Below are positions 1-64,000 of a stretch of DNA of 64,000 nt, in pieces. Source of the stretch: Bacillota bacterium (GTDB lineage Bacteria > Bacillota > Clostridia > Acetivibrionales > JAEXSP01); NCBI GenBank assembly GCA_023453795.1, contig JAEXSP010000017.1, positions 6,655 to 70,654 of the forward strand. The letters are read 5' to 3'. How positions within the stretch are numbered: the first letter of the stretch is position 1; every line of letters starts with the position of its first letter. The notes below the pieces were generated by a model. The model had not been told where the DNA came from. It ran no database searches and saw only the letters and a program-made list of their open reading frames with translations. The translations under genes were made by a program, and so were the position numbers.

Positions 1-977
1 TACTGGGATACTCTCTGGGAATGCCCCTCTGTATATTTATCCTTGGCTTCTACAGCGGCGATCAACGCATCTATGGTATTGAAAAAGTACTTTTTTGAGG
101 TTTCATAAAGGAGAGCGTTGTCAATGGCGACTGCGGCGCTGGTTGCTATTGATGAAATCAAATTAATGTCATTCTCTTTTATTTCAGAAGAGAAACCGAT
201 TGAAAGAACGCCGATGTCTTTGTTTTTAACTTTTATGGGCATAAATAAAAATTCCTGTATCGGCATGACTTGTTCATTAAGATCACTATCACTAAGCAAA
301 TGCCTTATTTCTGAAGCTGTGCATATATGATGGCCTCCTATTGACTTCATAAGGAAGGCCTGGCATAAAACCTCGTCCTCAAATTGATTTATATTACCGG
401 ATGCTTCAAAGTATGAACCAGAATATGCAGTGGTATGCAAATTGGACGAGCCTGTGCCGATCAAGCTGAGAATGCAGGCAGGACATCCGAGAATACCTGT
501 TATTTCATTGACAATCAGTTTTGAGAGTTCGTCAATATCGAGTGTTGAGGTTATGGATTTACTTATGGAGTTAAGTATCCCCAGTTCTATTGACTGGTTT
601 TTCAGCTTTTTATTGCTATTTTCAAGATCACTCATGATTTCATTGAAGGCGCAGGCAATTTCACCTATTTCATTTCTGTTGCTTAAATTAAACCTGTGTG
701 TGCCGGAGCTTTTCTTATGTTTTTGGATCCCCTCTTTAAGGATGGTGAGCGGCTCGATAACGCTTTTTTTCAATAGAACAAAACATAAAAGAATAAGAAT
801 AGACAGCAATATGACTGCAACAGCTTCCATTACTATGTAGTACAATAATTTTGAGTCCACAGTTGTGACCATAATGAGATAAACATTACAAAAAATCAAT
901 GATAGTAATGCCGAGGAAACGCATACAAACAAAAATATAAGACTCTTCTTTATAGATATGTTTTTATCTTTTTCCAT
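1..977 (-). CDS. Signalling protein with TM segments, HAMP, a GAF-like region and the start of an HD-GYP domain. This is the 5' part of the gene; the 3' end runs off the window.
   Basis: Absent from the ORF track because the window edge truncates it. Reverse-strand ATG at 977 (MEKDKNISIKKSLIFLFVCVSS...) stays open to position 1. The translation shows hydrophobic segments and a HAMP-like stretch IEPLTILKEGIQ...EIGEIACAFNEIMSDLE. It ends in AVEAKDKYTEGHSQRVSQ, an HD-GYP-type HD motif. Track ORFs 118..330 and 430..840 (+) are antisense to it. Confidence 0.75.
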   Translation of the reverse strand, partial: MEKDKNISIKKSLIFLFVCVSSALLSLIFCNVYLIMVTTVDSKLLYYIVMEAVAVILLSILILLCFVLLKKSVIEPLTILKEGIQKHKKSSGTHRFNLSNRNEIGEIACAFNEIMSDLENSNKKLKNQSIELGILNSISKSITSTLDIDELSKLIVNEITGILGCPACILSLIGTGSSNLHTTAYSGSYFEASGNINQFEDEVLCQAFLMKSIGGHHICTASEIRHLLSDSDLNEQVMPIQEFLFMPIKVKNKDIGVLSIGFSSEIKENDINLISSIATSAAVAIDNALLYETSKKYFFNTIDALIAAVEAKDKYTEGHSQRVSQ

Positions 978-1113
978 GTACAATCCTTAACTTAATTCTA
1001 CATATTTCTACATATTTCATCGACTATAGGATATCATAAATTATACTATATTGGAATAGGTTCAAAGTTTTATAAATGAAAAAAGGCCTATACAGACCTT
1101 TTTAAATATTTGA

Positions 1114-1385
1114 TTGGCCGTGCACCTATTTCCGACTTGCTCATACAAGCGTAACCAACGCAGTTAACTCTAACCAGGCAACCCCACGGCACACGAAAGT
1201 GCCCGCTTACCGCTGCTTTCTTCCGAACCTGACGGAGTTCACAGGGTTCCGTTGCGTAAGACCCAGTTTTCATTGCCACTTGCGAAGGGCAGACCATACA
1301 CGATAAAGCCTCGAATAGGAGTTCAACCCTGCTATAGCGGATTGCAGGCAGAGGGTGCCGCTAACTCCCCATCTAGCACGACCAA
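1114..1385 (-). ncRNA. ffs: Signal recognition particle RNA, large Bacillus/Clostridium type (about 272 nt)
   Basis: The reverse complement contains the conserved domain IV core CCGTCAGGTTCGGAAGAAAGCAGCGG (compare GUCAGGUCCGGAAGGAAGCAGC). Its 5' segment GGTCGTGCTAGATGGGGAGTTAGCGGCACCCTCTGCCTGCAATCCGCTATAGCAGGG parallels B. subtilis scRNA. The 5' TTGGTCGTGC pairs with the 3' GCACGGCCAA to close the terminal helix. Confidence 0.88.
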
Positions 1386-1482
1386 ACTTGACAAAATTAA
1401 AGTGACTTAAAATATTATACTTTAAAAGCGTATATAATATCAAGTCATTTTCCGTATATATAAGATGTATTTTTTGGAATAC

Positions 1483-1638
1483 CTAGTGAACCCGGCCTTT
1501 AAAACGGTCTTCTTCATTAATTTCAGTCTTGGCTGTATTGCTTTCAATAAAATTAGTATAGAACCCGGCGTATTTGTCCAGGACTTTTCTATCCCTGTCT
1601 TTAAGCTCGGTTGCCGGCAGCTTTTTTTCTTTTCTCAT
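1483..1638 (-). CDS. Small hypothetical protein of 51 aa, not in the ORF track
   Basis: ATG at 1638 is preceded by GGGGATGAGGA. Translation is MRKEKKLPATELKDRDRKVLDKYAGFYTNFIESNTAKTEINEEDRFKGRVH, ending at TAG 1485..1483. I recognise no family. Confidence 0.3.
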   Translation of the reverse strand: MRKEKKLPATELKDRDRKVLDKYAGFYTNFIESNTAKTEINEEDRFKGRVH

Positions 1639-1796
1639 TAATCCTCATCCCCATTTGTTTTTATTAATATTTATAGGATGTGAATATATCATTGAAATAT
1701 TCAGCGGCAATAATAATTCTATCATGAAAAAGCTTATGTATAGGCAATTTCATATAAGTTAAAAATACTCAAAAGGAGTATTTTTATTGGTGAAGC

Positions 1797-2369
1797 ATGA
1801 AGAAGATAAAATTGATTTTAACCGTAGTATTAACAGCAGTTATTGTTATTGATATACAATATCTTTGCGGCTCGCTTGAAAATGGCATCAAGCAGCATAG
1901 CCATAAAAAAGGTGTTTCTTATGCAAAGCATAATCAAGTTAAAGAAGAAGTAATTCCAAAGAGTACCGGAGAAACTCCCGATATTCAGGAACCAAGCTAC
2001 GCTGACAGTGCGGTGACTGATGAGGATAAATCGCAGGAGGCAGTTGTTATAGCTAGTCCTTCCACAAGTGAAAATAATGTAGAAGACATAGTTTACATTA
2101 CAACTAAGGAGCTGCTTGCAGCCAGAAAACTGAGCATATCCGACAAGATTAAGGGATACTTGATAATCCGAAAGTTTAATAAATCCGAGAGAAAACTGAT
2201 TTATACGCTGTCAAGGGGCGGTTTTACTTACTTGGAAATAGTCAGACTTAAAAAGGTGATCTCAAAAACTCTTTCGAAGAAGGATATTGCTGATCTTTTT
2301 TTGCTGCTTGAAAAAAGCAAGAGATGTTATGCGGAAGAAAGTAAAAGCTCAGAGACGCTGGGCCCCTGA
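1797..2369 (+). CDS. Hypothetical membrane-anchored protein (190 aa)
   Basis: Track ORF with an N-terminal hydrophobic helix (KLILTVVLTAVIVIDI). The RBS is weak and I recognise no motifs. Confidence 0.5.
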   Translation: MKKIKLILTVVLTAVIVIDIQYLCGSLENGIKQHSHKKGVSYAKHNQVKEEVIPKSTGETPDIQEPSYADSAVTDEDKSQEAVVIASPSTSENNVEDIVYITTKELLAARKLSISDKIKGYLIIRKFNKSERKLIYTLSRGGFTYLEIVRLKKVISKTLSKKDIADLFLLLEKSKRCYAEESKSSETLGP

Positions 2370-2392
2370 GCTGCTAAATTCTGATATCAGGA

Positions 2393-5299
2393 TCATGGAC
2401 TTATCGGTCTGAATTGGTAGGTAACGTTGTTCCCAATAACAGTTACAATTGCATATTTAACAATGTCCGTATTTTCTGGCTTTAAGCCTGATACATTAAA
2501 CCCTGCGGAAGATATGTATTTGATGCCTTTCTCCATATAACTGGTGTTCGTGCTGCCGTTATAGAAAACCCACACATTCTTTTTGGTGCTCAGCTTGTAC
2601 TGGGTTAGATAATCCTGAAAAAGTTCTGCTTCATGACTATCTTTGAAATTCTGCGGAGAGTTGGCCAGCAATATAAATACATTGCTGCTGCGGGCGGAAT
2701 TCAACTGTTTTAGGAACCAGTGCCACTGGGCCGGATCAGTCTTCCTGAGGCTGCCTTTGCTCATGTCAAGCTGAATAAACCTGCTGTTTTGATAGTCAGT
2801 TGACTTATAGCCGCTTCCTGTCGCCAACTTCGGTTTCTTGATGTTATTGAAGAAAGCATGCTTGCTACTTCCGACAACAGCGGAGAAGTCGAGCAATGAG
2901 TTTATCTTGGAGGTAAACTTTGTTAACAGGAGTTTTTCCAGCGCATTCCTGGGTTCGGAGGCTTGCCCGAAAACCGCAAACCTAAAGGAAGCAGAAGTCT
3001 TTGTAAAAGGTACATACTTATTTGCATCGTCAACGGGCTCTGTATCTTTCGGTATTGAGGCTTGGTTCACTGCAGGGTATCCTCCTCCGGAGGTGACTGT
3101 AGATAAACTGTCAAGGTATATTGACCCGGCGTCCCCTACGGGGGTTAATTGAGTCAGGTAAAGCTTTGCGACCCTTGCAGGTGATTTAACGTCTTTCAGA
3201 GATGCCTCAAGGTATTTCCATCCTGACCAGTTCATTCCCTTAGTAAAATAAACATAATTTAATTTTCCCGAGGTGTCATATACCTGTGCACCCAAACAAT
3301 TTGAATTCTCATGGTCATTATATACCCACATGCCCAGCTTAGTGGTATTGGAGCTTAAGGGTAGACCTTGATTCTGATACTCTATGTATGCGGCACGGCT
3401 GACAGTGCTTTCTGGGAAATTATAGGTCAGCTTTCCCGAAAAGCTTCCGGCATGAGCCTGCTCATTAGAAATCTGATATGAGGCTGTCACGATGTCCGGA
3501 TAAGGGAAAATTGTAGCATTGGCTGCTTCAAAGGTGTCTATTATTGAACCGCTATCCTTTACAGATGTTTTGCAATATGCGCGAGTATTTCCTATTTGCG
3601 CAGCTATATAGCCGGAGCCATATCTTTCCGCTTTAAAGATACCTCCGTTAAAGGAGCCGAAGTCACTGCTAACCGTCCACTTTACATCAGAGGGGCTTAT
3701 TGTTGCATAATAACCACTGCTGTTCTTTCCTGTGACATATATGGTTTTTGTTTTGCCTGCAGCAATATTTAACGAGCTGTCGCTTAGTTTAAGCTGCACA
3801 GGGGCGCTGAGAGAATATACTGCGGTTTCCTGCGAAATATTCCCTACGGTTGCTTTGATCTTTCCGGTGCCGACTGAGGTCGGACGAAATACGTTGCCCT
3901 CAAAGGTGCCGGTTATACCCGATACACTCCACTTAACAGCTGCGGGGTCAACCTCAACGGGATTGAAAAATGTGTCATAACCCTTTACTTTATAAGTCCT
4001 TGAAGTGTTTACAAAAACATTGCCCTCATTATTTTCGAATATCAGCCCTTTTAATTCTGATTTTGGGGCAATAGAAAATACTCCAACTGCTGTTGATATT
4101 TTTCTTTGCGAACCATCAGAGGGATCGTTTATTAGATCAACGGAGGTAGAGCCTGCCTGCCTGGCGACCATCGTAGTTGAACCGCCGCCATCAAGATTCA
4201 GAGCATTATATGCACCGATTTCCTTCATGAACTGAGCCAGTTCAGTCTGTGTCATTCCGATGCTCATACTGGATTTTCCGTCGACGGTAACCAGGAAAAG
4301 ATGCTTCCCATCCTTGCTGCTGCCTATTGCTGTACGCGGATCCTTACCAGAGCTTGCGATATGCGAGAACTTAGCGGGAATGACACCGTCCTTAAGAAGG
4401 ACTGCGCCGCCGGACAAAGCAAGCTTTTTGTCAGACCAGTCGGGGTTCGAAGAGAATGTTACGCTAACGTCATCCCCAACCTTGAAATTATCTAAAAGGA
4501 ATTTGCTCCCTTCGGTTCTTGTAACGACGATGTAGCCGTTTTCCGGCATAGCAGTCTCTGGCATTTTCTGACGGATTTCAACGACCTTGCCGTTGGAAAC
4601 CAGCATTTCAACAGTATCATAAGAACCGCTGGTATTGCCTATCGTTGTTTTTCTCATTTTGCTGTCTATTATGGAAAAATCCAAATGCCCATGGTAGGGC
4701 TGGTTGTAGCGTCCTACTTCAACGGAATTGCCGTTGGGTGCGGTCAGTTTTATACTGAGCCTCCAGAAGTCGAGGAAACACTGGTTAAGATTATCTATGG
4801 AAAAGGTACCCCATTCATTTACTGCGGTTTTAACGCCATTTTGAACTTTGGTGTTAACACCTGTATCCTCAGAAACAACCTGTCCTGATTGGATTACGGG
4901 ACCTATAGGTCTTCCTTTGCTTTTGTCCGGTTCCCATATAAAGAAGTTTGCGTTAACTGCAGCTATCGCACCTGAAGATTGTGCAAGGTTTTTGACAGTT
5001 GTCAGGTTGATGTTTGACTCCTGATTTATTAATGTGTCCACAGCAATATTCGGATTGGTAAGGTCAACCCTTACAATATTGATCGTCTGCCAGCCATAGT
5101 CTGTAAAGCGGACCTTGGTCTCAAGCGTTGCACCGGAAGTAAGTATTTGAGTTTTGCTTGTTTCATGTATAATACCGTTCTGTGCAGAAGCTTTGTCGGG
5201 AATAACCGAACTTAGAGTAAAAACTAAAAAAACCGTTAAAATTAGTATTATCGCAGTACTTTTTCTTATGTATTTCATTATATCCTCCTTTTGAGACAT
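2393..5299 (-). CDS. Secreted phosphodiester glycosidase (NAGPA/DUF2233-like) protein with Ig-like domains, 968 aa
   Basis: Signal-peptide-like N-terminus. ALNLDGGGSTTMV is typical of the phosphodiester glycosidase fold. Two Big_2-like segments are visible (VKWSVSGITGTF..., VKWTVSSDFGSF...). The C-terminal third is unassigned. Confidence 0.7.
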   Translation of the reverse strand: MSQKEDIMKYIRKSTAIILILTVFLVFTLSSVIPDKASAQNGIIHETSKTQILTSGATLETKVRFTDYGWQTINIVRVDLTNPNIAVDTLINQESNINLTTVKNLAQSSGAIAAVNANFFIWEPDKSKGRPIGPVIQSGQVVSEDTGVNTKVQNGVKTAVNEWGTFSIDNLNQCFLDFWRLSIKLTAPNGNSVEVGRYNQPYHGHLDFSIIDSKMRKTTIGNTSGSYDTVEMLVSNGKVVEIRQKMPETAMPENGYIVVTRTEGSKFLLDNFKVGDDVSVTFSSNPDWSDKKLALSGGAVLLKDGVIPAKFSHIASSGKDPRTAIGSSKDGKHLFLVTVDGKSSMSIGMTQTELAQFMKEIGAYNALNLDGGGSTTMVARQAGSTSVDLINDPSDGSQRKISTAVGVFSIAPKSELKGLIFENNEGNVFVNTSRTYKVKGYDTFFNPVEVDPAAVKWSVSGITGTFEGNVFRPTSVGTGKIKATVGNISQETAVYSLSAPVQLKLSDSSLNIAAGKTKTIYVTGKNSSGYYATISPSDVKWTVSSDFGSFNGGIFKAERYGSGYIAAQIGNTRAYCKTSVKDSGSIIDTFEAANATIFPYPDIVTASYQISNEQAHAGSFSGKLTYNFPESTVSRAAYIEYQNQGLPLSSNTTKLGMWVYNDHENSNCLGAQVYDTSGKLNYVYFTKGMNWSGWKYLEASLKDVKSPARVAKLYLTQLTPVGDAGSIYLDSLSTVTSGGGYPAVNQASIPKDTEPVDDANKYVPFTKTSASFRFAVFGQASEPRNALEKLLLTKFTSKINSLLDFSAVVGSSKHAFFNNIKKPKLATGSGYKSTDYQNSRFIQLDMSKGSLRKTDPAQWHWFLKQLNSARSSNVFILLANSPQNFKDSHEAELFQDYLTQYKLSTKKNVWVFYNGSTNTSYMEKGIKYISSAGFNVSGLKPENTDIVKYAIVTVIGNNVTYQFRPISP

Positions 5300-5399
5300 T
5301 CAGAACCCTGTTGTAACTGTGAAGTGCGGCTTAATAAAAGAACATTGGAAGCTAAGACCTATCACCTTAAGTATGCCTTTTTTATGTTTTCTTGCCGGT

Positions 5400-6149
5400 T
5401 TACCACATATCAATGCCTGAACGGACAATGGCTCCGAAAATGTTATTCTTAAGCTCCCTGTTATCCAGGCTCATTTCCCGGAGCTTTTCCTTTATATACT
5501 GGCGTTTTGTCTTACCATTGGCATGGCAAGGGTTTGGTACTGTCTGAAGGTTGTTCTCCTTCACGAATGACTTTATGTCTTTTTCGTATACATATGACAG
5601 TGGCCTTATGAGATGCATCTGTTTTCTTTCGAGAAATGTGACCGGGGAGAATGTATGTAATCGTCCTTCATAAAAAGTGCTGAGTAATAAAGTTTCAATA
5701 ACGTCATCTTTATTATGTGCCAAAGCTACTTTATTGCAGTTAAGCCTCTTCGCTGCATTATGAAGTGCGCCGCGCCTTAGGTTGGCACACATTGAACACG
5801 GGTTTTTTTCCTTACGTTCCTCAAATACTATTCTGCCTATCAATGTCTCTTCAATTGTATATTTAATGCCAATGTCATCGCATAGCGCCTGGACAGGACT
5901 GAGATCGATCTTGCCGATGCCTAAAGTCAAGGTGACAGCTTCGAGTTCGAATTTCGCAGGATAGAAGTTCTGAAGTTTGCGCAAGGCCACAAGCAGTGTA
6001 AGACTGTCCTTTCCGCCTGATACCCCGACTGCTATCCTGTCGCCGTCATGAATCATTTCATAATCCTGGACGGCCTTTCTGACTTGCCCAAGTATCCTTT
6101 TGCTGATTATTTGGCAACACCTCACAATAAAACGGTTTACATAACGCAA
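5400..6149 (-). CDS. ttcA: tRNA 2-thiocytidine biosynthesis protein TtcA (PP-loop ATPase)
   Basis: PP-loop motif SGGKDS, plus the Cys motifs CSMCANLRRG and PNPCHANG. TTG start at 6149 with an AAGGAAAGG RBS upstream. Confidence 0.85.
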   Translation of the reverse strand: MRYVNRFIVRCCQIISKRILGQVRKAVQDYEMIHDGDRIAVGVSGGKDSLTLLVALRKLQNFYPAKFELEAVTLTLGIGKIDLSPVQALCDDIGIKYTIEETLIGRIVFEERKEKNPCSMCANLRRGALHNAAKRLNCNKVALAHNKDDVIETLLLSTFYEGRLHTFSPVTFLERKQMHLIRPLSYVYEKDIKSFVKENNLQTVPNPCHANGKTKRQYIKEKLREMSLDNRELKNNIFGAIVRSGIDMW

Positions 6150-6352
6150 AATTACGCCTTTCCTTAATTATAGACTATATAAATAGACGTATCAAGTTTG
6201 GTTGTGTTTCATTTCTGTTACAATTTAACAGAAAAATTGTGAAATGGTAAGAGGTACATTTGATTTGAAGAGCATTATTATGCAATAATGTTTGTAATGG
6301 AGTAAAGTAAAGAAATATAGATATAAACATAATATTTTTACGAAATAAACTA

Positions 6353-6381
6353 TTGCTTTAAAGTAGCTTATGTAGTAAAAT
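6353..6381 (+). promoter_or_regulatory. Candidate sigma-A promoter for tRNA-Pro
   Basis: TTGCTT (6353..6358), a 17-nt spacer, then TAAAAT (6376..6381), about 28 nt upstream of the tRNA. Confidence 0.35.
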
Positions 6382-6408
6382 ATCATTCGTCTCTTAAAAA
6401 AATAATAA

Positions 6409-6484
6409 CGGGGTGTAGCGCAACTGGCAGCGCGCTTGGTTTGGGACCAAGATGCTGGAGGTTCAAGTCCTCTCACTCCGACCA
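6409..6484 (+). tRNA. tRNA-Pro (anticodon UGG)
   Basis: CGGGGTG/CACTCCG acceptor stem and anticodon stem-loop CTTGG-TTTGGGA-CCAAG (anticodon TGG). T-arm GGTTCAAGTCC and an encoded CCA are present. Confidence 0.95.
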
Positions 6485-6485
6485 C

Positions 6486-6530
6486 AAAAAAGCAAAGATT
6501 GCAATTAGGATCTTTGCTTTTTTATTTTTT
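6486..6530 (+). terminator. Rho-independent terminator after tRNA-Pro
   Basis: 10-bp stem AAGCAAAGAT/ATCTTTGCTT (6490..6499 / 6510..6519) followed by a T-run. Confidence 0.8.
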
Positions 6531-6664
6531 TGATACAAAAATCTTATGGTATTTGTTTGCACTCACAAATTCTTGATATTACTCCGACATTGTCATATAA
6601 TCAATTAGATGAGCATCAAATGGTTGGCTTCTTATTGAGTAGTCTATTATTAAGGGAGAACATT

Positions 6665-7690
6665 ATGTCAGATAAAATATTTAGTGAACTTGACCCTGTA
6701 CTTGAAACTATGGGGCTGCTTTTCGTCAGCCATAATCTGGAGGCAGTAAAACAGGAGACAAAGAAGACTCTTTCAGACCTGGGATTTGACGGGGAGCAGT
6801 TTTATTCACAGCATTTAAAAACGTTTGATAAATATGTTCAGGTTTTTCTGAAAAATAAAGCAGAAAACAAAGAGGATGAATTATTTTTTGGAGAAAAGGA
6901 TTCGAACTACTTCCTGATACTACTGTTGCTGATTATAGAAAACAAAAGCTGGCTCATATCGTCGGAGGGCCTGGCGGATAATTATATTAATTCTCAAATC
7001 ATACATATATGTAGGACTGTATTTGATGACACCAATACAGAGACTCCCGATACTTTAGAGGACATTATTCAGTGTCTGGAAAGCAGCGGGCTTGAAAGTA
7101 ACGCTAAATGGAAAATGCTTAGAATTATGCAGCAGCCCGTGAAATATATAACACAGCTTATTAATATAATAAACTCCAATATGGAGGCTTATCATAAAGC
7201 CGCAGATGACGTTCGCAAACCGCTTGAAAAGCTTCTGAATCAGTACAATATATCGGTAAATAACCATGGCGACAAGGATTTTTATGAATTAATGGCTAAA
7301 TTTTCGCAGTCTTCAGCTGTTTATCCTACACTTGCATTCCCTGTTTTACAAATTCTGTCTGAAAAAAGCTGTTATTATGGATTGCTTAGCAATAAGGTAA
7401 AAAACAAGAAGACACGTATGGATTCTAATAAATCGCTGCTGATTAAGCTAAAGGCTTTGAGCGACAGCAGTAAGCTGGAAATCATCTCTTCGCTCAAGGT
7501 CAGCCCGAAGTATAATCTGGAAATTGCACAGCAGTTAGGCTTGACAGCGGCAACGATGTCCCATCATATGAATTTTCTTTTGAATTGCGGCTTTGTACGA
7601 ATTGAGAAAAAGGATGGAAAGGTATATTACCATTTGGAGAAGGAGAACCTGAAAGACCTGATCAAAGAGCTTGAAGAGACTCTGTTATAG
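6665..7690 (+). CDS. ArsR/SmtB-family transcriptional regulator with a long N-terminal domain of unknown function
   Basis: The C-terminal winged HTH reads LSDSSKLEIISSLKVSPKYNLEIAQQLGLTAATMSHHMNFLLNCGFVRIEKKDGKVYYHL. I prefer the ATG at 6665 (RBS AAGGGAGA) over the track start at 6530. Confidence 0.75.
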   Translation: MSDKIFSELDPVLETMGLLFVSHNLEAVKQETKKTLSDLGFDGEQFYSQHLKTFDKYVQVFLKNKAENKEDELFFGEKDSNYFLILLLLIIENKSWLISSEGLADNYINSQIIHICRTVFDDTNTETPDTLEDIIQCLESSGLESNAKWKMLRIMQQPVKYITQLINIINSNMEAYHKAADDVRKPLEKLLNQYNISVNNHGDKDFYELMAKFSQSSAVYPTLAFPVLQILSEKSCYYGLLSNKVKNKKTRMDSNKSLLIKLKALSDSSKLEIISSLKVSPKYNLEIAQQLGLTAATMSHHMNFLLNCGFVRIEKKDGKVYYHLEKENLKDLIKELEETLL

Positions 7691-7719
7691 CTTTTAATAA
7701 AGATATTGGATTAAGTATA

Positions 7720-7747
7720 TTCCCGTCAAGAAGACGGGAAGTTTTTT
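7720..7747 (+). terminator. Rho-independent terminator after the ArsR-like gene
   Basis: Stem TTCCCGTC/GACGGGAA with loop AAGAA, then GTTTTTT. Confidence 0.8.
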
Positions 7748-7777
7748 ACAATAAAGTTAGATGGTGCTCTAATGGGT

Positions 7778-7806
7778 TTGACAAAATTAAAACACGGTGA
7801 TATTAT
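7778..7806 (+). promoter_or_regulatory. Candidate sigma-A promoter of the ABC exporter gene
   Basis: TTGACA (7778..7783), a 17-nt spacer ending in TGa (extended -10), then TATTAT (7801..7806). Confidence 0.5.
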
Positions 7807-7853
7807 GAATATATTACAAGTTAGATGAATGTCAAATATGTGGAGGCCAGATT

Positions 7854-9548
7854 ATGAAGGATTGTCTCAAACGAAACAAGCTAATGCTCATTGTTACGGT
7901 GCTGCTGAATATGATCAGCTCAGTAGCAGCCGTATTTCTCGCAAAACTTCTTCAAAAGGTTATTGATACTGCTTTAAGCGGCAACATGTCTTCCTTCCGG
8001 CAAATACTGATGATTTCTGTAATATATATCATCGTACTGGGTGTCTTCAGTTACTTGTATTCCTTATGCAGCAAAAGGCTAATCCGGAATCTGACAAAAA
8101 TGCTGCGGCAAAGAGCTTTTGACGGGATAATAAAAAGAAATGTTCAGGATTTTACAGGCGTCAACACGGCAGACTATATTTCTGCCTTTACCAACGACAT
8201 AAAGCTGATTGAAGAAAACTACATCAATCCTTCTCTGATGACGCTGCAATATGCTGTAATGTTCATCGTAACCCTCATTATGCTATTTATGATCAGCCCA
8301 TTGATTGCATTGTGCCTGATTGGATGTATGATTGTAATGCTTTTGCTTCCGGGGCTTATGGGGAAATCCCTGCAGACAAGGCAGGACGCACTTTCAAAGC
8401 AATTGTCCGTGTTCACTTCAAGGCTGAAGGATTTCTTTTCAGGCTACGAGGTCATCAAGTCCTTTCAGATAGGCAGCCATATCAAAAGGGAATTTGTGAA
8501 TGAAAACGATAAGACAGCCAACACCAAATATCAGGCTGATAAGCTGTTTGCGCTAAATGAAGGCATTTCCGGGATACTGGCATATCTTACTCAGTTTTCC
8601 GGTCTGTTTATCGGAGCGTATTTGATCATCAAAGGCAGTATAACCGCGGGTACACTGGTTGCGCTCATTCAGCTCTCAGGCACATTTGTTAGCCCCGTTA
8701 TGATGATCCTGCAGAATGTTCCGAAGATCAAAAGTATCGAACCGATCATTCATCGGATAGACGAGCTGGCAAACTATACAGACTTATCGTTTACAGGAAC
8801 AAAGGAGCCTTCATTTCAGGATAGCATTGCTATTCGAAATTTGTCTTTTTCCTATAAGGCTGGCCGGCCGATCCTTATGAACATAAGCTTGACGCTGAAT
8901 AAAGGCAAAAAATATGCAATTGTGGGGAAGAGCGGATGCGGTAAAACGACACTGGTAAAGTTGTTAACAGGCAATTATTCCTCTTATGACGGAAACATTA
9001 CATACGACGATAAAAGCTTGCGTGATCTGGATATAGAAAAGGTACAGGGTATGGCTTCTGTAATCCATCAGAACATCTATATGTTTGACGACAGTATCAG
9101 GCAGAATATTTGCTTATACGATACTTTTACTGATAAGGATTTAAACGGCGTGTTAATAGCAAGTGGAGTGGAACAGTTTATTGAGCGCATGCCGGACGGA
9201 CTTTCATCCAAGGTTGGAGAAAACGGTTCCAATCTTTCAGGAGGCCAGCGTCAGCGTGTCGCGGTGGCAAGGGCTTTGATCCGGCATAAGCCGATTCTTA
9301 TACTGGATGAAGGAACCTCTTCCGTAGATATGCAGACTGCTTATGATATTGAGAGCAAACTTCTTGCAATCAATGATCTGACACTGATTACAATCACCCA
9401 CAATCTGAGAGCGGATTTACTGGAACAGTACGATCAGATTATCTATATGGAGGATGGAATTGTTGCTGAGATGGGTAACTTGACTGAGTTGTTATCAAAA
9501 CAAGCCGGATTTTATAATTTCGTAAACATAAAAAATGATAACTTATAA
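7854..9548 (+). CDS. ABC exporter, fused permease and ATPase (half-transporter)
   Basis: The N-terminal half has about six TM helices. Walker A is GKSGCGKTT, the signature is LSGGQRQR and Walker B is ILILDEGTS. GGAGG RBS upstream. Confidence 0.9.
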   Translation: MKDCLKRNKLMLIVTVLLNMISSVAAVFLAKLLQKVIDTALSGNMSSFRQILMISVIYIIVLGVFSYLYSLCSKRLIRNLTKMLRQRAFDGIIKRNVQDFTGVNTADYISAFTNDIKLIEENYINPSLMTLQYAVMFIVTLIMLFMISPLIALCLIGCMIVMLLLPGLMGKSLQTRQDALSKQLSVFTSRLKDFFSGYEVIKSFQIGSHIKREFVNENDKTANTKYQADKLFALNEGISGILAYLTQFSGLFIGAYLIIKGSITAGTLVALIQLSGTFVSPVMMILQNVPKIKSIEPIIHRIDELANYTDLSFTGTKEPSFQDSIAIRNLSFSYKAGRPILMNISLTLNKGKKYAIVGKSGCGKTTLVKLLTGNYSSYDGNITYDDKSLRDLDIEKVQGMASVIHQNIYMFDDSIRQNICLYDTFTDKDLNGVLIASGVEQFIERMPDGLSSKVGENGSNLSGGQRQRVAVARALIRHKPILILDEGTSSVDMQTAYDIESKLLAINDLTLITITHNLRADLLEQYDQIIYMEDGIVAEMGNLTELLSKQAGFYNFVNIKNDNL

Positions 9549-9571
9549 TTACTGGTCCTTGGCTTTGTAAT

Positions 9572-10828
9572 TTACAGTTCATCCTTTTTGATGGCTGCAT
9601 TAACGAAGGTATCGATCCCGTTCTTTTTCACCAATCTGAGTTCGCTGCTGTATACCTTGTTATCCGGATTCTGTTCAAGAATATCCAGGATCTCTATGAG
9701 CTTTGTGATGTACTCTCTGGTATTGACGGGAAGTATGGAATCTCTGGATTTCTTGAACTCAAGCAGCGACCAGTTTCTGATCCCCTCATTACTTAATTTT
9801 GGGGACCACTTAAAGGCTTTAACATGGTGTTCAATTATTTTGTCTGTCAATTCCTGTATATCTTCCAGGTTTAATCTCTTAAGCCTTATTACAGGCTTTC
9901 GTAAATTCGTAAAGGCAGCATCTGCGTTTCCGCTGCCGTTCCCGAGGCGTTGGTACAAGGCAGGGTATGTTTTTATGCCCTTTTCATCATTTTCAAAAAC
10001 CTCATTTGTACCTGCAAAAACAAACATGCATTTCCCGAATCCTCCGGACAAACTTTCATCAACTATATATCTTATATTTTCATAAGCATTTTTCCTGATA
10101 TCCGACCTGAGGTTCATCGCCAATTCAAGCTCATCGACAAGTATAATCAAACCGCTGTAACCCAGCAGACCGGTAAGACTGATAAAAGCCTTGAGAAAAT
10201 CGGTCGAGTTTTGTTTATCAATATCACCTTTTACATCAAACCGCGATTTGACATGGGCAGGGATGTTTTTTTCTCCCTTGATCCAGGATGCTGCTGCGTT
10301 TGAAAGCTCGGCATCACCGCTTATCTTTGCCTTGACATATACCAGAAAGGCGCGTGCAAAGGAGCTGTTAAAATTATTTAAAGAACCGATTACATTCCTG
10401 ATTTCTTCGGATGCCTTGTTTCTGTCCGAATATTCTTGAAGCTGGTTAACCCATATGTCGAAAATCGTTTCAAAATCCGTACCGGCAGACTCAGCAGCGT
10501 GAATGGAGAGGTTGTGCATTATATTATAATACAGCTGTTCCATATTGCTGAGGTTGAAGCCCTTGCTGATCATTATTTTAGACACAAGGAAATTTTCCTC
10601 TACAGCTGCCTGTCTGACAAGGCTGAGCATAAAGGACTTGCCGGCCCCGTACTCACCGGAAAGGAATTTGATTTCTCCGCTGCCTTCTTTTATATTCTTA
10701 AAGCAGCGCAAAAATTCTGTGAGTTCACTGCTTCTTCCTGTGCTCAGCAAGTGAAGGCTTGCATCAGGTATGACACCGTTCTTTAGAGCGTTAATAATCT
10801 TTTTTGATTGGAGGATGTCTGTTTCCAA
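9572..10828 (-). CDS. P-loop ATPase resembling the DUF2791/BrxD family
   Basis: The N-terminus IINALKNGVIPDASLHLLSTGRSSELTEFL...FLSGEYGAGKSFML follows my recollection of the BrxD/DUF2791 pattern (helical N-terminus, then G-x-G-x-GKS). A Walker-B-like LIILVDELE follows. TTG start at 10828 with a GAGGT RBS. Confidence 0.55.
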   Translation of the reverse strand: METDILQSKKIINALKNGVIPDASLHLLSTGRSSELTEFLRCFKNIKEGSGEIKFLSGEYGAGKSFMLSLVRQAAVEENFLVSKIMISKGFNLSNMEQLYYNIMHNLSIHAAESAGTDFETIFDIWVNQLQEYSDRNKASEEIRNVIGSLNNFNSSFARAFLVYVKAKISGDAELSNAAASWIKGEKNIPAHVKSRFDVKGDIDKQNSTDFLKAFISLTGLLGYSGLIILVDELELAMNLRSDIRKNAYENIRYIVDESLSGGFGKCMFVFAGTNEVFENDEKGIKTYPALYQRLGNGSGNADAAFTNLRKPVIRLKRLNLEDIQELTDKIIEHHVKAFKWSPKLSNEGIRNWSLLEFKKSRDSILPVNTREYITKLIEILDILEQNPDNKVYSSELRLVKKNGIDTFVNAAIKKDEL

Positions 10829-11192
10829 GGTAGTACCTCAATATAATTTATATATGAGAAAATTGTAACATAAAAATAGAATTTGTAATTAATAAATTTT
10901 GTTAATGATATTTATGATATATAGATTGTAGAAGAGATGACTTGGATACCCATAAAAAGAAAGAAACTATACTAATGTATCGTTTTAGTAATGGCGGAAA
11001 ATGGGATATTCAGTAAAATATTTTCTTTAAATAACTAATAATATGTAATATAATGTAATTTATAGTGAATTCGTTTAATATATTTAATAAAATTTTAATT
11101 AATAAAAATAGATTGCCTTTCCTAGTAAACTCATACATATTCTAGTAACTAAGTGAATTCATAAATAAAATAATTTTTCGGAGGTAAAAACC

Positions 11193-12101
11193 ATGAAAAA
11201 ACTCTTGTTTTCTATCATCATGTCTTTTATTCTGGTAAGCTTGGCACCATCTTCAGCAATTTTTGCTGAAACCACTCAAATCAAGGGCAGTGACGTTATG
11301 ATTATCGGCGATTCATATTTCGCGCTGTCCGGTGAAATTGTCAGAGCCTTAGAAAGAGAAGCTAGAAATGCTGGTGTTTTAGGTGCAAATGATAGTTTTA
11401 GAAACAACCCAGTATCTGGAGCTACACTAGCAAATAACGGCATTCCTTCTCAGTACAAAAATGGTATTAGTTCGGGTAAAGTTAAGTATGTTATAATGGA
11501 TGGCGGTGGAAACGATTGCCTGCAAGGTTATACTCCTCCACCATATAATGCAAGCACTCCTTTTATTAAAAATGCAACAGATGCAGTTACTGAACTATTG
11601 AAACAAATGAAAGCTGATGGAGTTGTAAAAGTATTTTATTTGTTCTATCCTAATCCAAATGGGGATCTCAACGGTTTAAAGGGAAAATTGGATGCATTAA
11701 GACCGATAATGCAATCTACAGTAGCTAACGCAGCAGTAAAGCCAGAAACATATTTCTTTGATATAAGACCAACATGGGACGGACATTTATCAGAGTATAC
11801 ACTACCAGATGGTATACATCCTACTACAGCCGGAAGTGTAGCAACAGCACAAGCTATGTGGGCTGAAATGCAAAAGGTTAACTTTTTCGGTACTACTCCT
11901 ACAATAAAATATGGAGATTATAACAATGATGGAGGTGTTGATGCCTTGGATTTCGCCTCTTTTAAGACGTATTTGATGAATCCTCAGCGTACATACACTG
12001 AAGTTTTGGATCTTAATTGTGATAGTACCGTAGATGCAATCGACTTTGCTATCATGAAACAGTACCTGCTGCATATCGTAAATAGTTTGCCTTACAAATA
12101 G
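11193..12101 (+). CDS. Secreted SGNH/GDSL-family esterase with a C-terminal type-I dockerin (cellulosomal carbohydrate esterase candidate)
   Basis: Signal peptide [29 protein letters not shown] blocks are IIGDSYF, GGGND and the DGIHP region. A duplicated Ca-binding dockerin repeat is visible: [21 protein letters not shown] and [21 protein letters not shown]. Confidence 0.85.
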
Positions 12102-12161
12102 AAATCCTGTTATAATCCTAAAACAAAGTTAACGTAAATATGTAACAATTAATTCTAATAA

Positions 12162-12240
12162 TCCCGAATACATTGCTTTTATCAATAGAAAGAATTGCGA
12201 AGTCTACTGGATAAATCGGTAATGTATTCGGGAGTTTTTT
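12162..12240. terminator. Long-loop inverted repeat between convergent genes, possibly a bidirectional terminator
   Basis: 13-bp stem TCCCGAATACATT (12162..12174) / AATGTATTCGGGA (12221..12233) followed by GTTTTTT. The loop is about 46 nt. Confidence 0.55.
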
Positions 12241-12268
12241 ATGTCTGTATTAGGTTTTTGTTTTATCA

Positions 12269-14539
12269 CTATTTACTTGTTAATTGAACAGTTATATTCT
12301 CAATCTGATCAGCTTTATCAAGCTCTAGAGTATATGATTTTGAGGCTCCTGAAGACACCAATGCATCAGTGCTTTTGGTCACTACCAGGCTCTTATTAAT
12401 ATCATACGCATTTACTGTAATTCCTAAGGTCTGTAGTTTCTGACTACCATTTTCTATAGCGCCTGTAACTATTACTTTGCCATTTTCGGTTCTATAACCG
12501 CTTGAAAGTAAAAGTATACCGGATGCCTTCCCGGTGGCTTGTACAATTACATGGTCTATTTGGTTAGCTGCGTCAAGCTGCATAGTATATGATTTCGAGG
12601 CTCTTGAATTCACCATTGAGTCTGTGCATTTAGTTTCCACAGGTTTACCGTTTTTGTCGTACCCAGTAGCCACTATTCCTGCAAATTGCAATGTATTAGA
12701 ACCATTTTCTACAGCACCTGTAACTATTACTTTGCCATTTTCGGTTCTATAACCGCTTGAAAGTAAAAGTATATCGGATGTCTTCCCAGTGGCTTGCACA
12801 ATTACATGATCTATTTGGTTAGCTGCGTCAAGATGCAAAGTATATGATTTCGAGGCTCCTGAATTCACCATTGAATCAGTGCATTTAGTTTCTAAAGGCT
12901 TATCGTTTTTATCATAACCTGTTGCAGCTATTCCTGCAAATTGTAATTTACCAGTTCCATTTTCTACAGCACCTGTAACTATTACTTTGCCATTTTCGGT
13001 TCTATAACCGCTTGAAAGTAAAAGTATATCAGATGCCTTCCCAGTGGCTTGTACAATTACATGATCTATTTGGGTAGCTGCGTCAAGCTGTAAAGTATAT
13101 GATTTCGAGGCTCCTGAATTCACCAGTGAGTCAGTGCATTTAGTTTCTAAAGGCTTATCGTTTTTATCATAACCAGTAGCTGCTATTCCCACATATTGTA
13201 ATTTACCAGTACCATTTTCTATAGCACCTGTAACCACAACCTTACCATTTTGGGTTATGTAGCTGCTTGATAACAATTGTATTGTTTCAGATTTCCCAGA
13301 AGCTTTAACAACAACATATTTTATGTTTTTTACATTATTAAGTTGTAAAGTATATGTTTTTGATGCTCCTGAATTCACCATCGAATCAGTGCTTTTTGTT
13401 TCTATTGGTTTATTCTTTTTATCGTAACCAGTAGCTGCTATTCCTACAGATTGCAGCTTGTTAGTACCGTTTTCTACCGAACCGGTAACTATTACTTTCC
13501 CGTTTTCGGTCCTATAACCGCTTGAAAGTAAAAGTATATCAGATGCCTTCCCTGTAGCTTGTACAATTACATGATCTATTTGGTTAGCCGCATCAAGCTG
13601 CAAAGCATATGATTTCGTGGCTCCCGAATTCACCATTGAATCAGTGCACTTAGTTTCTAAAGGCTTATTGTTTTTATCATAACCTGTTGCTGTTATTCCT
13701 ACATATTGTAATTTATTAGTGCCATTTTCTATAGCACCTGTAACTAGTACTTTGCCGTTTTCAATTCTATAACCACTTGATAATAATTTTATGTCTGTTT
13801 CACTGCCTGTTGATTTCACTTCAACATGATCAATTCTTGTTCCGGAATCAAGTATAAGCTGTTTCTCTGCAACCTCGCCGGTATTAAGAAACGAATCTAT
13901 GCATTTTGTTTCGATGGGTTTATTGTTTTTATCATATCCTGTTGCAACAATTCCAACATAATTCATTTTTTTTTCTAAATTAATTACTTCCGCATCGACA
14001 ATAACTTTTCCGTCTTTCCTTTTCCAACAGTTTTCTCTTAACAAACTGATGCCGTTAGCTGTAGAAAACCTCTTTATTTCCACATAATCAATCTCTTTAG
14101 ATTTATCAACATTAATTTTAAAAGATTTTTCCTGACAGCTCTTAATATAATTAAAGACAAAATCCGTATCGGTAGATGCGCCGAATTTATAGTGCACTTC
14201 TACAGCAAATATTGAGCTATCAGAATTATTATTTACTAAAGTTCCTGCGATAGATGTTACGTCATTAATTTTACTTATAGCAACACCTTTAACGAATTTT
14301 TTTAATGTATCACCCGGATTTTTACCATCAAGGATATCTGCAGCTAATTCAACTTCATAACCATTAGGCAGTTCCATAATATCTGTTAATCCAGTTGGAG
14401 AATTGTCCAGCACTTTTGCTATACTTCTGATTCCTTCAATATAATCCTTACTAGTATCCTTTGCATAAGCATTCATTGATAATAGTGATAAATTAGCAAT
14501 TAAACAAAATATTGCTATAATAGATATTATCTTTTTCAT
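12269..14539 (-). CDS. Secreted protein with seven tandem 85-aa domains (possibly FxLYD-like beta-sandwich modules)
   Basis: I prefer the ATG at 14539 (GGAG RBS; MKKIISIIAIFCLIANLSLLSMNAYA signal peptide) over the track start at 14572. Seven units of the type LLSSGYRTENGKVIVTGAVENGTGKLQFAGIAATGYDKNDKPLETKCTDSMVNSGASKSYTL.LDAANQIDHVIVQATGK. Confidence 0.8.
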   Translation of the reverse strand: MKKIISIIAIFCLIANLSLLSMNAYAKDTSKDYIEGIRSIAKVLDNSPTGLTDIMELPNGYEVELAADILDGKNPGDTLKKFVKGVAISKINDVTSIAGTLVNNNSDSSIFAVEVHYKFGASTDTDFVFNYIKSCQEKSFKINVDKSKEIDYVEIKRFSTANGISLLRENCWKRKDGKVIVDAEVINLEKKMNYVGIVATGYDKNNKPIETKCIDSFLNTGEVAEKQLILDSGTRIDHVEVKSTGSETDIKLLSSGYRIENGKVLVTGAIENGTNKLQYVGITATGYDKNNKPLETKCTDSMVNSGATKSYALQLDAANQIDHVIVQATGKASDILLLSSGYRTENGKVIVTGSVENGTNKLQSVGIAATGYDKKNKPIETKSTDSMVNSGASKTYTLQLNNVKNIKYVVVKASGKSETIQLLSSSYITQNGKVVVTGAIENGTGKLQYVGIAATGYDKNDKPLETKCTDSLVNSGASKSYTLQLDAATQIDHVIVQATGKASDILLLSSGYRTENGKVIVTGAVENGTGKLQFAGIAATGYDKNDKPLETKCTDSMVNSGASKSYTLHLDAANQIDHVIVQATGKTSDILLLSSGYRTENGKVIVTGAVENGSNTLQFAGIVATGYDKNGKPVETKCTDSMVNSRASKSYTMQLDAANQIDHVIVQATGKASGILLLSSGYRTENGKVIVTGAIENGSQKLQTLGITVNAYDINKSLVVTKSTDALVSSGASKSYTLELDKADQIENITVQLTSK
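12272..14056 (-). repeat. Intragenic tandem repeat, 7 x 255 nt
   Basis: TCTATAACCGCTTGAAAGTAAAAGTATA recurs at 12491, 12746 and 13001, and as CCTATAACCG... at 13511 (spacings 255, 255 and 510). A 74-nt run is identical between 12702..12775 and 12957..13030. Confidence 0.95.
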
Positions 14540-14777
14540 TTTCGTACTCCAGTCATTAATAATTTTTTTCATATAGATTCAATAGGAGTCTTGCTCATTA
14601 TTATACGGTCCGTATTAATAGACTACAGTATACATAACCATTTATCAATACAATCTTACTTAATTATGATAATTAGTAAAAAGCAGCAATATATGCACTC
14701 AAGGAATAAGAAATGCCCGTCACGGTTTCTGTCAAAAGCCTGTAACCAAAGAAAATCAAGCCCCTCCAAACCTTCGC

Positions 14778-15680
14778 TTATCTATAAAACACCATCGTGA
14801 AATAACTTGTCGTCTCCTTCGGGTTGATTTTGATGATCCTTGCGGAATTGCTGTGGGCGAGGAGTTTTGATTTGTCTGCTCCTTCGGCGGTCATTGCGGA
14901 TAAAAATGAAATAAGAGTAGGGGGGGAGTCAAGGTTATCGTTGCCCATCCCGTCGATTTCCTTCAGGTTTCTGTCGTTAATTGCCTTAAGAGTCACCTCA
15001 TCCATTTTGTCGGCCTTGTCAAGAGTCAGATAGTGCGAAAAGTCTATGGATGCAATAACTATATATTTCTTACCCTTCAGTTTGTTTTGAATTGCCTCTC
15101 CCAGCCTGCGGGAATCATCAAGGCTATTGTTGCCGTTGAGAAGGAGTGGCAGGATTCGGGCATTCGGCATGTAGTACTTGATATATGGAACAAGACCTGA
15201 GATTGAATGGTCTTCCTGCATCAGAGCGGAGTTGGAGCCTGAGATGCCCCCATTCACAAGAGACTCCGCATCTTCCGCGGCTGCTTTAAGTATTCCGAAG
15301 GGAGTTTGCCAGTCAAGGCTGGAGGTCTGAACATAATTGACACCCAAACCCTTATGATTGGGGGCCAAAACTACAACAACCTCAGGATCGGCGGCAGATA
15401 CCGTTTTCATAAATGAAGAAATAAGGCTGCCTGCAAGTAAATGATGCGGTGTTATACCTCCGCAGACGGAAGCACCGGGAAGAGGAGTCCCGGATGCTTC
15501 TGTAACGGATTTTCTAAAATCCTTTTCATTATAAAAATTGCATTTAAGGTATTCAACGCGTTTATAGGCTTCACCCGAAGCTTTGTTGTCTTTCACTTCA
15601 GGCTTGCTGTTTAAGTATAGTATCACAGACAGACAGGCTGCAAAAAGTATTGCGGCGGTTAAAAGCAATTTCCTTTTCAT
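14778..15680 (-). CDS. Memo-like (AmmeMemoRadiSam system protein B / class III extradiol dioxygenase-fold) protein with an N-terminal signal or anchor
   Basis: Family-like blocks are GGITPHHLLAG, VVVVLAPNHKG, DWQTPFG, QEDHSISGLVPY and IASIDFSHY. The N-terminus MKRKLLLTAAILFAACLSVILYL is hydrophobic. The start lies 11 nt after the upstream stop. Confidence 0.65.
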   Translation of the reverse strand: MKRKLLLTAAILFAACLSVILYLNSKPEVKDNKASGEAYKRVEYLKCNFYNEKDFRKSVTEASGTPLPGASVCGGITPHHLLAGSLISSFMKTVSAADPEVVVVLAPNHKGLGVNYVQTSSLDWQTPFGILKAAAEDAESLVNGGISGSNSALMQEDHSISGLVPYIKYYMPNARILPLLLNGNNSLDDSRRLGEAIQNKLKGKKYIVIASIDFSHYLTLDKADKMDEVTLKAINDRNLKEIDGMGNDNLDSPPTLISFLSAMTAEGADKSKLLAHSNSARIIKINPKETTSYFTMVFYR

Positions 15681-15691
15681 AGTAACCCCTT

Positions 15692-18600
15692 TTATTTTAT
15701 TATTTCTATCTGCTTCCGGGCCGCAAAGCCTGATGCATCGCTTTCCACGTCTTTAATTACTGCATAATCCGCAGTAAATTTACCCGGTGATACCGCTCTT
15801 GCGTAGTAAACAACATCCTTCAAAGGCTCCTTGCTGTTCTTTTGGTAATTATACCAGAAGGTTACCTTTTGGCTGTTTATATCTTCAAAGTACCAGTTAT
15901 TGCCGTAGGTTTGCCTGCTGGGTACATATCTGAGGCATGACGGCAGTACATCGGTAATTTCATAAAAACCGTCAGGTGCTGTTTCGGAAAAGCTGGGGTG
16001 CAATACTATCTTAATCAGCTCAGATTGATTGAAGCTGCCGGTTTGCCTGTTATCAGAGGAGTAAGTCCTATTCAGCCTGATAACGCTGCCGGCTTTTAAT
16101 AAGTCTGTTATTGGACCGGTAAAGCTTGATGTTACTTCAATATTGCCGGATATATCGGTTAAACCTATATTTTTAAGCTTTTCAGGAGTAAGCGTTACCT
16201 GGAAGGTTTCACTCTTATTCAATTTAACAACCTTTTTAACACCCTCAAGATTCAATGTAAATTTGCTTGATTTGGAGGCATCGGGAGCAGAAGCAGTAAC
16301 AAAAATCATTTTTTCCAGGTTAACAAGTATGTCCTTTGTCGAATTTTTAGTTACATAAGCAAAGAGTCCGTTTTTCTCGGGGGCATTTATTTTCATGGCT
16401 AAGACGGAAAGCAGAGCGGTTGAATCAATAACATCATCCCTGTCCTTTCCTGAATCCAGATAAATATACGGATCAACATGCTTCAAACCGGAGGCGATTT
16501 TTGAGTAAACGCTTTCCGCACCGGAGGAATCTCCTATTTCAGCCAGAGCTATACCCAGATAAATTCTTTCCTTGCTTCCTATTCCCTTGGATTCAAGCAA
16601 ATCCTTGATTTCAAGCAGAACGGGCTCATTAAGTGATGCCAGACCCCAATAGGCTGCGGCAACATTTTCAGGAGAGGCTTCGGTATTGTTTATAATGCTG
16701 TAAAAATACTGTTTAGCAGCCGATTCGTCAATAGAGTCCTTGGCAAGAGAGCATACTTTTGCCGACAATACAGGATCACTGCTGTCATATGAAAGTAATG
16801 CGATTCCGCCGTCACTGCACTGATATGCCTGCAGGTTGAATTCTTCACTGCTGTCATACCAGGAGGCATAATCAGGGTAATATTTCTTCATAAGCTCAAG
16901 CGAAAGCTTGCGGGAAAGCTTCTGGTCAACCCTGTCGCCCCATTGCCACATGAGATCCCACAGGGTATTGAGATACATTGAGGAAGCTTTATTATAGAAG
17001 GTAAGGGTTGTAAGTGATGAGCCTCCCTCAGGCTTAAGGCCTTCTTTAAGTGTATACTGCCTGGTTCTGGATGTTTCAAGTATATTGTTTACAACCTTAA
17101 AATCCTTTTTGATTGCGTCCTTGTACTTGCCTTTGACAGCACTTACAGTAACGGAATATTTTCCTTCGCTCAGTTTGCCCAGGGTGGTGTTTGCATATCC
17201 GTTCCCCAAGCCTTTTTCGGTAAATGTCTTTTTGTAGCCGTTCTGGCCCGTAACAGTAACGGTATAATCAACAGAATCATTTTTATCAACTGCCGTTCCA
17301 AAAGATCTGGCTGTGATTGAGGGGCTGTCACCAACCATAAATACATTGTTGAATATGACATCAATAAAGAAGGGAAGCTTGGAGGTTACGTTGACAGTTC
17401 CGTTCCCGGCATGGAGATCGTCGGTTACGCCCTGATATGTTATTCTCCATGAAGTCAGGTTATCCGGAAGCGTGAAGCTTATTTCACCCTTTCCGTCGCT
17501 TCCTGTTTGGACAGTGCCGAAATAGCCGTTATCCTTGAACATATATCTAACCGATTCGTCTCCGCCTTCTCCCATCTCGGCGGCATTATTGCCGTTTAAG
17601 TCCAGCTGTCGGAAGGATACATAATCCGAAATTATTCCGGTATAGAAGCTGCTTCTGTACAAGGATTCCAGTGTATCCACACTCTGATCCTGTATAGCAA
17701 AGAACGCTTCATCAACCACGCTGAGATTTACCTCTGCTTTGCATGGCTTCCCGGAGGAGTCTGTTACGCTTATATCAAGCTTTACCTTTTCACCGGGCTT
17801 ATACTCTTTTTTGTCCGGCTCAACCTTGATATTGAGCTTTTCTTTTTCATAATCGTACAGGATTTCCTTGCAGCCTGCATTAAAGATGTTTTTCCCGTCA
17901 AAGTAAACACCCTGTACATACATGTTCGGAATATACGAGGAATCAAAGTCAAAGGAATATTTCGTATTGCCCGTAACCGTATAGTCAAGGAGCCCGTTTG
18001 AAAGACGGAGGTACAAAGAACGTGCATTTGAGCTTTCGGGCACGGCCTGGCCGTTGCAATTGATATCTAGAGATACTGCGTCTCCTGTTTTAAATCTGCT
18101 TTTATTGTTTGTACTCTCAACGGTGTAATATTTGAAGCCCGAGGTATAAGAATTGGGGTCATACCCTGAATAACCGTCAAGGTAAGTATCCTCAACTATT
18201 GTATTATTGTGTGAATCGGTTCCCTTGATTGAGATCCTATAGTTTTTATTTTTATCTGCATCAATATTGAAATCAAAGGAATACTTGCCGCTCTCCGTTC
18301 TAAAATCAAATTCTTTAACTATTTTTTCTTCTTTTGTGTATTGATAAAGCTTGTGAACGGTCTTGTCTATAAAATCGTAATATTTACCGTTCTCCTTAGC
18401 TGTCCAATATTCTTCATAAATAGTGGCATGAAGCTGTTTATCGACAGTGCCGCCCCTGTATGCATCAGTTGAATACCATAAATCATCCTCAAGTGTCTTT
18501 TTATTAAAGGAAACAGAATGGGTCTGAACGTCAACCAGGCCTTTTGCACCCTTTTTAGCAGTTTTTGTTTCTATCATGAAGTCGCTCGGGAAAACCACCA

Positions 18601-20620
18601 CTTCTCCGCCGACTGAGATTGTTTCTTCCTCAGCTTCTGCATTGCTTATACTATAATCCATATAATACGGACGGAAGGTGTTGACAGAGCGGTCAGGGCG
18701 GAGTGTCAATTGAGCAGAGCCGTTCGGATCGCACTTCAGTTTGCCCTCATTATTCGAACTTGCTTTGTAATAGTAATTAAGCTTAAGTCCTGCTACCGGA
18801 GAGCCCTCAAAAAAGCTGGCCTGAACAGCCAAATCCGTACTCTCCCATGAAAACATAGGGTTCTTGTCGGGAACAGCAGTCAGCTTGTAGGCAGGCTTTG
18901 TATACTGCCTTACTTCAAAGTAATTACTTGAAACGATGCTGTCGCCTAGCTTTAGTTGGATATAATATGAACCCTGACTGAGATTGGATATGTCCATTCT
19001 GCTGTTATAAGTTCCGTGGGAGGATAATTTAACCTCTTTTGAGGAAATCATACTCAATCGGTCATTGTCGCTGGAACCGTTATATGCTGACGGATAAAGC
19101 TCCAATGTAGCTTTTGACGGAACATCCGAGCCGTCTCTGGGTTTAGCGATTCCCCAAAGGTTAACTGTATCCGTGGGAAGATAGAGCCCCCTGTCGAGGT
19201 ACATGTATGACCAGTATTTACACTCGGGTTTATCATTATCATCGGTATATTGGTAATATGCCAGCGGTGCTATAAATGCAGGCTTGTTTTCCCTGAAGGC
19301 TTTGAAATAGTAGTTTGCTCCTTGTTCGGGTTCGGGAATCTTACCCTTTATTACTGCGACTCCATCCTTCCCGGTTTCAGCCGTACCGAGGCCCTCTGCT
19401 TCTATTGAAACACCCTTGACCGGCTTGCCTGTAACGGAATCGTTTATCCATGCCAGACTGTTTTTTTCTCCGGCCATAAAATAGCAGACATTGTCGCTTA
19501 CCTGCATTAAAGCCTGTTTTACCTTATCCTCACAGGTGACATTGACCAGATAATGTCCTTCGGAAAGCTTTGAGGGAAAACGTAGAATATATGTATTCCA
19601 GTACTCATTATTCATGTCAAAAAGAGTTGTCTTGAATGAGGAGACCGAAGTAAGGCTGCCTGATTCAAACCTTCTTGTGCCATTATCCGTATGAGCCCAG
19701 TAGGGAAGAGTATCATATTTTTTGAGATCAGACATAAACTCTTTGTCACTGGGATATTTATAGATTTCCACATTGAATTCCTTATTCTTGAAATATTCAT
19801 CCCCATACAACTGCAGCTCAGGCAGTGTATCGGTAGTGAAATTGTTTATGGAATCCCCATCAATATTAAAATACTTTTTTTCATTTAAATTATCGGACTG
19901 GTTGAGGACAGTCTGGAATTTGAACGTATAATCCTCCTGAATTTTATCATCGCTGCCTTCGAGGCCGATGCCCTTTTTGACTGTAACTGTATATACCGTG
20001 TTTTCAGCCAGCTTTTCCGGTACAAAAACAACGGTTTTTTTGTGGTATTCAAACCTTCCTTCGGTTTTAGGGGAAATCTCAAAATAGTTGTCGATTTTCT
20101 CCATGTTGTCATCGCTGAAGGTGATTTCTATGCCCGAGTTCAAGGGAACATCCGTGCTTATGTTTCTCGGAAGTGTTCTTTCGATTCTGAAGACTTTCTT
20201 TGTCTGAAATGCCCAGGAGCGTTTAGTGTCGTCTTTATTACCCATTGAAATTTTGTATATGCTGTCAGGTTTCAGGTCGTCTTTAAAATTAAGCCGGTAT
20301 TCTGTAGAGGACAGCTTTTTAAGCTTGTATTCCTGTGACGGTGAAACCTTCAGGACAGCTTTGAGTGCTGACTCGGAAATGTTCTGCTTCGATGTGATTT
20401 TAAATCCGGATTTTATATCCACACCTGTTTTGCCGTAGGACAGAGGAATTACATTTATCTTGTGATAGTTGATGCCGGATATATCGGCATCAGTGGGGGC
20501 CGATTCTGAGGAAAATATTAATGGTATAAGAACTGCAGCAGCTACGACAAGGATTAATAACGAGGCTGAAATTATTGATAATTTAATCCTATGCTTTTTA
20601 ATAAAATCTTTGACATGCAT
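15692..20620 (-). CDS. Alpha-2-macroglobulin family protein, 1642 aa, with an N-terminal TM anchor
   Basis: MG-domain motif YLDRGLYLPTDTVNLWGI, A2M-like VNLSVVDEAFFAIQDQ and LPDNLTSWRITYQGVTDD. One N-terminal helix (LSIISASLLILVVAAAVLIPLIF). No CxEQ thioester motif is visible in the translation. Confidence 0.85.
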   Translation of the reverse strand: MHVKDFIKKHRIKLSIISASLLILVVAAAVLIPLIFSSESAPTDADISGINYHKINVIPLSYGKTGVDIKSGFKITSKQNISESALKAVLKVSPSQEYKLKKLSSTEYRLNFKDDLKPDSIYKISMGNKDDTKRSWAFQTKKVFRIERTLPRNISTDVPLNSGIEITFSDDNMEKIDNYFEISPKTEGRFEYHKKTVVFVPEKLAENTVYTVTVKKGIGLEGSDDKIQEDYTFKFQTVLNQSDNLNEKKYFNIDGDSINNFTTDTLPELQLYGDEYFKNKEFNVEIYKYPSDKEFMSDLKKYDTLPYWAHTDNGTRRFESGSLTSVSSFKTTLFDMNNEYWNTYILRFPSKLSEGHYLVNVTCEDKVKQALMQVSDNVCYFMAGEKNSLAWINDSVTGKPVKGVSIEAEGLGTAETGKDGVAVIKGKIPEPEQGANYYFKAFRENKPAFIAPLAYYQYTDDNDKPECKYWSYMYLDRGLYLPTDTVNLWGIAKPRDGSDVPSKATLELYPSAYNGSSDNDRLSMISSKEVKLSSHGTYNSRMDISNLSQGSYYIQLKLGDSIVSSNYFEVRQYTKPAYKLTAVPDKNPMFSWESTDLAVQASFFEGSPVAGLKLNYYYKASSNNEGKLKCDPNGSAQLTLRPDRSVNTFRPYYMDYSISNAEAEEETISVGGEVVVFPSDFMIETKTAKKGAKGLVDVQTHSVSFNKKTLEDDLWYSTDAYRGGTVDKQLHATIYEEYWTAKENGKYYDFIDKTVHKLYQYTKEEKIVKEFDFRTESGKYSFDFNIDADKNKNYRISIKGTDSHNNTIVEDTYLDGYSGYDPNSYTSGFKYYTVESTNNKSRFKTGDAVSLDINCNGQAVPESSNARSLYLRLSNGLLDYTVTGNTKYSFDFDSSYIPNMYVQGVYFDGKNIFNAGCKEILYDYEKEKLNIKVEPDKKEYKPGEKVKLDISVTDSSGKPCKAEVNLSVVDEAFFAIQDQSVDTLESLYRSSFYTGIISDYVSFRQLDLNGNNAAEMGEGGDESVRYMFKDNGYFGTVQTGSDGKGEISFTLPDNLTSWRITYQGVTDDLHAGNGTVNVTSKLPFFIDVIFNNVFMVGDSPSITARSFGTAVDKNDSVDYTVTVTGQNGYKKTFTEKGLGNGYANTTLGKLSEGKYSVTVSAVKGKYKDAIKKDFKVVNNILETSRTRQYTLKEGLKPEGGSSLTTLTFYNKASSMYLNTLWDLMWQWGDRVDQKLSRKLSLELMKKYYPDYASWYDSSEEFNLQAYQCSDGGIALLSYDSSDPVLSAKVCSLAKDSIDESAAKQYFYSIINNTEASPENVAAAYWGLASLNEPVLLEIKDLLESKGIGSKERIYLGIALAEIGDSSGAESVYSKIASGLKHVDPYIYLDSGKDRDDVIDSTALLSVLAMKINAPEKNGLFAYVTKNSTKDILVNLEKMIFVTASAPDASKSSKFTLNLEGVKKVVKLNKSETFQVTLTPEKLKNIGLTDISGNIEVTSSFTGPITDLLKAGSVIRLNRTYSSDNRQTGSFNQSELIKIVLHPSFSETAPDGFYEITDVLPSCLRYVPSRQTYGNNWYFEDINSQKVTFWYNYQKNSKEPLKDVVYYARAVSPGKFTADYAVIKDVESDASGFAARKQIEIIK

Positions 20621-20903
20621 AAGCTTGCTTCCCTCCTGATATTATAATCAATTATTCAACTTTCCCGCAGAATTAATTACTGCAGTCACTAATTTAACCT
20701 CGGACTGCTTCGTTAAAATGGAAAGTTGTGTAAATTATAAAATTATACACCTTAATTATATATAAATCTTTATGTTTGTAATTTACAATCTAGTTAATAT
20801 TAGTTACGAAAAAGTTAAAAAACTTTAAAAGGGGCGAAAAATCATGCACGGCTAAAATAAAAGGAGAATGCAGCTGAAATTTGGTTGTAAATCTGCTATA
20901 AAG

Positions 20904-22346
20904 TTAAAACTGAAAATATATGAAAGAATTTGCCGTAAATACGCCCAGTATTATAATAGTTATTATAGCAGCGTAGTAAAGGCCCCACCTGATTACAGCA
21001 GGCTTACGGGCAAGAGTCATACTTAGACTTTGCCTTCTTTGCAGCAGTTGGACAAGGAGGAGGAAGCCTACCAGCAGCATTCCTATAAATACATCATAGC
21101 GTGTTATTCCAACCCAGCTGAAGGTGGACTTGAGCCTGAAGTCTGTAAAAATACGTTTTACAACAGTGAAAGCATCATTGATTGAAGCAGCCCTGAAGAA
21201 TATCCATGAGAAGCAGATAAGGTTGAAGGTGACAAACACTTTAAAGGCTTTCCCGATGGCAGGGACCTTGTCCAGCCTGAAAAAGTGAAATACCTTTGAT
21301 TTTGGCTTCTTAAGAATGATTGCTGCTACCAGGTATAAACCGTTAAGCGAACCCCATATAACGTACGTCCAATTCGCACCGTGCCATAGGCCGCTTAAGA
21401 GAAATACAATCAGCAGATTCCTGTACCATTTCCATTTGGCGCACCTGCTGCCGCCAAGAGGAATGAAAACATAATCCTTGAACCAGCTTGACAGTGATAT
21501 ATGCCAGCGTTTCCAGAATTCCGATATTGATTTGGAGAAATAAGGCCTTTTGAAGTTCTCCATAAGCTCAAAGCCCATTATTCTGGCTGCGCCTCTGGCA
21601 ATATCGGTATATCCGGAGAAGTCGCAGTAGATCTGGAAGGCAAAGAAGTAGGTTGCTACAAGGAGTGTAAGTCCTGAATTGGCTGAAGGATATTTATATA
21701 CTGCATTTACAATAATAGCAAGGTTGTCTGCAATTACAATTTTCTTAAAGAATCCCCAAAGCATCAGCTTTAATCCGTCAATGATCCTGACAGAATCAAA
21801 ATAGTGCTTTTCATGGAATTGATGCAGCAGATTCTGAGGCCTTTCAATAGGTCCGGCAACAAGCTGCGGATAGAACATGACAAAAAGAGCGTATATTCCG
21901 AAATTCCTTTCGGGCTTTTGATTGCCCCGGTATACCTCTATAATATAGCTCATGCTCTGGAAGGTATGGAAGGACAGCCCTATAGGAAGCAGTATGGACA
22001 GGCTTTGAATAGGGTAATTCCAATGAAGCATATTTGCAAGGTTTGTGAGGTTTTCGTTGAAAAAGTTAAAATACTTGAAAACAAACAGAAACCCGACATT
22101 GGAGACGATGCTTATAATGAGGAACAGCTTCTTGTTTCTTCCTTCCATCCTGCATAGAAGAATGCCAACAAAATAGTCTACAACAATGGTAACTGCAAGA
22201 ATGAGAATATAAATCGGAACAAAAGCCATATAGAATATGCAGCTTGCTGTTAACAGCATAAACCAGCGCAATTTATGAGGCAGTGCAAAATACAGAATTG
22301 TCACTATCGGAAAAAACAGCATAAAACTGATTGAATTAAAAAGCAT
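20904..22346 (-). CDS. MBOAT-family membrane O-acyltransferase (AlgI/DltB/PatA-like)
   Basis: MLFNSISFMLFFPIV N-terminus, the catalytic-His region FWKRWHISLSSWFKDYVFIPLGG, and LWHGANW. Polytopic membrane protein. Confidence 0.9.
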   Translation of the reverse strand: MLFNSISFMLFFPIVTILYFALPHKLRWFMLLTASCIFYMAFVPIYILILAVTIVVDYFVGILLCRMEGRNKKLFLIISIVSNVGFLFVFKYFNFFNENLTNLANMLHWNYPIQSLSILLPIGLSFHTFQSMSYIIEVYRGNQKPERNFGIYALFVMFYPQLVAGPIERPQNLLHQFHEKHYFDSVRIIDGLKLMLWGFFKKIVIADNLAIIVNAVYKYPSANSGLTLLVATYFFAFQIYCDFSGYTDIARGAARIMGFELMENFKRPYFSKSISEFWKRWHISLSSWFKDYVFIPLGGSRCAKWKWYRNLLIVFLLSGLWHGANWTYVIWGSLNGLYLVAAIILKKPKSKVFHFFRLDKVPAIGKAFKVFVTFNLICFSWIFFRAASINDAFTVVKRIFTDFRLKSTFSWVGITRYDVFIGMLLVGFLLLVQLLQRRQSLSMTLARKPAVIRWGLYYAAIITIIILGVFTANSFIYFQF

Positions 22347-22359
22347 AAATAGTTCTCCT

Positions 22360-23406
22360 TTAGGAATTTATCCGTTTCCATAAATCTTCGGCCAAAAATC
22401 TGTAGCCGTCCTGAATCAGATGGACATGATCCGAAAACAGGTTATAGCCGATCTTTTTATTGTAGTTGATGTACTTCACACCTTTATTAGTGAAGAAACC
22501 GTCTATTTTTTTCATATTGTCAACATAGCCCGGTACCGAGGTTGCAGACCCTAGAAGCTTGTCATTCATCGCAGTAAGGAAAAACAAGGTGTTCTTTCCC
22601 TTTTGTAATTCCATTATCTTTTTAAAGAAATAAACCTGAAAATTGGAATCATCCATTACAAACGGTGAACTCGCATAATACCATAGATTTTCAGGCTTCT
22701 TCATTATAGCGGGAAGATCCTTTTTAGTGTACCAGGGGGCAACGACTGCCTTATTCTCCCTTAAAACGGAATTCCCCTTTCTCTTGAAGGCCAGATTGAT
22801 GAACTGGCTGTATTTGACTATTGAAACATCAGTATATAAAAATCTCTTAATTTCAGTTTTGATGCTTCCCCAAGTGTCGTAAGCCTTCATCTTGCCGCTG
22901 TCAGCAACCTTTTTGTAGTCCTTGGGGTCAACCTTTTTAAAATTGTTTTTTAGCCAGAAGACAGGATTCTTCGCGTAAAATTCCCAGTAAGGCAGGTCTA
23001 TGATAAGGTTTTGGGTGGATATGCCGTTATCGTTCAAAAGCTTGATGACAATATAGATGTCACCGGCCATCATGGAAGGTGCGGCGAGGTTAAAAACCCT
23101 TACAGCCTTTCCTTCCCTTTTGGCAATAGCGTTCATATAGCTGGTGATTGTACTTTCCGGCGGGCAGGGGGTGCCGTAGCCGACGGAATCTCCAAGAAGG
23201 ATTATGTAATCTTTAAGCTGCTCCTTGCGGATTGTTTTTTTGATCTCCTGAATTGTTATGTTTATTACAAATTCATTATCCTTGAATGCGTCATAATTAA
23301 TTCTCTGGTTATATACCACTCTCGAAGGTATGATATATGGAAGCGTGAATTGAGTCAGAATAAAAAATATTAAAATAAATAGAGCCAGCTTCTTAATTAG
23401 AGACAT
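22360..23406 (-). CDS. SGNH-like extracytoplasmic partner of the MBOAT (AlgJ/PatB/DltD-type role)
   Basis: N-terminal anchor, a GDS-type block ILLGDSVGYG and a C-terminal SDHVHLIQDGY (DxxH block). Its stop is 13 nt before the MBOAT start. Confidence 0.65.
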   Translation of the reverse strand: MSLIKKLALFILIFFILTQFTLPYIIPSRVVYNQRINYDAFKDNEFVINITIQEIKKTIRKEQLKDYIILLGDSVGYGTPCPPESTITSYMNAIAKREGKAVRVFNLAAPSMMAGDIYIVIKLLNDNGISTQNLIIDLPYWEFYAKNPVFWLKNNFKKVDPKDYKKVADSGKMKAYDTWGSIKTEIKRFLYTDVSIVKYSQFINLAFKRKGNSVLRENKAVVAPWYTKKDLPAIMKKPENLWYYASSPFVMDDSNFQVYFFKKIMELQKGKNTLFFLTAMNDKLLGSATSVPGYVDNMKKIDGFFTNKGVKYINYNKKIGYNLFSDHVHLIQDGYRFLAEDLWKRINS

Positions 23407-23502
23407 CTTTTTCCACCTTTTAAAAAGTAAATAGTTTACACAGTAGATTATAACAAAAAAATCAGATAGGTAAAATCAAAAATGTAAACATTTTAGCTTA
23501 AG

Positions 23503-23540
23503 AAAAACCATTACCACTGAATAGGACTCAGAGGTAATGG
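23503..23540 (-). terminator. Rho-independent terminator after the transglutaminase-domain gene
   Basis: Stem CCATTACC (23508..23515) / GGTAATGG (23533..23540). On the minus strand it is followed by TTTTT (23507..23503). Confidence 0.7.
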
Positions 23541-23565
23541 TTGATTGAACTGTTCTTAGCGATAG

Positions 23566-26226
23566 CTATTTGTTGATCGTAATCGAGAATATCACAGAAA
23601 CTTCTTCCGTAGACGGATTTCCACCCATGTAGAGCTGATAATTTACATTGTTTTTCTTGTAGTTGGCTTCCAGCTGAGAGTACCCTTTCATCATCTGAGT
23701 GAAAAGCGTTTTCACATTCCAGGAATCCAGTTTTGTAGATCCCTTGCCACTGGTATAAACATTCGGTGCCGTCAGCTTGTCCGCTTTCAGCAGCTCCTTC
23801 AGATAACCGTTAAGTTTGTTGTAGAGTTTAATATAATTGTCCTGTGTTACTTGTATACGGTTCAGTGATATTGAATAATAAAGTCTTTTGGCATCCGAGT
23901 GCTGATTGTAGGACCGGTAAACCTGAACGCCGGATTTTAAATATTCTACATAATAAATTGTCCCATTGCTGTCTACTTCTGTCGGATCGGAGGTCTCTAA
24001 AGCTTTTGCATTGGCTGTAGATTTCACGCTTTCAAGTTTTTTATCCCCGACGTGGTATTTGGCCAAAGCTGTCTTAATTTCAGATATTTGTGAATCATTT
24101 AATTCAACATTGAGATTCTCGGATTGAACCGGTGTCTGCAGCACGCCGTCAGGCAGCTTGACAGTGATAGAGTCCAGAGGGCATGCAGCCAGACTCATGC
24201 GTTGATAGCTGTCTACAAGGTTGTATTGTCCATCCATATACTTTTCTATGTTGTTGCCAATGAGTTCCAATGTGTACCAGCACTCTCCCTGCGGCGGCAA
24301 AGGAGGCTTGATGGTTACTGTCGCTTCTGTCATTCCCGGAGTAATCTCCAATTGAACCCCATCTGAACCGTAGGAAGAAAAGCCTTTTCCCTGCGGAGTC
24401 ATCGTACTGACCCTGATGTACAATGATTGATTCATCTTGGCAGGCTGCGGGAACAGGACTTTTATTTTGCTTGCGGCGGTTTTCTCCGGTTTGACAATCA
24501 CCGTATAGTCATTGCCGTTTTGTTGAACCTCTAAAGTATATTTGTCATCTGTTTTGTAATTGTATATGTCGGCAAGCTGAAATCCGATATGATCCTGTAA
24601 CTCACTGCTGTATTGCTTTTCCGGAATCAGCATAAACGAAGACTCGCTGGAACCCTTTCCTAAAAATAGTGTCCTGCTCATACTTATTCCGCTATTCTCC
24701 ATGCTCATGAGGATGTAAATGTCCTCCTTGGCTGTACCCGATTCAAATTTTATTTTACCGGTAACAGGGGTATATCCTTGGGCTGCAGAGTCATTTATCA
24801 GTTTATCGTCATAATTGGTGCTGCATGGGGGATAAAAGGTCTTTCGCCAGATATGGTCCGTCTGCATCTGCTTGTCCGATAGCAGAAGATAATCATACAT
24901 ATTTCGATTTGTTTCTTCGTCGTTTATTGTTGCGTCATTCCAGGTTACATCCAAATGATAATACTTTCCGTCGACTTTAACAATATTCCACGCGTGCCTG
25001 TTTTCCTTATAGTTCCCCAATTCATACTCATCAATGTCTTTAAAGCCGTCAACACCCGCAAATCCCACAACGAATTTTGCCTCAACCCCCATCTTGTTCA
25101 GAAGATTTGCTGTTGCGCAGGCATATCCCTGGCATATGCCCTTTCCCTTTAGTAGTACATCATATAATCCTTCAGAACTCCGAACATAGGTTGTATTCTC
25201 AATTATATACCTGTTTACGGCCAAAACCTTATCATAATCGCTCATACCTGGTTTCAGCAGCTTGGCAGCAATCTGGTTGGCTGTATCGTCCACGTCCTTG
25301 GGTAATTTCTCATTGTTGAATTCATTGTAATATTTCAGTGTTGTTTTATCAGAACTGATGATATCGCCATTTTCGTCGTAGAAGTCTGTTTTCCCCTTTA
25401 ACCGGATCAACATCTGCATATTTCCGTAGAATTTAACATCGTAGGATTTGAGATTATTCAGCAATACCTTGGCCGGTACTCTGACAATGCCTTGATCCAA
25501 CCTTGCTTCCGTATCCATTTTCCGGCTGACTCCATTAATTTTTACATTATCACTTAAAAGCTTGAATTCAAACGAAGTGCCGTCAATTTTCAGTATTGCG
25601 GTATTGCTTTTGGAGTCAAAAGAATACGTGCCGTTAAAGATGTCCGCCAGAGGACGAATAGGTATAATAAGCGTATTTTTAATCAATGCAGGCAGCATAG
25701 CCGGCGATTTTCCCAAACTGCAATAGTCATTGTCCACCTCGAAGCCCCATGAATTCGAAGCTAGAGCGACTCTTTTCGGCATGTTTGCCTTTCTTATGCT
25801 GATGATTTTATCCGTAGGATTCCATAGTGCTTTTAAGCCAAACGCTTCAGCAATATAGCGCGGCTCTACATAAATCATACCGCTTTTGACTATTGTCGCA
25901 GAGTCCATCTGCTTCTTTATGCCATTCACAGCATATTCCTTTTTTCCGGCGTATAAGGTCAGGGTATTCTTGTTCCTTGTATAGGTTTCCTTCAGAGTTT
26001 TTATGTCATAGGCAGTTTTATCTACTCCAATCGCATATGCAATGCTTTGTGCAGTGGCCCATACCTTGCCTTTGGAGTCAATGAAGGGCTGTAAACCGGA
26101 TATTTCTTTCTCTGAACCGATAAATGTCACTGTGATTGGTTTACTTGCAGCGTAAACAGGTGCTATTGGTGTTGCTGCAATGAATACCATAATCAATGCT
26201 AGTATCAGTGTAAGTAATTTTTTCAT
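23566..26226 (-). CDS. Secreted protein with copper-amine-oxidase-N-like stalk domains and a transglutaminase-like cysteine protease core
   Basis: Signal peptide present. CuAO-N-like segments include MIYVEPRYIAEAFGLKALWNPTDKIISI. The transglutaminase core reads GICQGYACATANLLNKMGV...NRHAWNIVKVDGKYYHLDVTWND (Cys-His-Asp). Confidence 0.8.
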   Translation of the reverse strand: MKKLLTLILALIMVFIAATPIAPVYAASKPITVTFIGSEKEISGLQPFIDSKGKVWATAQSIAYAIGVDKTAYDIKTLKETYTRNKNTLTLYAGKKEYAVNGIKKQMDSATIVKSGMIYVEPRYIAEAFGLKALWNPTDKIISIRKANMPKRVALASNSWGFEVDNDYCSLGKSPAMLPALIKNTLIIPIRPLADIFNGTYSFDSKSNTAILKIDGTSFEFKLLSDNVKINGVSRKMDTEARLDQGIVRVPAKVLLNNLKSYDVKFYGNMQMLIRLKGKTDFYDENGDIISSDKTTLKYYNEFNNEKLPKDVDDTANQIAAKLLKPGMSDYDKVLAVNRYIIENTTYVRSSEGLYDVLLKGKGICQGYACATANLLNKMGVEAKFVVGFAGVDGFKDIDEYELGNYKENRHAWNIVKVDGKYYHLDVTWNDATINDEETNRNMYDYLLLSDKQMQTDHIWRKTFYPPCSTNYDDKLINDSAAQGYTPVTGKIKFESGTAKEDIYILMSMENSGISMSRTLFLGKGSSESSFMLIPEKQYSSELQDHIGFQLADIYNYKTDDKYTLEVQQNGNDYTVIVKPEKTAASKIKVLFPQPAKMNQSLYIRVSTMTPQGKGFSSYGSDGVQLEITPGMTEATVTIKPPLPPQGECWYTLELIGNNIEKYMDGQYNLVDSYQRMSLAACPLDSITVKLPDGVLQTPVQSENLNVELNDSQISEIKTALAKYHVGDKKLESVKSTANAKALETSDPTEVDSNGTIYYVEYLKSGVQVYRSYNQHSDAKRLYYSISLNRIQVTQDNYIKLYNKLNGYLKELLKADKLTAPNVYTSGKGSTKLDSWNVKTLFTQMMKGYSQLEANYKKNNVNYQLYMGGNPSTEEVSVIFSITINK

Positions 26227-26457
26227 TTATGAGTCCCCCTATATTTTTCAATGGCTTCTTTGGAATATTTTATATCAATGCATGGACTAAATCAATCTGA
26301 GATTTACAAGCTAATAAACCATAAAATTATTAATTAAAAATTATCACTTACTGTTTCATAGGAAAAGGGTAAATTTCTGTTGATACATGAATTGATTTCA
26401 TGTGCGAAATAATAAATTAAAGTACTTGTACAGTTATATAAAAGGAGATAAAAAATT

Positions 26458-29400
26458 ATGGCAAAAATTGAAACTATGGATGGCAACCAAGCTGCAGCGT
26501 ACGCTTCCTATGCTTTTACGGATGTGGCTGCAATATACCCGATAACACCTTCGTCACCAATGGCGGAAGGCGTTGATGAATGGTCTTCCCATGGGAAGAA
26601 AAATATATTCGGACAACAGGTGAAGGTTGTAGAAATGCAGTCTGAGGCAGGCGCTGCTGGTGCTATGCACGGATCACTGCAGGCCGGAGCTCTTACAACC
26701 ACCTATACTGCCTCTCAAGGACTTTTACTTATGATTCCGAACATATATAAAATGGCAGGGGAGCTTTTACCGGGTGTATTGCATGTATCTGCCAGGGCCC
26801 TGGCGGTGCACGCCCTGTCGATATTCGGAGATCATCAGGATGTGATGGCCTGCCGACAGACTGGTGCGGTTTTGCTTGCATCTTCAAGCGTTCAGGAAGT
26901 CATGGACTTGGGCTGCATAGCGCACCTATCAGCAATAAGCACAAGACTTCCATTCATACACTTCTTCGATGGCTTCAGAACCTCGCATGAATATCAGAAA
27001 ATCCATACAATTGAATATGATGAACTTGCGAAAATAGTGGACTACAGGGCTATCAGGGAATTCAGGATCAGGGCTTTGAATCCCGAACACCCGGTTGCAA
27101 GAGGAACGGCACAGAACCCGGACATTTACTTCCAGGGAAGAGAAGCTTCCAATAAATTTTATAACATGGTTCCTGATATAGTAGACGGTTATATGCAGAC
27201 AATTAAAAGAATTACCGGAAGGGAATACAGGCCGTTTAACTATTATGGCGCCCCTGATGCGGAAAGTATAATTGTGGCAATGGGTTCGGCATGCGATACC
27301 ATAGAAGAAACAGTGGATTACCTGATGAGCAAAGGGGAAAAGGTAGGATACATCAAGGTACATCTTTATAGGCCTTTCTCAGAGAAATTCTTCTTCAACA
27401 TTTTTCCGAGAACTGTTAAAAAAATAGCTGTCCTTGACAGGACCAAAGAGCCTGGAGCGCCCGGAGAGCCATTATATCTTGATGTTGCAAAATTATTTTA
27501 TCAGTCGGATATGAAGCCTTTGATCCTTGGAGGAAGGTATGGGTTGGGATCAAAAGATACCAGGCCTTCACAGATCATTGCAGTCTTTGATAACCTGAAA
27601 TCAGAGAAGCCTAAGGATAATTTTACAATCGGAATTGTAGACGATGTAACCAATACTTCGCTTCCTGAGGGTGAGATCGTAGAAACAACTCCTGAGGGAA
27701 CGATAAGCTGCAAATTCTGGGGACTGGGTTCAGACGGTACGGTGGGTGCCAATAAGTCGGCAGTAAAAATAATAGGAGACAACACTGAGCTTTACGCTCA
27801 GGCCTATTTTTCCTATGATAGTAAGAAATCAGGAGGGACAACGGTTTCCCACCTTAGATTTGGCAAAAAGCCGATTAAATCGCCGTATCTTGTATATAAC
27901 GCCAATTATATAGCCTGCCATAACAAGGCTTTCATATACAATTACGACATATTGAAGGGGCTCAAAAAAAACGGGGTATTTGTTCTGAATTGTCCGTGGA
28001 AAGCTGAAGAGCTGGAGGAGAAGCTTCCTGCAGCATTAAAAAGGTATCTTGCAGACAACAGCATTAACTTTTACACAATTGATGCAATGGCTATAGCAAA
28101 TGAAGTAGGGCTTGGAAACAGGATCAACATGATAATGCAGAGCGCTTTTTTCAAGCTGGCCAACGTAATACCTGTTGAAGAAGCCGTTAAATACCTGAAG
28201 AATTCGGTTGAAAAGACATATGGCAAAAAGGGGCAGAAAATTGTTGAAATGAACAATGCTGCTATCGACAGGGGCATACATGCCCTGATTAAGGTTGATG
28301 TACCATCCTCCTGGGCAAATGCAGCCGATGAAGAAAAAAGCGTAAAAGAAGTACCTGATTTCGTTAAAAGAATCCAAAGACCCATGGAAAGACATGAGGG
28401 TGATGAACTGCCTGTAAGTGCTTTCTTGGGGATGGAAGACGGAACCTTCCCTCTAGGAACTACCGCTTATGAAAAAAGGGGAATTGCACCGATGGTTCCA
28501 GAGTGGCAGATAGATAAATGCATACAGTGCGGCAGGTGCTCTTATGTGTGTCCGCATTCCACAATAAGGCTTTTCCTTCTTAACGATGAAGAGGTAAAGA
28601 AAGCTCCTGAAAGCTTTAAAACTAAAAAGGCTATGGGAAAAGGCATGGAACATCTGGGATTCCGTGTACAGGTTGCACCCCTGGATTGTACGGGCTGCGG
28701 CAACTGTGCCGATGTTTGTCCTACAGAGGAAAAGGCGATTATCATGAAATCCGCCGACCAGGAAATTGAGGCAGAGACTGAGAACTGGGAATATGCAATG
28801 ACTGTTACCGCAAAGGATGATTTAATGGACCCCAAGACATTGAAAGGAAGCCAGTTTGTAAGGCCGCTGCTTGAATTCAACGGAGCTTGTCCGGGATGTG
28901 GAGAGACGCCGTACATCAGACTGCTGACACAGCTGTTTGGAGACAGAATGATGATTGCCAATGCAACCGGCTGTTCATCCATTTGGGGTGCAAGCGCTCC
29001 ATCAATTGCATATTCGACAAATGCGGAAGGCAAAGGACCTGCATGGGCGAATTCCTTATTTGAAGACAATGCTGAATACGGCTACGGTATGTATCTCGGA
29101 GTCAGACAGATAAGGGAAAGATTGGCCGATCTTATGGAACAGGCCATTGATTCCGATATTGATGATTGCTTGAAGGACGCTTTCAGACAATGGCTCAAGG
29201 GCATGGATGATGCCGATGCATCCAAGAAAGCAGCTAAAAAAATATTTGACTTTCTTGAGGGCTTGGATTATAGCAATAATAAAGCAGTTCAGGAGATAAT
29301 GGAAAAGAAGGATTATCTGATAAAGCGTTCGATCTGGATGATAGGCGGAGACGGATGGGCGTATGACATCGGTTACGGAGGACTTGACCAGGTCATTTCC

Positions 29401-29979
29401 TCAGGCGATGACGTTAACATTTTTGTCCTGGATACAGAGATATACTCAAATACTGGTGGACAGTCTTCAAAGGCAACACCTACTGCGGCAGTTGCCAAAT
29501 TTGCGGCAGCGGGCAAGAAGGTAAGGAAGAAAGATCTCGGCATGATGGCAATGAGCTACGGATATGTCTATGTAGCACAGATTTCAATGGGTGCAAATAT
29601 GAACCACGCCATAAAGGCAATAGCAGAGGCTGAAGCGTATAACGGACCATCTCTGGTTATAGCTTACGCACCATGCATAAGCCATGGAATAAAGTCGGGC
29701 ATGGGAACCAGCATAGCAGAAGAGAAAAAGGCTGTGGAAGCCGGGTACTGGCATTTATACAGGTACAATCCGGTTTTGGCGGAACAGGGTAAGAATCCGT
29801 TCATACTTGATTCCAAAGAGCCGACCGACTCCTACAAGGACTTCATCAATGGGGAAGTGAGATACTCACAGTTGATGAATGTATTTCCTGAAACCGCCGG
29901 GGACATGTACAATGTGGCGGAGAAGCATGCCAAAGAAAAGTATGCAATGTATAAGAGGTTAGCTGAAATGAAGTACTAA
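26458..29979 (+). CDS. nifJ: Pyruvate:ferredoxin (flavodoxin) oxidoreductase, single-polypeptide type
   Basis: 1173 aa beginning MDGNQAAAYASYAFTDVAAIYPITPSSPMAE. Two ferredoxin-like Cys clusters are present (CIQCGRCSYVCP and CTGCGNCADVCP). A TPP-binding GGDGWAYDIGYGGLD block is also present. Confidence 0.97.
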   Translation: MAKIETMDGNQAAAYASYAFTDVAAIYPITPSSPMAEGVDEWSSHGKKNIFGQQVKVVEMQSEAGAAGAMHGSLQAGALTTTYTASQGLLLMIPNIYKMAGELLPGVLHVSARALAVHALSIFGDHQDVMACRQTGAVLLASSSVQEVMDLGCIAHLSAISTRLPFIHFFDGFRTSHEYQKIHTIEYDELAKIVDYRAIREFRIRALNPEHPVARGTAQNPDIYFQGREASNKFYNMVPDIVDGYMQTIKRITGREYRPFNYYGAPDAESIIVAMGSACDTIEETVDYLMSKGEKVGYIKVHLYRPFSEKFFFNIFPRTVKKIAVLDRTKEPGAPGEPLYLDVAKLFYQSDMKPLILGGRYGLGSKDTRPSQIIAVFDNLKSEKPKDNFTIGIVDDVTNTSLPEGEIVETTPEGTISCKFWGLGSDGTVGANKSAVKIIGDNTELYAQAYFSYDSKKSGGTTVSHLRFGKKPIKSPYLVYNANYIACHNKAFIYNYDILKGLKKNGVFVLNCPWKAEELEEKLPAALKRYLADNSINFYTIDAMAIANEVGLGNRINMIMQSAFFKLANVIPVEEAVKYLKNSVEKTYGKKGQKIVEMNNAAIDRGIHALIKVDVPSSWANAADEEKSVKEVPDFVKRIQRPMERHEGDELPVSAFLGMEDGTFPLGTTAYEKRGIAPMVPEWQIDKCIQCGRCSYVCPHSTIRLFLLNDEEVKKAPESFKTKKAMGKGMEHLGFRVQVAPLDCTGCGNCADVCPTEEKAIIMKSADQEIEAETENWEYAMTVTAKDDLMDPKTLKGSQFVRPLLEFNGACPGCGETPYIRLLTQLFGDRMMIANATGCSSIWGASAPSIAYSTNAEGKGPAWANSLFEDNAEYGYGMYLGVRQIRERLADLMEQAIDSDIDDCLKDAFRQWLKGMDDADASKKAAKKIFDFLEGLDYSNNKAVQEIMEKKDYLIKRSIWMIGGDGWAYDIGYGGLDQVISSGDDVNIFVLDTEIYSNTGGQSSKATPTAAVAKFAAAGKKVRKKDLGMMAMSYGYVYVAQISMGANMNHAIKAIAEAEAYNGPSLVIAYAPCISHGIKSGMGTSIAEEKKAVEAGYWHLYRYNPVLAEQGKNPFILDSKEPTDSYKDFINGEVRYSQLMNVFPETAGDMYNVAEKHAKEKYAMYKRLAEMKY

Positions 29980-30070
29980 AGGCATAGGAGCAGATGCTTG
30001 AGCGGGGACTGTCCAGGAATATAGGACGGCCTCGCTTAAGGGCTGAAAGAGAGTATTTTTTATCTTCTTC

Positions 30071-31594
30071 CTATTTTACATGACGCATTATGATTTCTTC
30101 CTGCTTTTTGTTCTGTTGTATATCACTGTGAACAATTCTCCCGTCTTTTATGACATACTCAACCTGACATAAATCAGATATATCCTTTATCGGATTTGCC
30201 CTAAGGATAACGAAATCAGCGATTTTACCTTGATCTATACTTCCTAGTTCATCGGCAGCATCTAAGAGTTCCGCAGCATTTACCGTAGCGGTTCGTATAG
30301 CTTCATATTCATCCATTCCATGTTTTACAAAAAGCTCAAGTTCCTTGTAAAGGAAGCCATGGGGAACATATCCTGCACCGCCCATTCCCGAGTCTACGCC
30401 CGCTACAATTTTCACCCCGGATTTGATAGCGTTTTCAAAATTAACAGGGAAATACTTCTGCTTATAATTAGGCATCTCGGCATAAAACTTCACCCAATTC
30501 GGATCTGCCCCGGATTTTATAGCCTCCCTTTGCTTTTCCAAAGCCTTTTTGCCCATGGAATGATAGGGTTCTGATATAGCATCCTTCATTTCCTGTCGGC
30601 TGAACAAGTCGGGGTTTTCTATTAAATCCGCCCAATGATTAAAACAGTATGCCGTAGGAACCCAGTAGATCCCGGTTTCTTTCATTCGTTTGAAGGTTTC
30701 CCCGTCTATCAACCCAAGCGGTGTATGCTCGATGCTGTCCACACCTGCTTCAACTGCTTGTTTAATACCCTCAGGCAGGCAGATTGAGTGTGCGGATACC
30801 TTCAACCCTTCGTCATGAGAATATTTTACGATGGCTTTTAATACCTCCGGCCTCATACTTGCATCTAGGAGCCGGGGATCCACCTTTCTTTTTGTATAAA
30901 ACTCCCGGCTATCGGGATCATTCTCAATTAATGACAGATACGCACCCGGTGTGGTGGTTTTAATAAAATCCACTCCGGCCTTTTTCAATTCTTGAATGAC
31001 TTTAGGCACTTCTTGTGGCTTGTCGATATCAACAGATAAACCATGAGCACCAAAAATGACACTTAGAAGTTTTAATAAAACAGGAGGAGCAGGAATAAAT
31101 CTTTTTAAACTAAAATACCCATAGGGCGCTGATAATGCAGGACCGCTTGCAAAAATCCGGGGACCTATGTATTTCCTCGCGTTAACTTGATCTCTGAACT
31201 TTAGAATACTGTAACCAAAAGAACCGGGCATATTTCTAATTGTTGTTACACCGGATTTCAGTGTTAAGAAAGAATGCCGCAGATACTTTTTTGTCATGGA
31301 CTCCATACTGATTTTTCCGTAATCATCAACACCCGGATGGGCAAGATGCACGTGAGCATCAATCAACCCTGGAAGAATATAACGGCCTGAAAGTTTTAAG
31401 ACTTCTGCATTTTCAGGAATAGATATGGATTCAGCGGAGCCGATTTTATCAATCTTTCCACCTCTGCAAATAATGATACTGTTCTCATGAACAGTTTTCT
31501 CTAATACATCAATAATATTTACTCCTATTATGGCCAATACTTCGGAATGCTTATTGATACTGGGATTAGAGATCTCATGTTTTCTTTTTGTCAT
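30071..31594 (-). CDS. Amidohydrolase-family metal-dependent hydrolase
   Basis: The LIDAHVHLAHPG metal-binding motif, later HS/H and D blocks, and a typical length. GAAGGAG RBS. Confidence 0.85.
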   Translation of the reverse strand: MTKRKHEISNPSINKHSEVLAIIGVNIIDVLEKTVHENSIIICRGGKIDKIGSAESISIPENAEVLKLSGRYILPGLIDAHVHLAHPGVDDYGKISMESMTKKYLRHSFLTLKSGVTTIRNMPGSFGYSILKFRDQVNARKYIGPRIFASGPALSAPYGYFSLKRFIPAPPVLLKLLSVIFGAHGLSVDIDKPQEVPKVIQELKKAGVDFIKTTTPGAYLSLIENDPDSREFYTKRKVDPRLLDASMRPEVLKAIVKYSHDEGLKVSAHSICLPEGIKQAVEAGVDSIEHTPLGLIDGETFKRMKETGIYWVPTAYCFNHWADLIENPDLFSRQEMKDAISEPYHSMGKKALEKQREAIKSGADPNWVKFYAEMPNYKQKYFPVNFENAIKSGVKIVAGVDSGMGGAGYVPHGFLYKELELFVKHGMDEYEAIRTATVNAAELLDAADELGSIDQGKIADFVILRANPIKDISDLCQVEYVIKDGRIVHSDIQQNKKQEEIIMRHVK

Positions 31595-31727
31595 ATATTT
31601 AGCTCCTTCGCCATACGAGATAACGATATAGTTTGATGAAAATAATGTTTATAATTTGAATATATCACACAAGTGAACTTTTTCCCACATATTTGCAATA
31701 AGTATAAAAGAGAATGCAGTTTTAAGC

Positions 31728-32006
31728 TTATACTTTGAAAGCACGCTCTTTGCCCTGTATTATATTGAAGGATTTCTTGGATAACTCGTCTTTTTGAGAA
31801 AACAAATGATTTTGTATAACGACTGAAACATTTTTATTTTTATCTTTAACCAGTTTGACGAGGGAGGGGGTAGCGTCATAAGACAGGCATGTAAGATAAG
31901 AGGTATCTATTCTATTAGTTTTATAATACCTGTTGATGTTATTTTGTGCGATTAAAAGGAAAGGAGACCTCACAAAAACATCCGCCACACCTTCTAAGAG
32001 GCGCAT
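31728..32006 (-). CDS. Hypothetical protein (92 aa)
   Basis: Track ORF. Its ATG directly abuts the TAG stop of the upstream small ORF, in the same frame. I recognise no motif. Confidence 0.45.
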   Translation of the reverse strand: MRLLEGVADVFVRSPFLLIAQNNINRYYKTNRIDTSYLTCLSYDATPSLVKLVKDKNKNVSVVIQNHLFSQKDELSKKSFNIIQGKERAFKV

Positions 32007-32171
32007 CTACTTTTCATTTGTATCCACATACTCTTTGGCGTTCCTGACTTGAATTTCGCTTGGAATACTGACATTTGAAGCCTGTATTTTGGATTCAATA
32101 TTTGCCCATGCTGCCGTATCATGCTTTTCTATAGGCGCAGCCTTTGACTGTTTCTTAAATTTGTTTGCCAT
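32007..32171 (-). CDS. Small protein of 54 aa, DUF3787-like, not in the ORF track
   Basis: ATG at 32171 follows a strong AGGAGG RBS. Translation is MANKFKKQSKAAPIEKHDTAAWANIESKIQASNVSIPSEIQVRNAKEYVDTNEK. From memory, TAAWAN and a C-terminal EYVD.NEK match clostridial DUF3787 proteins. Confidence 0.55.
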   Translation of the reverse strand: MANKFKKQSKAAPIEKHDTAAWANIESKIQASNVSIPSEIQVRNAKEYVDTNEK

Positions 32172-32295
32172 GTTTAATCCTCCTGAAAGAATCTTTATGA
32201 ATATTTTCCTGCTATGATACAGAAATTATTCAGAGATTTATTTTGAATTTATTTTCTGCTTTTGCAGGGAATCAGATTATTCAGGAGGAATGCCG

Positions 32296-32577
32296 ATGGA
32301 TAAAAAGAATATGGACTTCGAATCAAACTTCGATATCGATAAGGTTTCATTTAACAATGTAAGCAACGACTTTGAAAAGGATTTTCGTAAAGCTTACCGG
32401 AACTCGCTTGAAAATATGTCGGATGCAAAGGATCCCCTTCAAAATGCGAGTGGAGCCAATACCTTGGGCATATTGGAAAAAATGGCTCAGCATATTAAGG
32501 ACTATGACAGGAAGAGTGATTTCGAAGAGAGCTACGAACAGCTTCTCAAGGAATACAGGCCGTTTACGGAGACTTAA
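32296..32577 (+). CDS. Hypothetical acidic protein (93 aa)
   Basis: Track ORF. I prefer the second ATG at 32296, which lies 7 nt from AGGAGGA, over 32290. Confidence 0.45.
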   Translation: MDKKNMDFESNFDIDKVSFNNVSNDFEKDFRKAYRNSLENMSDAKDPLQNASGANTLGILEKMAQHIKDYDRKSDFEESYEQLLKEYRPFTET

Positions 32578-32663
32578 TCAGGTTGTTAACACAGAGGCAT
32601 GCTAAAATGGCTTGTCTCTTTTTTATAAGGCAGAGTCACCATACAATACCAGCAACAAACCTG

Positions 32664-32693
32664 TTGACTTGTTAAAATAATTTATGCTATAAT
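32664..32693 (+). promoter_or_regulatory. Candidate sigma-A promoter for the tRNA-Val/tRNA-Thr pair
   Basis: TTGACT (32664..32669), an 18-nt spacer ending in TGc, then TATAAT (32688..32693). Confidence 0.5.
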
Positions 32694-32717
32694 AACTCTT
32701 GCCGTTGGAAATGACAC

Positions 32718-32793
32718 GGGCGCTTAGCTCAGCTGGGGGAGCACCTGCCTTACAAGCAGGGGGTCATAGGTTCGAGCCCTATAGTGCCCACCA
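32718..32793 (+). tRNA. tRNA-Val (anticodon UAC)
   Basis: GGGCGCT/AGTGCCC acceptor stem, anticodon loop CTTACAA, T-arm GGTTCGAGCC and an encoded CCA. Confidence 0.95.
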
Positions 32794-32829
32794 TTTTCCA
32801 ATCGAATTGGAAAAGTACAATTAAATATT

Positions 32830-32905
32830 GCTGGTGTAGCTCAGCAGGTAGAGCAATTGACTTGTAATCAATAGGTCGGGGGTTCGATTCCGTCCACCAG
32901 CTCCA
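32830..32905 (+). tRNA. tRNA-Thr (anticodon UGU)
   Basis: GCTGGTG/CACCAGC acceptor stem, anticodon stem-loop ATTGA-CTTGTAA-TCAAT, T-arm GGTTCGATTCC and an encoded CCA. Confidence 0.95.
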
Positions 32906-32935
32906 AAAGACTCTTGTTTATCAGGAGTCTTTTTG
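32906..32935 (+). terminator. Rho-independent terminator after the tRNA pair
   Basis: Stem AAGACTCTT/CAGGAGTCTT followed by TTTT. Confidence 0.8.
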
Positions 32936-32948
32936 TTATGGTTTCACT

Positions 32949-33659
32949 TTAAATTTTCACATCGATTTTTTTATATGCCTGACTGCTGTCATTATTATTC
33001 TCTGCTGCGGCAGATACTGACTCACTATTGATATTGTTATCAGCGTGTTTCTCATCACTAATATCCTGTTTATCCTCAGCCTGCTTTGAGTTCTCAATAT
33101 GATCCTGAACCTTGCGGAGCATATCGGAGGCATTTTTATTCAAGGTTCTTTCAGTTGACTCTATTTTTTGAAGCTCTTTTCTTTTAGCCGTTGAAGCGGT
33201 ACCCGAAACACCTCTGGTCTCGTCTATCTCAATCTCTTTTTTAAGTATTGCGCCTGTATTGTGAAAATTTTTCTTTAAGCTGCTGATTTTCTGAATATTT
33301 GAATATGCAGAGCCTGCTTCAATCAAATCTGTCATGCCTGACATGCTGAAGACGGCACCGGAATTGCCGGATACTTCCTGAGCTTCCGGTTGTTTTGATG
33401 CATCCTCTCCTGTACGCTCTTTGCTTTTATTCAATTTTTCTGCTTGCCTTTGCTGTATTTCGGCATCTATTTCCTGTATTTGATCCTGCAGCTGCTTTAC
33501 TTTTTCCTGTTTCGCCTTTTCATCCATTTTCCCTTCTTTTGTTTTTTGTATTAATTCCTGAAGGGTTTCCTTTTGCTTTAGAAGCAATTTTATAGGATCA
33601 TTATTGCTATTTACGGAATAGGAACTTCCGGTTTGAGATGAAATTGATGATATATTCAT
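32949..33659 (-). CDS. Coiled-coil protein, FlxA-like
   Basis: Gln/Lys/Glu-rich heptad region KVKQLQDQIQEIDAEIQQRQAEKL resembling FlxA-like proteins. GGAGG RBS. Confidence 0.5.
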   Translation of the reverse strand: MNISSISSQTGSSYSVNSNNDPIKLLLKQKETLQELIQKTKEGKMDEKAKQEKVKQLQDQIQEIDAEIQQRQAEKLNKSKERTGEDASKQPEAQEVSGNSGAVFSMSGMTDLIEAGSAYSNIQKISSLKKNFHNTGAILKKEIEIDETRGVSGTASTAKRKELQKIESTERTLNKNASDMLRKVQDHIENSKQAEDKQDISDEKHADNNINSESVSAAAENNNDSSQAYKKIDVKI

Positions 33660-33946
33660 AACTTGCCTCCATAATTTTTAATTATATAAATTGGATTAAA
33701 ATATCAACTTATATAATGTTTATCGGCATTTTCCAAAAAGGATTATACAATTTATCATAAATATGTAAAAATAAATTTAGTATTACGTTCCAGGCCCGGA
33801 ATTGCGGAATAACTGGCATAATTATCTTTATTGCTAATACATTTAATAAAAATTATTTTTTTTTGGGAACTTTGGCTTGTCTTGTTTAGTCTAATTATTA
33901 AGACCCGAAAGAAACCGGGATAAAATACTAAGAGAGGTGTATTAGA

Positions 33947-36100
33947 TTGAAAAAATTAGCTTTTGTAATGTGTTTGGTAATGCTATTTTCCTTTTCACTG
34001 CCTTCCTTCGTTTCGGCGGCAGATGACAAGGGGCTTGAGAATGCAATTAAAACAGCAAAAACTATGTTCAAGATTCCTTCTGATTTCGATTTCAATTATC
34101 AGATGAGTTTGGAAAACGGAAAAAGGATCTGGTCTCTGAGCTGGAACAGCAAGGATGGAACAAAAGGCGGAATTAATATAAGGCTTGATGATAATGGGGT
34201 ACTATTGGGATATGACAACTATAAGCCGACGGACAATATATCCAAAAAGCTTCCTAAGTACAGCAGGAAAGATGCACAGTCCAAGGCAGAAGCTTTTATT
34301 AAAAAGGTTAATCCGTCAGTGATGAGCCAGATTAAGCTTTACGATGCAGGGCAAACCAATTCGATTACCGACTATACATATTATTTTACCTATGTAAGAG
34401 TGGTAGGCAAAATTCCGTTTTACTCAAACAATGTAACACTGAGTATCAACAAGAATACAGGAGAGGTCGTAAACTACAGCTATAACTGGACGGATGGCTT
34501 GACATTCCCTGCTGCAGGAAAGGCAATGTCAGTCGTGGATGCGGGCAAAGCCTACATGAAGAACATAGGCCTAAAGCTTATTTACAAGTATAAGTCCGAA
34601 AATGATAAAGTTACTACATATCCGGCATATGTGCCTGTTGTGGGTGATAACTTTGCAATTGATGCATTGACCGGTGATAAGGTTCAGACAGGGAATAATT
34701 ATGTTATTTTCAACGACTATGAACGTAAAGTTATGTATTCGAAAGCTAAGGGAGATCAGCCTGTAGAACTTACGCCGGATGAAATAAAGGCAGTAGAAGA
34801 GGCTTCCAAGCTAATATCCAAGGAGGCGGCTGAAAAGATTGCAAGAAGCTGTGACACACTTAAGCTTACTGACGAATACAAATTGACATATATAAACCTT
34901 AATAAGGCATGGCCAAACAATAATGACACTTACTGGAGTATGAATTTCTCAACAGAAAATGGGGAGCTCAAAGCACCAAGAAAATCTGTTAATGTGACAA
35001 TAAACGCAAAAACAGGCGAAATTACAGCGTTTAATCAGGGTTCCAGTGCTGATGACAAGGATCCGGTAAAATTTGACGAAGCTTCGGCAAAAGCTGCGGT
35101 TAATGAATTCCTGAAGTCCTTTAATCCAGAAAAGTACAGTCAGGTTGAATATGATGAGACTAACGGCGGTTACCCTGTAATTAAAAGCAATGAAGACCAG
35201 AGAAGCTACAGTTTTACATACCTTAGAAAGGTTAACGGAATACAGTTCCCCGACAACAGCATATCCATATACTTCGATGCTGTCAGCGGTGAAATTACCT
35301 ATTATAGTATGACTTGGTTCAGTGTGGATTTTGTAAAGGTTGACAAGGTCATTTCCTTTGACAAGGCATATGAAAAAGCTTTCAGTCAAATTGGCTTGGA
35401 ACTCCAGTACAAGATCAAATATTCCGATGAAGAAGACGGCAGGAAGGTAATCCCTGCAGAAAGCACTGAAAAGCCCGAGGTTGTGCTTGTGTATTCACTG
35501 AATTCATTGAAGCCTTCCATTCTCGATGCAAATACAGGCATTGTCTTAGATTATGACGGCAATCCTTTTAAAGATGTTAATGCAGTAAAGTATTCTGATA
35601 TTAAGGGACATTCTGCCCAGAAACAAATCGAGGTGCTTGCTGAAGCGGGGATAAGTCTTGACGGCACTCAGTTTAAACCGAATGCCAAGATTACCCAGAA
35701 GGACTTTTTAACCCTTCTCTCAAAAATTATGCCTAACTATTATGGCCCGATCATACTTGAAAACAGTAAAACTACAGTTATAGACAGCTTTTATAGCTAC
35801 TTGCTCAATCAGAATGTTATAAAAGAATCCGAAAAGGCTCCGAATTCTGCAACTACCAAAGAAGATGCTGTCAAGTTCTTTATCAGAGCATTAAAATACA
35901 ATGAGGTAGCTGATATCAAAGGTATATTCAAATGCAGCTTCAAGGATTCAAGCAAGATAACACCAAGCCTTTACGGATATTTTGCAATCGCCGAGGGACT
36001 CAAGCTTGTCAGCGCAGACAAGAAAGGCAATGTAAACCCTAAGGCCGTACTTACCAGAGCGGATGCAATGGTCATGATATACAATTACCTGAGCCATTGA
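33947..36100 (+). CDS. Secreted cell-surface protein with repeated PepSY/YcdB-like modules and C-terminal SLH domains
   Basis: TTG start with a GAGAGGTG RBS, and a signal peptide. The C-terminal SLH-like segments are FKDVNAVKYSDIKGHSAQKQIEVLAEAGI and ...LTRADAMVMIYNYL. Confidence 0.75.
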   Translation: MKKLAFVMCLVMLFSFSLPSFVSAADDKGLENAIKTAKTMFKIPSDFDFNYQMSLENGKRIWSLSWNSKDGTKGGINIRLDDNGVLLGYDNYKPTDNISKKLPKYSRKDAQSKAEAFIKKVNPSVMSQIKLYDAGQTNSITDYTYYFTYVRVVGKIPFYSNNVTLSINKNTGEVVNYSYNWTDGLTFPAAGKAMSVVDAGKAYMKNIGLKLIYKYKSENDKVTTYPAYVPVVGDNFAIDALTGDKVQTGNNYVIFNDYERKVMYSKAKGDQPVELTPDEIKAVEEASKLISKEAAEKIARSCDTLKLTDEYKLTYINLNKAWPNNNDTYWSMNFSTENGELKAPRKSVNVTINAKTGEITAFNQGSSADDKDPVKFDEASAKAAVNEFLKSFNPEKYSQVEYDETNGGYPVIKSNEDQRSYSFTYLRKVNGIQFPDNSISIYFDAVSGEITYYSMTWFSVDFVKVDKVISFDKAYEKAFSQIGLELQYKIKYSDEEDGRKVIPAESTEKPEVVLVYSLNSLKPSILDANTGIVLDYDGNPFKDVNAVKYSDIKGHSAQKQIEVLAEAGISLDGTQFKPNAKITQKDFLTLLSKIMPNYYGPIILENSKTTVIDSFYSYLLNQNVIKESEKAPNSATTKEDAVKFFIRALKYNEVADIKGIFKCSFKDSSKITPSLYGYFAIAEGLKLVSADKKGNVNPKAVLTRADAMVMIYNYLSH

Positions 36101-36141
36101 CAAATTTTAAATTCATAAAATAGCAAGCACTGGACAAAAAA

Positions 36142-36171
36142 ACAAGCCGGTTTCAACCGGTTTGTTTTTTG
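36142..36171 (+). terminator. Rho-independent terminator
   Basis: Stem ACAAGCCGGT/ACCGGTTTGT (one G-T pair), loop TTCA, then a T-run. Confidence 0.8.
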
Positions 36172-36324
36172 TCATAGTTTCCGGCTGTGAGGGATAAGTT
36201 CTGCACCATATTTACTATTCTAATGAAGGATTTTTTATATATTTGACGAATTAATATAATGTATAATGCATAAGCTATCTAATAATTCAGCCATAAATAA
36301 TCTGTTTGTACAGGAGCACAGGCA

Positions 36325-36990
36325 ATGCTTATTGAGACAAATATGACAATAGCATATAAATGTCCTGCTTGTGGGACTTTCGAATTTTTTAGCACTTCTC
36401 TTTTCAATGTTTCATGTAAAAAGAAGCTTTACCTGCCTTGCCGATGCAATAAAACAGGCATATCCATTTCCGGAACACGTTCAGGGGAATGTAATATATC
36501 TGTGCCCTGCATATGCTGCGGAAGCAGCCACGATTGGTTGTTGACCAAGAGGGATTTGCTGCCGAAAGGTATAAATGTCCTTTATTGCCCGGAAATAGGT
36601 ATGCAGATTTGTTTTATAGGGAATGATTTAGAGGTAAGGAATAAGATTGACAATCTCGAAAAGGAATTAGACGACCTGATCAGTATGATGGGTTACGATA
36701 ATTACTTTAAAAATACTCAGGTCATGATAGAATCTTTGAACAAGGTGCATGATATTGCCGAACAGGGTAATCTGATTTGTGAGTGTGGAAATAGTGACGT
36801 TGAACTTATATTATTTTCTGATATGATACAATTAAAGTGCAAAAAGTGCTCCGGCAGTAAAATGATTCCTGCCGGGACTAATGGGGATTTAAAGGATATA
36901 TTGACCAGGGAGCATCTCCTCCTTACTCATGAAGCATCGGATTTTGAAATGAGAAAAGTCAAATCGTTTATCGAGACAGATGGGATGTAG
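36325..36990 (+). CDS. Cys-rich hypothetical protein with two zinc-ribbon-like modules
   Basis: CPACG...CRC...CICCG in the N-terminal half and CECG...CKKCSG in the C-terminal half. AGGAG RBS. Confidence 0.5.
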   Translation: MLIETNMTIAYKCPACGTFEFFSTSLFNVSCKKKLYLPCRCNKTGISISGTRSGECNISVPCICCGSSHDWLLTKRDLLPKGINVLYCPEIGMQICFIGNDLEVRNKIDNLEKELDDLISMMGYDNYFKNTQVMIESLNKVHDIAEQGNLICECGNSDVELILFSDMIQLKCKKCSGSKMIPAGTNGDLKDILTREHLLLTHEASDFEMRKVKSFIETDGM

Positions 36991-37052
36991 AGTTCCTGAC
37001 CACCGAAGATTATATCATTATAAGTTGAGATATGAGCGTAATTTTTACAAGA

Positions 37053-37081
37053 TTGACAAAAAGGCTCTTTAATGCTATAAT
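37053..37081 (+). promoter_or_regulatory. Near-consensus sigma-A promoter upstream of rho
   Basis: TTGACA (37053..37058), a 17-nt spacer ending in TGc, then TATAAT (37076..37081). This implies a leader of about 235 nt before the rho ATG. Confidence 0.6.
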
Positions 37082-37322
37082 GCATCAAGTAGTGTCTACA
37101 AGTCTCCCCAAAAATAAAATCTTATATGATGTACTCATCTTACATTATAAATGTAGAGATAAATTTGTACACTTTGATTTGCCAATTATTTTATCATACA
37201 TGTTGACACGCTATGCAAAAGGTATAAGGTTTTGATTTGAAGTTTTGCTTGTTGTGTCTATGACCATTAATTTCAGGTAAATTAAAATAAATAATAGTGT
37301 TTAGAGAACAAGGCGGTGAAGT

Positions 37323-39026
37323 ATGGAGTATATTAATCTTGAAAGTAAATCTCTTGAGGATTTACGGTATATTGCCAAGATGATGGGAATAAAGGGAGTA
37401 ACCAAATTCAAAAAAGAAGAGCTTGCGGAAAAGATATTGGAAGCAGGGAAATCCGCTGCTGATACCCAAGCACAAAAGGGTCCCGATGTTCTTGATTCAA
37501 AAGAACGTAACAAGGGCAGAAAGACTGAGAAAAATGAAGAAGCTGAAGAGCCCGTTTTAAAGGAGAACAGCGAAGCAAAAAGTGAAAAGTCTCCGGAGGA
37601 GCCTGCCGTAATGAGAAAATCCAAACGCGGAAGGCCCAGTAAAGCAGCTGTGGCTTCAACTGAAAATAAAGAATCCCAAAAGCAGGAACGAACAGCAGAG
37701 ATTAAACAGGCAACACCTGTACTCAATGATTCAGTAAAAGAAACGGTTTATGAAAAAGCAGACAAACCTTCAAATACTGCAACCGTAAATGCAACTGTGA
37801 ATGAGCAGCCTGTCAGGATAGAACCGGAGAAGCCGGAAGTCAGGGGGCCTCAGAAATATACAGAACAGAGGAAAGACAACCCGGTACAGGCCGGTGAGAA
37901 GATTGAAAGCGATGATCCTGTTGAAGGAGTTCTTGAGGTTTTGCCGGATGGCTACGGTTTCTTAAGAAGCGATAATTACCTTTCGGGGTCAAAAGACGTA
38001 TATGTCTCTCCCTCGCAGATAAGGAGATTCGGACTTAAAACCGGGGATAAAATAAAGGGCAAGGGAAGAATTCCAAAAGAAGGCGAAAAATTTCAGGCGC
38101 TTCTATATGTTCAAAACGTTAACGGCGATTCTCCGGAAGTTGCGTCTAAAAGAATTGCATTTGAACACCTCACACCGATATATCCCGATCAAAAAATTAC
38201 GCTTGAAACTTCACCCAGGGAGCTTTCAACGCGCTTGATAGATTTGATAGCCCCTATCGGAAAGGGTCAGCGCGGAATGGTAGTTTCGCCTCCAAAAGCA
38301 GGTAAGACTATCCTTCTGAAGAAGATTGCCAACAGTATTACAGCCAATTATCCTGAAATAGAACTGATTGTGCTGCTGATCGATGAAAGGCCTGAAGAAG
38401 TAACGGATATGCAGCGGTCAATCAAGGGAGAAGTCATATATTCTACCTTTGATGAAGTTCCGGAACACCACATCAAAGTTGCGGAGATGGTGCTGGAAAG
38501 GGCTCAAAGACTTGTAGAGCATAAAAAGGATGTTGTTATACTTCTTGACAGTATAACCCGACTTGCAAGGGCTTACAACCTGACAATACCTCCAACGGGC
38601 AGAACACTTTCAGGAGGACTTGACCCGGGTGCGCTGCATAAACCGAAAAGATTCTTCGGAGCAGCAAGAAATATTGAGTTCGGCGGCAGCTTGACTATAA
38701 TGGCAACTGCGCTGATTGAAACGGGCAGCAGGATGGACGATGTCATATTCGAAGAATTCAAGGGCACCGGTAATATGGAACTTCACCTTGACAGAAGGCT
38801 TTCCGAAAGACGAATTTTCCCTGCCATGGATATTAATAAGTCCGGTACAAGGAGAGAAGAACTGCTTCTGACTCAGAAAGAGCTTGAAAGCATTTGGGCT
38901 ATAAGAAAAGCTATGAGCAACATGGGAACTGCAGAGGTTACGGAAATGATAATGAATAAGCTGGTGCAGACCCGAAATAATGAAGAATTTGTAAATAGCA
39001 TAAATATTTCTTTTAATGATAAATAG
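37323..39026 (+). CDS. rho: Transcription termination factor Rho with a large N-terminal insertion
   Basis: N-terminal [15 protein letters not shown], the CSD-like region [14 protein letters not shown], Walker A PPKAGKT, then IDERPEEV and a C-terminal RREELL. It is 567 aa, against roughly 420 aa for canonical Rho. Confidence 0.97.
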
Positions 39027-39176
39027 TACTTGCCTATGGAATAATTTTATGCTAAAATAAGCTTTGCTGTTTAAAATTTTTAACTAAAGATATTATAATT
39101 AATAATTAATATATTTCTTTAGCAAGGCTTGGCGGTTATATCCGGTGGTCTTTGCGGTATGAAAGAGGTGAGATAG

Positions 39177-39386
39177 ATGCGGGAAGGAATTCATCCAAAT
39201 TACGGTGAAGCAGTTGTAAAATGTGCATGTGGTGAGACTTTTACTACAGGTTCCACAAAGAAAAGTCTTCATGTTGAAATATGCTCCAAGTGCCACCCAT
39301 TCTTTACTGGAAAGCAGAAGCTTATAGATACAGGCGGACGTGTTGAGAAATTCAAAAAGAAATTCGGTATCGTTGACAAGGAATAA
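39177..39386 (+). CDS. rpmE: 50S ribosomal protein L31 (Cys-containing type A)
   Basis: MREGIHPNY...CACG...[10 protein letters not shown]. Confidence 0.97.
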
Positions 39387-39422
39387 TTATTATTTGAAAA
39401 ATAGTCATAAACATGATAGACT

Positions 39423-39460
39423 AAAGGCTGGGAATCTAATTTCCAGCCTTTTATTTTTTT
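39423..39460 (+). terminator. Rho-independent terminator after rpmE
   Basis: 12-bp stem AAAGGCTGGGAA/TTTCCAGCCTTT (one G-T pair) followed by a T-run. Confidence 0.8.
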
Positions 39461-39527
39461 GTGGGACATGCCTCGGCATGGGTTTTATTTTTTTTCGATA
39501 AACACGCCTTTGGATATGGAGGTTAAT

Positions 39528-40457
39528 ATGAAGAAAACAAGTATAGGGGGTTCAGCGCTCATCGAGGGTCTGATGATGATAGGCCCTGAAAACGCAGCTA
39601 TTGCAATAAGAAAGCCGGATGGGGAAATTATTGTGGATAAGAGGCCCCTGCCGGCAAAAAGCTTCTATGGAAAAATACCGGTTATACGAGGAGCTTATAA
39701 TTTCTTTAAGCAAATCGTTCTTGTAATGAAAGCAATGATGTTCTCGGCCGAGTTCGTTGATATAGAGGGTGAAGAAGACGCAAAGCCGTCCAAGCTGGAT
39801 GCTTTTATTGAAAGAGTTTTCGGAGATAAGATAAAGGATGCGGTAATATATTTTGCTGTAATATTATCTCTTGCATTTTCAATAGGTCTTTTCATACTTC
39901 TGCCTAACTTTTTGGCGGAACTGGTCGGTTTCAGTAAAAACACATTTAAAGGAAATATATATTACAACCTTTTTGAGGGCGGCATCAGGATAGTCCTGTT
40001 TTCGGGGTATATAATGCTGACTACCGCAATGAAGGACGTTAAGAGAGTATGGCAATACCATGGTGCAGAGCATAAGACAATTCACTGCTATGAGCATGAA
40101 GAAGAACTGACTGTGGAAAATGTAAAGAAATATACAACGCTGCACCCACGCTGCGGTACTTCCTTTATGTTCCTTGTTATGATTATTAGTATATTGGTTT
40201 TCTCCGTTCTGCCAAGGATTACCCTCATTTTGAACATTTTAATGAGATTGGCTCTTGTGCCTCTTGTGGCAGGGCTGTCTTACGAGGTTATAAAGCTTGC
40301 GGGCAGGAGTAACTCAAAAATCATGAATATTATAAATGCTCCAGGAATGTTCTTTCAGCTCTTCACAGCAAAAGAACCTGATGATGGCATGATAGAGGTA
40401 GCAATTGAGGCCTTCAAGAATGTATTGGTGGAGGATAAGAACGCAGACAAGTGGTAA
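39528..40457 (+). CDS. DUF1385 (YqhQ-like) membrane protein
   Basis: The ATG at 39528 (GGAGG RBS) gives MKKTSIGGSALIEGLMMIGPENAAIAIRKPDGEI, typical of DUF1385. The track start at 39459 would overlap the rpmE terminator. Confidence 0.85.
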   Translation: MKKTSIGGSALIEGLMMIGPENAAIAIRKPDGEIIVDKRPLPAKSFYGKIPVIRGAYNFFKQIVLVMKAMMFSAEFVDIEGEEDAKPSKLDAFIERVFGDKIKDAVIYFAVILSLAFSIGLFILLPNFLAELVGFSKNTFKGNIYYNLFEGGIRIVLFSGYIMLTTAMKDVKRVWQYHGAEHKTIHCYEHEEELTVENVKKYTTLHPRCGTSFMFLVMIISILVFSVLPRITLILNILMRLALVPLVAGLSYEVIKLAGRSNSKIMNIINAPGMFFQLFTAKEPDDGMIEVAIEAFKNVLVEDKNADKW

Positions 40458-40484
40458 GGATATATACAGCAAGGGGACGTTGAA

Positions 40485-41357
40485 TTGATAAATATTGATG
40501 GAGCGTTAAAAAAAGGGATTGAAATTCTTAAGAATGCAAATAATGAGGCCCCGGTGGTTGAAGCCGGGGTTATGCTTTGTTCAGCACTTAAATGCGATAA
40601 AGCTTTCCTGTATTCCCATAATGACCATTGCATAAGCAGAGATGAATATGATTTTTATATTGAACAGCTAAATCAAAGGGCTTCAGGCAAGCCTCTGCAA
40701 TATATAACAGGGCATCAGGAGTTCATGTCGCTTGATTTCATTGTCACTCCGGATGTGCTTATTCCAAGGCAGGATACTGAGATCCTGGTCGAAACAGTAA
40801 TTAATTTTGCCCAAAATCATTTAAATAGTCCTGCATTAAAAATACTGGACATTGGTACGGGATCAGGATGTATTGCCGTCAGCCTTGCGCATTACTTGAA
40901 GAATTGTAAAGTAACCGCAGTCGACATATCGGAGAAGGCCTTGAAAATAGCAAGGCTGAACGCCGATAAAGCAGGTGCGGCGGATAGAATAAGGTTCTTG
41001 CAAAGCAATGTTTTAGAACGCTTGGAAAAGGATCGGTTTGACGTCATATTGTCAAATCCTCCGTATATACCTGCGGCGGATATTAAAAAGCTGCAGGTTG
41101 AGGTCAGGGATTACGAGCCAATAGGGGCTCTTGACGGCGGAGCAGACGGATTGGATTTTTATCGTAAAATCGTCAGTGAAGCTCCCTGTTTTTTGAAGCC
41201 CGATTGCCTGCTGGCTTTTGAAGTGGGCTATGATCAGGCTCAAAAGGTAAGCAGGCTGATGAGTCAATGCTTTGATGATATACAAATCATCAAAGACCTT
41301 AGCGGAATTGAAAGAGTGGTAACAGGTAAGCTGCAAACTACTCATTCCATATCTTGA
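40485..41357 (+). CDS. prmC: Peptide chain release factor N5-glutamine methyltransferase
   Basis: SAM-binding LDIGTGSGCIA and the catalytic NPPY motif (ILSNPPYIP). TTG start with an AAGGGGA RBS. Confidence 0.9.
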   Translation: MINIDGALKKGIEILKNANNEAPVVEAGVMLCSALKCDKAFLYSHNDHCISRDEYDFYIEQLNQRASGKPLQYITGHQEFMSLDFIVTPDVLIPRQDTEILVETVINFAQNHLNSPALKILDIGTGSGCIAVSLAHYLKNCKVTAVDISEKALKIARLNADKAGAADRIRFLQSNVLERLEKDRFDVILSNPPYIPAADIKKLQVEVRDYEPIGALDGGADGLDFYRKIVSEAPCFLKPDCLLAFEVGYDQAQKVSRLMSQCFDDIQIIKDLSGIERVVTGKLQTTHSIS

Positions 41358-42405
41358 TTATCCCGGATTTCTGGATACTCTTCAGTACTATGAAGGTGAT
41401 AGGGCCCAGGAAGAATCCCAGAACTCCAAATATCTCAAGTCCTAAAAAGATGGCAATAAGGGTCGCAAGTGGGTGAAGTCCTATCTGATCGCCTACTATC
41501 TTCGGCTCCAAGGTCTGCCTTACAACAACACCGCATACATATATTATTAACAGTCCTATAGCCATCGGGATATTGCCTGTAATAAGATGCCATGAGATCC
41601 ATGGAACCATTACGATACCTGTACCCAATACCGGGATGGCATCCGAAAGGGCCACAAGGAGAGCCATAACAACAATATAGTCAACATTTGTTACAAATAT
41701 GCGCATGATTGACAAGCCGATCAATACTTCAATAAATGTAAAGCACATAAGCATCAGCAGGGCTTTAAAGTATCCAATGAGAGCCTTGAAGGTGTCTGCT
41801 TTTAAACCCTCAAATCGTTCAGACCACTCGGCGGGTATCTGTTTCCTCAGAAAAGCCTTTATCTCTTTCATGTCGCTGCTTATGAAATATGTGGCAAGTA
41901 AAGTCATGATAACGAATATTGCTATACTCGGCACTGATTTTATTGTATGAATAAGATAAGACACAGTTCCGGCAGCAATACTCTTTGCCTGAGGTATGAA
42001 ACTTACAATGCCATCCTTTACTGCATTTGAGATGTCCTTTGGCAAATGCTTGTAATAGGTGGTCAATTGATTTGCCCAATCGGTAAGCGTATCGGAATAA
42101 CTCGTTACATTAGCCTGTAAAGAGATCAATTCGTTATAAAGTGCTATAATTCCTATGGCAACCAGCACTGCAAGAACACATATTGTAATGAACAGCGAGA
42201 TGACAGAAGCTAATTTTCTGGGAACTTTTAATTTCTCAAAAAGCCTTGTAATCGGTTCATTTATCATTGCAATGATGAATGCGACAACAAATGGAGCAAA
42301 AAACGGAATGAAGTATTTAATTAAAAAATATACTGCGAAAATTACGCCAACAACAACTAAAATCTTTATTACAAATTTAAATAGCTTATCATATTTTTTT
42401 TGCAT
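41338..42405 (-). CDS. ytvI: AI-2E family transporter / sporulation integral membrane protein YtvI-like
   Basis: 355-aa polytopic membrane protein with an AI-2E-type layout. The C-terminal LGLEIFGVLGFFLGPI block is present. Confidence 0.75.
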   Translation of the reverse strand: MQKKYDKLFKFVIKILVVVGVIFAVYFLIKYFIPFFAPFVVAFIIAMINEPITRLFEKLKVPRKLASVISLFITICVLAVLVAIGIIALYNELISLQANVTSYSDTLTDWANQLTTYYKHLPKDISNAVKDGIVSFIPQAKSIAAGTVSYLIHTIKSVPSIAIFVIMTLLATYFISSDMKEIKAFLRKQIPAEWSERFEGLKADTFKALIGYFKALLMLMCFTFIEVLIGLSIMRIFVTNVDYIVVMALLVALSDAIPVLGTGIVMVPWISWHLITGNIPMAIGLLIIYVCGVVVRQTLEPKIVGDQIGLHPLATLIAIFLGLEIFGVLGFFLGPITFIVLKSIQKSGIIKIWNE

Positions 42406-42481
42406 TCAAGCCAACCTTTCAAAATTGCATATTAATTCAATTATAATTTATATAGTGTGATTATAGCAAGAAAAATTAACT

Positions 42482-44218
42482 CTATCCTGCCTTAAATTGA
42501 ACATTGTACATCCTGCTGTATGTTCCGGACAGTTCCAGCAGTTCATGGTGCCGTCCTTCTTCAACTACTCTGCCATCCTCAATGACGTATATTTTGTCGG
42601 AGTTCTCTATTGTGGAAAGCCTGTGTGCAATTATAAGAGCTGTTCTTCCTTTCATTAGCAGCTCCAGTGCCATTTGAACCTGCTGTTCGCTGTGTGAATC
42701 AAGTGATGAAGTGGCTTCATCCAGCAATAATATAGGAGCGTCCTTCAAAATAGCTCTTGCTATTGCAATCCTTTGCCTTTCCCCACCGGAAAGTCTGACT
42801 CCTCTTTCTCCAACCATTGTCTTATACTGTTGAGGCATTTCCGCAATGAATTCATGAGCAAAAGCTGATTTGGCTGCACTTATTACCTCTTCGTCTGTAG
42901 CATCCGGTTTACCGAAGCGGATATTTTCCTCGATGGTACCATCGAACATGCAGGCATCTTGAGGAACATATGCAAACATTTTTCTGAGCTCCTTAAGTGT
43001 AAATTTATTCAATGGTTTGCCGTCTATAATAATTGTTCCCTCATTAGTGGGGTAAAAACCCATAAAAAGCTTTATAATTGTACTTTTGCCACCGCCGCTG
43101 CCACCAACAAGCGCAATAGTCTCACCCTTTTTAACTGATAAGCTGATACCTGAAAGGATAGGCTTTTCTTCATATTTAAATGAGACCTGTGACATTTCCA
43201 GCATGTTGTTACTTTTTGATGTTCCGGGAATATCGTAGGATACCGGTTCTGTTTCTGTGCTTAACAGCTCGATTACCCTTGATGATCCTGCAAGTGAACT
43301 TTGAAGTTCTGCTATAAGTCCACCCAGACGTCTAATCATAACGTTTACGTTACCGAGAAGATTTATCTCACCTATAACCGTTCCTATCTCTACTCCTCCC
43401 GCAATGTAAAACAGTGCTCCTATGGAAATGGTTCCTCCGAAATTAATCCAACTAATTACAAAATTTGCTGCATCAAGCTGAGCCCGTTTTTTATACCTTT
43501 CAAGGGTTATTTTCTGAACATCGTCGTTAACTGTGGAGAATTGACTACTAAGGCGATCTTCTATCTGAAACATTTTCATGATTACGAACCCTGAAAACAT
43601 GTCGGATACTTTTTCAGTCAGAGTGCCCTTTGCTTTTTGAAGCTTTCCGCTGATATTCCTTATGCTGGCCGAGAATTTTATATTAAGCATTGTTGAACAT
43701 ATGCCCATGCTGATGAGAATAATTCCGAATCGCCAGTCAAGCAGAACCATTATTATTGCAGAGCCAACACCCGAAAAAGTAACAAAAATTATCTGTCTGA
43801 GGATCCATCCTAAAGGGCCCCATAATATATCGACATCATTTGTCAGGCGCGAAATGATGTCTCCGCTGTGATTCTTTTCAAAGTAGGAGACAGGCAAGCG
43901 CAGTACATGCTTGACAATTTTTATCTTAATATCAACCATTGTCCTGGATATTGTAGTCCACAGCAGTGGAATAAAAATTAAAAAGAGTGCACTGGCAATG
44001 ATGGCTTCCGAGCCTGCGATAATGAACCCTTTCCAAAGCATTGCAGAGTCTCTTTTTATTGAAGCGTCAACCATAATTTTTATTATGATTGGGACAACAA
44101 GGACAAGGCTGGCTTCGGTAGCCGTGTCTCCAAACAGGCCGAGAAAATACCAAAATGTCCTGGGTCTTAAGTATTTGAACAGCTTTATTAGATCATAAAA
44201 TCCAAGTTTCTTAAGCAT
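42482..44218 (-). CDS. ABC exporter, fused permease and ATPase (second subunit of a heterodimeric pair)
   Basis: Walker A GGSGGGKST, signature LSGGERQR and Walker B LLLDEATS. I prefer the MLKKLGFYDL start at 44218. The track start at 44269 would overlap the upstream gene by 23 nt. Confidence 0.9.
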   Translation of the reverse strand: MLKKLGFYDLIKLFKYLRPRTFWYFLGLFGDTATEASLVLVVPIIIKIMVDASIKRDSAMLWKGFIIAGSEAIIASALFLIFIPLLWTTISRTMVDIKIKIVKHVLRLPVSYFEKNHSGDIISRLTNDVDILWGPLGWILRQIIFVTFSGVGSAIIMVLLDWRFGIILISMGICSTMLNIKFSASIRNISGKLQKAKGTLTEKVSDMFSGFVIMKMFQIEDRLSSQFSTVNDDVQKITLERYKKRAQLDAANFVISWINFGGTISIGALFYIAGGVEIGTVIGEINLLGNVNVMIRRLGGLIAELQSSLAGSSRVIELLSTETEPVSYDIPGTSKSNNMLEMSQVSFKYEEKPILSGISLSVKKGETIALVGGSGGGKSTIIKLFMGFYPTNEGTIIIDGKPLNKFTLKELRKMFAYVPQDACMFDGTIEENIRFGKPDATDEEVISAAKSAFAHEFIAEMPQQYKTMVGERGVRLSGGERQRIAIARAILKDAPILLLDEATSSLDSHSEQQVQMALELLMKGRTALIIAHRLSTIENSDKIYVIEDGRVVEEGRHHELLELSGTYSRMYNVQFKAG

Positions 44219-44246
44219 AAGCTTTTCCTTTTTACAAGCATTAATT

Positions 44247-46022
44247 TTAACTATTGAACTGCTTCTCATACAGCCGTTTGTAATCCCCGTTCAAGCATAT
44301 GAGTTCGTCGTGAGTGCCTCTTTCAGAGATTTTACCTTCATTAAGAACAATAATCTCATCTGCGCTTTTGATTGTCGAAAAACGATGGGCAACTATTACC
44401 ACAGTCTTATTGGTCATCATTTTGTCCAGTGCTTCCTGCACTAATGCTTCAGACTCTGTATCCAATGCAGAAGTCGGCTCATCAAGAAGGAGGATAGGTG
44501 AGTTCTTTAAGACTGCCCTGGCAAGAGCGATTCTCTGTTTCTGCCCGCCTGAGAGCCGTATGCCTCTTTCGCCTGCAATGGTCTGAAAGCCTTCAGGAAG
44601 GTTTTGTATGAATTCATAAGCATTGGCAATCTTTGAGGCTGATACTATTTCCTCATATGTTGCTTCGGGCTTTCCATATGAAATGTTTTCAAGTACTGAT
44701 ACCGGGTAAAGAAAATTGTCCTGAGTGACAAGAGAAATTTCTGATCTCAGCTTGGATATACTTATATCATCCAGTTCTTTTCCCAAAACCTCTACTGTAC
44801 CTGACTCAGGAGATTGAATGCCGCAAATGAGCTTAAGCAGTGTGCTTTTACCACACCCACTAAGTCCTACTATTGCGGCCTTTTTGCCTTTTTCTATAGA
44901 AAAGCTCAGGCCCTGAAGCACTTTTTCTTCTTCTTTGTATCCAAAGGTTACATTTTTGAATTCAATTGCTGTTGAGCTTTCGGCAGTGTCTATACCTGTT
45001 CCGACTTCACATTCAGTTTCCCAATCATAAACTTCAGCGACTCTTTCCGAAGCCCCTGCAGTGCTTTTTAGCTTACTTATTTTATCCGTCAGGAATGCAA
45101 GCGGCCAATAAATATATCCTATCAAATAAATAAATGCCATCAGATCGCCTGTTGAAATGCTTTTATTAATGACGAGGTAGCTTCCGTATGTAACACAAAG
45201 TACCAGAGGCATCGTCCTTAGGGTTACATGCAAAGGCGAAGTATATGAGTTGATTCTTGTTTCCTTGATTGCGAATTTGAGGGAGGTTTTCATTTCAGCT
45301 TCATACATTTTGGAAACATCATCCTCCAGATTGAAGGATTTTACCATTTGAATGCCATTAACGGCATCCTGGACGATAATGTTTGCTTTTCCTATTGCTT
45401 CATGGTTTAGACGGGAATACCTCTTAATATAGTTTGCTATGAAATTGACAAGAAAAAGCGCGAGAGGTGTTAGCATGATGCTGAAAAGGAGAAGATTCCA
45501 GCTTATCGTCATCAAATATGCCGCTACTGCCGCTAATTGCAAGATGTCAGTAAAAAGATTTAAAAGATCCTGTCCAAAAAAATCCTGAACTGAAGAAGAG
45601 TCATTGGTGAATCTTGAAAGTAAATCGCCGGAGTGCCTTGTTTCCAAAAAGCTAATAGGAAGCTTCTGGAAGTGACGGTAAAGCGAGAGTCTGAAATCAC
45701 GCATGGCATTTGAACTGAACAACCCATAAAGGTATTGAAGAAGATAGCTTGTACATACCCCAACAACGATTATGACCATCATAAAAAGAATATAGCGAAT
45801 AATTCCACTGCTATTCTTTTTTAATGCAAAATTAACTATACCCTTAATCAGATATCCTTCAGAGATGCTTGTAAAAATATTTATAACGGATACCAATAGA
45901 AAAAGAAAAACTAAAATTTTATAGGGTTTAAGAAAAACAATAAAACGTTTCAACAGGTTCTTGGTACTGTATGTTTTCATATCTTTCATAGACTCAGTAA
46001 CCTCATTGATGTTGTTTGGCAT
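44247..46022 (-). CDS. ABC exporter, fused permease and ATPase (first subunit of a heterodimeric pair)
   Basis: Walker A GLSGCGKST, signature LSGGQKQR and Walker B LLLDEPTS. The start is uncertain: there is no clear RBS at 46022, and internal Met codons 12 and 15 are possible. Confidence 0.88.
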   Translation of the reverse strand: MPNNINEVTESMKDMKTYSTKNLLKRFIVFLKPYKILVFLFLLVSVINIFTSISEGYLIKGIVNFALKKNSSGIIRYILFMMVIIVVGVCTSYLLQYLYGLFSSNAMRDFRLSLYRHFQKLPISFLETRHSGDLLSRFTNDSSSVQDFFGQDLLNLFTDILQLAAVAAYLMTISWNLLLFSIMLTPLALFLVNFIANYIKRYSRLNHEAIGKANIIVQDAVNGIQMVKSFNLEDDVSKMYEAEMKTSLKFAIKETRINSYTSPLHVTLRTMPLVLCVTYGSYLVINKSISTGDLMAFIYLIGYIYWPLAFLTDKISKLKSTAGASERVAEVYDWETECEVGTGIDTAESSTAIEFKNVTFGYKEEEKVLQGLSFSIEKGKKAAIVGLSGCGKSTLLKLICGIQSPESGTVEVLGKELDDISISKLRSEISLVTQDNFLYPVSVLENISYGKPEATYEEIVSASKIANAYEFIQNLPEGFQTIAGERGIRLSGGQKQRIALARAVLKNSPILLLDEPTSALDTESEALVQEALDKMMTNKTVVIVAHRFSTIKSADEIIVLNEGKISERGTHDELICLNGDYKRLYEKQFNS

Positions 46023-46078
46023 TTTGTATATTAAGTATGATGTTATATAATATGGGAGCGGTTGTCAAGAAATGTTAA

Positions 46079-46108
46079 AGACCTTGCTCTTAAGGTTAAG
46101 CAAGGTCT
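46079..46108 (-). terminator. Hairpin downstream of the FtsX-type permease gene
   Basis: Perfect 10-bp stem AGACCTTGCT/AGCAAGGTCT with a 10-nt loop. The U-tract on the minus strand is weak. Confidence 0.5.
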
Positions 46109-46123
46109 CAGGTCCGTTAAAAT

Positions 46124-47473
46124 TTATTCCGATCTCATAGCCTCCAGAGAGCTGAGTCTCATTGCACGTATTGCCGGATATAGGCCTGCCATTAACCCTA
46201 TCATTGTAGCAAACAGGATTGAGGAAGCTGAAAGCCAGACAGGTATTACCGATATGCTTCCCTGTCCGTCTGTTATGGGCAATATGCCTCCCATCTGTGA
46301 TGGATCGGACTTAAGATGGTTGAGTATATAGGAAGCTGCGAAGCTCAGGCCCACACCCGCAAGACCGCCGAGGAAACCGATGAGGCCTGCTTCCCAAAGA
46401 AATATCTTTCTTATATCGGAAAGGAGGCATCCGATGACCTTCATTATTCCTATTTCACGGGTTCTTTCATAAATTGACATAATCATAGTGTTTGTTATGC
46501 CAAGTGCCGCTACCAAAAAGGAAACGGCTCCGATGCCGCCAAGTACTGCCTGCATCGTCTTTGAAGTCTTCTGCATTGAACTGCGGATGCTTGCGAGACT
46601 GTATGCACCGAACTTCATGTCTTTTATCTTTTTTTGAACTTCATCTACTTTATCTATATCTTTGACCTTTACCATTGCCCTTTGGTAACCGTCTGTATTG
46701 TAGGCAGTGCTGTTCTTTAGCTGTTTTGCATTGTCAGCCATCAAGGTCTTTAATTGATTGATGTCCATATATATGGAATAGTCTTTTTCATCTTTGGATT
46801 CTGCGAGTATGCCGACGCCTTTTGCCTTATACAACTTGGGAGGCTTGTTGCTGTCCGTACCTGCAGGCATTCCGGGTACTTTTTTTTCTCCATAGCTCAT
46901 ATCAAAGGTTAATTGAATTTTATCCTTCAGAACATCAACAGAAGGAGGCCCCCCTCCTCCATACATTGCTTTAGGGTTATAGAACTGCTGAGGGACATAG
47001 AAGCCGAAAATCATACCGTTGGTATCGCCTTCTTCCGGCAGCCTTCCGTTTGAGGTTATAAAATCCATTGCTTTCATTGCTTTCAAATCCATACCGATAA
47101 TATTTCCGTAGCACATATATTTGCCTGAAATGACCTTTAGGCCTGTTTGAAATATTGGGGTAACAGCTTCAACCCCTTCAATTTCCGACATTGCCAAAAT
47201 AGCCTTGTCATCCAGCTTTGTTTGTGTAGCCTGGACAGAGCCGCCGTCTTTGGCATTATCAGGTACGTAGTAGGGGTCGACATTGATTATGTTGAGGCTT
47301 CCCAATGAGCTTACCTGTTTTTTAAAGCTTTCATCCATGCCAATGCCGAGGGACAGCATTACTACAATCGATGCCGTGCCTATGATTACCCCCATTATTG
47401 TAAGAAGGGTTCTTACCTTTCTTCTCCAAAGGTTTTTTAAAGCGAGGATAACTATATCAAAGAATCTCATCAA
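46124..47473 (-). CDS. ABC transporter permease, MacB/FtsX type
   Basis: One N-terminal TM, a large extracytoplasmic domain and a C-terminal FtsX-like three-helix bundle. Its start overlaps the upstream gene by 17 nt. Confidence 0.85.
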   Translation of the reverse strand: MMRFFDIVILALKNLWRRKVRTLLTIMGVIIGTASIVVMLSLGIGMDESFKKQVSSLGSLNIINVDPYYVPDNAKDGGSVQATQTKLDDKAILAMSEIEGVEAVTPIFQTGLKVISGKYMCYGNIIGMDLKAMKAMDFITSNGRLPEEGDTNGMIFGFYVPQQFYNPKAMYGGGGPPSVDVLKDKIQLTFDMSYGEKKVPGMPAGTDSNKPPKLYKAKGVGILAESKDEKDYSIYMDINQLKTLMADNAKQLKNSTAYNTDGYQRAMVKVKDIDKVDEVQKKIKDMKFGAYSLASIRSSMQKTSKTMQAVLGGIGAVSFLVAALGITNTMIMSIYERTREIGIMKVIGCLLSDIRKIFLWEAGLIGFLGGLAGVGLSFAASYILNHLKSDPSQMGGILPITDGQGSISVIPVWLSASSILFATMIGLMAGLYPAIRAMRLSSLEAMRSE

Positions 47474-49871
47474 GCATCATCTCCAATTTTCTTTTTTTTC
47501 TTTTGCGGAGAATTACTATAACGACGATAGCTGCAACCAGTCCTGCTCCGATGAGTATGACCTGCAGAAGGCTTAAAGGACCAAGGAATTTTTTCGAGTC
47601 CTTCTTTTGGTCTTCAGGGTTTAGCTGCTCCATTCCTTCCATTTTATCAGGCATTTGCATCTGGACTACATTAAGGGTAAAATCCTTCTTTACAACGGTC
47701 TGCTTTCCGGAAGCGTCTTCATATGTAAAAACAATGCTTCCCTTTGCCTGACCAGGTGCTTTGGGTGTTACGGCCCCATCGAATGAATCGCTCTTGCCTG
47801 CTTCAAAATTCCCGACATAGTAACTTGGTTTTTGTCCGTCGAAATCTCCTTCGACCTTAACCATAAGGTTGTAGAGGGTTGTCTTGCCCATATTGTAGAA
47901 CTGGAGATTCAAGGGAGCCTGCTGTCCGGCATAAGCTTCGGGTGAAGTATTAAGATCCCCTATAACAAACCGCAGGTCCTGACCGATCGGAATGCTTATG
48001 GTTTCCTTACTTGTATACTGCACCCCGTTCTTATCCTCGTATTCAAAATTGATGGACAAGGGGTAAGCCTTCGGTGCGGCATCAGGCTTTGCACTCAGCT
48101 TTATGCTCTTTTCCATGCTTTGCTTCGGGTCAAGGTAATCGATATAGAAGGAATTGCTTCCGAATATCGAAAAGGTTCCGTCATCTGATATAAAAGTGAT
48201 TTTCAGGTTGCGGATCGGGATATCCCTGCTGGTATTCATGAAAGATAAAAGGACATCAAAGGTCTCACCCGCATTTTTAATTGAGCCGCCGAAATTATAG
48301 CTGTTAATTATTAATCTCGGTACTGTTTTTACTGCTTCCTTTTTTTCCGGAGACTGGATATAAACACCTGCATATCCGGATATAGAATTACGTATTGTTT
48401 TTCCTTCATGAACCGAATCATATTCAAGCGTTATTCCGATAGGATAATTCTTGGAGGCTGCATCCGATACGGAGCTTAAATCGAATTCCAAATTCTTTTC
48501 CGTCTTGCCCTCCATGGAATTAATAACGATCGTGTTTAAGGATTTTGGAATAATCTCTTTGTCACAGGATAATAAAACCTTGATGTTTTTTGCCGAGGCT
48601 TTGCTCAGGTTGGATATTTTGACTCCAATCTTGAATTTAGAGCCTGCCGGTATGATGTCAGTCGGTGCTTCAATAGGCTCCATTGTCAACAGAGCTTCAT
48701 CCTGTAAAGGCTTTTCAACACGCAGGTAGAATTGGTTGTCCTCCGAATATGTTTTACCGTCGGAAGATGAATAATCCAACCTGACAGATAGAGGATACCT
48801 GCCTGTACTGATGTTATCTGAGGCTTCGAGGGTATATTTTGCCGAAACCGTTTCAGAACCTTTCAGGTCTTTAAGGTGTTGTACATCGGTTGTGTGTGAA
48901 AGAGTAAATGTATTGTTGTCCAGACCTTTGATTGTTGTCTTTACATCACAGGCCTTCATTGTCCCTGTATTCTTGAGCACGATGGTAGCTGCTACAGTAC
49001 TTCCGGGGACTACAGGCTGCGATGAAATAATTACACGGCTTACTACGACCCGAGGGGCGGTATTGTTATTGACTATTTTCACAAAAATAGTGTCTGAGCC
49101 TGTCATTTCATCGTTATAACTGTTAGTGTAAGAAAAATTGAATTTGAGATTATAATCTCCGCTCACAGCTGTTTCGGATACAAGCAGATCAAAGGATACG
49201 GATTTTGTCTCATTAGAGCCTATTTGGTCGATCGTCTTCTGGAAGTTCATCTTGCCTGCGTTGAAAGGAAATCTGGAGAGATCTGAAGCATCCAGTGATA
49301 CTTTGACATTTTTGGCGGCATATGAACTGCTGTTATTAACCGGAACAGTGATAGTCATTTTTTCGCCTGCTGTTCCCTGGGGAGTATCATTATCGCCGAC
49401 TATGTTCAAAACCGGCTTGTATTTGGTGGTGTCGACAGGAGCAGGCTTTGTTGCATCTTCGGGGTTGGCTTCTTTAACATAAAGACTGAGTGCAACAGTT
49501 TTCGAGCCCCCGTTAGTGTATTTCAAAGTAAAATTTAACTCTTTGCCTGTACCCTTGTATTTTAGTACCAGTACTTTGTTTGCAGGATTTATGGCGGTGT
49601 TGTCGAGGTAAACGCCATCCGAAGGATAGAAGGAGGAGTCCTGATCAAGTATAATACCATCGATGCCGGTTACTGAAGGAATAGTATCAAAGGCTAAATT
49701 GATTTTAAACTCCTGATCTTTTGAAATACTCGAAATAGGATTGTTCTGTCTATCTGTTACATAATAGCTTTTTACAGAAATATCTCCGGTTGCCGCTGAA
49801 ACATTACCCATAGCGAACACCTGCGGCACCACAAAAATAAAAATCATTATAATTCCTAAAAGCTTACGCAT
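47457..49871 (-). CDS. Exported 804-aa protein of repeated beta-sandwich (CARDB/NEW3/S-layer-like) modules with a C-terminal TM anchor
   Basis: Signal peptide MRKLLGIIMIFIFVVPQVFAMG. There are repeated modules of about 100 aa of the type N.S...AKN.KV.L. The C-terminus is ILIGAGLVAAIVVIVILRKRKKRK. GGGGG RBS. Confidence 0.7.
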   Translation of the reverse strand: MRKLLGIIMIFIFVVPQVFAMGNVSAATGDISVKSYYVTDRQNNPISSISKDQEFKINLAFDTIPSVTGIDGIILDQDSSFYPSDGVYLDNTAINPANKVLVLKYKGTGKELNFTLKYTNGGSKTVALSLYVKEANPEDATKPAPVDTTKYKPVLNIVGDNDTPQGTAGEKMTITVPVNNSSSYAAKNVKVSLDASDLSRFPFNAGKMNFQKTIDQIGSNETKSVSFDLLVSETAVSGDYNLKFNFSYTNSYNDEMTGSDTIFVKIVNNNTAPRVVVSRVIISSQPVVPGSTVAATIVLKNTGTMKACDVKTTIKGLDNNTFTLSHTTDVQHLKDLKGSETVSAKYTLEASDNISTGRYPLSVRLDYSSSDGKTYSEDNQFYLRVEKPLQDEALLTMEPIEAPTDIIPAGSKFKIGVKISNLSKASAKNIKVLLSCDKEIIPKSLNTIVINSMEGKTEKNLEFDLSSVSDAASKNYPIGITLEYDSVHEGKTIRNSISGYAGVYIQSPEKKEAVKTVPRLIINSYNFGGSIKNAGETFDVLLSFMNTSRDIPIRNLKITFISDDGTFSIFGSNSFYIDYLDPKQSMEKSIKLSAKPDAAPKAYPLSINFEYEDKNGVQYTSKETISIPIGQDLRFVIGDLNTSPEAYAGQQAPLNLQFYNMGKTTLYNLMVKVEGDFDGQKPSYYVGNFEAGKSDSFDGAVTPKAPGQAKGSIVFTYEDASGKQTVVKKDFTLNVVQMQMPDKMEGMEQLNPEDQKKDSKKFLGPLSLLQVILIGAGLVAAIVVIVILRKRKKRKLEMMLDEIL

Positions 49872-50577
49872 TTACAATACCCCCAAACTTTTCATTAGTC
49901 TCTATGCTTTCGATTTTTCCGTCTATTATATGTATTATCCTATCTGCATACCTCGATATCTCAATATCATGAGTAACAATTACAAGTGTCTGTTTGTTCT
50001 TCCTTGCCATTTCAGTTATAAGGGTCATAACCTCCTTTGTGGTTTTGGAATCCAAATTTCCGGTGGGTTCATCTGCGAAAACTATGGCGGGCTTGCTGAT
50101 AAAAGCTCTCGCTATTCCCACCCTCTGCTGCTGACCGCCGCTCATTTGCGAAGGCTTGTGTCTTAAATGCTTCCCAAGTCCGACGGCAGCTAAGAGAGCT
50201 TTTGCCCTTTTATCCCTGAAACCTTTTGGAATACCCCTGAAGGTAAGAGGCAGGGATACATTTTCAAGAGCGGTCATTGCCTGCATCAGATTATATGATT
50301 GGAATACAAAACCTACGAACTTCTGCCTGAACCTTGTAAGCTTCTTTTCACTAAGATTTTCGATATTTACTCCCATTATTCTGATCTGCCCTCTGCTGGG
50401 TTTTTCTAGCCCGGCCATTAAGTTTAAAAGCGTGGACTTGCCTGAGCCGGATGTACCCAGAAAACAGCAGAATTCACCTCTAGGGATTGAGAGGTCTATG
50501 TTTTGCAATGCTATAACTCTTTCGTTTCCAATCCGATAGACCTTGCTAACATTCTTTATTTCTATTGCAGTCTCCAA
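49864..50577 (-). CDS. ABC transporter ATP-binding protein (MacB/LolD type)
   Basis: Walker A GTSGSGKST, signature MSGGQQQR and Walker B VFADEPTG. I prefer the TTG start at 50577 (RBS GGGGG, giving METAIEIKNVSKVY). The track extension to 50760 has no coding character. Confidence 0.9.
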   Translation of the reverse strand: METAIEIKNVSKVYRIGNERVIALQNIDLSIPRGEFCCFLGTSGSGKSTLLNLMAGLEKPSRGQIRIMGVNIENLSEKKLTRFRQKFVGFVFQSYNLMQAMTALENVSLPLTFRGIPKGFRDKRAKALLAAVGLGKHLRHKPSQMSGGQQQRVGIARAFISKPAIVFADEPTGNLDSKTTKEVMTLITEMARKNKQTLVIVTHDIEISRYADRIIHIIDGKIESIETNEKFGGIVNA

Positions 50578-50895
50578 ACGGATACCCCCTAATGATGTTA
50601 ATGGCAAATAATAAACCACATTATTAATTTTACCGATTACCTGATTAAAAAAGGTTACAACTTTATTAAGAATTATTAAAGGAAGGCAGTAATTATAACA
50701 GTTTATAACAAAGATTACCTGAAATATATTTGACCTGATTTTAGATTGTATACAAAACACATATTAAGGTGTTTGGAAGGGCCATAAAATGGGTTTTGAT
50801 TGAATTTTTAAATTAAACATGTGCAAAAAAAGCTATAAAATAAAGTAAGCAAATGTTAAACTAATCTGATGAGTAAATTTATATATACGGTTTTA

Positions 50896-50924
50896 TTGAC
50901 TTATTACCTGGTTCTAACTATAAT
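50896..50924 (+). promoter_or_regulatory. Candidate sigma-A promoter of the ech operon
   Basis: TTGACT (50896..50901), a 17-nt spacer, then TATAAT (50919..50924). Confidence 0.5.
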
Positions 50925-50956
50925 TGATTAGGGTATTTCCCGAATTATAATAAATT

Positions 50957-50991
50957 TTTGAACAAAGGCGTTCAAAGAACGGTTTTTTTTT
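50957..50991 (+). promoter_or_regulatory. Leader palindrome overlapping a terminator-like hairpin with a T9 run
   Basis: TTTGAAC-aaaggc-GTTCAAA (50957..50976) overlaps CGTTC-aaa-GAACG (50969..50981), which is followed by G and nine T. Confidence 0.35.
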
Positions 50992-51075
50992 GAGTTTTTC
51001 TGGAAAAATCTTCATATTAATTCCCTGCAAAGGGTCATTTATAAATAGCTTTATTATTTGAAAGGAGCAGATGCT

Positions 51076-53052
51076 GTGGAAAAGGTATTTTTGGCGATAG
51101 CCATTCTATTGCCTGCGTTCAGCGCTATACTTTGTTACATTATCAGAAAACCCGCAGTACGTACTGTGATTGTTGTATTTACAACATTGATCATGTTTGG
51201 TGTAGCCGGCGGATTCACAAATCTCCTGTTAGAGAACGGGGGTAAATTAACAATTGAATTTAGTGAGGGTGTGGAGTTAAGTATAGGGTGGATTATCAAG
51301 TTCCTTGATTTGGCCCTTCTCCTGTATATTCTGTATATAGGAATTAAACTTAAGAAATTCATCGTTATCGCCTTGACACTGATTCAAATGATTCCATTAG
51401 TATTGTTTGAATTATTTGGTTCTATAAAGGAACCTGAGGCAGCGTTTGTTATAGATTACCTGTCCTTAATAATGATACTTCTGGTTTCGATCATAGGGCC
51501 GATCATTACTGTATTTGCACTCGGTTACATGAGGGATCATGAGCATCATCAGGGCTTAAGAAAGTCCAAACAGCCAAGATTTTTCATGATACTTTTTATT
51601 TTCCTTGGTGCAATGAATGCGCTTGTTATGACAAATAACCTTATGTGGATGTATTTCTTCTGGGAAGTAACCACACTCTGCTCGTTCCTTCTGATTTCAC
51701 ATGACGGTAATACGCAGGCTGTTAAAAACGCTGTTCGAGCATTGTGGATAAATTCGACCGGGGGAGTTGCCTTCCTGGGTGCTATAATGCTTATTTATAA
51801 AGAAGTGGGATCTATTGGGGTGGATGAGATCGTTAGCTACTGTCAGAATTCGATAACAGGGGTTGTCGCAGTCGGCCCGGGATTGCTGCTCATAGGCTTG
51901 AGCTTACTTTGCTTCGCAGGGTTTACCAAATCGGCTCAATTCCCGTTCCAAAGCTGGCTTCTGGGGGCAATGGTTGCACCGACTCCGGTATCGGCTTTAC
52001 TTCACTCAAGTACAATGGTTAAAGCAGGTGTTTACCTTGTAGTCAGAATGGCTCCTGCTTTCAGCGGAACAATGCTTGCAAAAGTAGTTGCGGTTGTAGG
52101 TGGATTCACATTTGTGGCCGGATCTGCAATTGCGATCAGCCAGAGCAACGGTAAAAGAGTTCTGGCATATTCTACGATTGCAAACCTTGGTTTGATTGTT
52201 TGTTGTGCAGGGATAGGTTCCAATATTGCGATAGGGGCGGCAATACTTCTTATGGTATTCCATGCCGTATCTAAAGGATTGCTCTTCCTTTGCGTCGGAA
52301 CAATCGAACATGGAATCGGAAGCCGTGACATCGAGGATATGCAGGGCCTCATGAAGAGGATGCCTTTTACGGCAGTAATAACTGTAATCGGTATGATATC
52401 AATGCTTCTCCCGCCATTCGGTGTTCTGATAACAAAATGGCTTGCAATAGAGGCTTCGGTGCATTCACCGGTGGTTCTTATATGTATAATACTCGGAAGT
52501 GCCTTTACAGTAGTTTTCTGGGCAAAGTGGATAGGAATAATTTTGACAATGTCCTACAAAAATAAATATAATATCGAAAAGCTTCCGTTCTCGGTCAAAG
52601 GCTCACTCTCCATAATGCTTGTAGGTGTTCTGGCAGCGAGCATAGGTGTAGTACCCTTGTACAATACCTTTGTTAAACCGCAGATAGATGCTTTTGGAAT
52701 AAGCGGAAATGTGAAAATGAAGGGTGATCTGCTTGGACTGTGGATGGACGGCAGTAAGAGCTTTGGCGGATTCGCATTCTTGCTTTTCTTTGCTGTAGTG
52801 TTTGTATTAATGCTTCTGATTCCTATATTCTTAAAGGGAACAAAGCCTGAAAAGATTAAAAAGCCTTACTTGTGCGGAGAAAATAATGATGATATAAGAG
52901 GGATTGAATTTGTCAGTGTTTCGGATAAACTCAATAATGTAGTTGTTCACAACTATTATCTATCAGGTATTTTTGGCGAGGAAAAACTTACACTCTGGAC
53001 AAATCTTGTTGCAGGGGCGATAATTCTAATAATGTTCGGGGTGGTGATATAA
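51076..53052 (+). CDS. echA: Ech hydrogenase subunit A (NuoL/antiporter-like membrane subunit)
   Basis: About 660-aa polytopic protein with NuoL-like blocks (WEVTTLCSFLLI, SALLHSSTMVKAGVYL). GTG start at 51076, 8 nt after AAAGGAG; the track start at 51058 is a TTG. Confidence 0.85.
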   Translation: MEKVFLAIAILLPAFSAILCYIIRKPAVRTVIVVFTTLIMFGVAGGFTNLLLENGGKLTIEFSEGVELSIGWIIKFLDLALLLYILYIGIKLKKFIVIALTLIQMIPLVLFELFGSIKEPEAAFVIDYLSLIMILLVSIIGPIITVFALGYMRDHEHHQGLRKSKQPRFFMILFIFLGAMNALVMTNNLMWMYFFWEVTTLCSFLLISHDGNTQAVKNAVRALWINSTGGVAFLGAIMLIYKEVGSIGVDEIVSYCQNSITGVVAVGPGLLLIGLSLLCFAGFTKSAQFPFQSWLLGAMVAPTPVSALLHSSTMVKAGVYLVVRMAPAFSGTMLAKVVAVVGGFTFVAGSAIAISQSNGKRVLAYSTIANLGLIVCCAGIGSNIAIGAAILLMVFHAVSKGLLFLCVGTIEHGIGSRDIEDMQGLMKRMPFTAVITVIGMISMLLPPFGVLITKWLAIEASVHSPVVLICIILGSAFTVVFWAKWIGIILTMSYKNKYNIEKLPFSVKGSLSIMLVGVLAASIGVVPLYNTFVKPQIDAFGISGNVKMKGDLLGLWMDGSKSFGGFAFLLFFAVVFVLMLLIPIFLKGTKPEKIKKPYLCGENNDDIRGIEFVSVSDKLNNVVVHNYYLSGIFGEEKLTLWTNLVAGAIILIMFGVVI

Positions 53053-53053
53053 A

Positions 53054-53920
53054 ATGTTTGATTCAACTATTTTACAAAATATTCTGATTGCAGTAATCGC
53101 AATAGTTGTAGCGCCTATTTTGGGCGGGTTGATAAGCGGTATTGACAGGAAGATTTCTGCCAGACTGCAAAACAGGTATGGCCCTCCGATAACACAACCA
53201 TTTTATGACTTTTTTAAGCTAATGGGTAAACAAAGGATCACTGTAAATCAGACGCAAATGGTATATGTCATTGGACATCTATTCTTCACGATTACAAGTA
53301 TTGTTATGCTTGTTCTTAAGCAGGATCTGCTGATGCTTACTTTCGTTATGGCATTCTCGGCAATCTCGCTGATAATGGGTGCAATGAGCGTACGTTCGCC
53401 ATACAGCAAAATAGGGGCTCAGAGAGAAATAATCCAGATGATGGCTTATGAACCTGTACTGCTTCTTATGGTTGTCGGTGTATACCTCGCTACGAAGAGC
53501 TTCATGATTGAAAGCATATTCAGCCACAAACAACCTTTGCTGTACGATCTGCCGCTGGTATTTATAGCTTTCCTGTATATACTGACTATAAAGCTGAGAA
53601 AATCACCATTTGACTTCTCAACGTCACATCATGGCCACCAGGAATTGATAAAAGGTTTAACAACCGAATTTTCAGGGCCTCAGTTGGCTATAATAGAATT
53701 GACTCACTGGTACGAGCTTGTTTTGCTCATGGGCTTCATAACCCTGTTCTTTGCAAAACCGTTATGGATCGGAATCTTAATAGCAATAGTATGCTATTTC
53801 CTTGAAATCGTTATAGACAACATATGTGCGAGGGTTACTTGGAGATGGATGCTGAAAGCGACATGGCTGGTAGGAATCGGAGCCGCAATGACCAATATTG
53901 TATGGCTCTATCTGAAATAA
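53054..53920 (+). CDS. echB: Ech hydrogenase subunit B (NuoH-like membrane subunit)
   Basis: 288 aa with the NuoH-like block DRKISARLQNRYGPP. It starts 1 nt after the echA stop. Confidence 0.88.
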   Translation: MFDSTILQNILIAVIAIVVAPILGGLISGIDRKISARLQNRYGPPITQPFYDFFKLMGKQRITVNQTQMVYVIGHLFFTITSIVMLVLKQDLLMLTFVMAFSAISLIMGAMSVRSPYSKIGAQREIIQMMAYEPVLLLMVVGVYLATKSFMIESIFSHKQPLLYDLPLVFIAFLYILTIKLRKSPFDFSTSHHGHQELIKGLTTEFSGPQLAIIELTHWYELVLLMGFITLFFAKPLWIGILIAIVCYFLEIVIDNICARVTWRWMLKATWLVGIGAAMTNIVWLYLK

Positions 53921-53932
53921 GGAGTGTGGACG

Positions 53933-54379
53933 ATGGGTATTATAAATAAATCCAGAATAAAATCCCCTTGGGTTATACATTATGACTGTACCAGCTGCAA
54001 CGGATGTGATATTGAAACATTGGCATGCCTTACGCCGCTGTATGACGTAGAGCGTTTCGGAATTATAAATGTCGGTAACCCAAAGCATGCCGATGTACTT
54101 GTTGTCACAGGATCAGTCAATAAAAGGAATGTAAGGGTGCTTAAAAACCTTTACGATCAGATGCCTGATCCAAAGGCTGTTGTAGCTGTCGGAGCTTGTG
54201 CATGTACCGGCGGGATATTTAAGGACTGCTACAATGTATTAGGCGGAGTTGATCAGGTTCTTCCTGTAGATGTTTATGTACCAGGATGCTGTGCAAGGCC
54301 GGAAGCTATAATTGACGGTATTGTGATGGCGATGGCTAAGCTTCAGGAAAAGGCTAAAAAACAAGAATCTGCCAAATAA
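53933..54379 (+). CDS. echC: Ech hydrogenase small subunit C (NuoB-like, [4Fe-4S])
   Basis: Cys ligands in CTSCNGCDIE, GACACTGG and PGCCARPE. I prefer the ATG at 53933, 9 nt after the GGAG RBS. Confidence 0.9.
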   Translation: MGIINKSRIKSPWVIHYDCTSCNGCDIETLACLTPLYDVERFGIINVGNPKHADVLVVTGSVNKRNVRVLKNLYDQMPDPKAVVAVGACACTGGIFKDCYNVLGGVDQVLPVDVYVPGCCARPEAIIDGIVMAMAKLQEKAKKQESAK

Positions 54380-54459
54380 TGCGGTAATAGTTCGACTGAA
54401 TAGATTTTAGCAAGGCTTGAATGCGGAGATATGCGTTAAGCTCTTAGTAGGAGGGTAAG

Positions 54460-54837
54460 ATGATAGAAAACCTTTTTGAAATAACAAAGGATCAGCTTCT
54501 GAATGAAGTCCAGAATATGATGTACGACAATTACAGATTTGTTACCGCTACCTGTGTTGATACGGGTGATGAACATATCGATGTAACATATCATTTCGAT
54601 AAGGATCTTCAATTGAAAAACTACAGGATAAGAGTCGAAAGAGGAGAAGAAGTACCAAGCATCTCGAAGATTTATCTTTGTGCGATACTTGTAGAAAATG
54701 AGATGAAAGAGCTCTTTGGACTGAATATTACAAATATAGCGATAGACTACGGCGGACATATGCTTTTGGCCGATGAAGATCTTGTAAATCCTATGGCAAA
54801 GCAGCAAATAGTAATTGTACAGAAGGGGGAGAAATAA
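54460..54837 (+). CDS. echD: Ech hydrogenase subunit D (short NuoC-like)
   Basis: 125 aa, sitting between the small and large subunits as in echABCDEF. A NuoC-like ENEMKELFG block is present. Confidence 0.8.
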   Translation: MIENLFEITKDQLLNEVQNMMYDNYRFVTATCVDTGDEHIDVTYHFDKDLQLKNYRIRVERGEEVPSISKIYLCAILVENEMKELFGLNITNIAIDYGGHMLLADEDLVNPMAKQQIVIVQKGEK

Positions 54838-54838
54838 G

Positions 54839-55915
54839 ATGTCAAATACAGTAATACCTTTCGGGCCGCAGCATCCGGTTCTGCCTGAACCCCTTCATTT
54901 GAAACTGGTAATGCAGGACGAAATAATAGTAGAAGCCATACCTGCAATCGGATATGTTCACAGGGGACTTGAAAAGCTTACCGAAACCAAGGAATTTACG
55001 CAGAATGTGTTTGTAGTCGAAAGAATCTGCGGAATATGCAGTATGATGCATGCAATGGCATACTGCCAGGGCATGGAAGCAATGATGAATGTAGAGATTC
55101 CTGACAGAGCAAAATATCTGAGGGTTATTTGGGCGGAATTGCACAGGATTCACAGCCATCTGCTGTGGCTTGGACTTTTAGCCGATGCTTTCGGATTTGA
55201 AAGCCTTTTCATGCAGGTTTGGAGAGACAGGGAAAAGATCATGGATATTATGGAAGAGACTGCAGGAGCGAGGGTAATTATATCTGTCAATACTATTGGC
55301 GGAACCCGCCGCGATTTGACAAAAGACAGCATGATCAAAATATCTGTTATCATAGATGAGATTAAGGAAGACCTTATGAGGGTTGAAAAGACCTTCTTCA
55401 ATGACTATACAGTTAAGCACAGACTTGTAGGCGTAGGCACCCTTACAAAGGAACAGGCATATACCTTCGGTGCTGTAGGACCGATGGCAAGAGCCAGCGG
55501 AATAGCACAGGACTTTAGAACAACCGGATATGCTGCTTACGGTGCTCTTGATTTTGAACCTGTTGTTGAAAATGACGGGGACTGCTATGCAAGGACGGTA
55601 GTAAGGCTTAAAGAGGTATATCAGTCAATCAGATTGATTAAACAAGCCATTGCCTTGATACCTGACGGTGAAATCAGCGTGCCTGTTAAGGGGAATCCTA
55701 ACGGAGAAGTTATCTCCAGGGTTGAGCAGCCAAGGGGAGAGGTTCTCTACTATATGAAGGCGAACGGTACAAAGAATCTGGATAGGTTAAGAGTGAGGAC
55801 ACCAACTTTTGCAAATATTCCAACACTCCTTCAGATGCTTCCGGGAAGCCAGCTTGCAGATGTACCGGTACTGATCCTGACAGTGGATCCGTGCATCAGC
55901 TGCACAGAGCGCTAA
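54839..55915 (+). CDS. echE: Ech [NiFe] hydrogenase large subunit E (NuoD-like)
   Basis: N-terminal Ni-binding RICGICSMMH and C-terminal DPCISCTER, which ends the protein with no C-terminal extension. ATG at 54839 after GGGGGAG. Confidence 0.95.
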   Translation: MSNTVIPFGPQHPVLPEPLHLKLVMQDEIIVEAIPAIGYVHRGLEKLTETKEFTQNVFVVERICGICSMMHAMAYCQGMEAMMNVEIPDRAKYLRVIWAELHRIHSHLLWLGLLADAFGFESLFMQVWRDREKIMDIMEETAGARVIISVNTIGGTRRDLTKDSMIKISVIIDEIKEDLMRVEKTFFNDYTVKHRLVGVGTLTKEQAYTFGAVGPMARASGIAQDFRTTGYAAYGALDFEPVVENDGDCYARTVVRLKEVYQSIRLIKQAIALIPDGEISVPVKGNPNGEVISRVEQPRGEVLYYMKANGTKNLDRLRVRTPTFANIPTLLQMLPGSQLADVPVLILTVDPCISCTER

Positions 55916-56000
55916 AGCGCAGTTTACAGTATATTTTTATGTTATTAATGTGCGGGCAGCAATTGAAATTTGGCGGAGGGTTAAAAATCGGGTTTGTCTT

Positions 56001-56028
56001 TTAACTGTCAACTTTCAACTGTCAACTG
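56001..56028 (+). repeat. Four tandem heptamers T(T/C)AACT(G/T) in the echE-echF spacer
   Basis: TTAACTG TCAACTT TCAACTG TCAACTG read directly. They end 7 nt before the echF RBS GGAGG. Confidence 0.9.
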
Positions 56029-56048
56029 CATTATGGAGGTAACCGAAA

Positions 56049-56426
56049 ATGTTTGATATGTTGGGAAATGTAATGAGGAATTTGACATCCAAGCCTGCGA
56101 CAAGAAAGTATCCTTTTGAGAAAAGGCAGCCTTTCAGTAAGAGCAGAGGACAGATAGATATTGATATCGAGACCTGTATCTTCTGCGGAATATGCAGCAG
56201 AAAATGTCCCTCGAATGCGATAAGCGTAAACAAGGCTGAAAAGTCATGGGAAGTGGATCATTTTAAGTGTGTTATATGCTCCGCATGTGAAGATGTATGT
56301 CCCAAAAAGAGCATTCACATGAAAGAAGAATACAAGACCTCAAGTTACAGCAAAAAGCGGGCAAAGTTCATTCAGGCGCCAAAGCCTGTTGAGACACCGG
56401 CTCAGGAAAATACACAGAAACAATAA
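56049..56426 (+). CDS. echF: Ech hydrogenase subunit F (2x[4Fe-4S] ferredoxin-like, NuoI-like)
   Basis: CIFCGICSRKCP and CVICSACEDVCP. Confidence 0.9.
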   Translation: MFDMLGNVMRNLTSKPATRKYPFEKRQPFSKSRGQIDIDIETCIFCGICSRKCPSNAISVNKAEKSWEVDHFKCVICSACEDVCPKKSIHMKEEYKTSSYSKKRAKFIQAPKPVETPAQENTQKQ

Positions 56427-56429
56427 TTA

Positions 56430-56458
56430 AAAGCGGGGCGTAGCCCCGCTTTGTTTTT
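56430..56458 (+). terminator. Strong Rho-independent terminator after echF
   Basis: AAAGCGGGGC-gta-GCCCCGCTTT followed by GTTTTT. Confidence 0.85.
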
Positions 56459-56548
56459 AAGCTTGAGAGAATAATGTCATATGATAATTAAAATCAGGTT
56501 AGTTTTCCTCTTCCATACAAGGGAAGGGGCAGAGGATAGGTGGAACAG

Positions 56549-56890
56549 ATGCACGAATATGCGGTTACAAAAAGCATTGTTGACGTCGTGGTAAAAGAAG
56601 CGGCCAAGGCAAATGCAGGCAAAATAACAGAAATAAGACTTGTAATCGGAGATCTGTCCACAATTATCGACGATTCGGTGCAGATGTATTTCGATATAAT
56701 TGCGAAGGACACCTTAGCAGAAGGAGCGAAGCTTGTATTCAAGAGGGTAGCGGCTGAATTTGCCTGTAGGAAATGCGGCAAAACCTTTGTAAAGCCTCCG
56801 AAAGGCTTCGACTGTCCGACATGCGGTGAGACGGGTATGCCCACGGGAGTCGGGCGGGAGTTCTATATAGAGAGCATCGAGGTTGAATGA
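56549..56890 (+). CDS. hypA: Hydrogenase nickel-insertion protein HypA
   Basis: MHEYAVTKSIVD N-terminus and the zinc site CRKCG...CPTCG. Confidence 0.9.
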   Translation: MHEYAVTKSIVDVVVKEAAKANAGKITEIRLVIGDLSTIIDDSVQMYFDIIAKDTLAEGAKLVFKRVAAEFACRKCGKTFVKPPKGFDCPTCGETGMPTGVGREFYIESIEVE

Positions 56891-57117
56891 TTTTACCAAC
56901 TCACCCCCAGCCCCTCTCTTCCAAAAGAGAGGGGGGAATTCAAGCTTTTCTTCGTAGACACTTAAAAGGGTTTGAAAAAACTTCGTATTTCACTCGGTGA
57001 GGAAATCAACGACGTGGTAAAATAATCACGATGATTATTTTAGCCGGAGCTGACAATGGATGGGAAATAGAGATTTTAGAAAGATTACGTTAAATATAGA
57101 ATTATGAAGGTGATAAA

Positions 57118-57762
57118 ATGGAAATTAAAGTAATGACCAACATAATGGACGCAAATGAAAAGCTAGCTGAAGAAAACAGGGAATTTTTCAGGAATAAAAG
57201 CATAACAGCAGTCAACATTATGGCTTCTCCCGGCTCAGGTAAAACAAGTACGATAACAAAGGTAATACAAAGTCTTGGCGAAAGTATCCCGATAAGTGTT
57301 ATCGAAGGTGACATAGCATCCAGCATCGATGCCGAGAAAATGGAGCAGCTGGGCATACCGGTTGTTCAGATCAATACAGGCGGCGGATGCCATCTTGATG
57401 CTTATATGATAAAGGAATCAGCAGATAGTTTGAATATAAAAGAACATTCACTTTTATTTATAGAAAATGTGGGCAACCTGATATGTCCCTCGGTATTTGA
57501 TCTTGGAGAAGAAATCAGGCTTGTAATAGCAAGTGTTCCCGAGGGGCATGACAAGCCCTATAAATATGTCTCCATGTTTGAAGCGGCTGATGTTATAGTG
57601 CTCAACAAAGTAGATCTCATGCCTTATATAGATTTTGACAAAGAAAGCTTTTATAAGGGTGTAAGGGCAGTTAACGAAAAAGCACCAATTTTCGAGATTT
57701 CCTGTAAAACGGAAGACGGGGTCAAGGAATTTGTTAACTGGTTGAATGAAAGAGTAAAATGA
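57118..57762 (+). CDS. hypB: Hydrogenase nickel-incorporation GTPase HypB
   Basis: P-loop SPGSGKTS, then GGGCHLDA, ENVGNLICP and NKVDL. There is no His-rich N-terminal stretch. Confidence 0.95.
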   Translation: MEIKVMTNIMDANEKLAEENREFFRNKSITAVNIMASPGSGKTSTITKVIQSLGESIPISVIEGDIASSIDAEKMEQLGIPVVQINTGGGCHLDAYMIKESADSLNIKEHSLLFIENVGNLICPSVFDLGEEIRLVIASVPEGHDKPYKYVSMFEAADVIVLNKVDLMPYIDFDKESFYKGVRAVNEKAPIFEISCKTEDGVKEFVNWLNERVK

Positions 57763-57799
57763 CCAAAACCCGGGTAAATTAACTGACTGCCATAAATTA

Positions 57800-58333
57800 T
57801 TATTGAACTCTAAGCTTGAAATCTATCGATTCTTTACCTGAAGTAATTCCAAGCTTCAGCCTGCGTGCATTTTTCTCCAGATTAAAAGCGATCCAGCCTC
57901 TGTATATTCCGGAACTCAGGGGCTCACTGCTTATTCTTTTTAACCCCAGTTCATCCAAGAAGCTGTCGTTCATTCTTACATAATTATGACCGGAGGAATC
58001 CCTTACACAGATGTTTTTCCAATCAATTACCGAAGAACCTTCTTCCTGGTCTGCAATAATTTTTACAAAAAGCAAGGTTTTCCCCTTTAAGGCTTGCATA
58101 GAAGCTCTTTTCATATCCGAAGCATCAGAAGGCTGTTTTAAAAAATTTGTACCGGTTAGGGAATTATGCAGCTTAATGTCGACAATCGATATCTCCCATC
58201 CGTCAATATATTTGGATTCAAAGAAAAAGTCGGGCAAGCTTCTGTTTTTACTGCTAAATATATAAAGCATAAAAAGAATCAGTATAAGGGTGAGTATCGG
58301 TATTGCTGTATTTAGAGCATCCATGGTGTTCAT
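57800..58333 (-). CDS. Membrane-anchored hypothetical protein (possibly DUF4352-like)
   Basis: Track ORF with an N-terminal TM (IPILTLILILFMLYIF). The beta-rich C-terminal part is only a weak family guess. Confidence 0.45.
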   Translation of the reverse strand: MNTMDALNTAIPILTLILILFMLYIFSSKNRSLPDFFFESKYIDGWEISIVDIKLHNSLTGTNFLKQPSDASDMKRASMQALKGKTLLFVKIIADQEEGSSVIDWKNICVRDSSGHNYVRMNDSFLDELGLKRISSEPLSSGIYRGWIAFNLEKNARRLKLGITSGKESIDFKLRVQ

Positions 58334-58458
58334 TAAAAGCCTCCTGTTCTTTATCAGACTCTATCCTTAAAAATGAGAGGAATCTTCACAAAAGTGGGAG
58401 AGGCCCTCACTTGTCGTGAAGCAACCTCTCCCCTGTTTGGTGGGGTACTTTATATAAA

Positions 58459-59073
58459 TTAAGCGGAATAGCTTTTTAATATAGTCAAAATGTCATTCTT
58501 AAGGGGTAAAAGTACTTTTTGCTTTTCAATGATTTGCTTTTTAAGGCTTATAATGTTATTCATTGCGGCTGTTGCCTTGGCTTCGTCTTTTGCCTTAATA
58601 GCTGAACGGTAGTTTGTCCATTCGGCGGTTTTCTGATCTCTCAGAGATTTGATGTCATTATGTATTGCCTTTACCTGTGTTCTAACAGTGTCAAGTTTGC
58701 CTTTTATTTCAGCGGAGATATTTTTGGACTCTTTCTTTTTACTTTTTAAAACGGTTTTAACAACGGACCACTGGTTCTTTATTGAAGTATTCAAATTTTT
58801 GAGCTGTTCCCAATTTGCCTTGCATTCTGTACGAAGTGTATTAAGCTCGGCAAGCAATCCGGCGAATTTGCCTTTAAAGGCTTTAGCATCAGCTTTTTTA
58901 ACAATGTCTGCTTTGGCGTCAGCCTGCGATGCTCCCAGATCTGCTTTGGCATCAGCTGTAATATTTGATTCGACTGTTTGCTGGGGATCAGCAGCGGCTG
59001 TGACGGCTAATGCGGATACAGATACCAAGGATACTATGATTAAAACAGTAATTAGGAATGATAACTTTTTCAT
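58459..59073 (-). CDS. Secreted alpha-helical hypothetical protein
   Basis: Signal peptide MKKLSFLITVLIIVSLVSVSALA, ADAKAD-type short repeats and a Lys-rich helical remainder. Confidence 0.5.
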   Translation of the reverse strand: MKKLSFLITVLIIVSLVSVSALAVTAAADPQQTVESNITADAKADLGASQADAKADIVKKADAKAFKGKFAGLLAELNTLRTECKANWEQLKNLNTSIKNQWSVVKTVLKSKKKESKNISAEIKGKLDTVRTQVKAIHNDIKSLRDQKTAEWTNYRSAIKAKDEAKATAAMNNIISLKKQIIEKQKVLLPLKNDILTILKSYSA

Positions 59074-59186
59074 AAAAACATCTCCCTTGTATTTTATTTA
59101 CAACCTGTACTTATATTTTAGAAAAAAAATTTGGAATATGAATATAATAATTGTGGAAAATTTGTGAAAAAAGAAAAAACATCATA

Positions 59187-59215
59187 TTGACTGGGTGGTC
59201 AATGCGGAGTATAAT
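59187..59215 (+). promoter_or_regulatory. Near-consensus sigma-A promoter of the ABC-2/TetR operon
   Basis: TTGACT (59187..59192), a 17-nt spacer, then TATAAT (59210..59215). Confidence 0.6.
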
Positions 59216-59225
59216 AGTATCATGC

Positions 59226-59241
59226 TTGACCACATGGTCAA
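59226..59241 (+). promoter_or_regulatory. Operator-like perfect palindrome TTGACCA-ca-TGGTCAA
   Basis: Read directly. A second TTGAC-N6-GTCAA copy at 59187..59202 overlaps the -35 element. A TetR-family gene closes the operon. Confidence 0.5.
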
Positions 59242-59257
59242 TACTGGAGGTATGTTT

Positions 59258-60142
59258 ATGAATGTAATAGAGACTAAGAATCTTACAAAAAGCTACGGAA
59301 AGTCACGAGGAATTATTGATATAAACCTGCAGGTGGAAGAAGGTGAGATATTTGGATTTATCGGACCGAACGGGGCAGGAAAATCTACAACCATAAGGAC
59401 ATTGCTGGGGCTCATATATCCTACGTCCGGAAGTGCTGAAATATTTGGCAAAGACTGCATTGAATACGGTTCGGAAATAAAGAAAGAAATCGGCTACCTG
59501 CCATCGGAAGTTTTTTACTATGACAAAATGAGAGTAATCGATCTTTTGAAATATTCTGCAAGCTTCTATAAGAAAGACTGCAGCAGGAGGATCAAGGAAT
59601 TGTCTGAAATCATGGATCTTGATCTTAAAAAGAGGATTGACGACCTTTCCTTCGGAAACAAGAAAAAGGTCGGCATCGTGCAGGGGCTTTTGCATGAACC
59701 CAGGCTTATAATATTGGATGAGCCCACAAGCGGCCTTGATCCGCTGATGCAGCAAAAGTTCTTTGACTTATTGAAAGAGGAGAATAAGAAAGGTGTTACA
59801 ATCCTTTTCTCATCACATATCCTTAGTGAGGTGCAGAGGATGTGCGACAGGGTGGCGATTGTCAAAGAAGGCAGAATTATTAAGACTGAGAAGATGAGTT
59901 CTCTTAAAGAAAATACCTATAAGAAATTCAAAGTTGAGACCGGCAAGGAAGTGTCTGGGGACTTTTTCAGGATTGCCGGCGTCAGCAAGCTTGAGGTTAA
60001 GGACAATATAATAAGCTTCATTTATAAAGGCAACATAAACCTTATCATGAAGAAGATATCCGAACTCGAATTAACCAATCTGTGGATCGAGGAGCCGGAC
60101 CTTGAAGAGATATTCATGCACTATTATGAAAAGGAGGCATGA
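59258..60142 (+). CDS. ABC transporter ATP-binding protein (ABC-2 type system)
   Basis: Walker A GPNGAGKST, signature-like LSFGNKKK and Walker B IILDEPTSGLD. ATG at 59258 after GGAGG. Confidence 0.9.
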   Translation: MNVIETKNLTKSYGKSRGIIDINLQVEEGEIFGFIGPNGAGKSTTIRTLLGLIYPTSGSAEIFGKDCIEYGSEIKKEIGYLPSEVFYYDKMRVIDLLKYSASFYKKDCSRRIKELSEIMDLDLKKRIDDLSFGNKKKVGIVQGLLHEPRLIILDEPTSGLDPLMQQKFFDLLKEENKKGVTILFSSHILSEVQRMCDRVAIVKEGRIIKTEKMSSLKENTYKKFKVETGKEVSGDFFRIAGVSKLEVKDNIISFIYKGNINLIMKKISELELTNLWIEEPDLEEIFMHYYEKEA

Positions 60143-60147
60143 GGCCT

Positions 60148-60945
60148 ATGAACATGTTTCTGCACGAACTAAGGTCATATAGAAAGACAACAGCTGTTTG
60201 GACTGCTTCTTTGGTTGCAGTGTCTGTTCTTTTTATCGCAATGTATGCTGCAATACGTCCGGATTTAAATGAGTTTAAAACGTACATTGAAAATATGCCC
60301 GTGGGAATGAGAATGGCTTTTGGAATATCCCCAAAGTATATCACTACCTTGGAGGGTTTCTATTCATTTTCATTTGTATTTGTTGTGCTTTTTGGTGCTA
60401 TACAGGCAATGCATCTTGGGACATCGATCATATCCAAGGAAGTGCGTGATAAAACTGCGGATTTTCTTTTGACAAAGCCTGTAACCAGGAAATCAATTAT
60501 AACAGCCAAATTATTGGCAGCCTTGTCCTGCATCATCATTACCAATGCGGTATACCTGCCTGTAACAACTATTGCGGCATCAACTGTAAAAGTGAATTCG
60601 TCAAGCATGACGAAATTCTTTATGATTTCGATCACAATGCTTTTTGTTCAGATTATATTCTTATCAATAGGATTTATGATTTCTGCTGCCGCTCCAAAGA
60701 TAAGATCGGTTATTTCGGTTTCTCTCAGCATTGTATTTGGATTCTATATCATTGGAATGCTAGGCGCTGTAATCGGGGAAGAGGCAGTAAGATATTTGTC
60801 CCCCTTGAAGTATTTTGATGTGATGTACATTATAAAAAATACTTCATATGAAGCTTCATTTGCCGCATTAGGAGGCATCATAGCAATTATATCCATAATT
60901 GCCGGCTATAATTTATATTTAAAAAAAGACATTCATGCTGTTTAG
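60148..60945 (+). CDS. ABC-2 family permease
   Basis: Six-helix membrane protein starting MNMFLHELRSYRK. I prefer the ATG at 60148, 9 nt after AAGGAGG. Confidence 0.8.
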   Translation: MNMFLHELRSYRKTTAVWTASLVAVSVLFIAMYAAIRPDLNEFKTYIENMPVGMRMAFGISPKYITTLEGFYSFSFVFVVLFGAIQAMHLGTSIISKEVRDKTADFLLTKPVTRKSIITAKLLAALSCIIITNAVYLPVTTIAASTVKVNSSSMTKFFMISITMLFVQIIFLSIGFMISAAAPKIRSVISVSLSIVFGFYIIGMLGAVIGEEAVRYLSPLKYFDVMYIIKNTSYEASFAALGGIIAIISIIAGYNLYLKKDIHAV

Positions 60946-60957
60946 GAGGCGCGGTTT

Positions 60958-61755
60958 ATGAATATATACATGAGAGAAATGAAAGCTTACAGAAAATCGC
61001 TCATTATATGGAGCGTTGCCCTGTTATTTATGATTTTGGGAGGGATGGGAAAATACTCTTCTTACAAGGCATCAGGTCAGGACATGACAAAGCTGCTTTC
61101 ATCGTTTCCGAAGTCTGTCCGCATTATACTGGGAATGGGCGATTTTGATATGACGAAAGCGATCGGCTTTTTCGGAATGCTCTATTTCTACCTGATTTTG
61201 ATGGGAGGCATACATGCTGCAATGTTAGGTGCAGGCATCATTTCAAAGGAAGAAAGCGATAAAACAGTAGAATTCCTTATGGTGAAGCCGGTTTCCAGAA
61301 CGAAAGTCATTACATCAAAACTCCTGGCTGCCCTAACAAATGTTTTAATTTTCAATATAGTTACATCGCTTCTTTCCATTGCATTTGTCAATGCGTATGC
61401 AAAAGGAGAAGCAGTCGCGGCAAGCATTCTGCAAATGATGGTCGGAATGTTTGTTATACAGCTGATTTTTATGCTTATGGGAACATGTATAGCCTCTGCA
61501 AGCAGGCATCCCCGATCCTCTGCTTCAATAGCAACAGGTATTCTGCTTTTTACTTTCATACTGTCAATCATAACTGATTTGAGCAATTCCTTGGAGATAT
61601 TGAAGTATCTTACGCCATTTAAATATTTTGATGCAAAGAGTATAATAGACGGTAAGTCGTTTGATCCCGCATTTACTTGGTTGTCAGTCTTGCTGATTGC
61701 CGTGTTTGCTGTTATGACGTATGTGTTTTATAAAAAGAGGGATCTGAAGGTATAA
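60958..61755 (+). CDS. ABC-2 family permease (paralogue of the preceding gene)
   Basis: MNIYMREMKAYRKSLIIWS... has the same architecture as the preceding gene. AGGAGG RBS. Confidence 0.8.
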   Translation: MNIYMREMKAYRKSLIIWSVALLFMILGGMGKYSSYKASGQDMTKLLSSFPKSVRIILGMGDFDMTKAIGFFGMLYFYLILMGGIHAAMLGAGIISKEESDKTVEFLMVKPVSRTKVITSKLLAALTNVLIFNIVTSLLSIAFVNAYAKGEAVAASILQMMVGMFVIQLIFMLMGTCIASASRHPRSSASIATGILLFTFILSIITDLSNSLEILKYLTPFKYFDAKSIIDGKSFDPAFTWLSVLLIAVFAVMTYVFYKKRDLKV

Positions 61756-61775
61756 CTTATAAAGGAGGTCTCAAA

Positions 61776-62411
61776 TTGTACAGTACCTTTGAGAGTCTTC
61801 CCGATGAAAAAAGGGAAAAAATCATAAATGCCTGCATTGATGAATTTGCTGATAGAGGATATGTACTGGCATCTACTAATACGATAATCAAAAATGCCGG
61901 AATTTCAAAAGGAATCCTTTTTCACTATTTCAAGAATAAAAAGAACCTTTTTCTTTATATAATCGATTATGCGGTGGAAGTGACCAAAAAGAAAGTATAT
62001 GGGGCTATGGAGAACCAGCCCCCTGATATTTTGGACAGAATCATTAACAGCGGGCTTATTAAGCTGAGGATATCATTTGAATACCCTAAGTTGTACAAGA
62101 TATTGATGGATGCCTACGGTGATATGCCGGATGAGCTTAAGTTTGAGCTTCAGGAAAGATATAACAAGAGCTTGGAAGAAGCAATGCCTTTTATTCTTAA
62201 GGATATTGATACATCAAAATTCAGAAGCGATATAGACCGCGATAAAGCGATAGAATGGATTATTATTGCGGTAGAGGGATTAGGGAATAAGTATTTGAAG
62301 AAGTTCAAAAACATGGAGGACAATGGCATATTAGTAAGGGAGAAAGCAATAGAGGATATGAAGGGATACTTTGAAATGCTGAAGTATGGGATTTATAAAA
62401 AGAATGAATAA
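61776..62411 (+). CDS. TetR/AcrR-family transcriptional regulator
   Basis: The N-terminal HTH reads FADRGYVLASTNTIIKNAGISKGILFHYFKNKKNLF. TTG start 7 nt after AGGAGG. Confidence 0.9.
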   Translation: MYSTFESLPDEKREKIINACIDEFADRGYVLASTNTIIKNAGISKGILFHYFKNKKNLFLYIIDYAVEVTKKKVYGAMENQPPDILDRIINSGLIKLRISFEYPKLYKILMDAYGDMPDELKFELQERYNKSLEEAMPFILKDIDTSKFRSDIDRDKAIEWIIIAVEGLGNKYLKKFKNMEDNGILVREKAIEDMKGYFEMLKYGIYKKNE

Positions 62412-62447
62412 TCGGACATTACCCAAATATTAATTATAAAAAGAAGT

Positions 62448-62480
62448 CCTTCTACATAAATTTGTGTAGAAGGTTTTTTT
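62448..62480 (+). terminator. Rho-independent terminator after the TetR gene
   Basis: Stem CCTTCTACA/TGTAGAAGG followed by TTTTTTT. Confidence 0.8.
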
Positions 62481-62536
62481 GCGTACGATAAAATTTAAAG
62501 TTGAAAAGCCGGTATGAGTCGGAGGATGATAATTGT

Positions 62537-63676
62537 ATGAAAAGATTGATCGGGGCGGCTACTATAGCGGCATTTTTCTGTTATGTTATATGCTGTGCAT
62601 ATATATACTGCAGCTTTGATAAAAATTTGCCGGGAAAAAGTGCATTATGCAGTAACAGCACAATAGCGGTTAACAGGTATAAAGCGATGGAGGCAGCCTC
62701 CTTGGATTTTATTGAGAGAAAGCTTATAGGGCCAAAGGGTGAAATTTACACCAGTATTAAGAACGGCCGGCCTGACAAGGAAACTCTTTCGGAATCTATA
62801 GGATTGCTCATGGAATACAGTGTGGCAGGCGGCAGGAAGGAGCTATTTGATCGTGAGTATGAATATCTGCGGGATCATTTGCTTTGCGGAGGTAATTACA
62901 TAAGATGGAAATGCGGCAAGGATATAACCTGCAATTCATTAATTGATGATTTGAGGATAATCAGAGCCCTGCTTAACGCACATGAAAAATGGGGCGGCAG
63001 AGAATATTTTGATTCTGCCGGCTTCATACAGGAAGCAATCTTCACAACGCAGGTTCGTGACGGCGGCATTTGCGAGCTTTATGACTGGAAATACCGGATT
63101 CCCAAAAATGTTATGCCCTTATGTTATCCGGACTTTTATACAATGAATAGGCTGGATGTGCTCAATAACGGTTGGGTTAAGGCTGGAGATGATGCTGTGA
63201 AAACCGTAAAAAATGGATTAATTAGGCAGGGAGGACCTCTTTTTAATAAATATTACAATTACGAGAAGGAGTCCTATTCTATGGATGAGGAGATGAGTGA
63301 AAATAAGGGTGTATGTCTTACGTATACAATTTATACAGCACTTCACCTTGCCGAGATTAATGAGAATACGGAACAATTTACAAGATGGCTTAAAAATGAA
63401 ATTAAAAAGGGCAGGTTGTATGCCTGGTATGACCCTGAATCCTTAAGCCCTGCTCAAAGGATAGAAAGTACTGCGGTCTATGCCTTGGCTGCAATATATG
63501 CCGACAAGATCGGTGAAGATAAGCTTGCCGAAAAGCTGACTGACAAAATGCTCGGCTTCATGATTAAGAATAAAAAATCTTCTTATTATGGAGGTTTCGG
63601 AGATCAAAAAACAGGAGAATTTTATTCCTTTGACAACTTAACTGCATTATTGGCTTTGTCTGCTGTAGGGGGATGA
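62537..63676 (+). CDS. Membrane-anchored putative glycoside hydrolase, GH8-like (YdaJ-like)
   Basis: ATG at 62537 after GGAGG, with an N-terminal helix. LSESIGLLMEY and DDLRIIRALLNAHEKW partly resemble the GH8 catalytic Glu block and GH8 signature. The assignment is tentative. Confidence 0.45.
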   Translation: MKRLIGAATIAAFFCYVICCAYIYCSFDKNLPGKSALCSNSTIAVNRYKAMEAASLDFIERKLIGPKGEIYTSIKNGRPDKETLSESIGLLMEYSVAGGRKELFDREYEYLRDHLLCGGNYIRWKCGKDITCNSLIDDLRIIRALLNAHEKWGGREYFDSAGFIQEAIFTTQVRDGGICELYDWKYRIPKNVMPLCYPDFYTMNRLDVLNNGWVKAGDDAVKTVKNGLIRQGGPLFNKYYNYEKESYSMDEEMSENKGVCLTYTIYTALHLAEINENTEQFTRWLKNEIKKGRLYAWYDPESLSPAQRIESTAVYALAAIYADKIGEDKLAEKLTDKMLGFMIKNKKSSYYGGFGDQKTGEFYSFDNLTALLALSAVGG

Positions 63677-63690
63677 AGCAAAATAGACTG

Positions 63691-64000
63691 TTATTCCTTT
63701 ATTTCCAGCAATGCTATTGTAATGTCATCTGATATCTTGGAAGCATCGGTTTCCTCAGAGAATTCCACTGCCCTCATAAATATTTCGTTAAGAATAGCAT
63801 TCGGTTCTGAATTGCTGCCGAGAAGAAGGCTTAGAAGTCTTTCCTCTCCGAAAATCCCGCCCTTGGAATTCCTTATTTCTATTATACCGTCCGTATATAG
63901 AAAAATTCTGTCACCTGTCTCAAGTGTAAGCGTCTTGTCCGTATAACCGGGTTGGTCAAGCCAATTGCTGATAGGAATTCCCGGAGTTCTGAGAAGGTTG
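63691..64000 (-). CDS. PP2C/SpoIIE-family serine phosphatase, C-terminal part (5' end off the window)
   Basis: The reverse-strand frame reads ...TLETGDRIFLYTDGIIEIRNSKGGIFGEERL...DDITIALLEIKE* with stop TAA at 63693..63691. It is absent from the track because it is truncated. Track ORF 63722..63946 (+) is antisense to it. Confidence 0.75.
   Translation of the reverse strand, partial: NLLRTPGIPISNWLDQPGYTDKTLTLETGDRIFLYTDGIIEIRNSKGGIFGEERLLSLLLGSNSEPNAILNEIFMRAVEFSEETDASKISDDITIALLEIKE

Follow-up and report, generated by a model that had tools for sequence, protein, structure and literature searches.

The window analysed here, a stretch of DNA of 64,000 nt, carries on its minus strand a gene for an alpha-2-macroglobulin (A2M) of 1642 aa and, downstream of it, a gene for a Memo-like protein of 300 aa, and we propose that this A2M-Memo pair is a bacterial macroglobulin system of a third, undescribed kind. 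The literature searched describes two types of bacterial A2M, both studied in Gram-negative bacteria, and we found no link in it between a macroglobulin and Memo. With regard to function, the chances are about even that the pair is a monoderm-type A2M system, in which a protease-triggered surface guard is coupled to a metal-dependent partner. Both ORFs lie on the minus strand at the coordinates given by the first-pass annotation, and all the peptide blocks it cited are present in the two translations.

15692..20620, minus strand: A2M gene, 1642 aa (ORF; Pfam; AF2 model and Foldseek)
15681..15691, minus strand: intergenic spacer AAGGGGTTACT, 11 nt, with a Shine-Dalgarno site inside (read from the sequence)
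14778..15680, minus strand: Memo/LigB-fold gene, 300 aa (Pfam Memo, TIGR04336, AF2)
20755..20782, minus strand: promoter-like site 5' of the A2M gene, ATTACA-16-TATAAT (10/12 matches)

The stop codon of the A2M gene and the start codon of the Memo-like gene read TAA-AAGGGGTTACT-ATG. Since this short spacer holds the Shine-Dalgarno site, the sequence indicates a two-gene, translationally coupled operon; in homologous pairs elsewhere the stop and start codons overlap by 1-4 nt. The ATTACA-16-TATAAT site is a weak promoter candidate, recognized by its match to the consensus. The MBOAT and transglutaminase genes nearby are not members of the module.

The pairing is conserved in related genomes. 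Starting from Memo, an A2M gene was located upstream on the same strand in 75/76 testable genome loci, and starting from A2M, a Memo gene followed in 54 of 64 metagenome loci, so the pairing is not due to chance. The flanking genes are unrelated between loci, and in neighbour clustering A2M and Memo were the only genes common to all of them. Distantly related lineages have inherited the two genes as a pair. The pair was present in hundreds of single-membrane bacteria, and the hosts were mostly Clostridia, with the module extending beyond them to Dehalococcoidia and one CPR bacterium. The family comprises ~1430 clusters at 50% identity, with relatives in 460 species genomes.

No known partner family stands beside the pair. 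AMMECR1 and radical SAM domains, the Memo partners that the first-pass annotation had already noted as lacking, were not detected in the 28 largest window ORFs scanned (out of 37 of at least 180 aa), and a cluster of the two was absent within +/-10 kb and among the conserved neighbours of 80 loci; one locus (L002) has a SPASM-type radical SAM gene, but this gene lies on the other strand and is not a conserved neighbour. PBP/transglycosylase genes (pbpC) were absent among the neighbours in the window and in related loci, and the mag/yfa partners DUF2138, DUF1175, DUF2300 and DUF2135 were absent from the window neighbours and the conserved neighbour clusters. These results bear on the reading that an ordinary YfaS/MagD-type A2M stands by chance beside a canonical cytosolic AmmeMemoRadiSam protein B. 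Public names agree with it, because "AmmeMemoRadiSam system protein B" is the NCBI name for homologues of the 300-aa protein, which itself scores above the TIGR04336 cut-off, and JGI calls some of the A2Ms "YfaS"; tblastn to E. coli yfaS (1e-18) was also slightly better than blastp to YfhM (4e-09). However, it is contradicted by the adjacency seen from both directions, by the lack of AMMECR1 and radical SAM partners in the 28 window ORFs scanned and among conserved neighbours, and by the N-terminal anchor or lipobox-like motif of the Memo-like proteins; the replacement of Cys244 by Asp, the absence of all the yfaA/T/Q/P-type DUF partners of E. coli yfaS and the monoderm hosts also speak against it. 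We regard it as very improbable. The first-pass annotation had staked its reading on the pairing, the Memo profile and anchor, the lost thioester and the lack of known partners; all were checked, and the reading survived each check.

The following features were located in the A2M gene.

20513..20581, minus strand: N-terminal signal-anchor, aa ~14-36; the ~13 aa before it form a K/R-rich cytoplasmic stub (hydropathy scan)
19910..20191, minus strand: Big_5 Ig-like domain, aa 144-237 (Pfam 3.8e-08)
17696..18112, minus strand: A2M_BRD (PF07703) bait-region domain, aa 837-975 (Pfam 1.8e-15)
17555..17629, minus strand: flexible bait loop, aa 998-1022 (pLDDT <50 at model residues 556-580; column entropies)
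17558..17581, minus strand: acidic Gly-rich motif AEMGEGGD within the bait loop, aa 1014-1021 (family consensus AEGGEGGD)
17309..17515, minus strand: A2M (MG7) domain PF00207, aa 1036-1104, including LPDNLTSWR (Pfam 2.9e-08)
16292..16990, minus strand: TED-like helical domain, aa ~1211-1443 (AF2, twelve helices; alignment)
16922..16933, minus strand: degenerate thioester site R1230-V-D-Q1233 (alignment to the CxEQ position)

The identification of the 1642-aa ORF as an A2M was borne out by these Pfam domains, together with an MG2 domain at aa 472-570, and by the fold. The AF2 model of aa 443-1642 (pLDDT 83, pTM 0.74) matched E. coli ECAM (5a42) in Foldseek with E 3.8e-48, and also Salmonella A2M and eukaryotic TEPs; E values ranged from 1e-48 to 1e-31 against ECAM, Sa-A2M, C3, TEP1, CD109 and human A2M, and the best structural matches were the type I structures 5a42, 4u48 and 4ziq. 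The model predicts a complete A2M body with MG domains, bait-region domain, flexible bait loop, CUB-like domain, TED-like helical domain and C-terminal MG domain, which is the architecture of the superfamily (multi-MG body, bait domain, MG7, CUB, helical TED, C-terminal MG). Pfam gave no TED match over the helical domain at aa ~1211-1443; the start of this domain aligns with the TED starts of ECAM and the CPR protein, and the Q..(D/N)GG motif is common to them. The segment at aa ~14-36 was the only TM-like one in the hydropathy scan, as the single N-terminal anchor proposed earlier requires, and an N-terminal hydrophobic segment was present in 114/118 A2M homologues, with K/R ahead of that position in 118/118. 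Within the N-terminal part, conservation in the family is highest at aa 151-225 (block entropy 1.3-1.5 vs ~2.1 elsewhere).

Type I A2Ms (ECAM/YfhM and Sa-A2M) are tethered by the N-terminus to the cytoplasmic membrane and face outward, as predicted for the 1642-aa A2M, and the two-gene yfhM-pbpC operon with its one enzyme partner is like the A2M-Memo arrangement. ECAM is a lipoprotein of diderm bacteria. However, ECAM has CLEQ at residue 1187 and traps covalently whereas the 1642-aa A2M has RVDQ, and the type I partner PBP1c is a peptidoglycan glycosyltransferase whereas here it is a Memo-fold protein. Both marks of type I, the thioester and the adjacent pbpC, are absent from the pair.

The lost thioester, which had been read from the absence of CxEQ, was supported by alignment. 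The TED start of the 1642-aa A2M reads WGDRVDQ, against YGCLEQ in ECAM, and CxEQ was found neither in this protein nor in the 120 homologues searched. There was no invariant Cys in aa 443-1642 across the homologue alignment and no Cys conserved >63% at any position of the family alignment. Arg at the position of the thioester Cys is at least 95% conserved, and GxR[VILFM][DE][QSR] is present in 100/109 A2M family ORFs. On the aligned sequences, a conserved Arg (RxDQ) thus stands in place of the thioester Cys. The Memo partner as compensation for this loss was rejected, because the CPR A2M-Memo pair retains GCVEQ and the Memo-less A2M relatives likewise have no thioester.

Type II A2Ms (MagD/YfaS) are large proteins at the cytoplasmic membrane which keep the bait region, have no CxEQ and need operon partners, and the 1642-aa A2M, with its predicted bait, resembles them in these points. 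MagD traps protease non-covalently without thioester, and it is processed in vivo depending on its partners (PMC5764988). But the type II systems (magABCDEF / yfaA-T-S-Q-P) have been described in Gram-negative bacteria, with a periplasmic A2M, whereas the hosts of the A2M-Memo pair are monoderm, and the partners in type II are DUF2138, DUF1175, DUF2300 and DUF2135, whereas the pair has a single universal Memo-fold partner. In addition, MagD is held at the membrane via MagB with no Big_5 noted, whereas the 1642-aa A2M has its own anchor and Big_5. The lack of a thioester together with a predicted bait region is shared with type II, and the six-gene mag/yfa partner set is not.

In the AF2 model, the disordered loop at aa 998-1022 sits where the bait region of an A2M is expected, so it is a predicted bait. 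According to column entropies, its variable part is aa 1004-1013 (~10 residues) and the remainder is the conserved motif, in which A (92%), G1017 (99%), E1018 (89%) and G1019 (97%) were conserved among 111 sequences. The AEGGEGGD motif was present in 87/95 Memo-linked and 0/8 Memo-less A2Ms, the latter representing about five independent lineages, and shared ancestry could account for part of this correlation, to which L118, L139 and L140 are exceptions. Broad-spectrum A2Ms have hypervariable baits, whereas this loop is short and half conserved, and for this reason promiscuous trapping fits no better than specific processing or signalling, which may even suit it more.

It is conceivable, if doubtful, that the A2M is mainly a protease sensor or signalling scaffold and less a trap, in which cleavage or unlatching of the loop reports envelope attack and Memo is an effector or processor of the AEGGEGGD loop, in a programmed maturation comparable with C3/C4 chain processing. 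Several relatives are in line with this. In L123, L148 and L150, an ECF sigma gene is immediately followed by a fusion of a zf-HC2 anti-sigma domain to A2M, and a three-gene operon sigma-A2M-Memo is present in L127. With such fusions and with BlaR1-like and LiaF/PspC neighbours, A2M relatives are wired to envelope signalling, which also counts in favour of the surface-guard reading. Hint/BIL domains without the usual +1 nucleophile are inserted in distant lineages exactly at the bait loop, at the same point as the AEGGEGGD motif, which suggests programmed cleavage there, and the near-invariant half of the loop tracks with the presence of Memo. The partner-dependent processing of MagD would also agree. 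But the anti-sigma fusions are mostly without Memo, the ~13 cytoplasmic residues of the 1642-aa A2M leave no signalling domain and the Memo-like protein has none, and peptidase activity is not known for the Memo/LigB fold.

The 300-aa protein is of the Memo type, as had been recognized from its blocks: it matched Pfam Memo with 1e-26 (94.2 bits, gathering score 27) and TIGR04336 with 1.1e-29 (103.6 bits, cut-off 26), and Pfam LigB with 26.3, right at the cut-off. Its AF2 model (pLDDT 92.8) showed TM 0.70 to the MEMO1 structures 7kq8 and 3bcz. The hydrophobic N-terminal anchor was also seen, by hydropathy and as a model helix.

15609..15677, minus strand: N-terminal helix anchoring the Memo-like protein, aa 2-24; the disordered linker after it extends to aa ~43 (AF2 and hydropathy)

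Such a segment was present in 114/118 Memo-like homologues (hydropathy), and a lipobox-like motif (e.g. LLVAC/SSSG) replaces it in some. So we infer that both the A2M and the Memo-like protein are exported and held on the outside of the cytoplasmic membrane by their N-terminal anchors.

H79, H109, D213, S215, H216 and D251 were kept in 135/135 Memo-like partners. The aligned positions of MEMO1 (PF01875), which has the same fold, are H49, H81, D189, H192 and C244, and the equivalent of His131 is also conserved. The predicted metal ligands are His79, His109 and Asp251, with His216 nearby, all invariant in the alignment. MEMO1 is cytosolic with Cys244 as third ligand, whereas the partner is anchored and predicted to face outward, and keeps both His of the His49/His81/Cys244 site with invariant Asp251 in place of Cys244; this last match is provisional, while His81, His131, Asp189 and His192 were confirmed by tool alignment. 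LigB-type extradiol dioxygenases combine a 2-His-1-carboxylate Fe(II) site with a catalytic His, and true extradiol dioxygenases have Asp at the third-ligand position, like the partner. MEMO1 binds Fe or Cu via H49/H81/C244, the counterparts of the 2-His-1-Glu ligands of LigB, and its crystal structure has glutathione bound beside the metal site (PMC11081632), so a small acidic ligand can fit into the Memo cleft. Since most hosts are strict anaerobes, a 2-His-1-carboxylate site is unlikely to carry out oxygenase chemistry in them. The Memo family is not known to include a hydrolase.

If the pair is a surface guard, an incoming protease would cleave the exposed bait loop of the A2M, by analogy with the thioester-less MagD; this would change the conformation of the A2M, which would then trap or block the protease at the membrane surface without a covalent bond. 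In one complex with the A2M, the Memo-like protein would be its obligate metal-dependent partner. It might serve as a latch or processing factor by engaging the acidic half of the bait loop, AEGGEGGD, which is favoured by the correlation of motif and Memo, or it might act on an envelope polymer beside the trap in place of the diderm PBP1c or MagC, which is favoured by recurrent fusions with CapA-like and beta-helix proteins. The first-pass annotation had suggested a maturation or redox partner, and the fusions and the bait-loop motif are new leads on this role.

Memo is repeatedly fused to or beside a CapA-like PGA_cap protein (PF09587); clustering at 90% identity gave at least 18 clusters of this kind, and five further representatives come from separate 50%-identity clusters. 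Dehalococcoidia and CPR have adjacent copies, and in other lineages Memo is fused to or beside right-handed beta-helix proteins. CapA/PgsA, the founding PGA_cap member, is N-terminally anchored and outward-facing (extracytoplasmic) with a metallophosphatase fold, so these fusions fit an external location of the Memo-like protein. PGA_cap or CapA-like proteins were absent from the window, and PgsB and PgsC were not seen among the neighbours. The pair might instead be an assembly or remodelling unit for an envelope polymer (capsule or secondary cell-wall polymer), with the A2M as scaffold or shield and no protease inhibition. Besides the fusions, a calcineurin-like phosphoesterase in the Memo slot of L165 and an EPSP-synthase-family (MurA/AroA) gene downstream in one clade point that way. 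But selection has preserved the full trap architecture with its bait loop, CUB and TED-like domains, most loci, the window among them, have no CapA-like or beta-helix partner, and the MurA/HtrA synteny is limited to that one clade. We consider this alternative rather improbable.

A joint reading is proposed tentatively. Its first part, that a Memo-fold metalloenzyme reads or processes the conserved acidic loop of a thioester-less surface macroglobulin, the two forming a monoderm A2M class of their own, is a possibility to which we give limited credence; it would provide the first defined macromolecular partner or substrate for the Memo family. Its other part, held with as much reserve, is that relatives have rewired the same A2M scaffold as an anti-sigma sensor domain, a cellulosome-borne (dockerin) inhibitor or a self-cleaving form with Hint replacing the bait. 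If this is true, bacterial A2Ms would be general protease-triggered switches, beyond traps.

A 2026 review placed bacterial A2Ms mainly in mutualistic and pathogenic Gram-negatives, perhaps acquired from metazoan hosts. The large family in free-living anaerobic monoderms, including Dehalococcoidia and CPR, weakens this view of host acquisition and extends the two-type, Gram-negative picture. In protease-rich digesters, a protease guard carried by the membrane or the cellulosome could matter for the survival of cellulolytic Clostridia. The obligate operon partner makes direct testing possible in a bacterial system.

The Memo-like partner shares the TIGR04336 match and the public name with AmmeMemoRadiSam protein B, whereas the AMMECR1 and radical SAM context which defines that system was not found in the window ORFs scanned or among conserved neighbours, and the partner has an N-terminal anchor. 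For this anchored, A2M-linked Memo subfamily, the name "AmmeMemoRadiSam system protein B" is a misleading annotation.

Two genes, encoding an alpha-2-macroglobulin (A2M) and a Memo-like protein, lie next to each other:

15692-20620, minus strand, A2M gene, open reading frame of 1642 aa
14778-15680, minus strand, Memo-like gene, open reading frame of 300 aa, 3' of the A2M gene

The spacer between them is 11 nt (TAA-AAGGGGTTACT-ATG), and its sequence includes a Shine-Dalgarno site, which makes co-translation of the pair almost certain. The peptide blocks quoted for both proteins in the first-pass annotation were all found in the translations. The window comes from the chromosome of an uncultured clostridial bacterium. 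Genes identical to those of the window are present on ENA metagenome contigs of 96-115 kb, plasmid megablast with the locus gave zero matches, and the window also codes for an SLH protein, PFOR, Rho and an Ech-type hydrogenase. A GDSL lipase/esterase (11193-12101, plus strand) ends in a C-terminal type I dockerin, which confirms that the host makes cellulosomes.

The pairing was found far outside this contig. Three initial look-ups showed A2M followed by Memo, each in an unrelated context. A scan with the Memo alignment, using one genome per species, gave relatives in 460 species and 80 retained loci; in 75 of these loci, tblastn with the window A2M detected an upstream A2M gene of the same strand, four had too little upstream DNA, and the single true exception was a truncated Memo-like gene (locus L060). 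The reverse metagenome scan with the A2M alignment found Memo directly downstream in 54 of 64 testable loci, the same arrangement was seen in four look-ups that started from distant A2Ms or from Memo fusions, and A2M and Memo were the sole genes common to all loci by neighbour clustering. The linkage is kept from the Memo side and from the A2M side, which agrees with the first-pass proposal of a two-gene module. Hosts included Pseudobacteroides cellulosolvens, Petroclostridium, Oscillospiraceae, Hungateiclostridiaceae, Sedimentibacter, Anaerovorax, Brassicibacter and Peptococcaceae, together with MAGs assigned to 'Bacillales', one of Dehalococcoidia and one of Ca. Blackburnbacteria (CPR). When 1.84 billion representatives were searched by profile, 1430 Memo-type clusters had E <=1e-30. 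Two wider groupings were rejected: a block of CCA-enzyme, A2M-Memo-EPSP-synthase-family and HtrA-DUF218-SH3 genes is one-clade synteny (28 loci), and a link to an iron regulon through flavodoxin and ferritin neighbours (loci L001, L018) is not recurrent.

The window A2M has Pfam matches to Big_5 (144-237), MG2 (472-570), A2M_BRD (837-975) and A2M (1036-1104), and no model matched it in the NCBIfam scan. Phmmer against PDB sequences gave weak TEP1 matches or nothing for the A2M and Memo-like queries. For aa 443-1642, AlphaFold2 modelling with 29 homologues gave a structure (pLDDT 83, pTM 0.74) with E. coli ECAM as top PDB match (5a42, E 3.8e-48), further matches to Salmonella A2M (4u48) and trypsin-activated ECAM (4ziq, TM 0.60), and lower-ranked matches to complement C3/C4/C5, TEP1, CD109 and human A2M. 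The model fits activated ECAM better (TM 0.60 vs 0.34), which may be a modelling preference. A disordered loop (aa 998-1022) occupies the bait position, followed by a CUB-like beta domain, a 12-helix TED-like domain (~aa 1211-1443) and C-terminal beta domains. The sole TM-like segment (aa ~14-36) follows a K/R-rich start, so the A2M body is predicted to face outward, and outward topology is predicted from sequence for the pair. The A2M may trap or sense proteases, perhaps in complex with its Memo partner.

No CxEQ thioester motif was present in the window protein, as already stated in the first reading, or in 120 homologues. No invariant Cys was found in aa 443-1642, and no Cys was more than 63% conserved in the whole protein. 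The thioester site reads YPYGCLEQ in ECAM, YPYGCVEQ in a CPR homologue, QWGDRVDQ in the window A2M and SRLEQ/SRVEQ in relatives, and by inspection RxD/EQ stands in place of CxEQ. MAFFT offsets the two strings by two columns, with Cys absent there in either alignment. The Arg of the degenerate site is >=95% conserved, GxR[VILFM][DE][QSR] was found in 100 of 109 family ORFs, and the window A2M and ECAM share the TED motif Q..(D/N)GG further downstream. It could be supposed that Memo compensates for thioester loss; this was rejected, since the CPR pair combines GCVEQ with Memo and Memo-less relatives also carry RxDQ. The CPR locus (L079:1755-10852, Ca. Blackburnbacteria) encodes an A2M with canonical GCVEQ, a TED_complement Pfam match and a Hint domain in the bait; the Memo gene lies directly downstream and a CapA-like gene ~2 kb upstream. 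Because this pair keeps GCVEQ, Memo linkage is older than thioester loss or independent of it.

Within the bait loop, aa 1004-1013 vary freely, while aa 1014-1021 have the consensus A-E-G-G-E-G-G-D (A 92%, G1017 99%, E1018 89%, G1019 97%; both from 111 sequences). The loop is therefore part-conserved, in contrast to the hypervariable bait of broad-spectrum A2Ms, which suggests that some of it serves specific recognition, possibly by the Memo cleft. The motif E-x-GG-[ED]-G occurs in 87 of 95 distinct Memo-linked A2Ms vs none of eight Memo-less relatives (Fisher p = 5e-8, with shared ancestry ignored), and the correlation has exceptions. The Memo-less loci were judged to be about five independent lineages because their architectures differ. 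Relatives from distant lineages carry a Hint/BIL (intein-like) insertion at one and the same point of the loop: the proteins P0229, P0232, P0238 and P0240 and the CPR locus (L079:4889-9985, aa ~831-961), comprising Clostridia-type proteins that lack the thioester and a CPR protein that has it. At the junctions the sequence is ...AE(G/M)GG|CF... and ...VHN|(Q/E)KG. Position +1 holds Q or E, not C, S or T, therefore canonical splicing is not expected, and the inserted domain may cut its own bait.

The Memo-like assignment of the 300-aa protein held in profile searches (Pfam Memo 1e-26; TIGR04336 103.6 bits, cut-off 26), and the only NCBIfam model for it is this generic TIGR04336. In the structure modelled for this protein (pLDDT 92.8), a helix at the N-terminus (aa 2-24) is followed by a disordered linker and then a globular domain, which superimposes on MEMO1 with TM 0.70 and more poorly on aminophenol, DOPA and gallate dioxygenases. 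A hydrophobic N-terminal segment is found in 114 of 118 Memo homologues and a lipobox-like motif, such as LLVAC|SSSG, in ~25 of them; the partner is predicted to sit outside the membrane in mostly strict-anaerobe hosts. In a profile alignment, its PNH, EDHS and DFSHY correspond to PSH (His81), DEHS (His131) and DFCHW (Asp189, His192) of MEMO1. Using what we take to be the MEMO1 sequence, His49 aligned with window His79 and Cys244 with window Asp251. MEMO1 binds Fe or Cu via His49, His81 and Cys244, the counterparts of LigB His12, His61 and Glu242 (PMC11081632). His79, His109, Asp213, Ser215, His216 and Asp251 are invariant in 135 partners from the studied loci; from these residues and the MEMO1/LigB alignment, the partner therefore has a full predicted 2-His-1-carboxylate site. 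Such a site would be nearer to true extradiol dioxygenases than that of MEMO1, and presumably it has a role in the function of the pair. Memo Cys47 was rejected as the site of a disulfide between the two proteins, since it is only ~71% conserved and no A2M Cys exceeds 63%.

Bacterial A2M is divided in Pseudomonas papers into type I, with CXEQ and adjoining pbpC, and type II (MagD/YfaS), without thioester, belonging to an operon of six genes and described as ubiquitous in Gram-negatives; MagD holds TEV non-covalently and its stability needs MagB (PMC5764988). The E. coli reference gene contexts of both types were read directly. The window A2M is likewise thioester-less as type II, and resembles type I (ECAM) in two-gene layout and direct membrane tether, but shares its partner set with neither. 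The literature search gave no paper joining macroglobulin to AmmeMemoRadiSam or Memo-like proteins, and none of the papers on macroglobulin, thioester and Firmicutes was about this A2M family. For the A2M-Memo pair, the architecture, the loss of the thioester and the linkage of the genes are shown. The pairing is genuine and non-random, the sources searched do not describe it, and we rate it as a third, monoderm-type bacterial A2M system.

Memo-less relatives have other kinds of wiring, and some relatives are connected to envelope signalling. In three loci (L148:3851-9672, L150:3320-9209, L123:3720-9633), an ECF sigma gene overlaps the A2M gene start and the A2M begins with a zf-HC2 anti-sigma domain on the cytoplasmic side, with a TM segment (~aa 85-105) behind it; another locus is a sigma-A2M-Memo operon (L127, 3732-10574). 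This suggests that A2M can sense proteases and pass a signal across the membrane. In two loci (L167, 3049-9756; L168) A2M ends in a type I dockerin (7e-16), with a BlaR1-type M56 gene upstream, and would be a cellulosome-borne macroglobulin. One locus has a LiaF-like neighbour (L137) and two have PspC and LiaF-like neighbours (L002, L003). The sigma, BlaR1-like and LiaF/PspC contexts link the A2M scaffold with envelope surveillance.

Memo is fused to CapA-like PGA_cap in 18 or more clusters at 90% identity, plus five representatives of separate 50%-identity clusters (L087:217-13142; L091:4932-11953; P0241-P0258, P0401, P0412, P0443, P0474, P0498), and the fusion stays in the Memo slot behind A2M; in L087 two tandem A2M paralogues precede the fusion. 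In the Dehalococcoidia and CPR loci PGA_cap is a neighbouring gene of its own, and L164 has a PGA_cap-like match behind Memo. About nine loci have a beta-helix protein of ~245 aa, encoded between the two genes or after them, P0374 is a fusion of Memo and a beta-helix protein, and a calcineurin-like phosphoesterase holds the Memo slot in L165. None of these three partners is in the window.

Directly downstream of the Memo gene, a 767-aa protein (12269-14572, minus strand) has an N-terminal signal-like segment and is built of a 255-bp (85-aa) unit repeated ~5.7 times in tandem with 80% identity, weakly similar to the FxLYD domain; it was rejected as a module part because it is not kept with the pair elsewhere. 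Upstream of A2M on the same strand (20904-26226, minus) are genes for a 480-aa MBOAT/DltB-like O-acyltransferase, a 348-aa protein with no family match and an 886-aa transglutaminase-core protein with Cu_amine_oxidN1 repeats. This trio looks like an envelope-modification set specific to the window's lineage, and it was likewise rejected, being absent at other A2M-Memo loci. A lone BrxD/SngB-like ATPase (9572-10828, minus strand; Pfam BrxC_BrxD 6e-92, PADLOC SngB 1e-66, BrxD 1e-60) had no other BREX or defence genes among the scanned neighbours. An anti-phage role of the pair was rejected, as neither protein had a PADLOC match. An 804-aa CARDB/NPCBM_assoc protein (47457-49871, minus strand) lies between a MacB/FtsX-type permease and an ABC ATPase (flanking genes at 46124-47473 and 49864-50760), and the three are probably a surface-protein/ABC-exporter trio.
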